64,000 nucleotides of DNA from Thalia democratica (Eukaryota), in contig OZ241828.1 in assembly GCA_965202585.1 (NCBI GenBank), positions 46,004,001 through 46,068,000 on the forward strand, read 5' to 3'. Below the pieces are notes generated by a model, which was given only the letters and a program-made list of their open reading frames with translations, was not told the origin of the DNA and ran no database searches. A program made the position numbers and the translations under genes. Each line of letters starts with the position of its first letter. Position 1 is the stretch's first letter. This document shows positions 1 through 64,000 of the stretch, one piece after another.

Positions 1-2120
1 ATTTTGAAGAAGTTATGTTTTTATTGTACTCGTTACCATTGAGTCAAAGGCACTATTTATAAGTATTAAATTATACTTACATTACAACTTTGATAAGTTT
101 TTTAAACAATGTACTGTAATAAGAGGATAGTTAAAACTGTTTGACTTCGTTGAATTTTTTAAGATAACTCATCGGTGAATATTGGTAGCAAATTTTATTC
201 GCAATGTCGTAAAGAATTTTATTGTGTCTTAGAAAGTTTTTGATGCAGATCTGCCACTTAAGATTTTCAATTAAAAATTCAACTCCTAAATAATTTTGAG
301 AATCTTTCCCATGAGAGCAGTTTAATTCAATTTGAATAAAATTTAGACTTTTGACTGTCATGCAATCTTAACATGAAATAATTTTTAAAACAACATTATA
401 GTTCAAAATAAATTCGTTTTAGTTCGTTTGTTGTCGAAATTAACTACTGCCCTATTTAAAGCTAACCTTTCGAGAGCTTCACAGTTTGTTGTTTAACATT
501 TTTTTAAACTTAAACTCGTCTTTATAATCGTTTAACGACTATTTTATTTGTAAATGTAACAGTGAAATGAAATTTCTTGTTAGAACACTTAGAAATGTTG
601 TACATAAAGTTAGCTTTTAAACATCCAAAAAAAAATTAGCTATATTTTTTGGTTTTATTTATGGTGTTAGAAAAAAACTGTTTTTTTTCACAAACTTTCC
701 TTATTCAAAAAAAAAAATTAATGCCTTGTTATCTCATATTCCCATTTTTACAATATTCGTAGCTATTTTATTCAAAAAATCAAGAATATTTTAAGTTAAC
801 TGTGAAGTAAAATTACTTTTAGTAGAAAAATTTGAAATCAAATGTAAAAAGGACAACTTTTGACGATTTAAAATTTGCAGCTGCACTTGTAAGTTTCAAC
901 CTTCCAGTGTTGACAAGTTGTTCTTCCCAAATTTTCTTATTTAAAGAATTTTATATTGTTCAGTGACTCCCAATATTATCTTATTTTATGACTATTTTGT
1001 TTGAAACAACAAGAAAACAAAAGTTAGTTTGACTGTAAAATGAAATGCTGGGAAGTTGTGGAATAAAGGAAATAAAAGAAAGCTTTTATCAGTTACTGTT
1101 ATCGAAAGGTAGTGGATCTTAGCGTTGAAGGATGCCATTATAACCCTCAGCTCTTGATACTATTAAGTTACTTTCGTATGATATCATTTTGTGTTGGTCT
1201 GATATGTTAGTCGGCTCAGGGACAATAGTTGGTATGTGGTTACTAGCATCCAAAACTTTTTCAGCGACTAACCTCGAGCGGTCGTATGCTGACAAAGGCA
1301 TGGATTTCTTGCTGCTAGCACTTATACTCAAATATAAGTGATTAGTGCTACTAATCGAATTAGTGAGAGTATGTTGCAATTAAACGTACTCTGCAAAAGG
1401 TATTATATAATAAATGCTAGAGATATAAGATAAGCTTAACTAGGTTAAATTCTAGTTAGTAAACAAATGCTCTTCTATTGTACAATGATCAATTAAAAGA
1501 AACTAAGTGACTCGCTAAATAAAAATTAGTGTAAATAGCAAAATTATCAATCAATGCCCAATAACAAATAATGCTTAGTAAACGACTCAAAAGTACGTCT
1601 CAAAAATAATCAAAAGTAGTGCTCGAAAACTAAGCACATACGTCTACCCCTACGAAAAAAAACATTAATGCCACAACTATCCCTAACATTAACCAACAAC
1701 ACTAGCAAACAACAACGTTTGACCTCTCTCGCGGTGATTTTTATACCGTTTTTGCGTTTTTAATAAATCTTTTCCGAACGGATATATATAAATATAATAA
1801 ATCTCATCTTCCGAACGAGAATAGACATGCTTACAGCAGTTTAAATTTGTCAATAAATATATTTAATTTTTGATATTATTATTTATCATAAAAGTTACAA
1901 TCTTACTAATTTGACTAAATGCAACTAATTTCACAATAAGAGTCATATATTTACCTTTTATATGACTAAAACAAATAAGTTTTTAGTTCACGATGATTAA
2001 TCAAGCTAAATAACATTTTTTAAATAAACTGTCAACAACAGACATAATAAGAGTTTAGATTTTTTTACGATCTTTATACTTTAATTGGTATTGAATTAAA
2101 TTGAAATATTTATTTATTTG

Positions 2121-2901
2121 TCCTTGACAAGACGTTTAAAGGTATCCGTTGTGTACGACTCGATAACCGAAAGGTTCTTCGTGCACCAAGTCTTAGGTCA
2201 AAATATTTTGAGCTTTGTCCTTATGTCGTTCAATAAACTAATAATTACAATGTCGTCTTCTATGCTACTGGAACTATTTTAGATTCTTCATTTTTTCTCA
2301 AATGGACAATGTCGTTTATGATTAAAACGAACTTCCAGTTGTTTTGCTTTTAGAACTGATTTGCAATGTTTAACATTTTTAACATTTTATATGTAAAGAA
2401 TTTTATGTATACTTTCTTTAATTTACCATTTGTGGATTACAATTATAAACCTCGCAACTGATTTTTCTTTTTAAAGACTTCTTTTTTTTACTGTATTTAA
2501 AGTTTACTACAATTTGGACATTAATACTTTTCTTCTTGTCATTCTCATTTATATTTTAGTTTTTAAACGGACAAAGTTTCATTTATTTATTTCTTGATCT
2601 AATTTCTTCAGTATCCTTAAAGCTACTTTAGTATTTTATTAACTAATCTTCTCTTGCTCTCCACTTAAGACAATGTTGTTTTCTTTTAAACTCTTTAAAT
2701 AAAATTAAGGTGCAAGCAATTCCACATTGACTTAATTTAAAAAATTTATTTAATACTATGTTTATTTTTCTAGTAAAGTGATAATTGCTTTCTATATATA
2801 AAAAAACGCTCAAAATGTTTGGTCCTAGGACCTGGTGCATGAATAACCTTTTTGGTTATCGAGTTGCACACCACCGATACCTTTTAACGTTGTGTCCAGG
2901 A
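2121..2901. mobile_element. Unclassified non-autonomous TIR element with ~90-bp imperfect terminal inverted repeats
   Basis: 2121-2210 (tccttgacaagacgtttaaaggtatcc...gcaccaagtcttaggtcaaaatatttt) is the imperfect reverse complement of ~2812-2901. Solo copies of the same arm occur near 3935-3990 and 6789-6885. No clear TSD. Confidence 0.6.
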
Positions 2902-4783
2902 TACTAATAGTTAATTCTTATTTGATTATTTTTCGGCCAGGCTTTTTTTCAATTTTATAGTTTATGAATTGAATTACTCATCCACTGAGCTCTTAAGTTT
3001 TAGGATTAAATCAAGGACCGTTTTCATGCCTTTGTTTATTTCCCTTAAAAAAAATAACACCTTCATCTCATTTTTTATTACCTTTAAATATTGACTCACA
3101 TAATTTTCTCAACCCTGCTTGCTATTGCGAGTTTCTATCTTTATTTATATTTTTCAATAGCTCCTTTCTCAAGTAGAATCTTTTAGACGTTAGATACGCA
3201 AAAAATATTAGCTTGCTTTGTTTTCAATAAAAAGTATACATAACCTTTTTTTGTACATCAACCAACGCGTTCTTTCAGACGTTAGATACGCTTTCAGTGC
3301 TAGCTTGCTCTGACTGAGTCACTGAGAAACAAATTTAATTTTTTTATAATTATTTAAAAGTGTCGTGCAAGCAAACCTACAATCTTTAACTTCCATGAGC
3401 TCTTTTACTACACTCTTTTTTGTGTTGCTATATTTGTTAAGTTGTAAAATAAACTTTGAGTGCTGATAATCGTTGATTGTTTTCGTAATATCGGTTTAAC
3501 GTAGATAAGTAAAAGGTATATTCTTAGTACTAGTGTTTCGTAGTTTATTCTATTTTAAGATTACTATAAGTAAAGTTGTAACAATAACACTTTAGTTTAA
3601 TCACTAATAAAAGATTATAATTTAAGTAAGTTATGAGTTCTAATAGTTAGAAACCTTTGATTTGTCAGCGGCTAGCCTCTCTACGCATGACCAAACGTCT
3701 GAAAAGACTTCAGGTACTAATAGACATACTCCTAACTGACACATGGTGTTACCAGACGAACCTGTAGGAGCAAAGGGTTATACAATAACTAAGCAATAAA
3801 ACACTGTACAAAACATGGTTTAAGAACATAAAATTTTCTACCTTAAAAAAAAAAACAAAGAAACATTAATGTATAAAAATTGTAAAACTTTCCTATTTTT
3901 TGAGTATATCCTTTTTTTTTCGTTTGTTTTTTCGATGACCGAGAGGTCTTTTGGTGTACCCAGGTCTTTGAACCAAAAATTTTTGAGCACTTTTATGTTT
4001 TTTCGTTTGTTCAATAAATTATAACTTACTATTATTATTACTTAAGGTTCACAAGTTTGATATTTACTACTTTTGTAAAATTAAAGGCAACACTTTTGTA
4101 ATAGTTAATGTTTATAATATTTGCAATGCATAGCTCACTATTTATTCTAACAAGTTTTCTCTACCACATATAAAAATCTCTAGAAAATTTAACTAAGAAT
4201 AATGTGAATGCTCACAACAATGGTGTATGGAAAGATATTTTGTCATCTAATTCCACACTATTTCTTGTAAACACATCTTTGAGTTATTTCAATTTTTGGA
4301 TTAATAAAAACTATAGGACTAACAATAATTGTTTTTATAAATTGATAAGTACTCATTTTAAACACATTACTGCAAATATTGACCATAGAAACTAATGTCA
4401 ATTGAAACACCTTTTCTTTAGATTTAGTTTTTTAACATTTACATCAAACTTTTCTTGTTGCTCTTGCTACATAAGCAATTTTGCTACACTAAATACAACA
4501 AACAACTCAATAATTAGCAAAAAAATAAAGTTGGGGTAATGTTATATACAAGATGTTTATTATGAATAAACAAAACTGTAAAAGCACAATGTATTTTGAA
4601 AATAATGTTAACAAATATTATAATTTTTTTGTAAGTAGGTCAAGAGTTGAAATTGTTTAATATTTGCTTATTTTTTTATTGGTATGTAAGTAATTTAGTA
4701 TTAGTCAATAAAATATCCTTCTAATGATTATTTAAATAAACATAAAATAACTTATAGATTGTTAGAGCAGAAATAAACCTTAA

Positions 4784-5441
4784 GGGCATAGGGGGGTTAA
4801 CACCCATTTTTGGTTTTTGATCTTATTTTATACAGTTTTTACTAAGCTACAAAATGCTTTTTACAGATATAAAAAAATCAAAATAACTTTTTAGATATAG
4901 TCAGTCAAAGTCGGAGGCAACAATAGGTTCCTTATGGGAGGCGCAAACTAAAACTGCGAAAATAGACTATTACACTAAAAACTATCTTCATCTACGTTTT
5001 TTGAGATAACTACTTCAAATTTTCAGGAAATGTTCCTTGATATATTTAGAAAATTCTGTTGAAAATAATTTTAAAAAAATAAAAAATTTATATAAAAAAT
5101 AAACAAAAAAACATTTTTTTTTGGTTTTTTTTGTTATAAAATTTTAATTTTTTTAAATTCTGTTCCAACAGAATTTTTTAAATATTGCAAGGAACATTTC
5201 CTGAAAATTTGAGGTAGTTATCTCAAAAAACGTAGGAGGGATAGATTTTAGGGATTTCTAGTTATTTGCTGTTTTAGTTTGCGCCTCCCATAAGGATCCT
5301 ATTGTTGCCTCCGACTTTGACTGGCTATATCTCAAAAATTATTTTGAATTTTTAAAATCTGTAAAAAGCATCTTGTAGCTTAGTAAAAACTATATAAAAT
5401 AAGATCAAAAACCAAAAAAAGGTGTTAATCCCCCTATGCCC
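4784..5441. mobile_element. Kolobok-like non-autonomous DNA transposon (TTAA TSD), nearly fully palindromic
   Basis: TTAA|GGGCATAGGGGG...CCCCCTATGCCC|TTAA (TTAA at 4780-4783 and 5442-5445). The left and right halves are reverse complements over most of the length. A TTAA TSD with GG termini fits Kolobok rather than piggyBac (CCC termini). Confidence 0.75.
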
Positions 5442-7084
5442 TTAAAATAAACTTAGTAATACTGGAAAGTTTTTTAAAAGGTAGAAAAGGCAGAAAAACA
5501 TCAGAAGAAGTTATTTATAAGGATCACTTAAAATCAAGTTAATACAATTAAGAAATATTTGATGTTCTCACATCATTAATCAGGGTCTTTGTCTCCTGAA
5601 ATAGATAAAATATTATAATAAAAACTCAATATGCCTACTTATTTTAGGCTCACTGTCATTGAAGATTAAACCACACTAAAAGATTATATTTAATGAAAAA
5701 CCAACAACTCAGACCAATCCAGCTATGCTCGTACCCAGTCATTAAGACCAATATTAGTAAGCTCCCCAAAAAAGAGAGTAGAAACACCTTCAACAATGAA
5801 TCTATTCAAACTATAAATATACACTTAAAAACTTTATTTAAAAGCACTTTGTACTATAAGAATTTAAAGTAATTTATTGGATTTTGAGTAAAACATTTCC
5901 CAGTGCAATTTGATATGCTTCAAGTTTGCTCTAGTCTTTTCAAGGTTTCTGTGTGTTAGGCTAAATCAGTTTTTTTAATTGGCAAAATGTTAGTTTTTGT
6001 TAGTTCAAAAACTTGAAAAGTTTGTGAATTTTAAGTAGATTATCAAGTTGTGATTTATTTTAACAAGAATTTAACTTATGGAGGCAAAATGTCAGTATTT
6101 TCAAGTAAAAATGCATGAAAATTTCTGAGTTTCTTAAAATAATTGAGAATCTTAGTTGCTTTGAGTAGAATATTAAGATGTAAAATTATTTTTTAAGGAA
6201 ACACTTAGTTGTTGAAGGCAAAATGATTATTTGCAAAATGATTAGTATATTTAAAAGTAAAGGTGAGTGTATCAGTGTTGATCTTATTAAAGTTATTTAA
6301 AAGTTATAAAATGAGTGACCTATCACTATGAAAGTAAAATGTTAAATATGTCTGTTGCAGTTGCGAAACAGTTTAAGTTCCAAAAAATGAAATTTTTATG
6401 ATTATTTTTAGGAACCTTATCTTTTTTGATAATTTGAAAATGAAAATATTAAATGTTCTAGAAAGTTCTATTATCTGTGAACACAGCAAACCATACATAA
6501 TATGGCTCATAAAAAGGGATAAAAAATATAATATAACACTTTATTTATTTATATTTTATCTTGTTTTGAATCAAAGTAACTATCGTTTTTAATATCTAGT
6601 AATTAAATTTTAATATGATCTAACCAATTTAGGTTATACACTAAAATAATTGTAACATAACTTTTTTTATAAATAAAATACCTATCTGAGTATCTAAAAC
6701 TATTTTTCCATTTTTGTTTTAAATAATGAAATATCGTGCACCTTGTTTTATCTATATTTAGTTTAATCCTATTAACTAATCAATAAATTCCTAGACAAGA
6801 CATTAAAAGGTATCCAAGTGGTGCGCTACTCAATAACCAAAAAGTTTTTTTGTGCACAAAAGTTCTTTAGACTAAATATTTTAAACACTTTTTTGGTTGT
6901 TCAATAAAATATTAATGAACATAGAATTTTATTTACCTATGATTATTTGCAGACCGCTTTAAATGATAAATGTATCTGTCACAATAAAAACTTATATTGT
7001 AACATAAAGTTTAGATATAAACAAAGAATCACTTAATCTTTTTGAAAAATATTTTAAATAAGTAAAAATTTCCGTAACTGGAAA

Positions 7085-7575
7085 GAAGGAATCATTTTTA
7101 AATCACTCATTTCACACTTTGATCTTATTTTATAGAGTTTTAACCAAGCTTCAAGTTGATTTTTACAGTCAACCTAATTTAACCTGTTGAAAAAATTTGT
7201 CAAAACAAAATTAAAAAATAAAAGTTTTATGATATAAAAACAAAAAAAAAGTTTTTTTGGTTAGTTTTTTTATCATAAATATATGTTTTTTTAATTTCCA
7301 ACAGAATTTTCTAAATATTACAAGAAACATTTCCTAGAAGTTTGAGCTAGTTATCTCAAAAAACGTAACAGGAGAACATTTTTTAGTGATTTGTAGTTAT
7401 TTCCTGCTTTAGTTTGCGCCCCCCATAAGGAACCTATTGTAGTCTCCAACTTACACCTCCTATATCTCAAAAATTATTTTGAATTTTAAAAATCTGTAAA
7501 AAGCAACTTGTAGCAGAGTTAAAACTCTATAAAATAAGACTAAATTGTGAAAAAGTGATACACCCCCCTATGCCC
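7085..7575. mobile_element. Partial or diverged copy of the same Kolobok-like family
   Basis: Right end CCCCCCTATGCCC|TTAA at 7563-7579. The internal sequence matches 5040-5440. The left TIR is degraded, so the left boundary is approximate. Confidence 0.65.
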
Positions 7576-8195
7576 TTAATCCTGTTTAAAATTATTTAAT
7601 ATTGTTCATCATCAAAACAATCTTTAAAGACTCAAAAAAACAAAAAAAAAACAACAAAAGTTATCAAAGATACATCAGAACAGTGCCATGCTTTATTTAG
7701 AACTTCAGAAGCTTTCAGGTTTGCTTTTAGTAAACAAACCTCAATTTAGAGTGAAAAAAAAAACTAATTGCATTCTCTTTTGTCCTTATAAAAGGAACTT
7801 TTAAAACCAAAATTTGATATCCTGATAACTTGTTCAAAAAATAACTAATTTTAAGTACCTAGTGTTAAAACTGATATTATTCTTCACTGGTCAAAACAAG
7901 TAGAGATTTAAAATATAAATTAGTGAAAACAGTTGTGTTTAATATAAAACAAGGCACTTTTTTAATGAGTTAATTTTGTTTTTAATTTTTTTTAGTGTGG
8001 TCTTGTAAAGTAACTCTGAAAACTCTCAAGAGATTGCTGTAAAATTAAAACCTAGTAGTTTAAAAAAAATTTCATGAGTTGCATCAAAAAAGTTTTATAT
8101 GTTAGGGTGGAATAAATATAAATAGAATTAATGAAATCAATATAACAAAAAGGGTGAAAAAACAAATTTTATCATCAGACCACAAGCCTTTGGTT

Positions 8196-8240
8196 GACTG
8201 ATACCTTTGTTTAGTCATTATTAGGACTCATCATTCAGTC
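8196..8240 (-). ncRNA. Degenerate type I hammerhead ribozyme relic
   Basis: Minus strand reads GACTGA-ATGATGA-GTCC-TAATAA-TGAC-TAA-ACAAAGGT-A-TCAGTC. Stem I is intact but the core is mutated (C3, G12). Confidence 0.55.
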
Positions 8241-8678
8241 ACAACCAAAAAACTTTCAATTTACAAACATTTATAATGCTTTCACATGAATCAGCCGTTT
8301 CTTGGTATTGATCAGTGGCGTCAGCATTTTCTTTTGCTGTATCTGGAGCCCGCAAGCTTCTTTTTAGCCAAAAATATATATTTCAAAATAAATAAAAATT
8401 AAAGATTTTGTAGTATAAACTTACAATTAGGCTCTTAGTTCAATAAATACTCTTAATTACTACTCTAATGTTGCTTATTTTTTTATGTTTTTGATCTTAA
8501 ATAATATTTTTCTACTGATTACTAGAACTTTTTAAAATAAAAGTTGCCCTTAAAGGTTTTTTTCTGAACAGTGCGGCCCGCCAGCAATTTTTTCAGGAAA
8601 ATTAGCTTGCAAGTTACATAAGGCTGCCGACCCCTGCATTAGGCTATGTAGATTGACAACTGCAAGTTTTTCATTTGT

Positions 8679-8721
8679 GACTGGCTGATGAGTCCTAATA
8701 AAGACAAAACTGGTCTTAGTC
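8679..8721 (+). ncRNA. Degenerate type I hammerhead ribozyme relic
   Basis: GACTGG-CTGATGA-GTCC-TAATAA-AGAC-AAA-ACTGGT-C-TTAGTC. CUGAUGA is intact, GAAA is mutated to AAAA, and stem II has one mismatch. Confidence 0.65.
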
Positions 8722-9239
8722 AACCAAAGGACTAAACCACTTTTTGATGGTCTACATTCTACACACTCGTTAAGATGAGATTGTTTTTTTGATAAAATAT
8801 AGTAATTATTAAGTTATAGTTTAGAATCAAAATAACTTAGTCAAAGTGGACACTAGTTTTTGAGAAATTTCTGAATTTTATAAGGTTTTTGAATGTACAC
8901 GTTTTTAGGTCTATTTTTAGTTTAAAATTTATTTAAAGGTAAAATCTGTGTTAAATATTATAACAACATTGAAAAATACTATAAAGCTTTTTTCAATAAG
9001 TTTTTTTAATAAAAAATATTTGTGGTAATGAATCTACATGATATAATTTTTGTGTTCTATCAAACTTCACTACTTAAAATGCAAAAATTGTTTAAATTCA
9101 AGGTTTATTTCAGTGATTTATGTTCAAAATTCCAGCTTGCATCATAACCACAATAAACCATTTAGAACATTGCAACCTGTGTTCACAGCAAAGCAGATAC
9201 TTTTAATTTCACAACAGTCAGTGAGTGTAAATGTGAAAA

Positions 9240-10130
9240 GAAGAATATGACAAGTTATCTGGAAGAAGCAATAAAATACGTGATGATTGCAGTTCTAGGT
9301 GACGATGACATTAGAAGATAATTTCTTAGCACTGAAGTTATCTTTTCTACGTCATTGTTTGATATAGACTTCATTTTTGAAAGCAAGGAAATAGGTAGAT
9401 GTGCAAGAGAAAAATATTGTACTGTATCAGTGTTCTCTTCTTAACGACGTCAAAAAAGCAATATTTCAATGTAGGAGATAGGTCCAGTATATCCCTTTTC
9501 AGGGCTGTAAAAAGTTATTCTATCCATTTAAAGAAAAATATACTCAGATTTTAAAACCTTTCAGATATTGTTTATCTTGTTGAAGCAGCCAGTCAAATAA
9601 GATAAGTGCTGTTTAAACCCAAAATAATAGTTCCTGTTTTATTCAACAGGATTACCAAATAGTTTCATTACATGTTAAAAAAGGATTTATGTTTAAAATC
9701 ATTATATTTGCCAGAAAAAAATTATAAAGCTAAAGTTTAGAACATTCACGTGTATCAATTAAAATCACTTACTACAGCACAAATAAGTTTATTATTGTAT
9801 GTGCTTTAGCTAATACTGGTGCTCAGTCAAAACTTTTGGTTTAAAAAGACTTTCGAAATGCTGTTTTTGGTAAGAATAATTTACTTCCTATATCAATTGC
9901 AACTCGGGCTGCTAATAAAATTCTATTAGACATTTTAGGCACTTTTAAAACTACTTTTAGTGGAAAGTATCCAATGACTGATGCAATCAGCTGCAATGGT
10001 AACAACTATGTCAGTGACTCAGTAACTGGTTTTTTCCAATCCTATGAAGCAATGGTTGACCTTAATTATTTAAGTAATTATGTATTACCTAATTATTATC
10101 CTCAATTTATTGAAAGTCTTAACTATCTCA
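9240..10130 (+). mobile_element. Decayed LTR-retrotransposon gag/aspartic protease relic
   Basis: Stop-interrupted frames give YLEEAIKYVMIAVLGDDDIRR*FLSTEVIF...FESKEIGR (gag-like) and CALANTGAQSKLL...RAANKILLDILGTF...YVSDSVTGFFQSYEAMVDL (retropepsin D[N]TGA motif). Family assignment is from recalled similarity. Confidence 0.6.
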
Positions 10131-10360
10131 CTAATATTGTAATTTATATAAAAAAACTTGAATAAAAAAGTGTAAATAAAAGTAGAAACTAATATTTTCC
10201 TGATGCTTTTTGTAACCTTTCATCATTTTTAATTGCAGATTCTGACATTCTTAAACTAAATTGATATTGTTAAGTCAATAATTTAAAAAAGAAAAATACA
10301 TTTAATAAAAAGGTAAATACTAGCAAAAAAGTCTTTTGTTTTAAGTAGCTTAAGCTTAAA

Positions 10361-11677
10361 ATGAATAATAATAAAAATCATAAGTCATACAAAGTTTTAA
10401 TGAAGTGTACAAAGCTTATTTTTGTATCAATATTTTCTTCAAGAAAGTTTAACAACTTAAAGATAACTCTCAATGCTGAAAATAAATCTAGCTCATATTT
10501 GATCAACTTGGATATAAAAATTGAATTAGATTTATTTTTTCAATTTAACAAGAATGTTTTAACTTCAAATCTTTTGTCTGATATTTGTTCAGTTAACTTC
10601 TTTGACAAATTTGAGTATTTAAGTCGCAGTAGTAATGGTAGCATTATTGAAAGGGTGAATGTCGAGTCACCTGAAATTGTTCAAGAATTCTTTGATAACA
10701 GCTCTAAATCAAATTTATGTTCTGATATACGCTTAAAACTTTTTGTTTCTGTTTTATCTAACATGAAATTTAATGAACTTCTAGTACAGGTTAAAAACTT
10801 GTTGCATTTATTACATATTATTCTACCAAAAATTACTATAACTTTTTTTGGGACTGAAACTATAATTTACACCTCAGAAGTTTATAACACAATCAAAAAT
10901 GGAAAGAACATTGACGGACTGTTTGAGATTTCAACTGATGCTTCAAAATATGTAGTTGAAACAATTCAAACGTTTGATAATATTGATTTTTCTTTTGCAA
11001 AACCCAGACTGATCCAAGTTTCAAATTATCTTAAGTGTTTTGATATTAAGCATCTGGTTTTAAAAGTGGCTGTTGGAATGGTCCCATTACCACCTGGTCG
11101 ATCAAATGATCCACAACTACGTTTATTTTTGTTTTCCCCTTATAATATACCAGCTTGCAACGGTGAAAATTTGCCATTTGAACTTGATAAATGTCAATGG
11201 TGGGACAGCTTAAACATTCAGTTAAACAAAACTCAGTTTTTTAGTGGCCCTGTTCAACCTTATATTAGTTTTAACCTACTTAGTTGTAATAAAGACGATA
11301 TTAGTTATGATTTTGTTACTGTAGTTTGTATAAAGTTATTAGATCCAGAACGCTTTCGAACATGTTTGGAAAGTATTAGATTTCAACAGTGGTTTGAAAA
11401 AAACATACATAATGTTTTATTAGAAAACTTCTCCATACTTCAAGTTAGTTTAAAAGAAAACTTTGATAAAACAGTTCAAATGTCAAAAGAAACAAGAAAA
11501 AATATTAAAAGAGATCTTAGTGTTGTAAATGTTGTAAACTCAGTAAAAGATGTACTTGTTTTAAGCACAAGTCATATATTTCGTGAAACATGTTTAGCTC
11601 TTATGAAAGTCAATGATTTGATTGTTTTTGAAACTGAAATTTTCAAAATTGTCTCCGAAACAGTAGATGCTCTATAA
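10361..11677 (+). CDS. TOP6BL: Type 2 DNA topoisomerase VI subunit B-like protein (C11orf80/DUF4554), 438 aa, single coding exon
   Basis: The only long open frame on the + strand. Colinear motifs against recalled human TOP6BL: LLHLLHIILPKITITF ~ FLRKIIMVHPKVRFHF; LFLFSPYNIP ~ IFLYGPLGLP; KNIHNVLLENFSILQVSLKENFDKTV ~ THLNAILVESHSVVQGSIQFTVDKVL; VVNSVKDVLVLSTSHIFRETCLALMKVND ~ [29 protein letters not shown]. Confidence 0.8.
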   Translation: MNNNKNHKSYKVLMKCTKLIFVSIFSSRKFNNLKITLNAENKSSSYLINLDIKIELDLFFQFNKNVLTSNLLSDICSVNFFDKFEYLSRSSNGSIIERVNVESPEIVQEFFDNSSKSNLCSDIRLKLFVSVLSNMKFNELLVQVKNLLHLLHIILPKITITFFGTETIIYTSEVYNTIKNGKNIDGLFEISTDASKYVVETIQTFDNIDFSFAKPRLIQVSNYLKCFDIKHLVLKVAVGMVPLPPGRSNDPQLRLFLFSPYNIPACNGENLPFELDKCQWWDSLNIQLNKTQFFSGPVQPYISFNLLSCNKDDISYDFVTVVCIKLLDPERFRTCLESIRFQQWFEKNIHNVLLENFSILQVSLKENFDKTVQMSKETRKNIKRDLSVVNVVNSVKDVLVLSTSHIFRETCLALMKVNDLIVFETEIFKIVSETVDAL

Positions 11678-12567
11678 TGAAGTTTAAAGCTAAATGAAAT
11701 ATTTATGTTTACTTTAACTTGGAATTGTAATTTTTATGTTTTTACCATGTTTTTTGTTAAAAAATTTTTAACTAAAATAAGTGTATTGTGATAACTGATA
11801 ACTACTGAGTTTGTTATGAGTGCTAAAAACTTTTATAATTATTATAAAATATACTTTTAATGTATACAATTAAGAAAATGTTTAGTTCAAGTTCAGACAG
11901 TTTTTTTTTAAATTGTGGTCTGTATTTATTTTACAAAGTTGTTTAACTTTTCACTTATTAACAACTTTATTTAAAAGAAATAAAAACTACTAGACTTAGT
12001 AAAAAATTAACCAAGGTAGAAATTTTAAAAGTATTTTTTAAACTAATTTTTACAACATATAAGTTTGATTAAAAAAAAATTAGTTCAGTGAGTTTCTTAG
12101 TTTTTGAATTGCGTTTACAACAAGTTGGTTATTATTTAAATAGGATTTTTTTTTTTTTATGTTAATTGATAAAATAGTTGTTAAAATATTTACATTATAC
12201 AATAACTATTATAATGCTATAAAAACTTAATTAAGCATACAAATTTCTTTTGTATAGAAATTTATCTAAAAATTTAAACTGCTTTATAATTAATTAAGTT
12301 TTTTGTTTTTATCAAAACAGTTGGTTTAAAGTAAAACTATAGATGCTAAAAAATTATTAAGTAGAGAAACTAAAACTGTAAAAAAATAATTGAAATACAT
12401 AGCTTGATTAAGAAGTTAGCTTATTTAAAATTAATAAATTTATTTTTATTTTGTGTGTGAGTTGACGAATTTCATGTTTTTATTGTATGTTAAATTCAAT
12501 TTGAATTTTATAGCTTAACTGCCACTAATATAAATAACTATTCAAATGAAACGCGCATGTTAGAAGT

Positions 12568-12703
12568 CCACAAAAAACATCGGCGAAAGTCTGCAGAACA
12601 GAAGTCCGGACTTTCGTTTGCCGTGAGACAAGCTCAAATTTAACAAAAGGTTTGATCATGCCAATTCGATCATCGGACCACAAGTTTCGGTAGACTGAGA
12701 CCG
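12568..12703. mobile_element. 136-bp short interspersed repeat with a 13-bp TSD
   Basis: GCATGTTAGAAGT is directly repeated at 12555-12567 and 12704-12716. Homologous sequence occurs at ~40072-40180 (opposite strand), ~39385-39440 and ~27540-27585. Confidence 0.65.
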
Positions 12704-13354
12704 GCATGTTAGAAGTATGAATTTCTCATGCTATAAACTTTACTTTTAAGTTTAGTTTAGGTTCAGCTTTGTAAAATAAAAATATAGTTGAATCAATTAG
12801 TAATTTGTGGTATGACAGTTTTGCAGGAAAATATTTTTTTCAATTGTGTTCAAAAACAAGTTTCTGATCAATCTGTTGTAGTTGAATTTCTTTTAGTTTA
12901 AAAAGTGTTACATCTGCTAAGTGACATAGCTTAGTACCTCTATTGATGAATTCGTTATTGATTTTTAGCTTCAATTTTTTTGCTCACTGTTATTTTACAT
13001 AATTGAAGTGGTGCTTGATGCCGTACTTGTCAATATGGCGATAATCGTATTGCCTAAAACTTTCAAGCATGACAGTTTAAGTTAAAACTAACAAATCTTT
13101 AAATAAGTATTCAGAAATCATTACTTCTAGTAATCCTGATTGATACTATCAAGGTAGTTGCTATCACATAAATTTTTGTAAATTATGCGGTTATAAATGC
13201 TACTTTTACTTTTGAACATTTTAATCTTTGCGCTTTTGAAAAATTTTCTAATCTTGACACATATTGGTTCTTAAATGACAACAAGTTTGATAGTAATATT
13301 GGCGAGACGACTATTCAAATTCTGACAAATAGAAATTAAACTTCATAAAAATAT

Positions 13355-13476
13355 TAATGATCTACCGAATCCAAGATTCGGACTCGGATTCGACCGAATC
13401 CGGCCTTTTTTGACTCAGATTCTGATCCGGCCGAATCCTAAATTTAAAATTAAAACTCGGGTCCGGTAGATCAATT
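13355..13476. mobile_element. Mini hAT-type MITE (TAGTGATCTACCGGATCC-type TIRs), degraded
   Basis: TAATGATCTACCGAATCC...GGGTCCGGTAGATCAATT is the same TIR family as 54593-55783. A solo end also occurs near 28225-28245. Confidence 0.5.
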
Positions 13477-13731
13477 TAAACTGTTTGTTCATTAAATAAA
13501 TTCACATTAACATTACTAGAAACAGCAAAAACACCTTTTTTACTTCTGTGTACAGAAAAAAAAATTTAGTCCCACTACATTTCCTGTAATTCGTTTGCCC
13601 CACCAAACAAAAATTGAAGATCATACTATGCATAACCAATAGAGCTATTAAAATTTGCGCGGCCGACTGTTTGGATTTAAAAACATTGGAAAAAAAAGAC
13701 TTGACAACATTTAAAAATTTTTACTCTTATT

Positions 13732-14042
13732 AGGTTACCCCGAAACAGTCATCAAGAAGACAAATAAGGCAACTCAGTCCAAAATGAACTGATTACACTC
13801 TTTCGGCCCACATCCTTGCCCAGTCTACCTCCGCCTTCCTTATATGGGTGAAAACTCAATAAGACTGGCTAAGCAAGCTTCATTAGCTGTAAAATCCACC
13901 TTTAATAGCGTTTCGCTACAATTGTGTACAACACCAACCGCCCGCTTAACGGAATTGTGAAAGACGCCACACCTATCCATGATTTAGGTAATGTAGTATA
14001 CATATTTAAATGTCTTTGCAGAAATGACTACGCAGGTCGAAC
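13732..14042 (+). mobile_element. Penelope-like retroelement relic, left part (RT linker and start of GIY-YIG)
   Basis: Translates as ...CPVYLRLPYMGENSIRL...KDATPIHDLGNVVYIFKCLCRNDYAGR, and continues in frame after the 14043-17870 insertion. Confidence 0.75.
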
Positions 14043-17000
14043 GGTTTACTATCATTTCTAACCCGATCATTTCTAACCCGATCACTTCTAACCTGATTAC
14101 TTCTGACCCAATCACTTCTAACCCAATCACTTCTACCCAATCACTTCTACCCAATCACTTCTAACCCGATCACTTTTAACCCGATCATTTCTAACCCGAC
14201 AACTATTAACCCATTCTGTATTAATATGCTTATTTATTATTGTTTCAAAGTAAGGACTTGTTTTAAAAACAAACTAATCTCAACAAAGTTGTTGTTCTAT
14301 GAAATTTAGTTTATTTTGTTTAGAACAAAACTTAATGTTCAGATAACTTTTGTTAAAATTTAATTTATGATGTTTATTTCTATTAGAAGTTTGTTGTCCA
14401 ACGCTAGACCCAGGCATTAAAATCTGGGCCACCTAAACTAAATGACACATAACGACGATACGAAAATTTATATAGCTTAAAATCAAAAACTATAGTATTA
14501 TCTACTTTTTGTAGATTAACAGCAAGATAGTTCAACTTTTTAGTATGATACTAATTAACTTATTCATGATTTGAAGGAGCAGGTTTTTAACAAATTTGGT
14601 TTTAACTTCATAATAGGCAACTTTAAATCAACTCTTTCAACGATCAGTGAGTTGCAATAAAACAAAGCACTGCTGCACAATCTTTTATTTTAGAATAAAC
14701 TTTTAATTTCTTTTCAACAAAAAACTTTTTCTGCAAAATTCAGAAACACATATTGAGACGATTTAGTAAATTATTTCAATTATTTTAGTGCCGCAAAATA
14801 GTCTGAATCACGTTCTTCTACATTAAGTTAATGTTTAGGGTGACTTTTATATAATCTATTTAGAATATACTGGAATGTCAGAATTCAAACAAACTACAAA
14901 AATTCGAGACTAAATTGTTTTTCTTGTTCAAATATAAACCGGATATACACATCATAACTTTTAGATTTAGGTTATATTTGTGTCACCGTTTGGTATTTCA
15001 TTGTTTTTTTATCAATTATTTATGTCGTTTTACAAAAGCATAATCGATACAATTAAAATAAACATTGTTGGTAATTAAGGTACAGACAATTAAAAAAAAA
15101 ATCAGTTGTCAAAATCAAAAAAAGTGCATTGACTAACCACTAAATTTAAAATCTAAAGTTCAAAGTACATTAAGAACACAGATCAAATAAATATCTATTG
15201 AAAAATGGCTTATTATTTATAGACAAAAGGCGCTGCTAATTAAATCAAACTATAGAATGAACAAAATCCTAAATATTAAATCAATGTTTTATAAGTTTAA
15301 AACTTGTTAAATTACTGATATTTTCTAGTATAAAGTATCTTATCTTAATCAAGTAAATTAAAATCAAAGTTGTTCAATTTTTATGCAAAGATTAGTTTTG
15401 TTTAAAAGCTAATTCCACATTTAGACTGAAAGATAATTATGACTGCATGCATTTTTCGATTTATTTTCGTGGTAATTAATTATTTTAATATTGTTCAAAA
15501 ATGGATTATAAATTACCTGTAGTTAATTAATTTTAAAAAGCATTAGAAAAAGTATAAGTCTTCTTTATTCTAAAGATTACATATTAAGTTTTGATAGTCG
15601 TCATTGTAAAAAATATAATGAGTATTGCAGCGGTTAAAGACTATTCTGTACTTTTCTTTGAAGATATTCTATATAACTAATACATATTTTTTAAGTATGG
15701 AGACCAGATTGGCAAGTTGCATTCAAATTTGGGGCGAAATTAAATAAAATACAGCTTTTTAAAATTATTGATATCAGTATATATGAAACTTATGATAATA
15801 CAGTTAATAAAATTTAGTAATCGTTATTAGTATGGTGGTTTTATTTAAAGTTATCATCACTAAATTCTAAGTTCTTAAAACGAAAGTGTATATTGTTTAA
15901 TACAAAGTCAAAAGTAGAGATAGACGCTTGTTTCAATATTTAGAACCTGTCATTTACTTAAATTTAACTATCTTTTAGCCAATAGTAAATTATATCTAAA
16001 GATTAAATAAGAAATATTATATAGTAAACTTAACTATAAAATTTAAGTGTCGAAAAATTATTATTTTGCTTTTTTCTTTTAATATATGATGTAAATAGAG
16101 CATAATAAATTTACACTTTTCACAGAAATTTTAAAGTTTTCAAAATTTAAAATTACAAAAAGAATTTCTCACCATTAATAGTAGAAACTTCTTTAATAAT
16201 TTTCTTGATATCTTTTGCAAGTTAAAGTTTCACAGATTTCCAAAAACTTTAGAACATTTAGCTATCATTTAATATGAAATATAAGTTATTAGATTAGTTT
16301 ATATAACTTAAATACTTATAATAAAAATAGTTTGTATTGTGAAACCTATTATATAAGTTTAATCTCTAATACAGAAAAAAACTCATGAGATTTATAGAAA
16401 TTTAGAGGTGCAAAAAACACCGAGAATAAAGTCAATAGACTTCAAGATGGCTTTACTGTAATAAATAAAAAGTAAATATGTTGCGTGTAATAATCGTTTT
16501 TAAAATTAGTTGATTAAAAGATAAAAAGAACTTGATGGAGTTTTTATAAACTTCTGCTGTTAGTTATACTTAATTTAACTATATTTTATTTATTATTCTA
16601 TATCAAAGTGTTTTTTTAGTACTTATTTTGTTTTTACTTACGTGTTTCAACTGTTCATAATAAATAAATTTTAAAGTAGTGTTTGTCAAATAAAGTACTA
16701 ATTTAAGTGAAAGTTTTGAGGAAGATAGCCTAGGCGAGATTAAGTTACCCTCGGACTTGTTACACATATAAACACATCTGTTTAATTATTAGCGACTTTT
16801 TTTTTGCTCTAGGACTAAGTAGGAACTTATAAATGATGTGAAATAAAGACGGTCATTCGACGTAACATACTTTTGCACTTTGTAATATGACATAACTGTT
16901 TTAATAGCTAGGTTATAACTAAAATCATGTTTTTCAACTAAATATAACAAAAGTATTTAATTTCTCCTTATGTTCGTTTGAACTTCATTATCTTAATAGG

Positions 17001-17870
17001 CATATGCAAGTTGTAGAACAATTTGTATAAGTTATAAAGATGAAACTTAAAACTAACCTACTATCAAACGTTAATAAGATAGTCAGCAATAGTACAACAT
17101 TTACGTCAGACTTGTAGTTTTTAAACCGTAATATAAAGATTTTTGGATCTGAATATTACAATTGTAAAGGTTTACATATTAGTATTTGCTTATGTTAAAA
17201 TTATTATAGTCACGTAATTTACAATAACATCCTACTTAAATATAGTTATAACTGCTTACTTTAAAACCCTAAAAAAAAAGTTTAAAGTATTGTAAAGTAA
17301 ACAATTTAGTAAATTGCATATGATTAACAAAAACCTTCTGTAGAGTAGATTGAAAAAACCAAAATATTTGAACTAATGAAAAAAAATTGAATTTATGTGT
17401 AAGATGAAAATCAAAAAATGAGGTAATAAAAATAAATAAAAATTATATTAAGTTGATACTAAAATTAAATTTTAAACCAAAAATATTTTTTACGTAGTAC
17501 ATTAAAATCATTATGTTTTAATTTAAAGTAACTAAAAGTTTTTTTTTTATATATTATTTTAATAACTTAATTAAGAATAGTTTGTTTTTGCATGGAATTC
17601 AGATAAAATAAACAAGTAAATGGGTTAGAAACGATCAGACTAGAAGTGATCGGGTTAGAAACAATCGGATTAGAAGTTATCGGGTTAGAAATGACTGGGT
17701 TAGAAGTGATCGGGTTTGAAGTGATCGGGTTAGAAGTGATCGGGTTAGAAACGATCAGGTTAGAAGTGATCGGGTCAGAAATGATTGGGTTAGAAGTGAT
17801 CGAGTTAGAAATGATCGGGTCTGAAGTGATCGGGTTAGAAATGATAGCGGGTTAGAAATGATCGGCTACC
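14043..17870. mobile_element. 3.8-kb Foldback/MULE-like element with 15-bp tandem-repeat TIRs and a 9-bp TSD
   Basis: AGGTCGAAC is repeated at 14034-14042 and 17871-17879. Termini are GGT...ACC. About 11 units of ATCAYTTCTAACCCR at 14051-14213 face about 16 reverse-complement units at 17621-17863. No intact transposase was seen. Confidence 0.8.
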
Positions 17871-17879
17871 AGGTCGAAC

Positions 17880-18480
17880 ATCTCAACGTTTCCACCTCAG
17901 GCAAGAGCAGCATGTCTCGAAAAGCTAAAAAGGTTTATTTTTAATGACGATCTTAAGCCGAAAGGTGATCAGTCATCTATCCAAGAGCACCTCCTCAACA
18001 ACCCTGTTTGTGCTGAGAGCTACCTGGATAGTAAGTTCAAAATTCTATCTAGAGCGAGAAACACTTACCATCTCTCAGTTCTAGAATCTTTGTTTATTAG
18101 AACTCGTGAGCTGAAAATTTGCAAACAAAGAGATTTTTTCTAATTTAAAACTTTATAAATAGCGTGTTTTTAGTGTTTTTGTTGTCGTTTATTATTGTAT
18201 TTTTGTAATGTACTTTTTATTTACTTTTGTTTCGGGTAAAATTTCTACTATCTTAAATTTTTTTATTTTAATAGTTTTGTTTTACAAACAACTTCAAATT
18301 CATTAGTATAATTCAACTCTAACTTAAACATTTTAAACAGACTTTTATGCTTTATGACGTAACAATTTTTAGCTAGGTTTTTCTAAATTACTGTTTATAA
18401 CTATATTTATACTTTAATATTATCAGTTTTTAGCAAGTTTATTCTGATGAAGAGCTAAACGAAATTAATTGATAAACCTT
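17880..18480 (+). mobile_element. Penelope-like retroelement relic, right part (GIY-YIG C-terminus and 3' end)
   Basis: (T)SQRFHLRQEQHVSKS*...SSIQEHLLNNPVCAESYLDSKFKILSRARNTYHLSVLESLFIRTRELKICKQRDFF, followed by a hammerhead relic at 18437-18477. Confidence 0.75.
18437..18477 (+). ncRNA. Type I hammerhead relic (core intact, stem II disrupted)
   Basis: GTTTATT-CTGATGA-AGAGCTAAAC-GAA-ATTAAT-T-GATAAAC. Stem I has 7 bp and stem III is palindromic, but stem II is unpaired. Confidence 0.55.
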
Positions 18481-19549
18481 TTACAAATGAGTGACTAATG
18501 TTTAATTTTTTTAGTTAAAACCAGTACCAAAACCAAACTATTCATAAACTTTTTGAATTTTACTCAATTTTTTGTCAAAAGTTAAATGAAATGTAAAACT
18601 AGTTAATGATTTCACGCTTGAGTGGATAAAAAATACCTTTTCAAACTTATAAAAACCTTCTTAACTTTGATTTAGAGTTTTGCACATAGTATAAAAACTA
18701 TGATAAATTATATTTGTTAGGCTCTCAAATAAATTTAAGTACATAGTTAAGATTTTGAATCTCAGCTTTTTGGATAACCGTTTTTACTTATTCATCATAT
18801 GTTTAGTGTTTTATGTTTGCTTGTTGTAATGATCTGCTGCAATCACTTGCATTATTCATTGTTTAAACTCGGAATATTAAGAGAATGTTTAGAGCTAGAC
18901 AACAATGACCATATGTGGAAGCTAATTCTTAAAGCACCCAAATGGCCAATGAAAAACGAGGATTAATTACTAACCAAACATTTCATAAAAAACATAAAAA
19001 ATACATTTTATGTATGCAGTTAGTTGTTGTTTGTGTAGCTGAGTGAAAGAACTACTGATATAATTCTTATCTAGAACTTATTTGTGTTTGCTTGTTATAG
19101 GTATTTGTTTAAATATATAGTTAATATTTAAACCGGTGTTTGTTTGCTTAAAATTTTAAGTTAGATTTATATGTTTAATAGTTTATTAAACCTTTTATAG
19201 TTTATTGCTCACTCAAAGTTTTTATTCAATTTTTACTTGATTGTTTTGAGTCTTTTGAAATAGATTTCAATAGTTGCCAGTTCTTTAATTGTTGTATAGT
19301 TTACTGCACTAGGCTTGGTTTATTATTAAGTATTTTTAAATCTAAGTTTTATACAAATCAAAAAATTTTTGTCCCTGCTATGAATATTTAAAAAATTATT
19401 ATATCCTTTTTTTACTACCAAGAATTTTTAGTGTTTAAGATTTTAAATCTATGGTTTTTTATCTTTGTGAGTTTGTTATAAAATTTTAGTTTTCAAATTT
19501 TTTTCTATGTTACAGATTCGGTACTAGCTAAAAAACAATTAATCGGCCT

Positions 19550-19777
19550 GCATGCAAAAGTGATGTTCCGTGCAAAAAAGTTATCGTGCCAAAATTTGCT
19601 GTGCAAAAATATCACCATAAAAATGTGACGTCATGCAAAAGTATCGAGTGCAAAAATGCTGCTGTGAAAAGTTTTCATTGTGCAAAAACGTTGCCGTGCA
19701 AAAGTGTCCCTTTGTGCTATAGTGACGCTCGTGCAAAAGTGCAAAATTGTCCGCTCGTGAAAAAGTGACCCGTTCCC
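19550..19777. mobile_element. Truncated GGG...CCC MULE-like MITE (TGCAAAA subterminal repeats)
   Basis: Repeated GTGCAAAA motifs ending ...GTGACCCGTTCCC. The left end was not found. Confidence 0.55.
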
Positions 19778-20150
19778 AAAATAGATACATCACCAAAACT
19801 GTCTTGCCTAATTTATATAAAGTAGTTTCAAATAGAGTATACTATTTATAAGAAAGTAATTAAATTAGATAGGATTTAATTATGATGAGTAGTACCAATA
19901 AATTGAGTCTACCATCATCCATACTTTATATCGTGAACCTATTTCGGTTCAAATAACATTTTGGCTTTTCTCTTACGAGAATATATAAAATCAATATACC
20001 TATGGATAATTTATTTTATTTGAGTAAGGTTTTTCTCAGGTTATATCAGTTCAGTGAAATTTTATCTCCATAGCTCAGGCCTAACCAGGATTTTTTTTCT
20101 TAACATCTTGATTAAAGTTTTCTTGAAAATTTGTGACATATATTTTAAAG

Positions 20151-20763
20151 GGGTAGGTGTCAAAATTGCACAAAGACACTTTTGTGCGAGTGGACTAAGT
20201 TGCATAAAGTCACTTTTGCACGGAGACATTTTTGCACGGGTCGAATTTCTATTTATTATTTAATATCTTTATTAATTTTATTTCATTTTTTAAATTTATT
20301 TATTTTATTTTATATTACTATCACAGTTACCCCTAACCCCTACCCTCACTTGGTAACTTACTATTATTTATTCATTTTTATTTACTATCACTGTTACCCC
20401 TTACCCTCGGTTGGTAACTTTTTTTTTCTTCTTTTTAATTAATCAATTTTTTTTTATTCATTTTCTTGCTTTTTTAGTAATAGTTTTTGTCGGTTATTTT
20501 TATTTTTCCTCTCACTGTTACCCCCTAACCCTTACCCTCGGTCAATAACTTTTGTTTTTAATTTTGTTTTTTTATTAATTTATCTTTGGCTAATCTTTTA
20601 TTTTTCTGATTTTTTTACTATCGTGCAGAAATGACCCTCCGTGCAAAATTGTCTTTGTTCTATTTAGTCCCCTCAAGCAAAATATTCTTCATGCAAAATT
20701 GACCCTTCGTGCAAATTTGTTATTGTGCAATTTAGTCCCTTCAAGCAATTTCGACCTATTCCC
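20151..20763. mobile_element. MULE-like MITE (GGG...CCC termini, degraded 9-bp TSD)
   Basis: GGGTAGGTGTCAAAATTGC...GCAATTTCGACCTATTCCC. Flanks ATTTTAAAG and AGTTTAAGG match at 7/9. TTTGCAC repeats and internal TAACCC(C/T)TACCCT repeats are present. Confidence 0.7.
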
Positions 20764-23008
20764 AGTTTAAGGATAAATTTATAGAGTTTGTAGTAGGGAG
20801 GTCTAGTTTACATAGACCATGTAGTTATTTAAGGTATCTTTTGCTTGTTAATATGGACTGGTTTTCAGTCTCTGTTTGTTATTGATTTAAATAATTGTGT
20901 CATAGATGACTTTAGACAAGGAATTTTACTTTTTTCCTGATAAAAAAAAAATTGTCATCTTACTTTGTCTTTTTTAGAGAGCCTGTTAGTTAGAATAAAA
21001 AAATTCAGTAATAATTTTTTTTAAAAAGAATTTTCATATAAAGGTCTATTATTTACAGAAAGAAAAAAAAATCAACTTAAATATATATCATTAAAGCAGA
21101 TGCTTGCATAGTTTTAGCTATATACTTTTATATTATTATACAATTATTTATTTAATTGATTATTTTAATTTATGACATATATGTTATAACTTCAAATATT
21201 TTAATATTTTATTTTCAAAACAATGTTCTAAAGAAAAAATCTGTTAAGAATAAAATCTTAATTAAATTTTTATAAACTTTTATTTGATGTTTTTTTTTTG
21301 GAGTGAAATATTATTATGAAAACACAATCTTAAAATAATTATGGTTATATCCTCTTTACAGGGTTGCAAAAAAAAAAAAACTAGAAAACCTGGAATTTGA
21401 CAATTTAGGCTAAAAAACCAGGAAAAATCTGGAATTTGAGAAAATTTGAAAAAAAAATCTGAAAAAACCTTAACCCTCTGTAAATTTTGATCCGAAGGAG
21501 TTTTCAACCTACTATTCTTTGTTTAAAATAGAATCAAACACAGATACGCAGGAGGACAAGCAACAGGATTCTATTGATGAAGAAATTGAAGTAGAATTAA
21601 AGGGCTTTTTTGCTACAGAAAATTTGAATGCAGAAACTGAAGAGGAAAGTTAAACTGATGTGTTAAACTGATACAACTTTTTAAATATTGAAGAAAGTAA
21701 CTTGCTTTAATTTTTTAAGTTTAACTAGAGTTCCTCAAGTTGAAATATATTTAGTTGAGAGAGCAATTTAAGCGAAAGAAAAATAAGTTTCAAACTATAA
21801 GCCATTAAAAACTAACACTTAACGATTGATTAATTCAATTAGGCAAAAAAAAATGAATGGTAAACTGATGAAGATTTACTGTTATGTCAGAGAGTATTGC
21901 TTTGAAACTTGATACAAAATGTAATTTAACTGCAACTACATTTTGTGATACAAGATGAAATAAAAAAAAATCAAGTTAAATAAATATAAATACAAAGTTT
22001 GTCATAATAAACAAAACATTCTTCAAAACGATTAAGTTTGTTTAACATCATTAATATGTTATATTTTTTATCTGCTGTTAAAGTTTAGTTTGGAAGACTG
22101 CTACTTGAGTTGACAAAATTAAGAATTGATACAGGAAAAAGGTTATTAAAAAGCTTCCGCATTATTAGAGTAATTCTATTTAAGTTAAATTAAAAAGCAA
22201 TATCCATTTAAAATAAAATAGAAACTGACGAAGTTTTTGTGTTTCATTTAATAAAACAATTCGCCGGAGTTATAACAATAAAGTGCTTCTTAAATTGTTA
22301 AAACGAATACTATTCTTAAATTGCATAAATAGAATTGTTTTGCAGACACACAAAATTTTAATTCCCTCTTTTTGTGATAATCGTTATTTAACTGAATGAA
22401 ATCTCATTAAACTTATAATAAAAAAAAAAATCTAAAAACTGTTAAAAAAAATTAAACTAACTCTAAATAAATGACAGATAGAAGAACAAAGTGTTAAACA
22501 GGGCATCTTCGCTTATCATGCCTTAAGTAATACCAGTTTCAGTCGAGAAATATTTTAGTTCAACTACAATAAACTTTTTGACTAAAAACAGTGCGCTACC
22601 TAAAAATACATTTGTACTTAACTTTTTATAACTAAGTAAACAGTTTATGATTCCATCAACCTCCAATATTTTTAAATTAATTTGAATAAATTTAAATAAT
22701 TCCTAGTTTTTTCGCTAAGTAGATACAAACTTTTTTTAATTATTCTTTTAAAAAATAATAAAACTGTTTGTCTGTTTTAAATGTTTAGTTTGTTTAAAAC
22801 AAAACAAAAAAAAAAGTGCGTTTTATAAATGTATGGCATAATACAAAAAGTTAGATTATTAAAAAAAAAAGTATTGTTTTTATGTAATTAAGGCTTGCCA
22901 AACATTGCTTGATTACTGAGCACTCTACGACAAAACCAGTTCTTTGAAATACCTAAAAAGCATGGTTTTTAACATCTACTAAATAGAAACCATAAATAAA
23001 GAAATTAA

Positions 23009-23712
23009 GGCCATAGGGGGGGGGGGGGGGTAATCCATGTTTTTTACAAGTTGATCTTATTATAAAGAGTTTTTTCTAAGCTTGAAGATGCTTTTTATCG
23101 TTTTAATAAATTCAAATTATTTTTTGAGATATGACTAGTCAAAGTCGGGCCGCATAATAGGTTCCCTATGGAAAGAGAAAACTAAAACAGCGAAAAAAGA
23201 CTATTTTGTTTAAAATCTATCTCCTCCTACATTTTTCAAGCAATCTTCTTCAAACTTTCACAGTCTAATCTTTATACAATAAAAAAAAAACGTTACTTTG
23301 GAATTTAAAAAAAAATTGTAAAAATATTGTTTTTTTGAAAAAAAAACGATATTTTTTTAAATTTTTGTGATAAAATTTTTACTTTTTTACATTATTAAAA
23401 TTCTAAAGTAACTTTTTTTTCTTTTAATATAAGGAACATTTTCTGAAAATTTGAAGAAGATTTCTTAAAAAATGAAGGAGGAGATAGATTTTTAGTGAAT
23501 TTTTAAATTTTAGAGAAAATTGACCCCAAAAAATTTGCGGTCCATACGTTTGTATCGGAGACTTTTTATAAAAAATAAAATATCTCAAAAGTTAAATGAT
23601 ATTTTTGAATTCTATAAAAACAGGCTTGTAGTTTGTATTTAAAGCTTTCATATAAAAGACAAAGTTAATTTTTGTAAAAAAAAATGTCGGACCCCCCCCC
23701 CCCCCTATGGCC
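23009..23712. mobile_element. Kolobok-like non-autonomous element (TTAA TSD)
   Basis: TTAA|GGCCATAGGGGG...CCCCCTATGGCC|TTAA. Close copy of 53549-54243, in the same orientation. Confidence 0.8.
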
Positions 23713-23740
23713 TTAATCTGTTAATTATTTACTTTAAAGT

Positions 23741-24009
23741 GAGTAGGTGTCAAGTATACACGAGGGGACACTTTTGCACGGACTGACATCTATGCACGGG
23801 TTTAAACTTTTATTAATATTTTAAATTAAATGTTATCTTGGTTTTTATAATATCACTTTTAACCCTTACCCTTGGTCGGTATTTTTTAACTTTTATTATT
23901 TGTTTCTATAACTTTTACAACTTATCCTTGGTCGGTATTTTTTTATTAAAATTTGGTTAAAAATGTCCCTTTGTGCAAAAGTTTAATTGTGCATATTTGA
24001 TCTTTACCC
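23741..24009. mobile_element. MULE-like MITE, 9-bp TSD
   Basis: Flanks CTTTAAAGT (23732-23740) and TTTTAAAGT (24010-24018). Same TTTGCAC and ACCCTTGGTCGG motifs as 20151-20763. Confidence 0.65.
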
Positions 24010-25269
24010 TTTTAAAGTATGAGAATCAGCAAAAAGTTATTATTAGTGAGTTTTTTTTTTCGAGAGTAAGACCGTTGTAGCATTAGTTTTCATAACTTGG
24101 TTTTAAGCACAAAGGAATACTGCATTACTTTTACAATATTAAAATAAAGTTATAAAATCTTGTATTTTTTATTGAATTTTGTATTCATCTATATTGTTTT
24201 TAGTTTTTTGCATATTTGTTTTTTCAGGTTTTTATATATTTTAAGATGCATAGCACCGTAATTTAGTCATGGATAAATTTTGACAAACCTTTATTATATT
24301 TTTATTTTCAAAGCGCGAATTAATTTCTCTCTCTGAACAACTTTGTTTCTGATTGAATAGGTCAGAAACAGTTAAGTTATATATAGTTTAAATTATAATA
24401 AATTTATAGATACTTGTAGATAAAAATACATATTTAATCATAAACTAAAATTAAGTTTTAGAATATTTTTTTTATGAAGAAAATTATACTTGCACAAGTA
24501 AACATACAAAAAAAATCATGAAATTAAATATAAAACATTGTGAACACAAGTGCTTAGTTAAGTTACGTTTATTCGGTACAACTGAATTTCACTGCTGGGC
24601 AGGTCTTAAGGTACAAAAAAAAGTAACTTAACTGTAATAATGTTAACAATAACATTATGTACTAGTAAAAAAAACACATTAAAACGCAGAAAAGTCACAA
24701 GTCTCGTAGTATCTTTGTGTTGTGGTATAACCCACCATACTGTTCTAGAATCAAAATATACTTAGTTTAAGTTTAGTAGATAAGCATTTTCCAAATAATA
24801 ATTTTAGTCGTAAATATTTGACATGAAAACCTTAAAAAATATCTTACAGTTGTATAAACAACAATAAATTTACAATACAATCACACAATAATTTTATTTA
24901 AGTATAATGAGATGATGACACAAAAAAAAATAAACATATTACTATAAACAAGAATGATAACATACATGAAACTAAAATTAGTTGAGACATACGATAACAG
25001 CATAATGAATAATTGTAAAATTAGTAAGCCTAACGTAAATAATAATAATAATAACACCAATCCCATTTATAAAAACAAAATAGACCTATAACTAGAAGTA
25101 TCAGCAGGAGCCTAATTTAAAGTATAAAAACAGTTGTACCTATTCATTTATGTTCTTATAATAGTAACAACATAATTAGTAATAACAGTAGTAATGACAA
25201 TATTAATAACTAATCGATAATAAAAGTGCTAGTGATTATAGTGACAATAAAGAAGCTAAGCTTGGTTTT

Positions 25270-25700
25270 AAAACTAAGAATAACGAGTGTAAAAATTGTA
25301 ACTGTCGTAAGTCGAATAAAACAAATTGCCCGTTACAAAGTAACTGCTTCATAAAAGTTGTCGTATATAATAAAAGTGTCAAATGTAATTTTACTGATGA
25401 CAAAAATAAAAGTAATATAAAAGATAGAACTTATATCGGTTCGACAGGAGGTCAGTTTAAAGATAAGTAAACTGGACATAAGTATACTTTTAAGCATGTA
25501 AGTAAAAAAAAACAGCACAAGGTTGTCAGATTTTGTTTGGCAGTATTTTGACAGGTATGATACTAAACTAGAAATGGGACACCCTTTACCACGCCAAAAG
25601 CAACATCAGTGGCGCGAGTAAGATCTGCCAAATATGCAACCTTTAACGAATGGCAATTGCAGCAGAAGATAGCAAACAATTACTAAACAAAAGAATCAAT
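25270..25700 (+). mobile_element. Penelope-like GIY-YIG relic
   Basis: Broken frames give KNCNCRKSNKTNCPL...TYIGSTGGQFKDK*TGHKYTFKH...STRLSDFVWQ, similar to the GIY-YIG segments at ~37300-37610 and ~50880-51200. Confidence 0.6.
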
Positions 25701-25707
25701 TTCAAAT

Positions 25708-26004
25708 GGGAACGGGTTAAATATGCACAAAGACACTTTTGCACAGAGGGTAAAACATGCGCAAAGATAGTTTTGCACTAATATGGACATTTTTGCATGA
25801 ATAAATTTTGCACCAGTGTCAATTTGGCACGAGTATATGTAAAATTGATAATATCAAGTAAAAAATAAAAAAACAAATAAATACCGACCAAGGGTAAGAG
25901 TTAGGTGTAGCAGTGATAGTAAAAATTTAAAAGAATAAATTAATAAATAAAAAAAAGCTTCAACCCGTGCAAAATTGTCCCTTCGTGCATTTTGAAATCT
26001 ACCC
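25708..26004. mobile_element. MULE-like MITE, 9-bp TSD
   Basis: GGGAACGGG...CTACCC. Flanks ATTTCAAAT and ACTTCAAAC match at 7/9. Confidence 0.65.
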
Positions 26005-28983
26005 ACTTCAAACAATTGTGTACACAACCGACGGTTATTCTTCAAATAATATCTTGGCGCTTTCTCACCTTTAAATTTTTTCACATGAACAAACACACTC
26101 ACTTTAAATATATTGTTATAATTGTAGGTATACCCTAAGTTAATACATCTTCATTTGTAATTTAACACATTAAAATTTATACATGTCACCTTTTATTCTC
26201 CAATATGTTTTTTCTTATGCTCAATTCTACTTTTCATGTTTATTCATGTGTTAAGTTCCAAATTTAATAAGAAATCTGCATCAAATCATAGATTAACCGT
26301 GCTTTTTTACCTACTACACACATTAGATCGGCGAGAGGTTTTTGACTGCAGTTTTATGCTTAGCACACAAACACCTTGTTGTTTTCAATTTAAGTTATAC
26401 TTAAATTCGTAACTTATTATAGATTCAAAATAACTGTAAAAAATCCGTTTAGTTATAATACCCTACTGATTTAGTCTAAAGTTATTTAGATTAAAGTGAT
26501 TAGTAACTATCTTTCTTACTATGTAATGATATGCATTTTAAGTTGCGGTGTTTTTGGGCAAGTGGTTATGACTTATTTACAAGTCAAAATTTTGAATACT
26601 AAACAACAATTTTGTGCTTTAGTGCCTCTTTGAACTGAATGTGTATAATTTATATTTTTATTAACATTTTCAAATTGTGTTTTACTTTACTTTTATTATA
26701 ATTTAAATTTAATCATTACTTATGTTACATTGATTTATATGACCCCAAGTTTATATAGCTTAAAACATCTTGGATTAAATTATACAGCATTTGTAGTACT
26801 TTAATTTGTTCATTAATTCATTAGTTAATACTAAATATTAGTCTGCTATTGTACTTTATAAAAACAAATAAGGTCTTTTACTAAACACAATTATACTTCA
26901 ACAATTTTCTTCAATGTGTTACAAAATAAAGAAAATGTTTAAGTTTAAGACTTATAATTGCATCAGAAATTAGTCAATCAAGCAAAACAAAAAAGTAATC
27001 AAAATTTTAAATAAACAAATTAAACATAACATAAGAGCTCTAATTAACTAAACAAGGATAACGAATAATCAAATTCTTTCTGTTCACATAATTTTCGTTT
27101 AATTACATTCATTAAACAATTGTAAAAACTAATTAAAATTGTTGAAATATATTTGTGTTTAGTAAAAGACCTTCTTTGTTTTCATTAGTTAATGTTTTTG
27201 GTTTTACTACTTGTCGTTTACAAAAGGAGGATACAATAAAATAACTTCGTAATTTACTATGTGATAATCTTAGTGATAATTAGATTATTCAAAAATTGTC
27301 AAAACTGTCAAAGCTCTGTTTTATTCAGTGCCCGGCTGTGTTTTTTTACTGGACATTAAAACAAAGTGTCTGGCTTACAATGCAATGTAAATGCATTTTT
27401 AATTGTTTTGGTTTTTGAAGATAAATTGTGACGTAATTATTAGTCAAGTTTTCGTATACTTAAGAACCGTCTAGTTTTGTGCCTTAGTATCTGTTGGACT
27501 TGCATGTAAGTACTTAATTTTTTGATTTGTTACTTTGATCTCATGATCGAATTGGTATGATCAAACCTTGTAAACTTGAGCTTGTTTTTAAAAATGTATA
27601 TAAGTTTTTTAGATATGGTTTCTTAAATATAGATAGGTAGAATTTGAGTTGTCATGCAACCTTGCTTTATTATTATTATCTTTTTATGAAACTTGTGGCT
27701 CAAAATAATTTTAATTGTTTGTTATAACTATTTTAAATAACTGCGGCTCACGATCAACTTTTCCTATAAAAATAGATCCACTACTTATAAAAGGCTGCCG
27801 AACCCTTGCTAGTGCATGAAACAGAGTGTATTTTTGAAAACGTTAATTGTTTTAATATCTAATGTCTCCTACTAGTAGAGCTCTCACTAAGAATATATCA
27901 AACTTTATAAACTCATACGTAAAACGACCCACAAAAGTCTACGTCGAACGATTTTAGCCCGTTTTACTAAATGTTTCTGGCTCACCGAACAGAGAATTTT
28001 TCCAACCCTACTACAGATTATTTGAAAAGTAAAGAAAAATAAACTTATTTAATAATTTAAAACTAAAATTATCTAGTACATAAGCATAAAAAGTAAAAAT
28101 TGGTATGCCATGTAAAGAAGAAACATAAATTAATATGAATCAATCAACATGCTTTTTTTACGACTTTTATTAAACTTTTTTTTTAAATTTTAATACCGAA
28201 CTCATTTTCAAAAATAACATTCGGACGGATCCGGAAGATCACTAGTTAAAATTATTTAGAAGTTAGTTTATGAAATTCTGTAAACTAGTCTCTGTTTATC
28301 TATTATAAGGCAAGTATACATAAAACTCTGTTTCAAAATTATTAAATGGCAAACCAGTTTTAATAGCGCTTAAAGTACTCAAACTAAAGGTCACAAAAAA
28401 CTTCACTAGGATTAGTTATTTTAAATTAAATACAAAATCATTGCACCAAATACACATTTTATTGAAAGGTGATATAACTTTAATTAAAATGTACAAAAAA
28501 TCAATACGTTTTCTTAACTTTATGTTTAAAATAAATAGTGATGTAGGTTTTTTAAAAACTAAACTAACTCTATTAAATCAAAACAAGAGTTTTTAAGGAC
28601 TATATTTAAAAATTTGTTAAGCATAATCGACTATACTTTATGTCGTGTACGGAATGTAGCTTTGTTTTTATAATTATAAAATAAAGATACAGATAAAACA
28701 TTCGTCAATTATATCCCGAACACTTGTTTTGTTTAAAATATTTAAATGCAATTTTTGACCATAAAAGTAATCACAGCTATTGTTTAAGTAAATTTTGCTC
28801 GGTTTTACAGAAGTGCAATGATTAATAAAATTGTTTTTTGAGTTTAATTTAAAACTGTTCTTTGAAGTTTGGCAAACAAGTTTCAACTATTTAAAGTCGT
28901 ATAAAACTATTTCTATAAATACAATAAATACTAAATAGTTTTAAATCCTTACAACTTTTTGTCATAAGTAATTAAATGAAAAA

Positions 28984-29171
28984 TTAAAATGCTCTTCCTA
29001 GCAACGTGTACTTCTGATCACCAGAACAACTTTCAATATCTGTAGGGATCGCAGGATAAATATCTTTACTAACTTTGTAATTTTGAGGTGATTTTGCAAA
29101 TCCAAGTTTGCTGTACATATCTAGATTTTGACTCGAGGATGAATTAATTATTACGTGGACACCATTAGAAT
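28984..29171 (-). CDS. OGA: OGA terminal exon (NSNGVHVI...YSKLGF...LLGRAF*)
   Basis: Acceptor ttgttttag, phase 1, TAA at 28984-28986. Matches human GSRGAF...YSKLGCF...LGRSL*. Confidence 0.9.
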
Positions 29172-32100
29172 CTAAAACAATTAAGTTAAAAAGTGGTAAA
29201 CAAAATTAAAATAATAAATTTTCACAACTTTATTTAAATAAAAAACAAATACTCATTTTTTAGTCTTAATAAACTAATTTGTAATTTTTATAAAATCTTG
29301 TAGAATTTTTTAATTTCTAACAGTAAAACAGTCGCACAACGTTTATAATAAAAAATCTAACATTTCAAGTGCTGAGTAATCTTGAGTTATCTCGTTTGAC
29401 TTTCTTTTTTTCAAAATTAATTTAATTATCATAATATTTATCAATTAAAACTATGGCATTTCTTTTTCAATTACAAGTTAGCTTTTATAATGCGGCCAAA
29501 AGAAAATTTTAAACTTTTTAAAATATGAATAATTTTGATGACTAAGAATAAAAATTTTCTAAGTTTTATTTTATCATTATAGTCGTGATTAGTTAGACCA
29601 CCTAATACGGTTTTTTCAATTTTAAATAATTTTTGAAATAGGCATCTTGAAATCTTGAAAAATTTTCGTAATTTTAATTATCATATAACCCATTAAAACT
29701 GGTACGTTTTATAACTCTATCTAAATTAGGTGTGTAAAAATGTATTTTCGGTACTTATTAAAAAGTTTTTTAATACTATACACTAAAAAATACATATAAT
29801 AGTAGTTTTTGATAGAATAAATTTAATTTTTATTTAGTTCAATATTTTTTTCTTCAGCGATAAACTATGAACACTTTTTCAGAACTTTTTAAACTATTTT
29901 TACAGATATCTTGTTATAATTAATTATAAAAGTAAACATAATTAATCAAGATAATCTTAAAATGTTTAAAATTTTTAATGTACTTACCAAAGCAAAACGA
30001 AATAAGTTAAAACACAACAGTACTTAAAAACGTTGTTATTATATTTAAACGATATAGTTTAAATTCAACCTTAAATTTTACAAACTATACATTTAAATAT
30101 ACTTCAAACATATTATCTTTAAGCGATCTGTTATTCCATATTGTTATATCTTTTTATCACACAAATGTATACTCTACACTAGGGGTGGGTAACGTACGGC
30201 CCGACAACATATACCTCTGGCCCGCAACATATTTTATAGCTTGAAAGATATTTAACAAATTAAATAAATTTGAGTAGTTTAGTGAAAAATATTTTAAATT
30301 TTGGTTAGAATTTAATTTTTAGAAGACAGTAGTACTTCTAAAAAATATTCAATGCAAATTTACTTTGAAGAATTCTTTTTATAAATTAATTAAACTAATT
30401 TCAAAAATTAAGTGAACTGTTAAGATTTTTTTTACGAAGTCCGGCCTGCAAAAGAGTTTTTTGTAGAAGTTCTGATTGTCCATACATATATTGTCTACCC
30501 CTACTCTAAACTATACGTATGCATGTTTTTTAAATTCAGATATCGTTTGCATATTAGGCTGTGAAACTTGTCAATCGTAATAAAGTTAGTAGAGGAATGC
30601 CAATTTTCTGTTGGTTTCAATTTATAACTCTACTTAAAATTGCAATTTTGACAATGTACTCGTCAGAAAGCATGTTGGTAAATTCTATAATTCTTGACAT
30701 TTAGCCGGTTTTTGCCATTTAGCCTTGAGAAAGTCCGTTTAAAAAAATATATATGTAAGTATAGTTTAAAAAAAAGGTATTATTAAACTTACTGTGTGAT
30801 TTAAGAGCTGAAAGCACGCAGACCATAAGATTTTTTACAATGTTTTGATGGTTCGATTTAGGTTTAATAGTAAGAGTTAGTAAAGAAGGATATTGTGCCA
30901 TCAAGTGTTCGTCACCATAACTATCAAAAATACTACCTTCCATATATAACAGTTTAATAGCTTTCTGAATAAAAACAATAAAATGTGAATAAATTAGTTA
31001 TACATCAATTTATAAAAACTACAGTTTAAAAACAAACAAAAATATTTATAGAAGTTGAAAAATTAAAGTTTTACAAATACTTCTAACTTTAAATGTAAAT
31101 ACACTTTTATTTAAATATATTTATTTACTAGTAGTACAAATAGATAAAATTATACGCAACAAAAATGTTCGTTTCCTCGATATTTTAAATTATTAATACG
31201 AATTGAAATTCTTTATGGTGACAAAGTTTTCACATATATTTTATACTTATTTCTTTCATGTACACATTGTTGTTTAATTATAAATCAAACAACAAAAATT
31301 TACTATATGGTAATAACTAAATACTACAAAATAAATAACATATAATAGTATAATACAGAATACTTTAACAGCTGAAGATACTGATTTATCTTCTTTTTCA
31401 GATAATTCTGGATATTTAAGTTTTATTTCTGGTAGGTAACACAGTTCGTACTTGGTCCAAAACTTTTTACTATTTAAACAAGCGGATAAATAACCGCAAA
31501 TATCACCATTTTCATCTTCGACAACAAAAGTGTACTCAGGTGATAATTGAATAATTGCTCCAAGAAGTCTAAAATAATCTATAATTGTGCATACTGAAAT
31601 TTTAAAGATTTATGTTAAACAGTAATAAGACTTAAAAATAGGATGAAGGTATATACATAACAAGGACGTAGTTTAGTTTAAATTAAGTTATTAATTCATG
31701 CATTTGTCTATTAACACTATTTAAATTTTTGAAAGTAGATTTAACATAAAAAGTAACGCTAATGTCTAGAAGTTTACTAAGAGATCAATGTAATCAGTTG
31801 TATATTTCTACTTTCGATTATATGAAATGTGCCTTAATTCGGTTTTCACTACACAGATGCTTATCAAATAATCATTTAATTGCAAATTTCTTTCAAGTTT
31901 TTTTTTTCATAAGATTTTTCTTAAAAATTATGTGGTCATATTTTTATACTAGCTACGAAACGAAAGATTTAAGTTTTTTGTCTTAAGAATTAGACAGCTC
32001 CCTTTTTAATGGTTTTTATTTAAATCTTAGCAAGCTGTCCAGTTATTCTTAAAAAAGGGCAGACTACTATCTTAGTAATCATATTAATTGTGTTTAAGAA

Positions 32101-35100
32101 TTGAATTTGATTTTTTTCTATGCGTTTTTAATTCATTTCCTCTTACTAAGAACTCAGCTAATAATTTATGGAGAAGTTACGCTTTTTACTTGGTTAAGAA
32201 TAAAACATTGCATTTACTATAGTGAAAAATGATTTTAAAAAAATTGCTTGTAACTAAATATAAATTTAAGCACAACATTATGACATACACTTGTTATCTT
32301 ATTAATTAATAAAGTAAAATCACTAGTAAGTTTTAAGTTAAAGATGACAAAATAAAATTTTATATAGCTACGTAGTTGAATTGAAACTACTGTTTAAAAA
32401 AAATTGTAGCAAAGTACTAAGTTATGTCGTTGGTACATAAAAACAATATAATTCTACTAAAAATATATTTTTTTTTTAAATAATAAGCAGAGTAATGAAA
32501 GCTATAGTTTTTAATCTATGATAAATATTTTAATTAACAGTATTAATTAATAGTAGTCACTAAACTATACTTTACAAATAAAAAAAAAGTTTTTAAACTT
32601 CACTCTGAAACATTTATAATTATGTGGCTATTATAAAATAACTAACAAGTCACCAGGTAGTTGTTTGTGATTAATGAAAGCTTTACGAAGGTCATCATTC
32701 AATGATGTATAGCAAACTTCTGTTAATAAACTCTGTAATTAAAACAAGTTTTAACCTTAAGGAAAAAGTAAAATGCTACAACGTACGCATTAGTAGACTA
32801 CTTATCATAATAAAAATGTCGCTAAGGGTAAAATTTTTATGATACAAAACAATATGCGAAAGTGCTAAGTAAAGTAAAGAAAAAATCTAAAAACTAAATA
32901 AAAAACACAATTAGTACATATTTATATCAAAAATAATTGTAGATATAGTAGCAAACAGTTATTAAGGAAAACTTTATAACAAAAATAGTGAAAACAAATA
33001 TACTTTCCGACATTAAATAAGTTGAGCATTTTTTAGTAAACTTTTTGAGTTTAATGTAAAACATTACTTTGATAGAAAATGATTAAACTTTATTAAACAC
33101 TGTACTTAAGTGATAGAATAAGTTAAAATTACTTAGTGAATAAAGACTTTAAAAGTTCAATGTGTTATGATACACACACAAATAAGATTTAAACTAATTG
33201 AAAACTTTAACTTGGTTAAACATAATGAAGTAAAAATGTGCTAGTTAGCTAATTTTTAATAAAATGTTTTGTTTTGGTACTGATTTTTATAAGAAAGTTT
33301 ATACACGAGTTACTCATTTTGAAAGTTCGAAAAGTGTATTAATACTATTTAGCACCCAACAGAATAAATTTTCTTAAAGCTAAAATAAGTATAGTATTAA
33401 TTTTAATTGAGTAAATTTTTTTTTTGAGTAGTTAGTTAAAAATAGTTACGTCGTATAGAGTTAAACATAAATAGCCTGTGTAAAGATTTAACTTTAGATT
33501 GTATAACTCTTTATTGATTTAAAATTATGTTTAAGATAGTATTAACGGAATAAAAACTTTTAAGATTATAGAAAACTTAACACTGAACTAAAAAAAAAGT
33601 TGAATAACAAAACTATTTGAATAAGAATTGAAAATGTTTTTCAATAAACGAAAGTTTCCTTGCTTAGTGCTTTTGTTTTAAAAAATTAAGACAGTTATTT
33701 TAATTAATTCTTAAAACAATTTTTATTTACACATTTTATTTATTTTAACTCTTTACGACGTTACTATTTAAACTAAATATTCAAAAAAAAAAAATACTTT
33801 ACTAGAGTATACACTATACTAATATTATTTTGGGAAACTTTTTTCTCTTAAGTGCAAACCAAAATTAACTAAAAAAATTCGAACTTTTAACATGAGCGAT
33901 TCATATATAAATTCACAAGTACTTAATCTTGTTGCTTTACCATTTATATTTACTGAGTATTTAGATAAGCCGTTGTTCTTTAATTATTATCGATTTCAGC
34001 CCTAATTTTCTAATTAGCAAATTTTTACTTTTTTGTTAACTATAACCACGTTAAAATTTAGTATCTGATTAAATCTAATTTGTGTACGTTATAATACTTT
34101 AAAATTACTCCTTTAAATCTTTATTCTGTAAGTAAATTTTATTTCATACTATCGTCTGATTCTGACACAAAAATTTTTATATTGAAAATGTCTGTGTGAT
34201 ATATAAATTGCAAAATAAAGTAAATGAGTAATTTCTGCTTCTATATTTTATGCTGCAAATGGTATTTTATTAAAAATTGATGTGAAGTTTAATAACTGTT
34301 TCCTCAAACTAATATACTTTGAGGTTAGTTTAATAAATAACTTTTAACACATTTTTCTTTGTTTTTTATACTAAACCTTTTAAAATCAAAAACTTGCTTT
34401 ATATTGATAACAGGGGCGTAGCGTGGGGAGGGACACTGGCGCATGCGTGCCACCCAAAAAAGAAAAATGTAAAAAAAAAATGTAATATCTTTATCCTTTA
34501 TAGTTTGTTTTTTCTGCTTAATTTGCCTTTTTTAAACTATGTTTATCTAGTATTCAAAAAGTTAAACAAAATTTTGAATACCAATTAGTGACAAGTTAGG
34601 AAAGTACATGTTATTACTCAATATACTGATTCGATGCGTAATTGCAAATGCGCACCGATGTTGATGAAAAACTCCATAAGGAAAATTTTTTTAAGTTCAT
34701 TAACTTCATAAGAATTTAGACTCAAATAGTACGCAACTAATATAGCGCACCGCTGTAGTATAACCTTATGGCAGATTATTTTTCTACAAAAAGTTTACAA
34801 AAATACGTCACGCTTAAAGAAAAATTAAACAATTTTAGAATAATTTTTTATGCTACATTGTTAAGACTACTGCTAGTTTTCTGAACTTTATTTTATAAAC
34901 ATACAAGATAAGCGTGTCGGCCTATGAGAAATAAACTTTGTTTTAAATTTTTATTTTAAACAAATACAATCAAATGAATTAAATTTAAAAAGTATACTTT
35001 TAACTATTTTACAAAGTTGTAATAAACTGTAAAAACAGTTATAAAGTTGGTCTATTTTAACTTCTGTGTAACTTTATTAAAATTATGTGCAATGAGGTGT

Positions 35101-38100
35101 TGTTATTACTGTTGTATTGTATATTAAAGAGTTTGATATTTTTTCGTAAATAAAACAGATACTTTCGTTTTATTGAATATATTAATTTTTAAAGATATAA
35201 AGTTTGCTATAAGTTATAAAAAAAAATTATTTAGTAAGTTTACATTTTTGCAAGTATAAGTAATTCTAATGAAATTTATACTTTTATTTAATTATTTAAT
35301 TTTGTAATATATAAATGTTTTTTAAAACAGTTAACAAACTTATTTTACTTAATAAATTTATTTCAATTATATTACTTAAAAAAAGTTTTTTTATAGCTAA
35401 TTACAAAAGTTTTAATTTAGAGGATTTTTTGAGAAAAAAAATTGCGCACCCCTGACCAAAATACCACGCTACGCCACTGATTGATAATACAAAAACAATG
35501 ATAACTCCAAATTGTTTTATTACTAATAACTAAGCAGTACTCTGAAGTATTCTAAGTAAAATTTATACAAACCTCGTCATCGGGAACAAAAGGTCTGACG
35601 ACATACGTGTTTACTTGAGGCTCGATTGGAACCACGTGGCAAAACAAATCAAAGGAAGAATGTACTGGTAATAACCTCTGTAAAATTAGTTTTATTTTAG
35701 TGTAATAATAAAAAACATGTTTAATGTAACATTCGAAAAGTTACAATGTACTTGTATTTCACCAGACAATCCACCTCTGAATACCCATGGTTCTGGGTCT
35801 GGACTTAACCAATCAGTTGTTTGTGTCAAATCTGTTTAAAGTGGTATGCATTTTTAATTAAAGACATTAGATTACAGTACAAAATGTTAATAGAAAATTA
35901 AAGTTATAAAAGGTTAATGGTAAACAAATTTTAAGAACATTGAAGTTAAACAACTTTTAAATAAACTTGTTATGAATAAAGTCTGTTTTCCAAGAAATAT
36001 CTTTCTAATTTCAACATTTAAATCATGAAGTTAAACAAAAGTTAACACGTAAGATTATGTTATATAAATCAAGGACGAAGTTTACTACATTACTGCAAAT
36101 AACAAACTTTCTTTTTATTACGTTTATTATTTTCTATGTGACTTAAACGCTTACTGTCACTTTAAGTTTTAAAATTTTTTGTTCTAACTCTACAACAAAA
36201 AAAGTTGATTTTTAAACCAAATAGTTTATAAACTATGATATAATTTTCAATATTAGGTCCAATATATGCAAACTTTTATTTTTAAAACAAGTAAAATAGA
36301 AAATTCAAAATAACTACATATCAAAAACTTTATTAAAACGAAAAAAATACTTCATGCTCATCCAACAACAGTTTTGTACAAATTGATAAGTAATGCAGTA
36401 AAAATACAGTGACCTGCCGCTATTTATACGAGTACTCAGTAAGTTTGAACACAAGGAAAATGTGCGTACTCAAAATCCTTACTTTATTTACCTACATTAA
36501 ACCTAATAGAAACATTTAAGCTTCACTAAAGTTTACTGATGACTATTGCATAAAATTTCCCAAAACAAAAACATTTAACATAAGAACCTAATAAAAACTT
36601 TCATCATAAAACCAAAACAATTTTTGTTGAAGTTATTAGAATTTGGTGTGATTTTACTATTTATTCACTTAAAAAAGCAATTAGTAAATTCAAAAGAGAA
36701 TATTACATCTGATAAGAATTAGCCAATAGATGTTGGTAGCAATAGTCAAAGTTTAGAAGCTACCAATACTCTTGATAATGAATACACAAAGTCTGTCATT
36801 CTAAAAGGAGAGCTGTCTTCAGCATAGCAGAAATGCAAGTAGCTCCTGGTAAAAATATATGGAAAGCTACAATTAGCTATTAAATACTTTTAAATTATTT
36901 TGAAAACAATTTGCGAACAGCAAAAAGTGTCTGCTAGACCAAAACTACAAGCTATACTAATAGAAATGTTTTCAAGAGTATCAAGTTCAAAAAAAATTTC
37001 AATTGCATTGACTGATTATAATTTTCGTTAAATATCTAAACTTTCATATATTTATAATATAAAAAAACAACTAATTTTCGAATCGTTTACTAAGTTTCAA
37101 TGTTTAGTACATATCTTCAGAACCAAAAATTTTAAAGAATCACACAAAAAAACACATTGTGACGTTTCAAATAAAATTGAATAATTTTAGTTAGCCTATT
37201 CTAAAAACAACTTATGTACAAGTCAACTTATTTTTGCTTTGTTTGTTATTGTTTTTGGTTTTATTTTGTTGTTATTTTTTGTTATTAATTAGTAGTTTTT
37301 GTTCTTTTAAAATACATGTTTTGATTATGGAGGCAGGGTTGCTGCCTTTCTTTTCTTTTATTAATGATAAATCTTTTTTAATTTTTTCAATCTCATACTT
37401 TTCCAAGCAACATAAATGGCATGTTTTGTTGTTTTTCGGTTTTGTTTTGGTTCTGCAGAGTATTTCCCATTTTAAATTATAGTCTTTTTTTGCGTCTTTT
37501 AACTCCCAAATATAGTTCGATAATCCGGTATTGTGCCTTTTTAATTTGTTAGTAAAGCTTGCTTTATGGTTGCTATACCTGTTTTTAAATGTTGTACTAG
37601 TGGAATCCACGTAAAATTTTGTTATATCTTCTGTTTTTATAGTAGCTCAGTAGATTCCATTATTTCATGATTCCTTTATATAATTTTAAACAAAAAAAAT
37701 ATTTTAAAATAAAATACTTTTGTATAACAGCTTTCAAGTAACTCTTTTTTATTTATTTCAAAGTAAAAAAGCACTTTGAACACAAGTTTTTGGCTAAAAA
37801 TTGCGTACTCAACCGGCAGATTACTGAACTTAACAGTTAAGTATTTTTAGAGTGAACAAATTTATTTTGTTTGAGAAATTCAATTTTTTTTTTAATCAAA
37901 ATTTTACTCTTATACATATAAGACTTTGATTAGTTTGCTGGTTTAAAATTTTGTTCACTTCTTTTTACGAAGTTAATGACCAAAAAATTACGGAGCATTT
38001 CATCTAAAAAACTTACATTACATGACTCTTGGAGACAATTTTTTGTATAACAAATTTCCTTATCAATTCTTTATATTACTAACCAAACGGAAACCTTGTA

Positions 38101-41100
38101 TAAAGTATACACAGATAACTTGTGTTCATGTTTATAAACCGTTATATTTTGAAAGGTACAGATATTTTAAAAAATATATACATCGTTACATCATGCTTTC
38201 GTAAAATGTGTCTGTCTTATCTACTATTAACAAATCAGAATTAATTTGTTTATAGTTCATGCATTTAAACTACGAAAACTTAAAAAAAAAGTATATAAAG
38301 ATATCAAAATCAGTTTTACTTACTTAAAATACTTAATAAATAAAAATTGTATTAAGTTTAAAGCCGATGTTCTATTCTTAAAATTAATAAACAAACTTTG
38401 CTTATAAGAACATATTAAACTATCTAATACATTTTTTTTGAATAAAAAAAAATTGGCATCAAAGAAACTTAGAAGATAATTAGGATTGAAGTTAATTAAT
38501 TGTTTATGAATTTTAAGTAAGAGTATAAGTAATGACAAAGAAAATTAGTAAAACTGAAAAAAAAAATTCCATGCAAACAACCTGGAAAACTCATTTCTTC
38601 ACCATCTTGTTTTTTACGCATCAACTTATCCTTGAGTGCCTGACGTACAGGCGCTAGATTTTTGCGAATGATTACAATTAATAAAAATTTATAGAATGCA
38701 ACAAAGGTATAATAAAAAAAGCTCGTTTGACAAATTAATTCAAACGAAATTAACTGCTTTACTGACTATATTTTTTTTAATTAAAAGTTTTAAATACTTT
38801 TTTTGTCATACTACTAAAAAAATATAAATTAAAATTTACCTAAAATCAAGCAATTTACATAGATGTCTAAAAGTTTTAGTTTTAAATTTTTCCCATAAAA
38901 TTGTTTAGGTATTACTTTAATATTTTCGAAACAAAATATAATATATCATAGTATTGTGCTCAAAATTTTAACTTTTTATTTTTAAAACACAATTTGAAAG
39001 TAAGGTTAGAATACGCACTTAATTTTAGTTTTAATGATAAGATATTAACTTATTAAAGAACAGTTTCCACCCTTTTAAATAATAATAGCTAGTTATATAA
39101 AAAAGCCTGACTTAAGCAAAGTTTCAAAATATAGTTTTTTTATAAAAACGGGGAAAACAAAAACTTTAAGAAAACAGAAAAAAAACTTTCCAATATAATT
39201 TATAAGTTTTGATTATTACAAGTATTTATAAAAAAATAATAAAACAGCAAAACTCAATTAGTATATTAAAATTGAAAGCAATTGAGCTAAAAAAAATTTT
39301 TAAGTTAGATATTTTTCTAAATCAAATAAAAAAATTAAATTGAAAATATTGTGCTAATAAGATGAAAAAATAATTTGTAGTAAAAAGTTTTGATCATACA
39401 ATTTAGATCATCAGACCACAGGCCCGGTAGACTGAAACTCAAACTTAGCGATTAGCCGTGCAACGTTTATCACATTGTTTAAACAGCAAGACAGCTGGTT
39501 CGCTCGTTTAATACGATTAAATAAAACATTAGCAACAGTCTCAGATGTACCAGTTGTTTTGTCAAGTGGACAATGTTAAAACGTTGCACGGCAATTTGAA
39601 AAGTCTGACCAACTTGTTTTTAAGAAATTTCTTCCAGGTTTTTGAAAGTACATGTTTTTGGGTTTATTTTTAGTTTAAAGTTAAGTTTAAGGTTAAAAAT
39701 TGTGTTAAGTAATAATAACATTGTAAAGATACTGTAAAGCTACTTTAAATCACTTTAAAGTAAAGTTTTTAAATTAAAAAAGTTTTTGATGATGACAATT
39801 TTTTTAATCTATATGATTAATTTTTCGTGTCGAATTAAGATTTTACTACTAAAGAAGTAAAACTTATTTAAAAATTTAGTTTTATAATGATTTTTGTTCA
39901 AAATTCAAGTTTTTTTTCAAATTTTCTCAAATTCCAAGTTTTTTAACATAAAGTGTCAAACTCCAGGTTTTTCCAGGATTCTAGGGACATCCTGCACTGA
40001 AGTAAACGGTAGCTTCATGGTAAAACATCATAAACTGTTTGTAGATTAACGACTGTAGTAATAAAAACGAAACCCGGCCTCAGTCTCCCGAAAGCTTGTG
40101 GTCTAATGATCGAAGTAGTCTGTTCAAAACTTTTTATTAGCTTTAGCTAATCTCACGGCACACGAAAGTCCAGACTTCGGCTATGTTAGACTTAGGCTCA
40201 TGTTTTTCTTTTTTGTAATAGATGTTTAGAATATTAGTTTTTAACAATGTTAGATACTAAACTTCGGAACTGAATTAACTTTTCATTTAACTTTTTACTT
40301 GTGGAAACAGCTCAGAGGTAATAGCAAATACAATGTTATTTGGAAAAAACCTAAAGCAAACTTAAACTTGATAAAAATTCATTGTGATGTAATTAAAAAG
40401 ACTGTAGTATATAGTTTCTGCTAATAAAGAATAAATAACTAATAGAATAAATGAACTAGTGAACCAGTACCCTAAGGAATCTTTTAAGTTAATTTTTAGT
40501 AATTTTTATTTAGTTTATTTATTTGTTGACCTTGTGTAATAATCTTTTTATTTTCTTATTAACCAACTTTTAAAAACTCATCCCTATTTCTAAAACAAAT
40601 ACAACTACTTTTTATAAATTTAAAACTTGATAAAAAACAAGCTAAAGTTTTACTTAACTTTTTTTCATTTCTCAAAAAGTTTTAGGTAGTTGTATATTTA
40701 TATATATAACTTTTGTAGGCTTTTTTTAATCTTGTGTTTAGTAAATGTATTTGTATTGTACTAAAGCATTTTGTTTGTTACATTTTTTAAAATCATTTAT
40801 TATCTTTTTTTTTGTTTGTTTTGTAGTGTTATTTTATTCTAAGTAGCTGTATTTCAACAAAACGGTCTTACTTAGAGTAAGTTTAATAAAAGTTATTTGT
40901 ATATTAGTTTTATTAATTGATAATAAATAGCGAACTTCACAACACGGCCAGCAACAACAGTATCCGAGATAACATACGACCGGTTTAGTCATTATTAGAA
41001 ATCATAAAGTAGGCATAATCGCAGGAAACCGCCATTTATGACTAAGCAAGCGGGGTAAAGTACAGGGGTTGGTGTCAGAATGACACAGCAACAAAATGAC

Positions 41101-44100
41101 ACGGTGCGTCACTTTGGCACGGCGACAAAATGACACGGTGCGTCACTTTGGCACAGCGACAAAATGACACGGTGCGTCACTTAGGCACGGTGCGTCACTA
41201 TAGCATGGATTAACTAACTTATAAGCAAAACTAAACTTCTTCAAAACTAAACATACAAATAATTATTTGTTGTTTATTAAGCACAGCTTTTAAGCACACC
41301 TAACACCTTACTACTGCTTAAAAATGAGTATGTTGTTTATAAGTACGACGGTGGACAATAGAAGGTATAAACATTACGTGTTTCACTTTATTTTATGAAG
41401 TCACAATCAAAAATTAGTTTTTGTTTTTAATTTTGTTTCTTTGTTTTTAAAGTTAATCAATGTGATTGTTGCTGATTCTACAAAACCGGTTAGAAGACAG
41501 GAAACCGAAAAGTGTCCTAGAAAAATAAGATCGTTGTCCATACCAATGAAGATTAAAGTTTCACAACAAATCCTTCCCTCCTTTATTAACCACCGTGTCA
41601 TTTTGTCGCTGTGCCAAAGTGACGTACCGTGTCTTTTTGTCGCTGTACCAAAGTGACGCACCGTGTAATTTTGTCGCCGTGCATAAGTGACGCACCGTGT
41701 AATTTTGTCTCCGTACCAAACTGACGCATCGTGCCAAGGTGACGCACCGTGTCATTTTGTCGTTGTGCCAAAGTGACGCACCGTGTCTATTTGACGACTA
41801 TGAAAGCTGTGTCATTCTTACCCGCTCCCAAAGTACAGAAGTACTGAAGGGAAAGTTGAAGAAAAAAATTATTGATGGCAAGTAACATCTCAACTTTGTT
41901 GATGATAGCAGAAATAAATACTGGTTTTATTAATTAAGTACTTTTCAAGATTTTTCTTTTTCTTGTAATAAAATTTTAGTTTTTAACTTCTAAAAAATAA
42001 GTTAAAATTTACAAAATTAATATTAAAAATATATAACAAAAAGAAGTCCTCCTAAGAGTTATTAAGACGTTTTAGTCTTAAACTAACAATCCGAAAAAGT
42101 AATTTGATTTCAATTTTTTTTAAACAAAATAAAAAGCTGCAACTAACTCAAATATTTCATTTAAAATATATGGTGTTTAACTTTTAACCAAAATTTTAAC
42201 AGTAAAACTGCTGTTACTTTCGTTTTATACATCAAAAAACCTTTAAATATATTTTTCTCAGACAATAGCTTTAACATATTGTTGCTAAATAAAATAATTT
42301 CTAGTTCTGGTAAAAGGTAAATACTTTAAATAATTACCTTTATGGGCAAAAAAAGCTAAGGTATGTTAAGGGTATGGAGGAATCCACATTGTTTTTTTAC
42401 AAGTTGATCTTATCTTGTAGCGTTTTATCCAAGCTTTCAGATATTTTTGACCACTTAACAATATTTAAAGTAACTTTTGAGACATCACAATCGAAATCCG
42501 TCAGTTAACTAGGTTTCTTATGAAAGGTGGCGCAAACCAAAAAGACAAAAATATTTTTTTTTCTCTAAACTATATAAAGAATATTTTCTGGAAGTCAAAC
42601 GTCTCTATCTCAAATATATAAAGAAGATGGGTTTTTTTAAATTTCTGAGAAAACTTGTGTTGAACCATTTGCGGTTCATACATATGTATCGGAAGCTTTT
42701 TACAAAAATTACTATTGCTCTAAAGTTGAAAATTATCTTACTTCAATTAAAACTGTCTAAAGCTTTCATATACGAGCAAATGTTATTTTTATAAAAAAAT
42801 CCCATACTCCCTTCCGCCCCATTCCCTTAAAGCAGAAACATGATTGTAGATAATTTAAAACAAAATATAATTAAACAAACTAGATTTACAAAACAAATAT
42901 GTGCCACTCGTTAGGTAATCCAATGCCCTTGAACAATCATAAAAAATGTTTTTTATCTGTCGCCGGACATCTTTGCAACCAGAGCTGAAGATCCTGTAGT
43001 GCCTTGTTGCAAATAGGACAAATCTATCTAAGAGGCTTTAGAGACCGTCCACCTTTTTACTTTTCAATACGTAAGTTTACAAATAGAGTTTGATCTCCTT
43101 TTTTTTATCTGACATTCACCTTTTGAAGTTGTACATACTACAAACTTGCCGTTCTTTCATTTTGGATAGGTTGATCTTAGACTTTTGTGCAGTTTATACA
43201 TTGCGGTTACTTACTTTTAGAAGAAGCCTTTTTGTAAACAGAGTTAGCTATTTAATTTCCTAATATTTTGCTGCGATTTAAAATTTATTGAATGTTTACA
43301 ATTTCAGTTACCTTTTAGTATAAACAGGGCTGCCAAGCTTTTTAGTGAATTTTATTAAGGTTTTCTGAACTTTTTCAGGTTTAAAAAACATACTTTTGGT
43401 CCATTTTTATTATAAAATAAATTTAAGTATAAAACACTGTTATAACAACATTGAAAATATACTGTAAATGTGTTTTAAATCAAAAAAAAATTTAACGATA
43501 CTACTAAATTTTTTTTATCTTGATGGTAGAATTTTTGTATCTAATCAAAATTTTGTTAGTTTACATGTAGAAATGGTTTAAAATTCCAAGTTTTTCCAGA
43601 TTTTTTAGTGATATTTGTTCACAATTCCAGGTTTTTTTTTCTCAAATTCCAGGTATTTTGGCAACCCTGTATAAGCCATTGAGTAGGCTAAAATAAAATT
43701 AATATAAGAACAATTAATAATGATTTGGTGTCCGTAAACATGGTAGCTGGATAAATTAACGGCACACCCGATTGCCTCAAATTCGTAATCTCCTTTTATT
43801 TCTCCCAAAAGCATTAGAAGTGGGCACGTTATTCGCCGTATGTTTTTTTTTACACCTCAGGCAAAAGCTAATTCTTCTAGTGACCTTAAATTCATACAAT
43901 ATGCAGACAAATGCTGAGCCGTCAGTGTAGACTTTAAAGCCAAAATCATTAGCTGTATACCTCAATTGCGTTCGGTATGGATTTTATAGGGTATGAAAAT
44001 GGTATTGTTGTCGGGGTTTATTGAGTGGGTGCTTAATTGTAAGTATTAAATGAATAATACTTAATATGTAATTTTTTTATTACAAAATTATAAGTGCAAT

Positions 44101-47100
44101 ATACAAGGAGCTGTTATAAACACTACACAACAAACAAAAGCTAACCTAAAACTAATATGCGATAAAAAACATAAATAACTCAACACAGATGAACTACAAC
44201 ACAACAAAACATATTTTGTTTCCTACCGGTGTAAGATACTTTAAATTTAAAACAATGAAAAACATTTACATTGTGTTCTTTTCAGACTAGGATTTCCGAG
44301 AGTGGGAAATATTGCCCCTTTAATTGCGAATTTAGGTATCAGAGGGCGATAATTATTAGGAACTTTAAAAATTAAATGGGTAATTAAATAGTAGATAGGT
44401 TATATTTAGTCTAGGGGCTAATAATTCTAAAACTTGTGCAAAAGGTGAAATAATGAAAATAAATTTGGAAAACCCAGTTTTAAAGGGAGCAACTTACATA
44501 AATGACATATTCTTGAACACTAAGTGTCTTTTTTACATAAGCTGCAAAAATGTTTCTCCTTATAAACTTTTTTTTATTCCTTTAATGACTCGTTTAAAAA
44601 AACTTCAACGAATGTTTATTTTCACAATCGATTTTATGTCGGTGTGGCCATAATAACAGGTACATACCAAAGATATTGTCAATAAATCTGAGTGTATGCT
44701 TAAAATACCATTTTCGAACGATTTTAAGATGAATGACCTCAATTTAAACATAATAAAAAAGATTGACTGTAACGTTTTCTTTTTTATTTTTCTTATAAGC
44801 GTAAACATATTCCAAAACAATAAACAACATCAAATTCTTTCAACTGTAGTTTTTGTAAAACATTTGTTTTGAATAACATTCATATTTTTTAGTTTTTAGA
44901 AATAAGTTAAAGAATGCAAGCCAACAGAACGTTTTTTAGAGGTGCAACATAGTTCCCACATTAAAATAAAGAACTGTTATTTTTTTAAAAAACAACTACT
45001 TTGTTGTTTGTTTAAAATCTAAATTGTATATTTTAAATAAAAAAATGATACAACTTTCAAGTAATTTTTTTTTGATCAGATGCCTAAGTAATAAAGTTTT
45101 CAAAACATAGTTTATATAAATTATAAGATAAAAACACTCTAATTTGGACAATCATTAATAGTTAATACAACTTAAACCATTGTTAAACAAAAAAATAACT
45201 ACATTTTAATGTAACAAGTAGACATACAAAACTTCATGTTGTTAAATATAAATATAGTTGCATAGTTATAAATTATATTGAGGTTTAAACTATAAAATGC
45301 TAGAGAGCTTCACATTTTAAGAAGCTTATATAAAGTCATAAGTCAGCCTAAAAATTACCACTTATATGTGAAGAGCTGTCGCTGATTTCTTCAACCGTAC
45401 TAACATTTGCCTTACCTGTTGATATTTGTTACACAATTTTTTACTCGGATACTATGTAAATAATAACTTAAACTTTTCTTATTAGGTTACTTTTAGTCAT
45501 TAATTTTTTTGTAAATCTAATTTCACTAAATAAATCAGTCTGGTTTTAAAATAAACTATAATCTAATAGTTGTTATTATTCAACAAACCAAGCCATTTTA
45601 CATAGGTTCTGAGCATGCTTAGAATTCCTCTCATGTCTGATATGTAAGGAAATATGTCGTAAAGTAATGCTCTGTTTCGGCACTTTATGATTCTATTAAA
45701 TGCATCAACTACCACTTGACAGTTTGTATCGAATTCAGATGCTTTTTCTGTCCATTGCAAAGCCTTAAAAACGTTACTTGATTAATTAGTGAAATTTAAA
45801 AAACACAAATACAGTTTATAAGTCAATGTGATTAATTTAATAGAAAAAAAAGCATCACATATTAAGCTTTTCAACATTCTTTTTTGTACAAGCCTTTTAC
45901 AACTAAGGCTTTAAAAGAAAATTCCTCAAAAAACGTAAGTATTATGAAAAGTTCTCAGGCAAAAGGAAAAATGACAAACGAAACAATTTTATTTATTCTG
46001 CCTTTGAAAAGGATATAATTTAGTGTGAAGAAATAATTCAAAAAACTAATAAAATAAATTCTTCTAAATAGTTTGTTTTAAATTACATAAAATTTGAACA
46101 TCATTATTAGTATTGAAAATGCTAAAGTTTTACAACTAAATATTGAAACAAAAATAAAACAACCGTTGTTGTTACATAAAATTTAATCATTATTATTAAA
46201 ATTAACCATACTACAGTCACCTCTCTCGAATCTACGCACATGAATCTGTGTCCAAAGCAAAAGTGTGTAACTAAACGAGAGAACGTTACTAAACGAGATG
46301 TAACTAAACGAGAGAACGTTACTAAACGAGATGTAGAAAATATACCTACTATATTGGCTATTTTCTAATAATGAATTTGATTAAATACAGTATAGGGGAC
46401 TTTCCTACTTTTTTGTTTTAACAATAGTTTTCATTCAAGTTGCATATATGTGAAAAGCTTTTTTAATAAAAATTGTTTATGTGTATAAAAAGTTTTTTTT
46501 CTACTTTCTTTCTTGCCCAACTAATTGCATGGCATTAAAAAAGATCTTTCTCTAATACCATACAAGAGAAGTTCAATATTAACTCTAGGTAGCAATAGGG
46601 TGCATTTGTTGCCCCGACTTCGAAATTTTCCTTAGCTTTTTTTTGTATCAAGGTAAATCATATAAATAGACGGCACAAAAAAATAGCTTCCTAGCTATAA
46701 TCCTGTTAAAGCAGAACACTTTTGAAAATTATGCTCTATATCGTAATTTTATAAGATAAACGAGGGTTTTTTTAAGTAAGCTTTACTTTGTAGAATTTTA
46801 TCCAAGCTATAAGTTTCTTTTTACAGTTATTTGAAAATATTCATATTTTTTTAAATATGAACAACCAAAGTTTATAATTTCATTAGTTTTTTTAAAGTAG
46901 AAGCAAAATAAAAGAGCAAAAAAAAAGACTACTCCATTTAAAATACATCTTCTCTTAGAAAATATATAAAATTTAACTTTTGTAAAGTAAAGAGTTGCAA
47001 CCTCCTTTTGTGCAGTGCACTTTATTTTTTTGATGTCAAATTTAACAAAATAGCTCAAAATTGACCTAAAAAAATGTGAAAGAGTAGATAATGGTTTCTT

Positions 47101-49750
47101 GAAAAAGGACCTACGAAAATATACTAACAAAAAGGCTTCATCAAAAAACAAGTTAGTTTATTTTAAGTTACTTCGTTCATGTAACACTACAGGGTTTCCA
47201 CAGTATAACTTAGTGAACTTATGTTTAACTCAGGACAGTTTAAAGTTATTTTTTAAAATCAGGATGTCCCAAGTTTTATTAAAATTTTTGACTTTTTGAA
47301 ATTTTGAAAAGTTAGTTAAATTTTTTTAGGTATTTAAAAAAAATCAGAATTACTTAAGACAGTTTAAAAGGTCACTAACGGCATTTTTTTACTCAAAGAG
47401 TGGCAACCGCTTGTCTGTTTCTGTCTCAAAAAACAACATAAGCTTCTAGGAGTTCCTTGATTAGGAAAGAACTTGAAAAAAATTTACGGCGAAACATCTG
47501 TAATAAAGTATTGGGTCTTCTTCAAGAATAAAACTGTGTAAACTGCATTGATGGTATGGATTTTGACACTTCCAACTCTAATATAGGGAAACACAAAGGT
47601 GTTTGTATGACATTTCAAAAAAGTCTTGGTAAGCCAATCCAATATTTTTGCTAGCTTGCAAACATCATGTACTAGAGCTGCTACTAAATAACGTTTTTAG
47701 TTTTTAAGCCATAGAAAAATCAAAAATATCAGAGATAGTAATCTTCAAAAAATTCAAGAATCATTGGCAAAATATTTTGCAACACTTTGATATAAATTAT
47801 GTTTTGAATTTAGAAGTTGCTTCTAAAATTCGTTAAAATTATCAAAATTTACAATTGCCTTGTCTGCTTGATGATTATAAAGTAGTTGTCAAACTAGCCT
47901 TAAGTTACATTGGACTTCTGCCCTCGCAAGGTTTTACTCCTCAACGTCCTCGAGCTGTTTCTAAAGCTAGATGGACGAGCTAGGTAACTTACGTTCTTAA
48001 AATAGTTTTGCTTTCACAATAGAACTCATTAAAAACTATTTCAGACACCTTTTGTTAAGAAATACTGAAACGATTTGTTGATTTTTGCATAAATTGCTAC
48101 CTTTCCCCCTGGATCAATTGTACTGTGGCTTTAGCAGCTCCTGGCAACGACTTGGATTTGTTAATTACACTTCAAAAATACAAAAGTACTGATAAGTTAT
48201 GTGCAACCTCTGCGTTAAGTTTGATGAAAAAGCATCTTTGGTATCTTGTTGAAGAACTAGTTCCTTTGATGATCATACCAGTCAAAGCTAAGGTTTCTGA
48301 TGCTTTAAATCATCAAATAAATCAGGATAGGCACCAAACATTTAGGAAAAACAATGAGTTACCTATTCGTCCTGTCTGGTTTAATGAGAAACGAGATTTA
48401 GCAGACTTTGTTGGAAATAATTCCATGCTTTTATTTTTAAATCCTAGACTGCAGTCATTCTTTTCTTATTAATCCACCAGAACAATGGACTAGCGACAAA
48501 GATTAATTAGATACAAAAGAAACAGTAAATTACATAAGTGTAGTCAATGACGCTGCCGAACGAAGTGTTAAATTGTTCAGCAATTTTGTAACGAGAAATG
48601 AAGACACATATCAAGGCAATCTACAAACTATCGAGGAGGATAGGTAGCAAGTACCAAACCTCAGAATCATGAATAGAAACAAAATATTGTAATTTGTTTT
48701 ATTTCGATTTTAATCAAAAAATTCAACTCTTAACAAATATTTGTGGTTAATGTATTTTTCTAAAAGTGATAAAATTTTAATAAATATCTAATTTCTTTTT
48801 AAATAACTAATAATATATTCTAAAAGTTATTTTGTTAAAGAAAAAAAAAACGACCTTTTCCAAATACACCAATATAAAGCAAGCTTTTCAAAAGTGCTCT
48901 GCTCTAACAGGCTTATAGCTAGGAAGCTATTTTTTTGTGCTGTCTATTTACGGCATTTGCCACATACAAAAAAATAAGCTAAACAAAATTGAAAAAAATA
49001 AATTTTTGAGGGGCAACAGATGCATCTTAGTGGGCAAGAAAGAACTAGCAAAAACAATTGATTTATTAAGTTTAAATAAAACTTTCTGCCATAAATATTG
49101 TGCAGAATCGAACATTGTACCTTGTTTAATTTAAAGGTATAAAGGGAGCTAAGAGATCTAAAATATAAAGAGCAAAGCTATAGCGTTCAATAGGTTCTTT
49201 ATAAAAGGCACAAACAAAAAATTCATAAATATCAACTTTATACAAAGAATACTTTCTTCCATATTTCAAAAAATTTAATTTAAAACTATAATAAAAAATA
49301 TTTTACTATATATATATATATAACTTATTAAAATGACGATTTTAAAAATGCCGGAACATATGTTTAATAAAGACAAAAAAGATTGTCTCTAATCTTCAGC
49401 CAGTTCAAATTTAAAATAAAAAGCAATTTGGTAAACAAAGATGCAAAAGTTTACAAAAAAACAAAAACAATATGACGTAAGAATTTAGCTATTGCTAAAC
49501 TTTTTTAACTTTCATTTGTGTATTTTGTTTTGTGCTTTATTTTAAACTTGTTTTGAAGCTGATGAGTGCATAGGCACAAAACTCGAGTCCTTTGAGTTTT
49601 GCATCTTTAAAAAAACTATTTATATATATATATAAAGATGTAAAACTCGAGTCCTTTGAGTTTTACATCTTTAAATAAACCTTTTTATTAATTAAGCCCT
49701 TAAGGTGGGCTCAGTGTGAAAGATTTAATTTATCAAGTTAAATAACTTAG

Positions 49751-49781
<31 letters not shown>

Positions 49782-52700
49782 CACTCATAAAACTTAATAG
49801 ATAAAACTAACTGTACAATAAGAAAACATTCTAAACTAAACCAATGGAAAAATACAGATAAAGTGATCAACTGGTTCGAAAAATCAACAAAAACTACAGA
49901 TTCATAAAATTCGAAATCACTAAATTTTACCCAAGTATAACTACATATAATTTAATTAAAGCATTAGAATTCGCTGAACAATTTTACCCAATAACAGACA
50001 AAGAAATGAATCTAATAATACACTCTTGTAAAGCAATTTTAACACATAAAAATCAAACCTGGGAAAAAGTAAGTTCAAACTAGTTATTTAATGTAAGTGT
50101 GGGATCATTTAACGGGGCAGAAATAAGCGATTTAATAGGGTTATTTTTACTGAATGAAATTAAAAAAAGTAAGATTTTTACAGAGAATGAATTCGGATTA
50201 TATAGAGATGACGGACTAGGTATAATAAGAAACAAATCACCGAGATCAGCAGAAAAAACTGCTAAATATTTAATTAAATTATTTAAACAAAACGGCTTTA
50301 AAGTAACAATAGAATCCGGATTATTCCAAACATATTTTTTAGATGTATTCTTCAACATATTAAACTGAAGTTACCGACCTTACAATAAACCAAACTCACC
50401 AAATTTATACATTAACAACAACTCCAATCACCCCCGACTACCCGAAATAATAAACAGAGACTAATAAAACTTTCTAATAATAAAAAATCTTTTAACAAAG
50501 TAAAAAGTGAATACCAAAAAGCATTAATTTCAGCCATTTACAAAGATACCTTAAAATACAAAAAAACCTCCATCTAAAAGAAATAAAAGACAAAGAAATA
50601 GAGACAAAATATTTTTCAACCCACCGTTTAGTCTAGTGTTTGTTCTAAAATAGGCAATCAACTTTTAAATCTGATTACCACATTCTTCGATGAAAGCCAT
50701 CCATGTAACAAAATATTCAACTGCAACACAATTAAAATATCATTCAGTTGTACAAGTAATTTTAGAAGCAAAATAATATCACACAACAATAAAATATTTA
50801 AATAAAACAATATAAACGATAAAAGCAACACAAAAGATAAAATTTGCAATAGCCGCAAAGAACCTTGCCCTTCAAACAATCAATGCCTAGTTTCAAACAT
50901 GATATATAGAGCAACAATAACATCTAATAAAACAACCAAAGAGTACTTAAGATCTACAGGAAATATTTTCAAACAAAGATATAGGAATCACAAATCTTCA
51001 TTCAACAACATTAACAAAAGACATACAACAGAACTGGCAAACTATATTTGGAATTAAAAAGATAACAACAGATACTATAAAATTAAATGGGAAATACTAC
51101 GAAGGAAAAAATCAAAATTCAATACTAAATTTGGCTGCAAACTTTGAAACTTACAAAAAATAGAAATTGATAAATTAGGCAAGAACATAACACTAAACAA
51201 CAAAAGAGAAAGACAAAATATATGCATTCATAACCAAAAATACTTTTTTAGCAAAACTAAAACTAACTAAATATTAAATCAAAGTAAAATTAAGCCGGGA
51301 ACACGAATAGTTTAAAACATTTTTGTTATACAGTTTAAAACATTTTTCTAATACAACCTTTCCAAACTTTTCAAAATGCATAAATTCTTAAACTAACAAG
51401 ATCAGCGTATTTTTTCAAACTTAACTTACTGTACAAAAAACCTTCATTATTACTACATTATGATAAATATAAAATTTTGAAATTTTTAATTTCTGTTAAA
51501 CACTGTTAATAAAATTTAGCTTTACTGATGAGGTCGTATAAACCTATTTTTTTTATATAATCAAATGAAGAAATATGTATATTGTTAGTTCAAAACACAC
51601 AACAAATTTACTATATTATAAACTTTTCAACTTTTGTAATTTTGAGTTATAATATGCGTAACTAAACGAAAATGCGTTAACAAAATAGTGAGTAGATTTG
51701 TGAAAGGTGACTGTACTAAAGTTTTACAACTATATAGCATTTGAAATAATAAAAAAATCGTTGTCCTTACAAAACGTTAGTAGAACTAGTTTATTACAGT
51801 AGTTTTTAAACAGAAAAAAACTTTAAATTCTAATTTTGTTATGTCAGGTAAGTAAGTTTTTAATTCAGTAAGTATCAGGTTTAGTTAGAGATAGTCAAGT
51901 AAATATAATATCTCTTAAATTAAAAAAAAAACGGAAAAAAAAGGTAAAGTACTACAAAATAACCTTAAATAGAGTATAGTTTTTATATTTAACTGTATAT
52001 TAGGCATAAATATCAATAATTTGGGTACAAAAAATGTACCTTATCAACAAAAGCTTCTGATCTTCGGTCCTTTTCCCGAGACATGCTCGAAGCCTCGCCT
52101 TTTAGGCGTTTAAAACTGTCAAGAATGTCTAAACCAAACTTTCCGTGTTCATAAGGCAAGTAAAAGCACTCGGCTAGAACATGCAAATCATTTACAGTCA
52201 CAGGTTCATAATCTTCATCATTGTGGGAAACAGGCTGCTGAGGAGTTGAAGGACCTGAATCCGTAAGTGCTTCCATTACAATATCGTTGCTAGCTGCGTT
52301 ATTAAGGCAGCTACCGGCCACGGAGTTGTTTGTTGCTGTAGTTTCAATAGAAATGTTGTCATCGTTGGCATTATGAACTTGTAAGTTGTCGTCTGTTTGC
52401 ATCGTGAAATCTACAGTATACTGACTAGAAATTTCATGATCGGTGTCAATCTGAAACATATTTAAAATGCTAGATAAGCATAACATGAAAAACTTTATAG
52501 ACACAACTATTTATGAAAAAACTAAGAGTAATAAGCTTACTAAGTATGTACTTAAAGTTCGTAAGTATATTGAACTAATATTTCTATTGTAATACATTTT
52601 TATAATATCTGGACAATAAAAAAAAACAATTATTTAAAACTGTTTTATCTGGTGATTAAAGAAGCTTTAAATATAGATCAACTTAAACCTGCATAATTTT

Positions 52701-55700
52701 TGTATCATCTTCTTTAGAGTCAGAACTCATTGATGATGTCATTACATCTTTCATTGCGACATCGTCATCTGCAACCTTTTTGTTTTTTAAACTGTCTTTA
52801 ACTGATTTTTTTCTTTTGCATTCTATTTCTTTCATAATGTTGCTGGAATAACTAGTATGCTGAACTTGAGAAGAAGCGAGTGGAGTTGCGAAACAAGTGA
52901 TAGGAGCAACAGATGACTGCAGAGCACATTGAGTACTGACCAAAGGAGAAGGTAAAGATGGTATAGACCCACTGCGAGGAACAAACTTAGTTTCAATATG
53001 TCGGGTTTGGTTAAATACGGGTAACCAATCGTGTAATGCCTACAAGATAAAAAATACGTAGTTCAAACATTACATATACTCACGTTTGCAAAACTTAATT
53101 CATATTTTGAAGGAATGTAATTTACTTTGGAATAAATATTAGCAGTTATAAAATAATAAACAATGAACTTTACCGCAAGATCAACAACAACAGCATCCGA
53201 GACAATCCTACGACCGGTTTCGTCCTTATTAGGACTCATCAGGCAGGAATAGTCGCGAGAAACCGCTATTGTGATCTTAAACAAGCGGGCTTAAGTACAA
53301 TGCACTGAAGCGACCGTTTGTGGGTAAAGTTGAAAAAATGACACAGCTTAATCATTCACAGCTCAACGTCTCAGACATTGTCAGCTTGTTGTGAGATTAT
53401 AGTCTGCGCTCGTTTGATCAGTTTTAGCCAGTATTTATTTCGGCCATCATCAACAAGTTGAGATGTTTGTTGATGATGGCCAAACATCTCAACTTGTTGA
53501 TGATGGCCGAAATAAATACTGGCAGTTATAAAATAAAAGGGTATTTAAGGCCATAGGGGGGGGGGGGGGGGGTAATCCATGTTTTTTACAAGTTGATCTG
53601 ATTTTATAGAATTTTTTCTAAGCTTCAAGATGCTTTTTATCGTTTTCAAAAATTCGAGTTAATTTTTGAGATATGAACAGTCATAGTCGGGCCGCATAAT
53701 AGGTTCCCTATGGGAAGGGAAAACTGAAACAGCGAAAAAAGACTATTTCATTTGAAATCTATCTCCTCCTACATTTTTCAAGTAATCTTCTTCAAACTTT
53801 CACAGTCTAATCTTTATACAATAACAAAAAAAAGTTACTTTAGAACTAAAATTTTTTTTTGTAAAATTTTTTTTTTGAAAAAAAAACTTTTTTTTTTGTG
53901 ATAAAATTTTTATTTTTTTAAATTACTAAAACTCTTAAAGTAACGTTAAATTTTTCTTTTATTATAAAGAAAGTCTCCTATAAATTTGAAGAAGATTGCT
54001 TGAAAAATGAAGGAGGAGATAGATTTTTAGTCAATTTAAAATTTCCGAGAAAATTGACCCCGAAAAATTTGCGGTCCATACGTTTATATCGGAAAATTTT
54101 TACAAAAAATTAAATATCTCAAAAGTTAAATGATATCTTTGAATTCTATAAAAACTGGCTTGTAGTTTGTACTTAAAGCTTTCATATAAAGACCAAAGTT
54201 AATTTTTGTAAAAAAAAAAAAAAGTTAGACCCCCCCTATGGCCTTAAAGTAAATACTGGTTATGTTTAAAATAGTAATATGACACAAAAAATTAATTAAG
54301 CGAAATGAAACTATAAAAGTTTAGACTTATCTAAATGAATACAAATGGCAAAACTTTAAAAGCTTAGATAATCAGCCAAAAAATCATACATTATGGTTGT
54401 TTATTTCATTACCTTGCTGAAAGCTTCATTTGGACAATAATTTCCATGAATAAAACTTGATGTAGATTGATTTATACCATGACTTCCATGTGAAGAGTAA
54501 TCGCTGTCATCATCTGATACCGTAGAAGAACTACTTTGTTGTATTTCTTCCGAGCTTTCCATTTTTTCAACTTCTATTTTATAAGCTTTTGTTAGTGATA
54601 TACCGGATCCTAATTAAAAAAAAAAGAATCGGAACCGGATCCAGTTAGTTTGGAAAGACTTTATTTTCAGCGCGCGGTCAACTTCTTTCAGTTTTATATA
54701 CTTATATTATTGTGTTTTTAATATTTATATAAAATTAGTCAAGCGAAACAGACTAATTTAAGTTGAAGTAATTCAACTATTTGTTGTAAACATACAGGTA
54801 CATACATCTATATAACTAAAAATTATAGTTGTCGTGAGACTGGTAAAGTGGTCAAGTTCCTCTAGTACCGCTTAATAAACCTTAAGCTCAACTACACAAA
54901 AAGGATGTTCTCAAAATTTTTTGTTGTTCTATCTCCATTTAAATCGGAAACAAGTACAAACACTCACGAAAGTGAGCAACAAGATTCAGTTGATCAAGAG
55001 ATTGAGACAGAATTTTTTTTTTGGCTGAAAAAAAAATTATCTGCTGAAGAAGTTAAAGTCTTGTCTTGGTGGAACTCAAACAAGAAAGTTACACACATCT
55101 TGCTAGGTTTGCAAGAAGGTATCTTTTAGCACCACCATCTTCTGTTTATTCTGAAAGGTTAATTTTAGAAGCTGGTAACTTGTACGAACAAAAGCGAAGC
55201 CGATTGTTTCCAAAAACTATCGAAATACTTTTATATCTTCATAACAACTTGAAAAAATAGAATATGTTTCTTTGTAGCTTGGCGTTGATATGAGTAAATG
55301 TTGTTTACTAAACTACTTACTTTTATATATGTAAACATAAACAGTTGCTAAAGAAGTTATTGTTAATCCTATAGTTCGAAATTTTATAAATAAAAGTATA
55401 ATGTAAAAGCTAACATAATTAAAATTAATTAAGTTCGTTATTTTGTAAAGCATTGTTTTTTTTTCATTTACGTCATACAAAGTACAAAATTCAAGTTTAG
55501 TCGTACAAGTAGCTTGAAATTTAACATTTAACTGAGATTTCATATGAGCAGATTTTTTTTGTTACAACGTTCTTTTTCTTAGTTTTAAAAAACAATATTT
55601 AGACCATAATTTTGTGTTTTTTTTAACAAATGTTTGTATTAAACAATTTTTACTAATTAATGATATTATAATAACTAAACTTTATAAGTTAGTTCTCCAT

Positions 55701-58700
55701 TGAAATTACATAATAATTAAATACGTGATAATAAATAGAACGGGATTTTAAATTTTTAAAAATCCGGATCCGGTAGATCACTAGCATTTGTATTAAAATA
55801 TAATAATATCTATGAACATATCTAGCTATTTTAGAACTTAAAACTAATATGATTCTTCAATTATTTTCAATGATTTTTAATATTATTAGATAGTTTTATA
55901 ATGATTTTGTACATTCCGACCTTAAAATTTAAAAAAATAATTTATGAGTGTAACTTAACTGCATTTACTCATTTAGACAATGTTTTCAAGCCGAAAAAAA
56001 AAATCGTTATAAATAAAAGGAAAATAAATATCAATTTTTTTTTTTTTTTTTCCGAAGAATAAAGGAGTAAAGCTAAATGGAATTATTTATAAAGTATCAT
56101 AAATTTTGACAGGCTGCGGATAAGCATGTTTTTTAAAGTTTTTGGAATTATATTTTGAAAATCTTACAGTAAAACATTTGAATACCTTAACAAATGCTGT
56201 ATATTTTAATGCATTTTTCAAGATCAAATATTTTAATTAGATATGGCCGCTGAAAAATCTCATAAACATTTTAGTTTTTGGAACTTGGATTATTACGCAA
56301 CTTCTGAGACATATTTTAAATTTTGTTTTCAGCGCAACTTCTGAGACATATTTTAAATTTTGTTTTCAGAGTTAGAGCTTTATTGTTTTTAATTTACTAA
56401 AAAACTTAAAGTACATCAAGGAACACTGATACACTTACTCTATGACACTCTCCAAAATATATATACTCTTTGAATATAATCCACGAACACTTCAACTAAA
56501 CACTTTAAAATTGGTAAGGAAGTTAGTAACATCTTATAAAAAAATCAGAAATTTATTTTAACGATTCAGAAATTTTTGAGCATTTATATTGCCTACAAAA
56601 ACTAAATGCTTATGGAGAAAGAAATTTACAATGTAAACTAAAATTAACACGTTCTCAAACTTGTTTTTTAAAATTCAGAAATTTTTAAGCACTGACAAAA
56701 ACTGACATTTTCCTATATTTAACACAGAGTTACCAAAGATTTTTTGTAAATTTCTTCAAGGTTTTCTAAAATTCTTTAAAGTTTAAAAAAAATAAGTTTT
56801 TTAGTCCATTTCAGTATAAAAAAAAATTATTTTAAAAAATGTCTTCAATGTATAACAACATTGAAAAAATACTTTATAGCTACTTTAAATGTGTCTTTTA
56901 ATGAAAAAAAATTGAGGCAAAAAATTTTTTTGATATATTATTGTATTTTATCGAAATTTTGTTAATTTACAGTTTACATGCAAAACTAGTTTAAAATTTC
57001 AGTTTTTTTAGTGATTTTCGTTCAAAAATCCAGGTTTTTCAAGGTTTTTTACAAAACTTCTCAAACTCCAGGTTTTTCGAGTCTTTTTTTGCCTAAAATT
57101 TCAAATTCAAGATTTTTTGGCAACCCTGTTATTATAATTAAAGCTATAAAAATAAATCACCAATTTAGATAAAAATTAACAATTTAATTATGTTTTAAAA
57201 ACCAAGTTTTCAATTTTTTTAGAAATTTTCAAGCATTTGAACTCACAAAAACTTACATTTTGCAAAATTTTCTTAAATAAAAACTGATTTAACCTGACAC
57301 ATAAGAACCCGGATATGATCACTTAACTTTTCCTGCGCACATTGGAATAAATAAATCCTTGCAATTTGAAAGAAGCCAAACTATGTCTCTTGAATGATCC
57401 CACGGTCAACCCTTGGTCGAATCAGTTGAAGTGCTTACGGCATTACTCTATCATTGGATAAACCAAAATCTTGCTGGTGTTCCTTTTTGTACAGGTCGAG
57501 AAATCTGCACACTACATCACAAGGTAGATCCGCCGTCTGGTACTCATATTCACAGACTGGGCACTATTACAAACACTTTCAATTGTTGATAATAAGATCA
57601 TTCGTAGAGAAAAACTCTTCATTAATTTTTTTAGTTTATATAGTTTTAAATGATGAACGACCTAATGAGATAATAATATTAAACGAAATACGAAACAATG
57701 AGCTACATAACTCTACATACATTTTAATCAATATGTATTGCTTTCTTAATAGAAGATTATAATTTACTGTTACTTTCTTTTAAAATTTAAACTTTTATTG
57801 TTTATTTCAAGTTTTTAAACTTTGTACTATTTCTTATAGTACAAACAGCTGTTTTTCTTCTAAGATGTACTTTTGTTCTTTTGAATAATAATTTTGATGT
57901 AAATACAACGTACTGAATGCTTTTATCCTTTAGCATGTGTATTCATACGCTACATTTGATTTCAATTCATGAGGTGTTGTTTCTTTATATTCTACACTAG
58001 GTTTTCTTATGTAAAGGATTTTTGAGAAGTTTCTAAATTCTGCTTTGCTTAACATTTATTTAGGGTTATCTCCTTTTCTATTCTCTAAACTCTTTAGTAC
58101 ATCATCAAAGAATTGTGTTGGATAGTTGCTATTTATAAATTTTGCTAGTAGTTTTCAGACATCTTGTTTGTATATGGTGTTAGTGACAAAATATTTGTAG
58201 CAGTATTAAGAAAATAAAAAACTAACTCTTCCTAAATTAGTGCAAAGGATCTTAAATTTAAAACAACACCTGTATCCGTTTTTTTTTTGTTGTGTACTTT
58301 AGTTTTTTAATTTATCACTATGTTTAATCATTATATAAAAAATAAATTAGTTGATTTGTGAATTTCTTCATCTTAATGTGAAAATTATCAAACATCACTT
58401 TTTTTTTCAAAAGATGCAAAAAACATCATCCACGTAACGCTAATATAAAAATGATTTGTTATTGTCTCTTTCACAAAAAAGGTCACAAAACATGATCCTA
58501 TAAATAAACTAGCTAATCTGGGAGCTAATGGATTACTCATACAGTTCAAGTAATGAATTTCTTATTGTGTTGAAATAAACGTCCAGTAACTGTTTTTAGC
58601 AAATTAATTATTTCTTAAAGTTTTTTTTTCAGGTGTCTTGTTTAGTACTTTTTCTATATTTTCGTTTAAGGCTACATTAGAGAATAAAGAAACTAAGTCG

Positions 58701-61249
58701 AAGCTTATACGATAGTCTTCAACTGTATGTTTAAATTTGGACTTTTTTAAGAACTCCTGATTATTTTCAACACAATATATTTTTGAGACATACGGTTTAA
58801 CAGTTGTATCCAATAGCTTTGATAATGTTTGTATAGATATGTTTAAAGTTGTAACAATTGGTCTCTCAGTGAGTAGTTACTTTATTTACTTAACAAACAC
58901 CAAATTACAACCACATATTTACCTGTTTAGGCATACTTTGATAAAAAGAAATACACAATTCAAAAAACTAATAAAACAAAATTTTAAATTATTTATGAAC
59001 ACAGGGTTGCCTGTCTTTGGTCAAAAAATCTTCCCTGAGTGACTAGAAACTTCTCTGAGTAACTTTAAACTTCACTGAGTTTCCCTAAGCTTATTTTTAA
59101 ATCCTTAAAAATTTTGTTATTTATAAAAAAGTACAATGTTAGTTCTATGAATATTGAAGAACTAGCCGAAAGGCTTAAAATTTTCTGAAAAAGCACTGAA
59201 AAATAAATAAAAATAACTGTTTTTGAACAAAATTTTGAAACTGGACCAACTAAATCTCATTCTAGATCTAGAAAAAAAACTTTCCCTGAGATTTTTTAAA
59301 AAAACTTAAAATTTCCCTGAAATTTTTAGAAAAAACCAAAACTGCCCTGAGTTTCCCTGAGTTTAAAAAAAAGAATCAAAATTCCCTGAGTCTCCCTGAG
59401 ATTTTCTATAACTTGAAAATTCCCTGAGTTTCCCTGAAATCCCTGAGTGTGTGGCAACCCTGTAAACACAAAGAGTTTCCCTGAGTTTAAAAAAAAGAAT
59501 CAAAATTCCCTGAGTCTCCCTGAGATTTTCTATAACTTGAAAATTCCATGAGTTTCCCTGAAATCCCTGAGTGTGTGGCAACCCTGTAAACACAAAGAAA
59601 TTCAATACATTGATGATATGTGGTGATAATTAAGTAGTAAAATTAGCGATACATGTAAAGTACACTAAGATAAATACTCATTTAGATTAATATCAAATAT
59701 TTTTTATGTAATAAAAATAAAGACAATAAAATAAAAACAATTTGCGCAGTACTTTTCTTTATTGAACTGACATATGTTTCTGTGCGTTAAACAAGTAAAC
59801 ACACTTCAACGAAGTTCTTTGAAAAATTAAATAAAGTTGCAAGACAAGAATAGAAGATAAAGTAGGTTTGTAAAATACAAACATTCAAAAAATAATACAA
59901 AAAAACTATTTAAAAAAGTTACAAAAGTAAGTTTTGGTGTTTATAAATGTGTTAAATTACAGCTGAAAACTAAAAATAGTTAGAAAAGATTTATTAACAA
60001 CTTATAAAGAATTATTAATTGTCATTACTTAACAACACTTTAACTTTTTTACTTTTCTTTACATTAAGATTTATTAAGTATCACTGTTATATCTAATTTT
60101 TTTTTAAACTATTTTAACAAACTTTGTTTTTTTTTATCTGTAGATTTCCACCAAGTTGAAAGTGTGTGAAGAGCGACAAAGTTACTTTCAAACTCACAAT
60201 TAGGATTAGTCAATACACCATTTAAGTATGGTTTTAACTCTGTCGATCTTCCTACAAATATTATATTAACATGTACTTATAACAACAATTTTTCATTATA
60301 GCTAAAATTATGGTACCTTTTTTGTTAAGTAAAAAAAAATACCTTTGTAAGGCCCGAGGAAAACCCTTTTAGGATCATAATCGTTAGCATGAAGATTATC
60401 CCAGACCATAGTTTTCCGTTTCAAAACTTTATTTAGTTGCTTAATTGAATCAACAGTTATGATATTCGAAACTACTTTCGGACCTTTTAATTTATACAAA
60501 TTCTAGATGTTTTAACATAGTAATGTAGTTAGACTCTAACTTGGATCTATAGAAGTACATACTAAAGACTTAAGGAGTACTGAAAAAACTATTATTTTCA
60601 CAATAAGTTAACATTTGTTCCATTTTAAAGTTAAATTTGAAAGCTTAGGAATTAAAGAATCGAAAACTAAATCTCAGAGGTTTGCATAAAATATACAAAA
60701 TATTTAAAAATAGAAAATATAACTAAGAAGTTTATAGCTTTCAATAAATTAAAAATTTTAAAGTATTGTTAGACGAGATATATAGGGATTACAAAATTTG
60801 CTTAAATAGTCGTCTTTGTAAGAAAATAATTAAAAGACTTAGTTAGTAAAAAAACATTATAAATAAGAGAATTTAATACTGTTGCAAAACATTTAGTGAG
60901 ATTAACAAACTGATCAACGAACTATAGATAAAACTGATTTTGTTAGTGGATATAAGAAATATCTATTATTATAACCAAATATTCAAATAAGCAACTTATA
61001 ATATACCACATATTACATATACCTATGTATTCTGTGTAAAAAAAATAACTTTCACATATTTTAAAATAACTATAAAACCTGTAATATACGATAGAAATTT
61101 TTTTTTATTAATATACAAAAAATAATAATTGTCATGTGCTTAAGACTAACCAGTCCACATAACTGAAATTTCTGGATGAAGTTCTTTACCTAATGTCAAC
61201 AGATACTGGGAATTTTCAACATTAGGATTAGCCATTGTGCGACAATATT
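28984..61249 (-). CDS. OGA: O-GlcNAcase (protein O-GlcNAc hydrolase, GH84 plus pseudo-HAT domain); gene span in this window, 13 exons, 5' exons outside the window
   Basis: The hand-assembled 13 exons total 2315 nt in a continuous frame with GT-AG introns. Motifs [37 protein letters not shown] and LGRAF* match recalled human OGA/MGEA5. Confidence 0.95.
30180..30503. mobile_element. hAT-type MITE in the last OGA intron
   Basis: TIR TAGGGGTGGGTAA / TTGTCTACCCCTA. The 8-bp TSD copies CTCTACAC and CTCTAAAC match at 7/8. Confidence 0.75.
30793..30964 (-). CDS. OGA: OGA exon (KAIKLL...QYPSLLTL...[11 protein letters not shown])
   Basis: Acceptor tttattcag, donor A|GTAAGT, 172 nt. Matches human FPSLIKM...MMACLLSSLKAN. 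Confidence 0.92.
31364..31568 (-). CDS. OGA: OGA exon ([26 protein letters not shown]...SAVK)
   Basis: Acceptor ttattttag, donor AAA|GTATTC, 205 nt. Matches human [25 protein letters not shown]. Confidence 0.92.
32647..32732 (-). CDS. OGA: OGA exon (SLLTEVC...KQLPGD)
   Basis: Acceptor ttaattacag, donor TT|GTTAGT, 86 nt. Phases fit both neighbouring exons. Confidence 0.85.
34411..35479. mobile_element. hAT-type non-autonomous element, 1069 bp, perfect 8-bp TSD
   Basis: ATTGATAA at 34403-34410 and 35480-35487. The 16-bp TIR is CAG(G/T)GGCGTAGCGTGG. Confidence 0.85.
35573..35677 (-). CDS. OGA: OGA exon ([12 protein letters not shown]...[12 protein letters not shown])
   Basis: Acceptor ttttacag, donor GAG|GTTTGT, 105 nt. 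Matches human RLLPIDGANDLF...YTIRPYFPKDE. Confidence 0.92.
35752..35831 (-). CDS. OGA: OGA exon ([27 protein letters not shown])
   Basis: Acceptor tttaaacag, donor CAA|GTACAT, 80 nt. Matches human DQEPWAFRGGLAGEFQ. Confidence 0.93.
37084..37700 (-). mobile_element. 5'-truncated Penelope-like element (GIY-YIG C-terminus plus 3' hammerhead relic)
   Basis: ORF 37272-37610: [17 protein letters not shown]...LSNYIWELK...LKWEIL...[11 protein letters not shown]. The relic GGTT-CTGAAGA-TATGTACTAAACATT-GAA-ACTTAGT-A-AACG lies at 37084-37124. Confidence 0.75.
40930..41930 (-). mobile_element. Decayed copy of the small hammerhead-bearing element seen at 53160-53523, split by a MITE
   Basis: 40930-41065 and 41839-41930 align by eye with 53160-53305 and 53290-53523. 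A mutated hammerhead lies at 40973-41013 (CCTAC-TTTATGA-TTTC-TAATAA-TGAC-TAA-ACCGGT-C-GTATG). Confidence 0.65.
41066..41829. mobile_element. Foldback/MULE-like MITE with 33-bp subterminal tandem repeats, perfect 9-bp TSD
   Basis: AAAGTACAG at 41057-41065 and 41830-41838. TIR is GGG(N6)GT(C/A)AGAATGACACAGC. Arrays of ACAAAATGACACGGTGCGTCACTTTGGCACGGCG occur in opposite orientations at the two ends. Confidence 0.85.
42370..42826. mobile_element. Diverged Kolobok-like element (TTAA TSD)
   Basis: TTAA|GGGTATGG...CCCCATTCCC|TTAA. The internal sequence resembles 23009-23712. Confidence 0.65.
43325..43669. mobile_element. CAGGG(T/C)TGCCA-type (hAT-like) MITE
   Basis: CAGGGCTGCCAA...TTGGCAACCCTG. 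Related fragments occur at ~8850-9050, ~21359-21480, ~39630-39995 and ~56750-57128. Confidence 0.6.
45589..45763 (-). CDS. OGA: OGA exon ([11 protein letters not shown]...[27 protein letters not shown])
   Basis: Acceptor tttttaag, donor G|GTTTGT, 175 nt. Matches human EEWRSRAAKF...[27 protein letters not shown]. Confidence 0.93.
46596..49029 (+). mobile_element. Decayed 2.4-kb hAT-superfamily (hATm-like) transposon with long TIRs
   Basis: TIR TAGGGTGCATTTGTTGCCCC matches the reverse complement of 49010-49029, extending ~140 bp imperfectly. Broken transposase frames give [18 protein letters not shown]...[17 protein letters not shown]...[12 protein letters not shown] and [15 protein letters not shown] is degraded; the subgroup call is from memory. 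Confidence 0.65.
49555..49593 (+). ncRNA. Type I minimal hammerhead with a single core substitution (G12A)
   Basis: GAAG-CTGATGA-GTGC-ATAG-GCAC-AAA-ACTCGAGT-C-CTTT. All three stems pair; only GAAA is changed to AAAA. Confidence 0.7.
49754..49779. repeat. (TA)13 microsatellite at the 5' junction of a Penelope-like element
   Basis: Direct read. Shorter TA runs also occur at ~49308-49322 and ~49621-49634. Confidence 0.9.
49780..51545 (+). mobile_element. 5'-truncated, frameshifted Penelope-like retroelement (RT plus GIY-YIG)
   Basis: RT: [15 protein letters not shown]...[17 protein letters not shown]: [12 protein letters not shown]...[18 protein letters not shown] remnant CTGATGAGGTC lies near 51525. 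Confidence 0.85.
52040..52450 (-). CDS. OGA: OGA exon (IDTDHEI...[22 protein letters not shown]...AFVDK)
   Basis: Acceptor atgtttcag, donor AAG|GTACAT, 411 nt. Matches human [22 protein letters not shown]. Confidence 0.93.
52689..53039 (-). CDS. OGA: OGA exon (ALHDWLPVF...KIMQ), stalk and disordered region
   Basis: Acceptor tatcttgtag, donor CAG|GTTTAA, 351 nt open frame. ALHDWL ~ human ALTEWL. Confidence 0.85.
53207..53247 (-). ncRNA. Intact type I minimal hammerhead ribozyme
   Basis: Minus strand: CCTGC-CTGATGA-GTCC-TAATAA-GGAC-GAA-ACCGGT-C^GTAGG. Full CUGAUGA/GAAA core, 5-bp stem I, 4-bp stem II, palindromic stem III, GUC cleavage triplet. Confidence 0.9.
53427..53523. repeat. Perfect inverted repeat, 43-bp arms, 11-nt loop
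   Basis: 53427-53469 is the exact reverse complement of 53481-53523. The loop is TTGATGATGGC. Confidence 0.95.
53549..54243. mobile_element. Kolobok-like non-autonomous element (TTAA TSD) in an OGA intron
   Basis: TTAA|GGCCATAGGGG...CCCCCTATGGCC|TTAA. Close copy of 23009-23712. Confidence 0.8.
54413..54585 (-). CDS. OGA: OGA exon ([11 protein letters not shown]...[11 protein letters not shown])
   Basis: Acceptor acaaaag, donor AAG|GTAATG, 173 nt. Phases fit both neighbours; YCPNEAF ~ human YSPQMAL. Confidence 0.8.
54593..55783 (+). mobile_element. Internally deleted hAT transposon (C-terminal dimerisation-domain relic)
   Basis: TIR TAGTGAT(A/C)TACCGGATCC. TSD copies GCTTTTGT (54585-54592) and GCATTTGT (55784-55791). 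Frames give LSWWNSN...[34 protein letters not shown]. Confidence 0.85.
56296..56369. repeat. Exact 37-bp tandem duplication
   Basis: CGCAACTTCTGAGACATATTTTAAATTTTGTTTTCAG occurs twice. Confidence 0.9.
57290..57560 (-). mobile_element. LTR-retrotransposon gag N-terminal relic
   Basis: [14 protein letters not shown]...[21 protein letters not shown]...LFQCAQEKL. Recalled similarity to invertebrate gag N-termini. Confidence 0.45.
57600..58830 (-). mobile_element. Decayed Penelope-like RT/GIY-YIG relic
   Basis: [19 protein letters not shown] (RT SFDVxSLF motif), followed by broken RT and endonuclease frames. Boundaries are approximate. Confidence 0.55.
59002..59586. mobile_element. CAGGGTTGCC-type MITE rich in TCCCTGAG repeats, with a duplicated right end
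   Basis: CAGGGTTGCC at 59002; GGCAACCCTG ends at 59462 and again at 59586. Confidence 0.7.
60123..60251 (-). CDS. OGA: OGA exon ([35 protein letters not shown]...)
   Basis: Acceptor tatttgtag, donor A|GTTTGT, 129 nt. Close match to human [31 protein letters not shown]. Confidence 0.92.
60343..60483 (-). CDS. OGA: OGA exon (GPKVVS...[22 protein letters not shown]), GH84 active-site loop
   Basis: Acceptor attaaaag, donor G|GTATTT, 141 nt. Confidence 0.95.
61151..61249 (-). CDS. OGA: OGA exon ([11 protein letters not shown]...[11 protein letters not shown])
   Basis: Acceptor actatttag, donor G|GTTAGT, 99 nt. Matches human EYCGTFCYPNV...LLPGIEVLWTG. Confidence 0.93.
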
Positions 61250-63107
61250 CTAAATAGTTCAAAACTTTCTTTTTGAATATATCATAAAAAAAATATAAAT
61301 TAAACAGTTTATATATATTTCAAAGATATAACTATAAATCATCACGGACAAACGTATAAAGTATTGATTAAAAAAATATTCTAAAATTTATATAATTATA
61401 TAACTAAGTTTCAAATTCCAATATACCAAACATAAATCTAGAAAGTAATAGGTATATTTCATGTTATATTTAAAATTAAAACAAAAACTTTATTAAGTAT
61501 GCTTTAAGTATAATATGTTAGAGTCAAAATACTTCCTGAAACAATAAGAATTGATGCAAATAATTATACAAACTTTACAATTTATATGACGTAATAACTT
61601 ATTTAAAATGATTCGGCTAGTTAATCTTTTAAATCGCTGTAAACTATGTTAATTGTTAAGCTTAATTTAGTTGTGTAAATGGTTTGCAGTAATTAGGTAG
61701 AAATGAATAATTTTCCGGTTTACAAAGCCCGGGAAATTTATATTTTACACAACTATTACATATTGACACAAAACTAATCAAAATGAAACAGACTGTCAGA
61801 AAATAGTAAACGAATGAAAATTAAAAACTAGGCATGTAATCTAAACGTCAATAAACTGATAAAATATGCTCAAATTTTCCTCTTTAACTTGATTTGTTTT
61901 TAAGTTTGTTGTGTACATTTAAGAAGTGTAGTTTTTGACATATACTTTATTTTTACATATAAGGCTTTAGGTTTATCAATTTTTTTAAATTCTTTTATTT
62001 CAAGTGTACACTGGTACATACTTTACAGTCATTTTTTTAAGAAAAAAGCTCTTGTTCTACTAATAATATCCCATTTTATTTTGTAGTTTAAGTTTTTTGT
62101 CATACTGCTTCCAAATATAATTTGCTGAAGACATGTTTCAAAACATTCTAAAAGTTATGAAAAGAATAGGAAGAAAGAGCTTAACCTCAGAAATAAGAAA
62201 AATTTTAGAACCTAATTAGTGTAAAAAAGATTTCATCATCTGTTTTACTTCCTTTTTTTTTAATTTGTCAACAAATATTTATGATTTATTTATTTTTATA
62301 AAGACAACACTCTAGATAACTGAATAAAATATTTTTGTAAACACGTAAAAACAAATTCGAAAAGTTATTGTAACAACCAAATTAAAAACAAGGTGAAAAA
62401 TATATAAAATTATATGAACATTATCCTATAATAACAATTGAGATAAAAAACTGATTTGTCGCTTTTTTTATTTAAATTGATTAAACTAAATATTGTTATT
62501 TCAATAAAAATGTCTAAAAGCTTAAAGTGTTTAAGTAAAAGCAAAAATTTTAGCAAATAATTTCAGAATTTTGGAAAAGTTTATTAAAATTGTAAGTTTA
62601 CGCATAGTTAACTTTTTTAAATAAAGTTAGCAATTTTCTTATATTTATTTTGAAAGGTAGTTTTATGAGTTTTCATAAAAGGCAACAAAATAGGAATTAT
62701 AGGAGGTGTGTAGCAACATAAACTATCATGTGTACTATTCTCATACATTAAAATTCTGGTTATTTTTGAAGTTTTAACATAACTGCATACTTAATATAAA
62801 ATAAAACTAGAAGTAGTTTAAATCACACTGTACCTCATATGACGCCATCAGGCGTAGGCCCTGATTTTTTTGTTATTTTGCAGATTTGTAACTTTTTCGA
62901 GTTAGCTACGTCTCAATACTGCGCTAATAAAAAATCTTTTATTTATGAGGGGCACATAAGTGGCAACACGCGATGAGTTATAGGGGTTGTGGAGAAATAT
63001 AAACTGCCTTGTTATCTCTTATAACTTAATACTTCGTTTACTTGTGAAGTTCTAAAATAACTGCATTCTTTAGAATATTTTACAACAATATTAGAGGTAG
63101 CTTAAAT

Positions 63108-63624
63108 GGGAACGAAGACAAAATTTCATGAGGTTACTAAATTGCACGAGGACGATTTTTCACCATGGGTCAATTTTGCACGAGTTAAATTTTTGCACGA
63201 GAGTAAAAAGTTACAGAAGATAAATGAAAAAATAAAAATAAAACTAGAAGACAATTTAATAATAAAAAAGGAATAAAAAGTTACTGACCGAGGGTAAGGT
63301 TAGGGGTAACAGTGGTAGTAAAATAAAAAAATAACTAATATAAATTATTAAAAAATATATATATATAATTAATTAATTAGATAAAAAAAGCTACCGGCCG
63401 AGGGTAAGGCTTAGGGGTAACAGTGATTGTAAAAGAAAAAAAATTGAAATCAAAAAAAAAATCAATCCCTGCAAAAATGTCTCCGTGCAAAATTGTGTGC
63501 TCGTGCAAAAGTATCTTCGTGCAATTTTATCCCCTCGTGCAAAAGTGTCTTCGTGCAAAAGTATCTTCGTGCATTTTTGTACACTCATGCAATTTTGTAG
63601 CTCGTGCAAGTTTGATAGCTACCC
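63108..63624. mobile_element. MULE-like MITE, 9-bp TSD
   Basis: GGGAACG...GCTACCC. Flanks AGCTTAAAT (63099-63107) and AGCTTTAAT (63625-63633). CGTGCAAAA subterminal repeats and GAGGGTAAGG(T/C)TAGGGGTAAC internal repeats are present. Confidence 0.75.
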
Positions 63625-64000
63625 AGCTTTAATAGCTCTGTACCCCTTAGGACGTCATCAATCGACGTACTTTATGTAATTAATTCTTTTTTTGTAGCTT
63701 GGTAACTTTGTTGAGCTTGCTACGTCCCTGGTACACACTAAATCTCGAAAACGACTGAGAATAAACGAACAAAAATTAGTTTGAATATGATTCAAGCAAA
63801 TAACACACAAACATTATTTAAATAATCCAAAATCTATTCAAATCTTATTTTTATTTAAAATAAAATCTATTACTTCAACATATTAATTATTTCTTAATGT
63901 GAAAAGGGTAAAAATTCTAACAAAACTTTAAGGTACACACTTCACATAAGATACTTTATCAATATGCCTATTCTAACTATTTGTTTATTTAATTCACATT

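Follow-up and report, generated by a model that had tools for sequence, protein, structure and literature searches.

Metazoan type I hammerhead ribozymes have a canonical architecture and depend on dimerisation (Cervera and de la Pena 2014, PMC4209133). Among the known carriers of such motifs, the metazoan non-LTR retrozymes, especially those of the newt satellite 2 / axolotl HHR_Amex1 type (PMC7229834), are one of the closest systems to the locus described here. These AT-rich elements of ~300 bp are arranged in tandem, and their target-site duplications (TSDs) exceed 4 bp (Cervera and de la Pena 2020, PMC7229834). A hammerhead monomer with a one-base-pair helix III and a palindromic tetraloop cleaves at 6% per hour, and dimers are efficient (PMC7229834). 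Retrozymes are regarded as Penelope derivatives that originate from pLTRs, and 42-44% of their copies in Xenopus are intronic (bioRxiv 10.64898/2026.07.22.740005). A Penelope protein assists its ribozyme in vitro (Mob DNA 2024, PMC11167929).

Intronic ribozymes of amniotes (HH9/HH10 and the HDV-like ribozyme of CPEB3, PMC10919898) represent another kind of system. They are single-copy, are deeply conserved at orthologous sites, and have either a stable helix III or a fold that is active in the monomer. Slow intronic ribozymes leave splicing unaffected (Fong 2009 and Dye 2006, cited in PMC10919898 and PMC2995048).

The hammerhead analyzed here lies in an intron of the OGA (O-GlcNAcase) gene, which is encoded by the minus strand of the window, i.e., of the whole 64-kb stretch of DNA under study. 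The gene is recognized by a Pfam match to NAGidase PF07555 at 60311-60499 (-) (4.9e-10) and by the FYLPYEHG stalk motif within the exon 52016-52504 (-). The intron is 1373 nt long, occupies positions 53039-54411 (-), and has GT..AG ends; its borders were determined from spliced RNA contigs of the runs X1 and X2 and from the splice-site sequences. It separates the upstream exon 54412-54573 (-), supported by RNA contig pieces and translation, from the downstream exon 52689-53038 (-), supported by RNA contig pieces and the open reading frame across exons.

The hammerhead itself occupies positions 53207-53247 (-) and is in sense orientation relative to OGA transcription. Read on the minus strand from 53247 to 53207, it is CCUGC-CUGAUGA-GUCC-UAAUAA-GGAC-GAA-A-CCGG-U-C/GUAGG, where the slash marks the predicted self-cleavage site. 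In hammerhead numbering the cut falls after C17 (53212) and before G1.1 (53211), which is 1200 nt into the intron and leaves 173 nt to the 3' splice site. The conserved core (C3 U4 G5 A6 N7 G8 A9, G12 A13 A14, A15.1-U16.1, H17) is complete at 53242-53212 (-), and its positions align to the consensus of the Rfam family HH9. Helix I has 6 bp once the U-A pair 53248/53206 is counted, and helix II consists of 4 bp capped by a 6-nt loop. In the monomer, helix III is reduced to one A-U pair that closes the palindromic CCGG loop; a length of 6 bp is reached solely in a dimer. An earlier note on this DNA, made from the letters only, had reported the same intact motif with the same sequence and cut site, and placed it in sense ~170 nt upstream of the 3' splice site of the OGA intron. 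Both statements hold, with the intron borders given above. It was also right to identify the motif as a type I hammerhead (Rfam clan CL00010) whose minimal helix III is palindromic; such motifs are carried by Penelope-type or retrozyme repeats and are known to cleave best as dimers.

In E-value mode, Hammerhead_HH9 matches 53260-53189 (-) with 38.4 bits and an E-value of 3.5e-6 for the whole 64-kb window, and this is the sole Rfam hammerhead match in the window. With the Rfam gathering thresholds there are no matches in the window. The 38.4 bits fall short of the 52 set as the gathering score of HH9, a shortfall explained by the lack of a helix III loop. The box-stem-box pattern of the hammerhead was found twice in the window against 0.08 expected matches, and a 26-mer core with up to 3 mismatches was found three times against 0 expected. 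Looser hammerhead descriptors gave matches in the window at the level of shuffled sequences.

The earlier note also counted at least seven hammerhead-like motifs in the window and regarded the OGA-intron one as the only fully intact one. The latter is correct, but only five of the motifs are credible, the other four having mutated cores. An old degenerate copy of the same family was found by similarity search at 40920-41064 (-); it is 77% identical over 148 nt, its core is destroyed, and it includes a hammerhead motif with core mutations at 40952-41010 (-). A related hammerhead at 8681-8719 (+) has a mutated core in which the GAAA box reads CAAAAC, and another at 8209-8234 (-) has mutations in both core boxes. 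The motif at 49559-49589 (+) belongs to a different family, with the palindromic helix III CUCGAG and the substitution G12A, and is situated upstream of a Penelope-like remnant. This degenerate remnant at ~50.0-51.1 kb was recognized by eye; together with its motif (49.5-51.1 kb) it lies 2-3 kb from the insertion described below. A Pfam search with the Penelope-like ORF fragments at 50.1-51.1 kb gave no match. The OGA-intron hammerhead is unrelated in sequence to the motif of this remnant.

The OGA-intron hammerhead is a part of an ORF-less insertion of 365 bp (53157-53521, minus strand) bounded by an exact TSD. The 15-mer GCAGTTATAAAATAA is located at 53142-53156, on the 3' side of the element, and its exact second copy is located at 53522-53536, on the 5' side. 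The window contains just these two occurrences of the 15-mer, against 0 expected by chance, and the site is AT-rich. The GC content of the insertion is 41.6% versus 30% in the intron. Its sole open frame, of 73 aa, has no family match, and an ORF with reverse transcriptase and GIY-YIG is absent both within and beside 53157-53521. The RNA fold of the 315-nt element has z = -5.05.

The insertion consists of nearly one ~328-bp family unit and an inverted duplication at its 5' end. The repeat search revealed an inverted repeat at 53427-53523 with arms of 43 nt (53427-53469 and 53481-53523), 100% complementary and separated by a loop of 11 nt. The inner arm is family sequence, and the outer arm is its inverted duplicate at the 5' end of the element; family joints exit the unit at 53456. 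At the OGA locus the unit extends over ~53467-53157, with the cut site placed 55 nt short of its 3' end. Thus the insertion bears the marks of target-primed reverse transcription, namely the exact 15-nt TSD and the 5' inverted duplication. Both of its ends lie away from the position cut by the ribozyme, which fits copying of an uncleaved or circular RNA rather than of a linear RNA trimmed by the ribozyme. The combination of an exact TSD, a unit-length insert that ignores the cut site, and a 5' snap-back duplication may inform studies of insertion of retrozymes and Penelope-like elements.

Genomic contigs cover the insertion boundary. A contig of the DNA run X6 crosses from the flank into the element, up to 53175. 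The flank contigs of the DNA runs X7 and X8 end exactly at 53156, i.e., at the boundary between the TSD and the element, as might be expected if the site were empty on one of two chromosomes. Among the joints listed for X6, X7, and X8, none corresponds to an empty site.

Sequences of the same family are very abundant in the genome. Word depth summed over the core is 1.1-1.7 million in X6, X7, and X8 against 57-88 for the single-copy flank, and for the remainder of the element it is 0.16-0.57 million; these sums are not copy numbers. We estimate the abundance of the family at ~10^3-10^4 copy-equivalents, and contigs at least 96% alike reach ~10^4 times the single-copy depth in the three DNA runs. 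All of the sequencing runs were used as assembled contigs. Joints between tandem units step back 304 nt plus ~24 further letters, i.e., ~328 nt, in the DNA runs X6, X7, and X8 and in the RNA run X1. The family is thereby present both as tandem ~328-bp units and as dispersed copies, and the OGA locus holds a solo unit with no tandem array. The unit joints in X1 also occur in DNA, so that circles and array transcripts are not separable by them. Summed depth of family RNA is from several-fold to 30-fold above that of OGA exons in the RNA runs X1, X2, and X9. Contigs have loose ends at 53212, 53207, and 53246, i.e., around the cut site and the motif borders. These loose ends are found in the DNA runs too and mark divergence between hammerhead families. 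A search for independent copies in metagenome contigs by a 19-nt pattern from the flank gave 15 loci, all of them chance matches of 19-29 nt to unrelated contigs, most of which are GC-rich.

The copy in OGA is close to the family consensus. In contigs at least 96% alike, the majority differs from it solely at 53349, with no differences within 53207-53247. In contigs at least 90% alike, there are ~4 majority differences in the 304-nt unit and 0 in the core. The hammerhead core of the OGA copy is thus the family consensus, and the loop of helix III does not vary within the consensus. At the rates observed for the flanks, the probability of zero changes in the 41-nt core is 0.54-0.86, so the intact core needs no selection.

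These features assign the family to the metazoan non-LTR retrozyme / Penelope-derived class. So far as the literature could be checked, no earlier description of the family in this host, an AT-rich marine animal, was found. The OGA copy agrees with the newt satellite 2 / HHR_Amex1 type in the length of helix I (6 bp) and helix II (4 bp) and in a helix III of one base pair with a palindromic tetraloop. Like other non-LTR retrozymes, it is an ORF-less and comparatively AT-rich unit of ~330 bp (328 bp here, 150-450 bp in the class; GC of the insertion is 42%) with a strongly structured RNA. At the family level, tandem arrays together with dispersed monomers, a very high copy number, and presence in RNA are also shared. 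At 15 nt, the TSD exceeds the 4 bp typical of plant retrozymes, as in the class. Unlike these elements, the OGA locus holds one solitary unit, which has an inverted duplication on its 5' side and ends that lie off the cut site. Non-LTR retrozymes are expressed as unit-length linear and circular RNA; the present family is represented in RNA by its sequence and unit joints in X1 and by its sequence in X2 and X9.

In the pLTR hammerheads of Penelope-like elements (PMC4209133, PMC11167929), helix III is likewise palindromic and minimal, which implies that they work as dimers. Insertion into an AT-rich site with a TSD is shared as well, and 5' rearrangement is frequent in Penelope-like elements. 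However, the OGA copy has canonical loops and helix sizes and is not a min-HHR, and it has no adjoining RT/GIY-YIG ORF. An autonomous Penelope-like element was considered and rejected, as no RT + GIY-YIG ORF flanked by pLTRs exists at the insertion.

With the amniote intronic ribozymes the locus has in common a sense motif of an apparently self-cleaving type in an intron of a protein-coding gene, and HH9 is the Rfam model that gives it the highest score. In contrast to them, the OGA copy is young, belongs to a family of ~10^4 copy-equivalents, has only one base pair in helix III, and stays under the gathering threshold of HH9. A conserved functional intronic ribozyme of the HH9/HH10 or CPEB3 type was rejected in view of the very high-copy family and the marks of a young insertion.

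In the predicted minimum free energy structure of the monomer, C3, U4, and G5 are paired with the helix III loop, and the form with the open core is 4 kcal/mol less stable. A lone hammerhead monomer is thus predicted to adopt an inactive fold. The minimum free energy structure of the homodimer is the canonical double hammerhead, with a gain of just -3.7 kcal/mol by nearest-neighbour folding. The predicted Kd of pairing in trans is ~2.5 mM, and the dimer fraction would be from 1e-6 to 8e-4 at nM to uM RNA, in a model that omits loop-loop tertiary contacts, Mg2+, protein assistance, and a high local concentration of family RNA. Rfam and descriptor scans found no second hammerhead inside the OGA intron for dimerisation in cis.

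Three RNA data sets (X1, X2, and X9) show normal removal of the intron. The splice joints 53038/54412 and 52450/52689 are present in X1 and X2 and also in X9, where one contig has a loose end at 53041 and resumes at 54415. RNA depth in X9 is 0 over the unique part of the intron, 53054-53131, against 76.9 on the exon. Spliced contigs prove that splicing occurs but say nothing on whether its amount is unaffected.

Taken together, the data indicate with high probability that the OGA-intron hammerhead is a solo recent copy of an abundant non-coding hammerhead retroelement and is effectively neutral for OGA. A simple recent insertion, which the earlier note had kept as its null explanation, is favoured by the exact TSD, the perfect inverted duplication, and the near-consensus sequence. 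The mobilisation of the family can be outlined as follows. In transcripts of tandem arrays, neighbouring hammerheads would base-pair with each other by the palindromic CCGG loop, so that helix III grows to 6 bp. The paired hammerheads would excise unit-length RNAs, a tRNA ligase would circularise them, and a Penelope-type reverse transcriptase would copy them into new sites; for this family, both the circular RNA intermediates and the role of the Penelope reverse transcriptase are taken from the literature. The lone copy in OGA pre-mRNA would instead adopt a rod-like inactive form with C3-U4-G5 paired with the helix III loop. Having no partner in cis, it would show negligible cleavage on the time scale of splicing and would be removed and degraded together with the intron. 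A copy that is inactive, partnerless, and lost with the intron should therefore be effectively neutral for OGA. Penelope-related hammerhead mini-retroelements may form a visible share of animal genomes and scatter intact ribozymes into introns by chance. Where a genome has thousands of identical motifs, the presence of an intact one in some interesting gene should not be taken as evidence of regulation.

The earlier note had proposed a regulatory role, namely that cleavage of OGA pre-mRNA by the sense hammerhead, ~170 nt short of the 3' splice site, could compete with splicing, and that the need for a dimer would make it sensitive to transcript concentration. The core is indeed intact and in sense, its dimer is predicted to fold as the canonical active double hammerhead, and the HDV-like intronic ribozyme of Cpeb3, tuned against splicing (PMC10919898), provides a precedent. 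Nevertheless, we consider such competition very unlikely. The copy belongs to the young members of the family, and its core bears no trace of selection, as flanks and core are equally near the family consensus; it also has thousands of equivalents. The modelled Kd of ~2.5 mM would make pairing of two rare pre-mRNAs negligible, and the intron offers no second hammerhead. The 3' splice site follows only 173 nt later, while monomers with this helix III cleave at ~6% per hour (PMC7229834). Splicing is spared by slow intronic ribozymes (PMC10919898, PMC2995048). Finally, the intron is spliced, and no unique intron sequence is retained in X9. The regulatory proposal is therefore unsupported, and the OGA context would be interesting only if locus-specific cleavage were true.

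The partner of the OGA copy could also come from elsewhere. Abundant linear or circular family RNAs could pair with it by the CCGG loop, complete helix III, and cause cleavage of pre-mRNAs that carry sense copies. If this were true, bursts of retroelement expression would reduce what OGA and other genes with sense copies produce, and the ribozyme would link transposon activity with host expression. The excess of family RNA over OGA exons in X1, X2, and X9 and the identity of the helix III loop across the family consensus are in line with such activation in trans, and retrozyme circular RNAs can form a large share of total RNA in mussel (PMC7229834). However, the predicted dimer fraction is below 0.1% even at micromolar RNA, and the structured monomer would bury the core and a part of the loop. 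Depth sums across thousands of loci are a poor guide to concentration, and the OGA intron is spliced normally. We regard this possibility as very unlikely, too.

The least probable of the explanations is that the perfect 43-bp hairpin at the 5' end of the element matters rather than the ribozyme, as dsRNA that feeds small-RNA or RNA-editing pathways or slows splicing: its arms are 100% complementary and weakly resemble the mir-3003 precursor in Rfam, but the score of 42.5 bits is well under the gathering score of 70, the hairpin is accounted for by the 5' inversion at insertion, and splicing is normal.

A separate observation concerns the activity of monomers in related elements. Some invertebrate retrozyme hammerheads cleave well as monomers, at ~0.8 per min in coral, which by itself would speak against neutrality of solo copies, but these hammerheads have a longer helix III (PMC7229834).

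In an intron of the O-GlcNAcase gene (OGA) we observed an intact hammerhead motif, the marks of an insertion, an abundant repeat family with tandem units, RNA of that family and a host intron that is spliced normally. These observations are best explained by an element of the non-LTR retrozyme type that inserted recently and is effectively neutral.

All parts of a hammerhead can be read on the minus strand at 53247-53207, as an earlier note claimed. The 5' strand of helix I (CCUGC) leads into the box CUGAUGA. Helix II (GUCC/GGAC, loop UAAUAA) is followed by GAA and then by an A-U pair around the palindromic loop CCGG. C17 is 53212, and the 3' strand of helix I (GUAGG) comes next; with an additional U-A pair (53248/53206) helix I has 6 bp. 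Self-cleavage is thereby predicted between 53212 and 53211, the position named earlier. A search of Rfam at gathering thresholds gave no match. In E-value mode the model Hammerhead_HH9 matched 53260-53189 of the minus strand with 38.4 bits (E-value 1.6e-7 on 3 kb, 3.5e-6 on the whole window), the sole hammerhead match in 64 kb. The score falls below the 52-bit threshold of the model because the helix III loop is missing. The box-stem-box pattern occurs twice (0.08 expected), and the 26-nt core occurs three times at no more than 3 mismatches (none expected). Chance does not explain the motif.

The motif lies in an insertion of 365 bp (53157-53521). An exact direct repeat of 15 nt, GCAGTTATAAAATAA (53142-53156 and 53522-53536), flanks the insertion and has no further occurrence in the window. 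The insertion's 5' end, read on the minus strand, has two 43-nt arms that are 100% complementary (53427-53469 and 53481-53523, 11-nt loop). The inner arm is family sequence and the outer arm its inverted duplicate, which is the kind of 5' inversion left by target-primed reverse transcription. The insertion has no noteworthy ORF, and its GC content is 42%, compared with 30% for the intron and 27% for the window. Compared with shuffled sequences, its 315-nt direct part has a much more stable fold (z = -5.05), and the hammerhead is placed within a long extended helix I. In length, the insert matches one repeat unit almost exactly, but its ends fall about 55 nt downstream of the predicted cut site rather than at it. 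Therefore its template was not a ribozyme-trimmed linear monomer; the ends fit copying of unprocessed RNA or of a circle. A Penelope element is reported to use mostly unprocessed RNA in vitro (PMC11167929). The insertion stands beside or within an older repeat (53531-53800), whose second copy (22994-23258) is 90% identical and whose weaker copies lie at 4817-5023, 5204-5408 and 7397-7554. On the minus strand this older repeat includes 16 consecutive C (about 53556-53571), and its depth in the DNA runs is very high as well.

We compared contigs of three DNA runs (X6, X7 and X8) with the locus. Depth is 57-88 on the single-copy flank, and the summed depth of contigs at least 96% alike is 1.1-1.7 million across the hammerhead and 0.16-0.57 million across the remaining element. 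Near-identical family sequence thus amounts to the order of 10^3-10^4 copy-equivalents, depth sums not being copy numbers. In both DNA and RNA, joints recur that exit the unit at 53453-53456 and come back into it at 53152-53158 after 23-31 extra letters, so the family also forms head-to-tail arrays with a period of about 328 bp. Two of the five sampled 31-mers of 53110-53205 were found in more than 12 metagenomes of marine or seawater origin that stem from different studies, and also in a third named organism. Therefore either the host or the repeat family is widespread in marine samples. A search for independent family copies in metagenome contigs gave only chance matches.

The copy appears to be young. 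Among contigs at least 96% alike, the majority departs from it solely at 53349, and no variant reaches 10% within 53207-53247. Contigs at least 90% alike show about 4 majority differences in the 304-nt unit and none in the core. Given 1-4 differences in 263 flank positions, the probability of no change in 41 core positions is 0.54-0.86; therefore an intact core is what is expected of a young neutral copy. Flanks as near the consensus as the core are an outcome that the earlier note had named as refuting its regulatory reading. Together with an exact target-site duplication and an unblemished 43-bp inverted duplication, they favour its null explanation, a young neutral insertion. In X6 the flank contig continues 19 nt into the element. 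In X7 and X8 the single-copy flank contigs end exactly at the boundary 53156/53157, which is the pattern of a heterozygous empty site in a de Bruijn graph, and the insertion could be heterozygous there. A role of the 43-bp hairpin, rather than of the ribozyme, is very unlikely, its perfect arms also being of the type left by reverse transcription.

The host gene is on the minus strand. An exon-sized ORF (60311-60499) matches the NAGidase domain (PF07555, 4.9e-10), an FYLPYEHG stalk motif lies in the exon 52016-52504, and a single reading frame runs through the OGA exons. Spliced contigs from two marine metatranscriptome runs (X1 and X2) have joints 53038->54412 and 52450->52689, with GT..AG on the minus strand. 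A 3.6-kb contig of a further run, X9, departs from the window at 53041 and resumes with sequence at 54415; therefore X9 is RNA too, spliced as in X1 and X2. The intron (53039-54411, 1373 nt) thus carries the hammerhead in sense orientation, as had been claimed, with the predicted cut 1200 nt into the intron and 173 nt short of the 3' splice site. The next upstream OGA intron contains, antisense to the gene, the C-terminal dimerisation domain of a hAT transposase (PF05699, 1.3e-8; 55066-55257 of the plus strand).

The earlier note had suggested that cleavage could compete with splicing. Such competition by OGA-OGA dimers is very unlikely. Two copies are predicted to form the classic double hammerhead, in which helix III has 6 bp. 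Pairing brings a predicted ensemble gain of only -3.7 kcal/mol, which gives a predicted Kd of about 2.5 mM and a dimer fraction of 1e-6 at 1 nM and 8e-4 at 1 uM. There is no second hammerhead in the OGA intron for pairing in cis. In the minimum-energy fold of the motif alone, the loop of helix III pairs with the catalytic-box bases C3, U4 and G5, and the open-core conformation is predicted to be 4 kcal/mol less stable. Each of the three RNA sets shows the intron spliced, and X9 depth over its unique stretch 53054-53131 is 0 versus 76.9 on the exon. Activation of the intronic hammerhead in trans by abundant family RNA is also very unlikely; RNA of the family is observed, and the same weak predicted pairing and normal splicing apply. 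Contig ends at 53212, 53207 and 53246 were considered as RNA termini and rejected, since the same ends occur in the DNA runs. They are the points at which other hammerhead families, whose helix I sequences differ, diverge; the family of the copy at 8209-8234 is an example.

Canonical metazoan type I hammerheads have a helix I of 6 bp, a helix II of 4 bp and a helix III of 1-2 bp with a small palindromic loop, a design that prevents efficient cleavage in the monomer and permits it in tandem copies (PMC4209133). HHR_Amex1, the axolotl hammerhead of a 330-bp repeat, has a one-base-pair helix III and a palindromic tetraloop, as does the OGA-intron motif; its monomer cleaves 6% in an hour and its dimer efficiently (PMC7229834). 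PMC10919898 and PMC2995048 cite Fong et al. (2009) and Dye et al. (2006) for the finding that intronic ribozymes abort splicing only when fast, and that slow intronic hammerheads leave it unaffected. In the OGA transcript only 173 nt are synthesised between the predicted cut site and the 3' splice site. This literature fits the modelled folding of the OGA-intron motif.

For the preferred reading, a neutral retrozyme insertion, the element would be a non-autonomous, Penelope-related retroelement whose hammerhead acts in tandem-array transcripts and releases unit RNAs. As the literature suggests, cleavage in the arrays would proceed through dimers, tRNA ligase would circularise the units and a Penelope-type reverse transcriptase would copy the RNA. 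Circular RNA aside, the tested features that define metazoan non-LTR retrozymes are present in the element, which is not an autonomous Penelope-like element. Rfam models it best with HH9, yet the copy is unlike the conserved intronic ribozymes of amniotes, which are single-copy, ancient and active as monomers. An intronic location is common for retrozyme copies (42-44% in Xenopus; bioRxiv 10.64898/2026.07.22.740005). The class of element is already known, and the present one adds a marine-animal member; this particular copy gains interest only if locus-specific cleavage is true.

The window holds five hammerhead-like motifs, including the intact one, instead of the seven or more counted before. 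The intact motif is indeed unique, as the other four have core mutations (49559-49589, plus strand, G12A; 8681-8719, plus; 8209-8234 and 40952-41010, minus). An old copy of the intact motif's family lies at 40900-41930 (minus strand) in a larger head-to-head arrangement, with a single hairpin arm (41873-41924) and two inverted blocks, each made of ~40-bp tandem repeats (about 41090-41230 and 41590-41800), flanking an unrelated centre. A degenerate Penelope-like remnant (within 49559-51100, plus strand) is interrupted by stops and frame changes and has no Pfam match at E 0.01. By eye, its translations contain two stretches, one of YRDDGL-type reverse transcriptase and one GIY-YIG-like. The G12A motif listed above stands about 500 nt upstream; it belongs to another hammerhead family and has CUCGAG as helix III. 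The longest ORF of the window (10361-11677, plus strand, 438 aa, single exon) resembles TOP6BL, a meiotic topoisomerase VI B-like protein (DUF4554, PF15091), by protein-language-model features (score 0.94).
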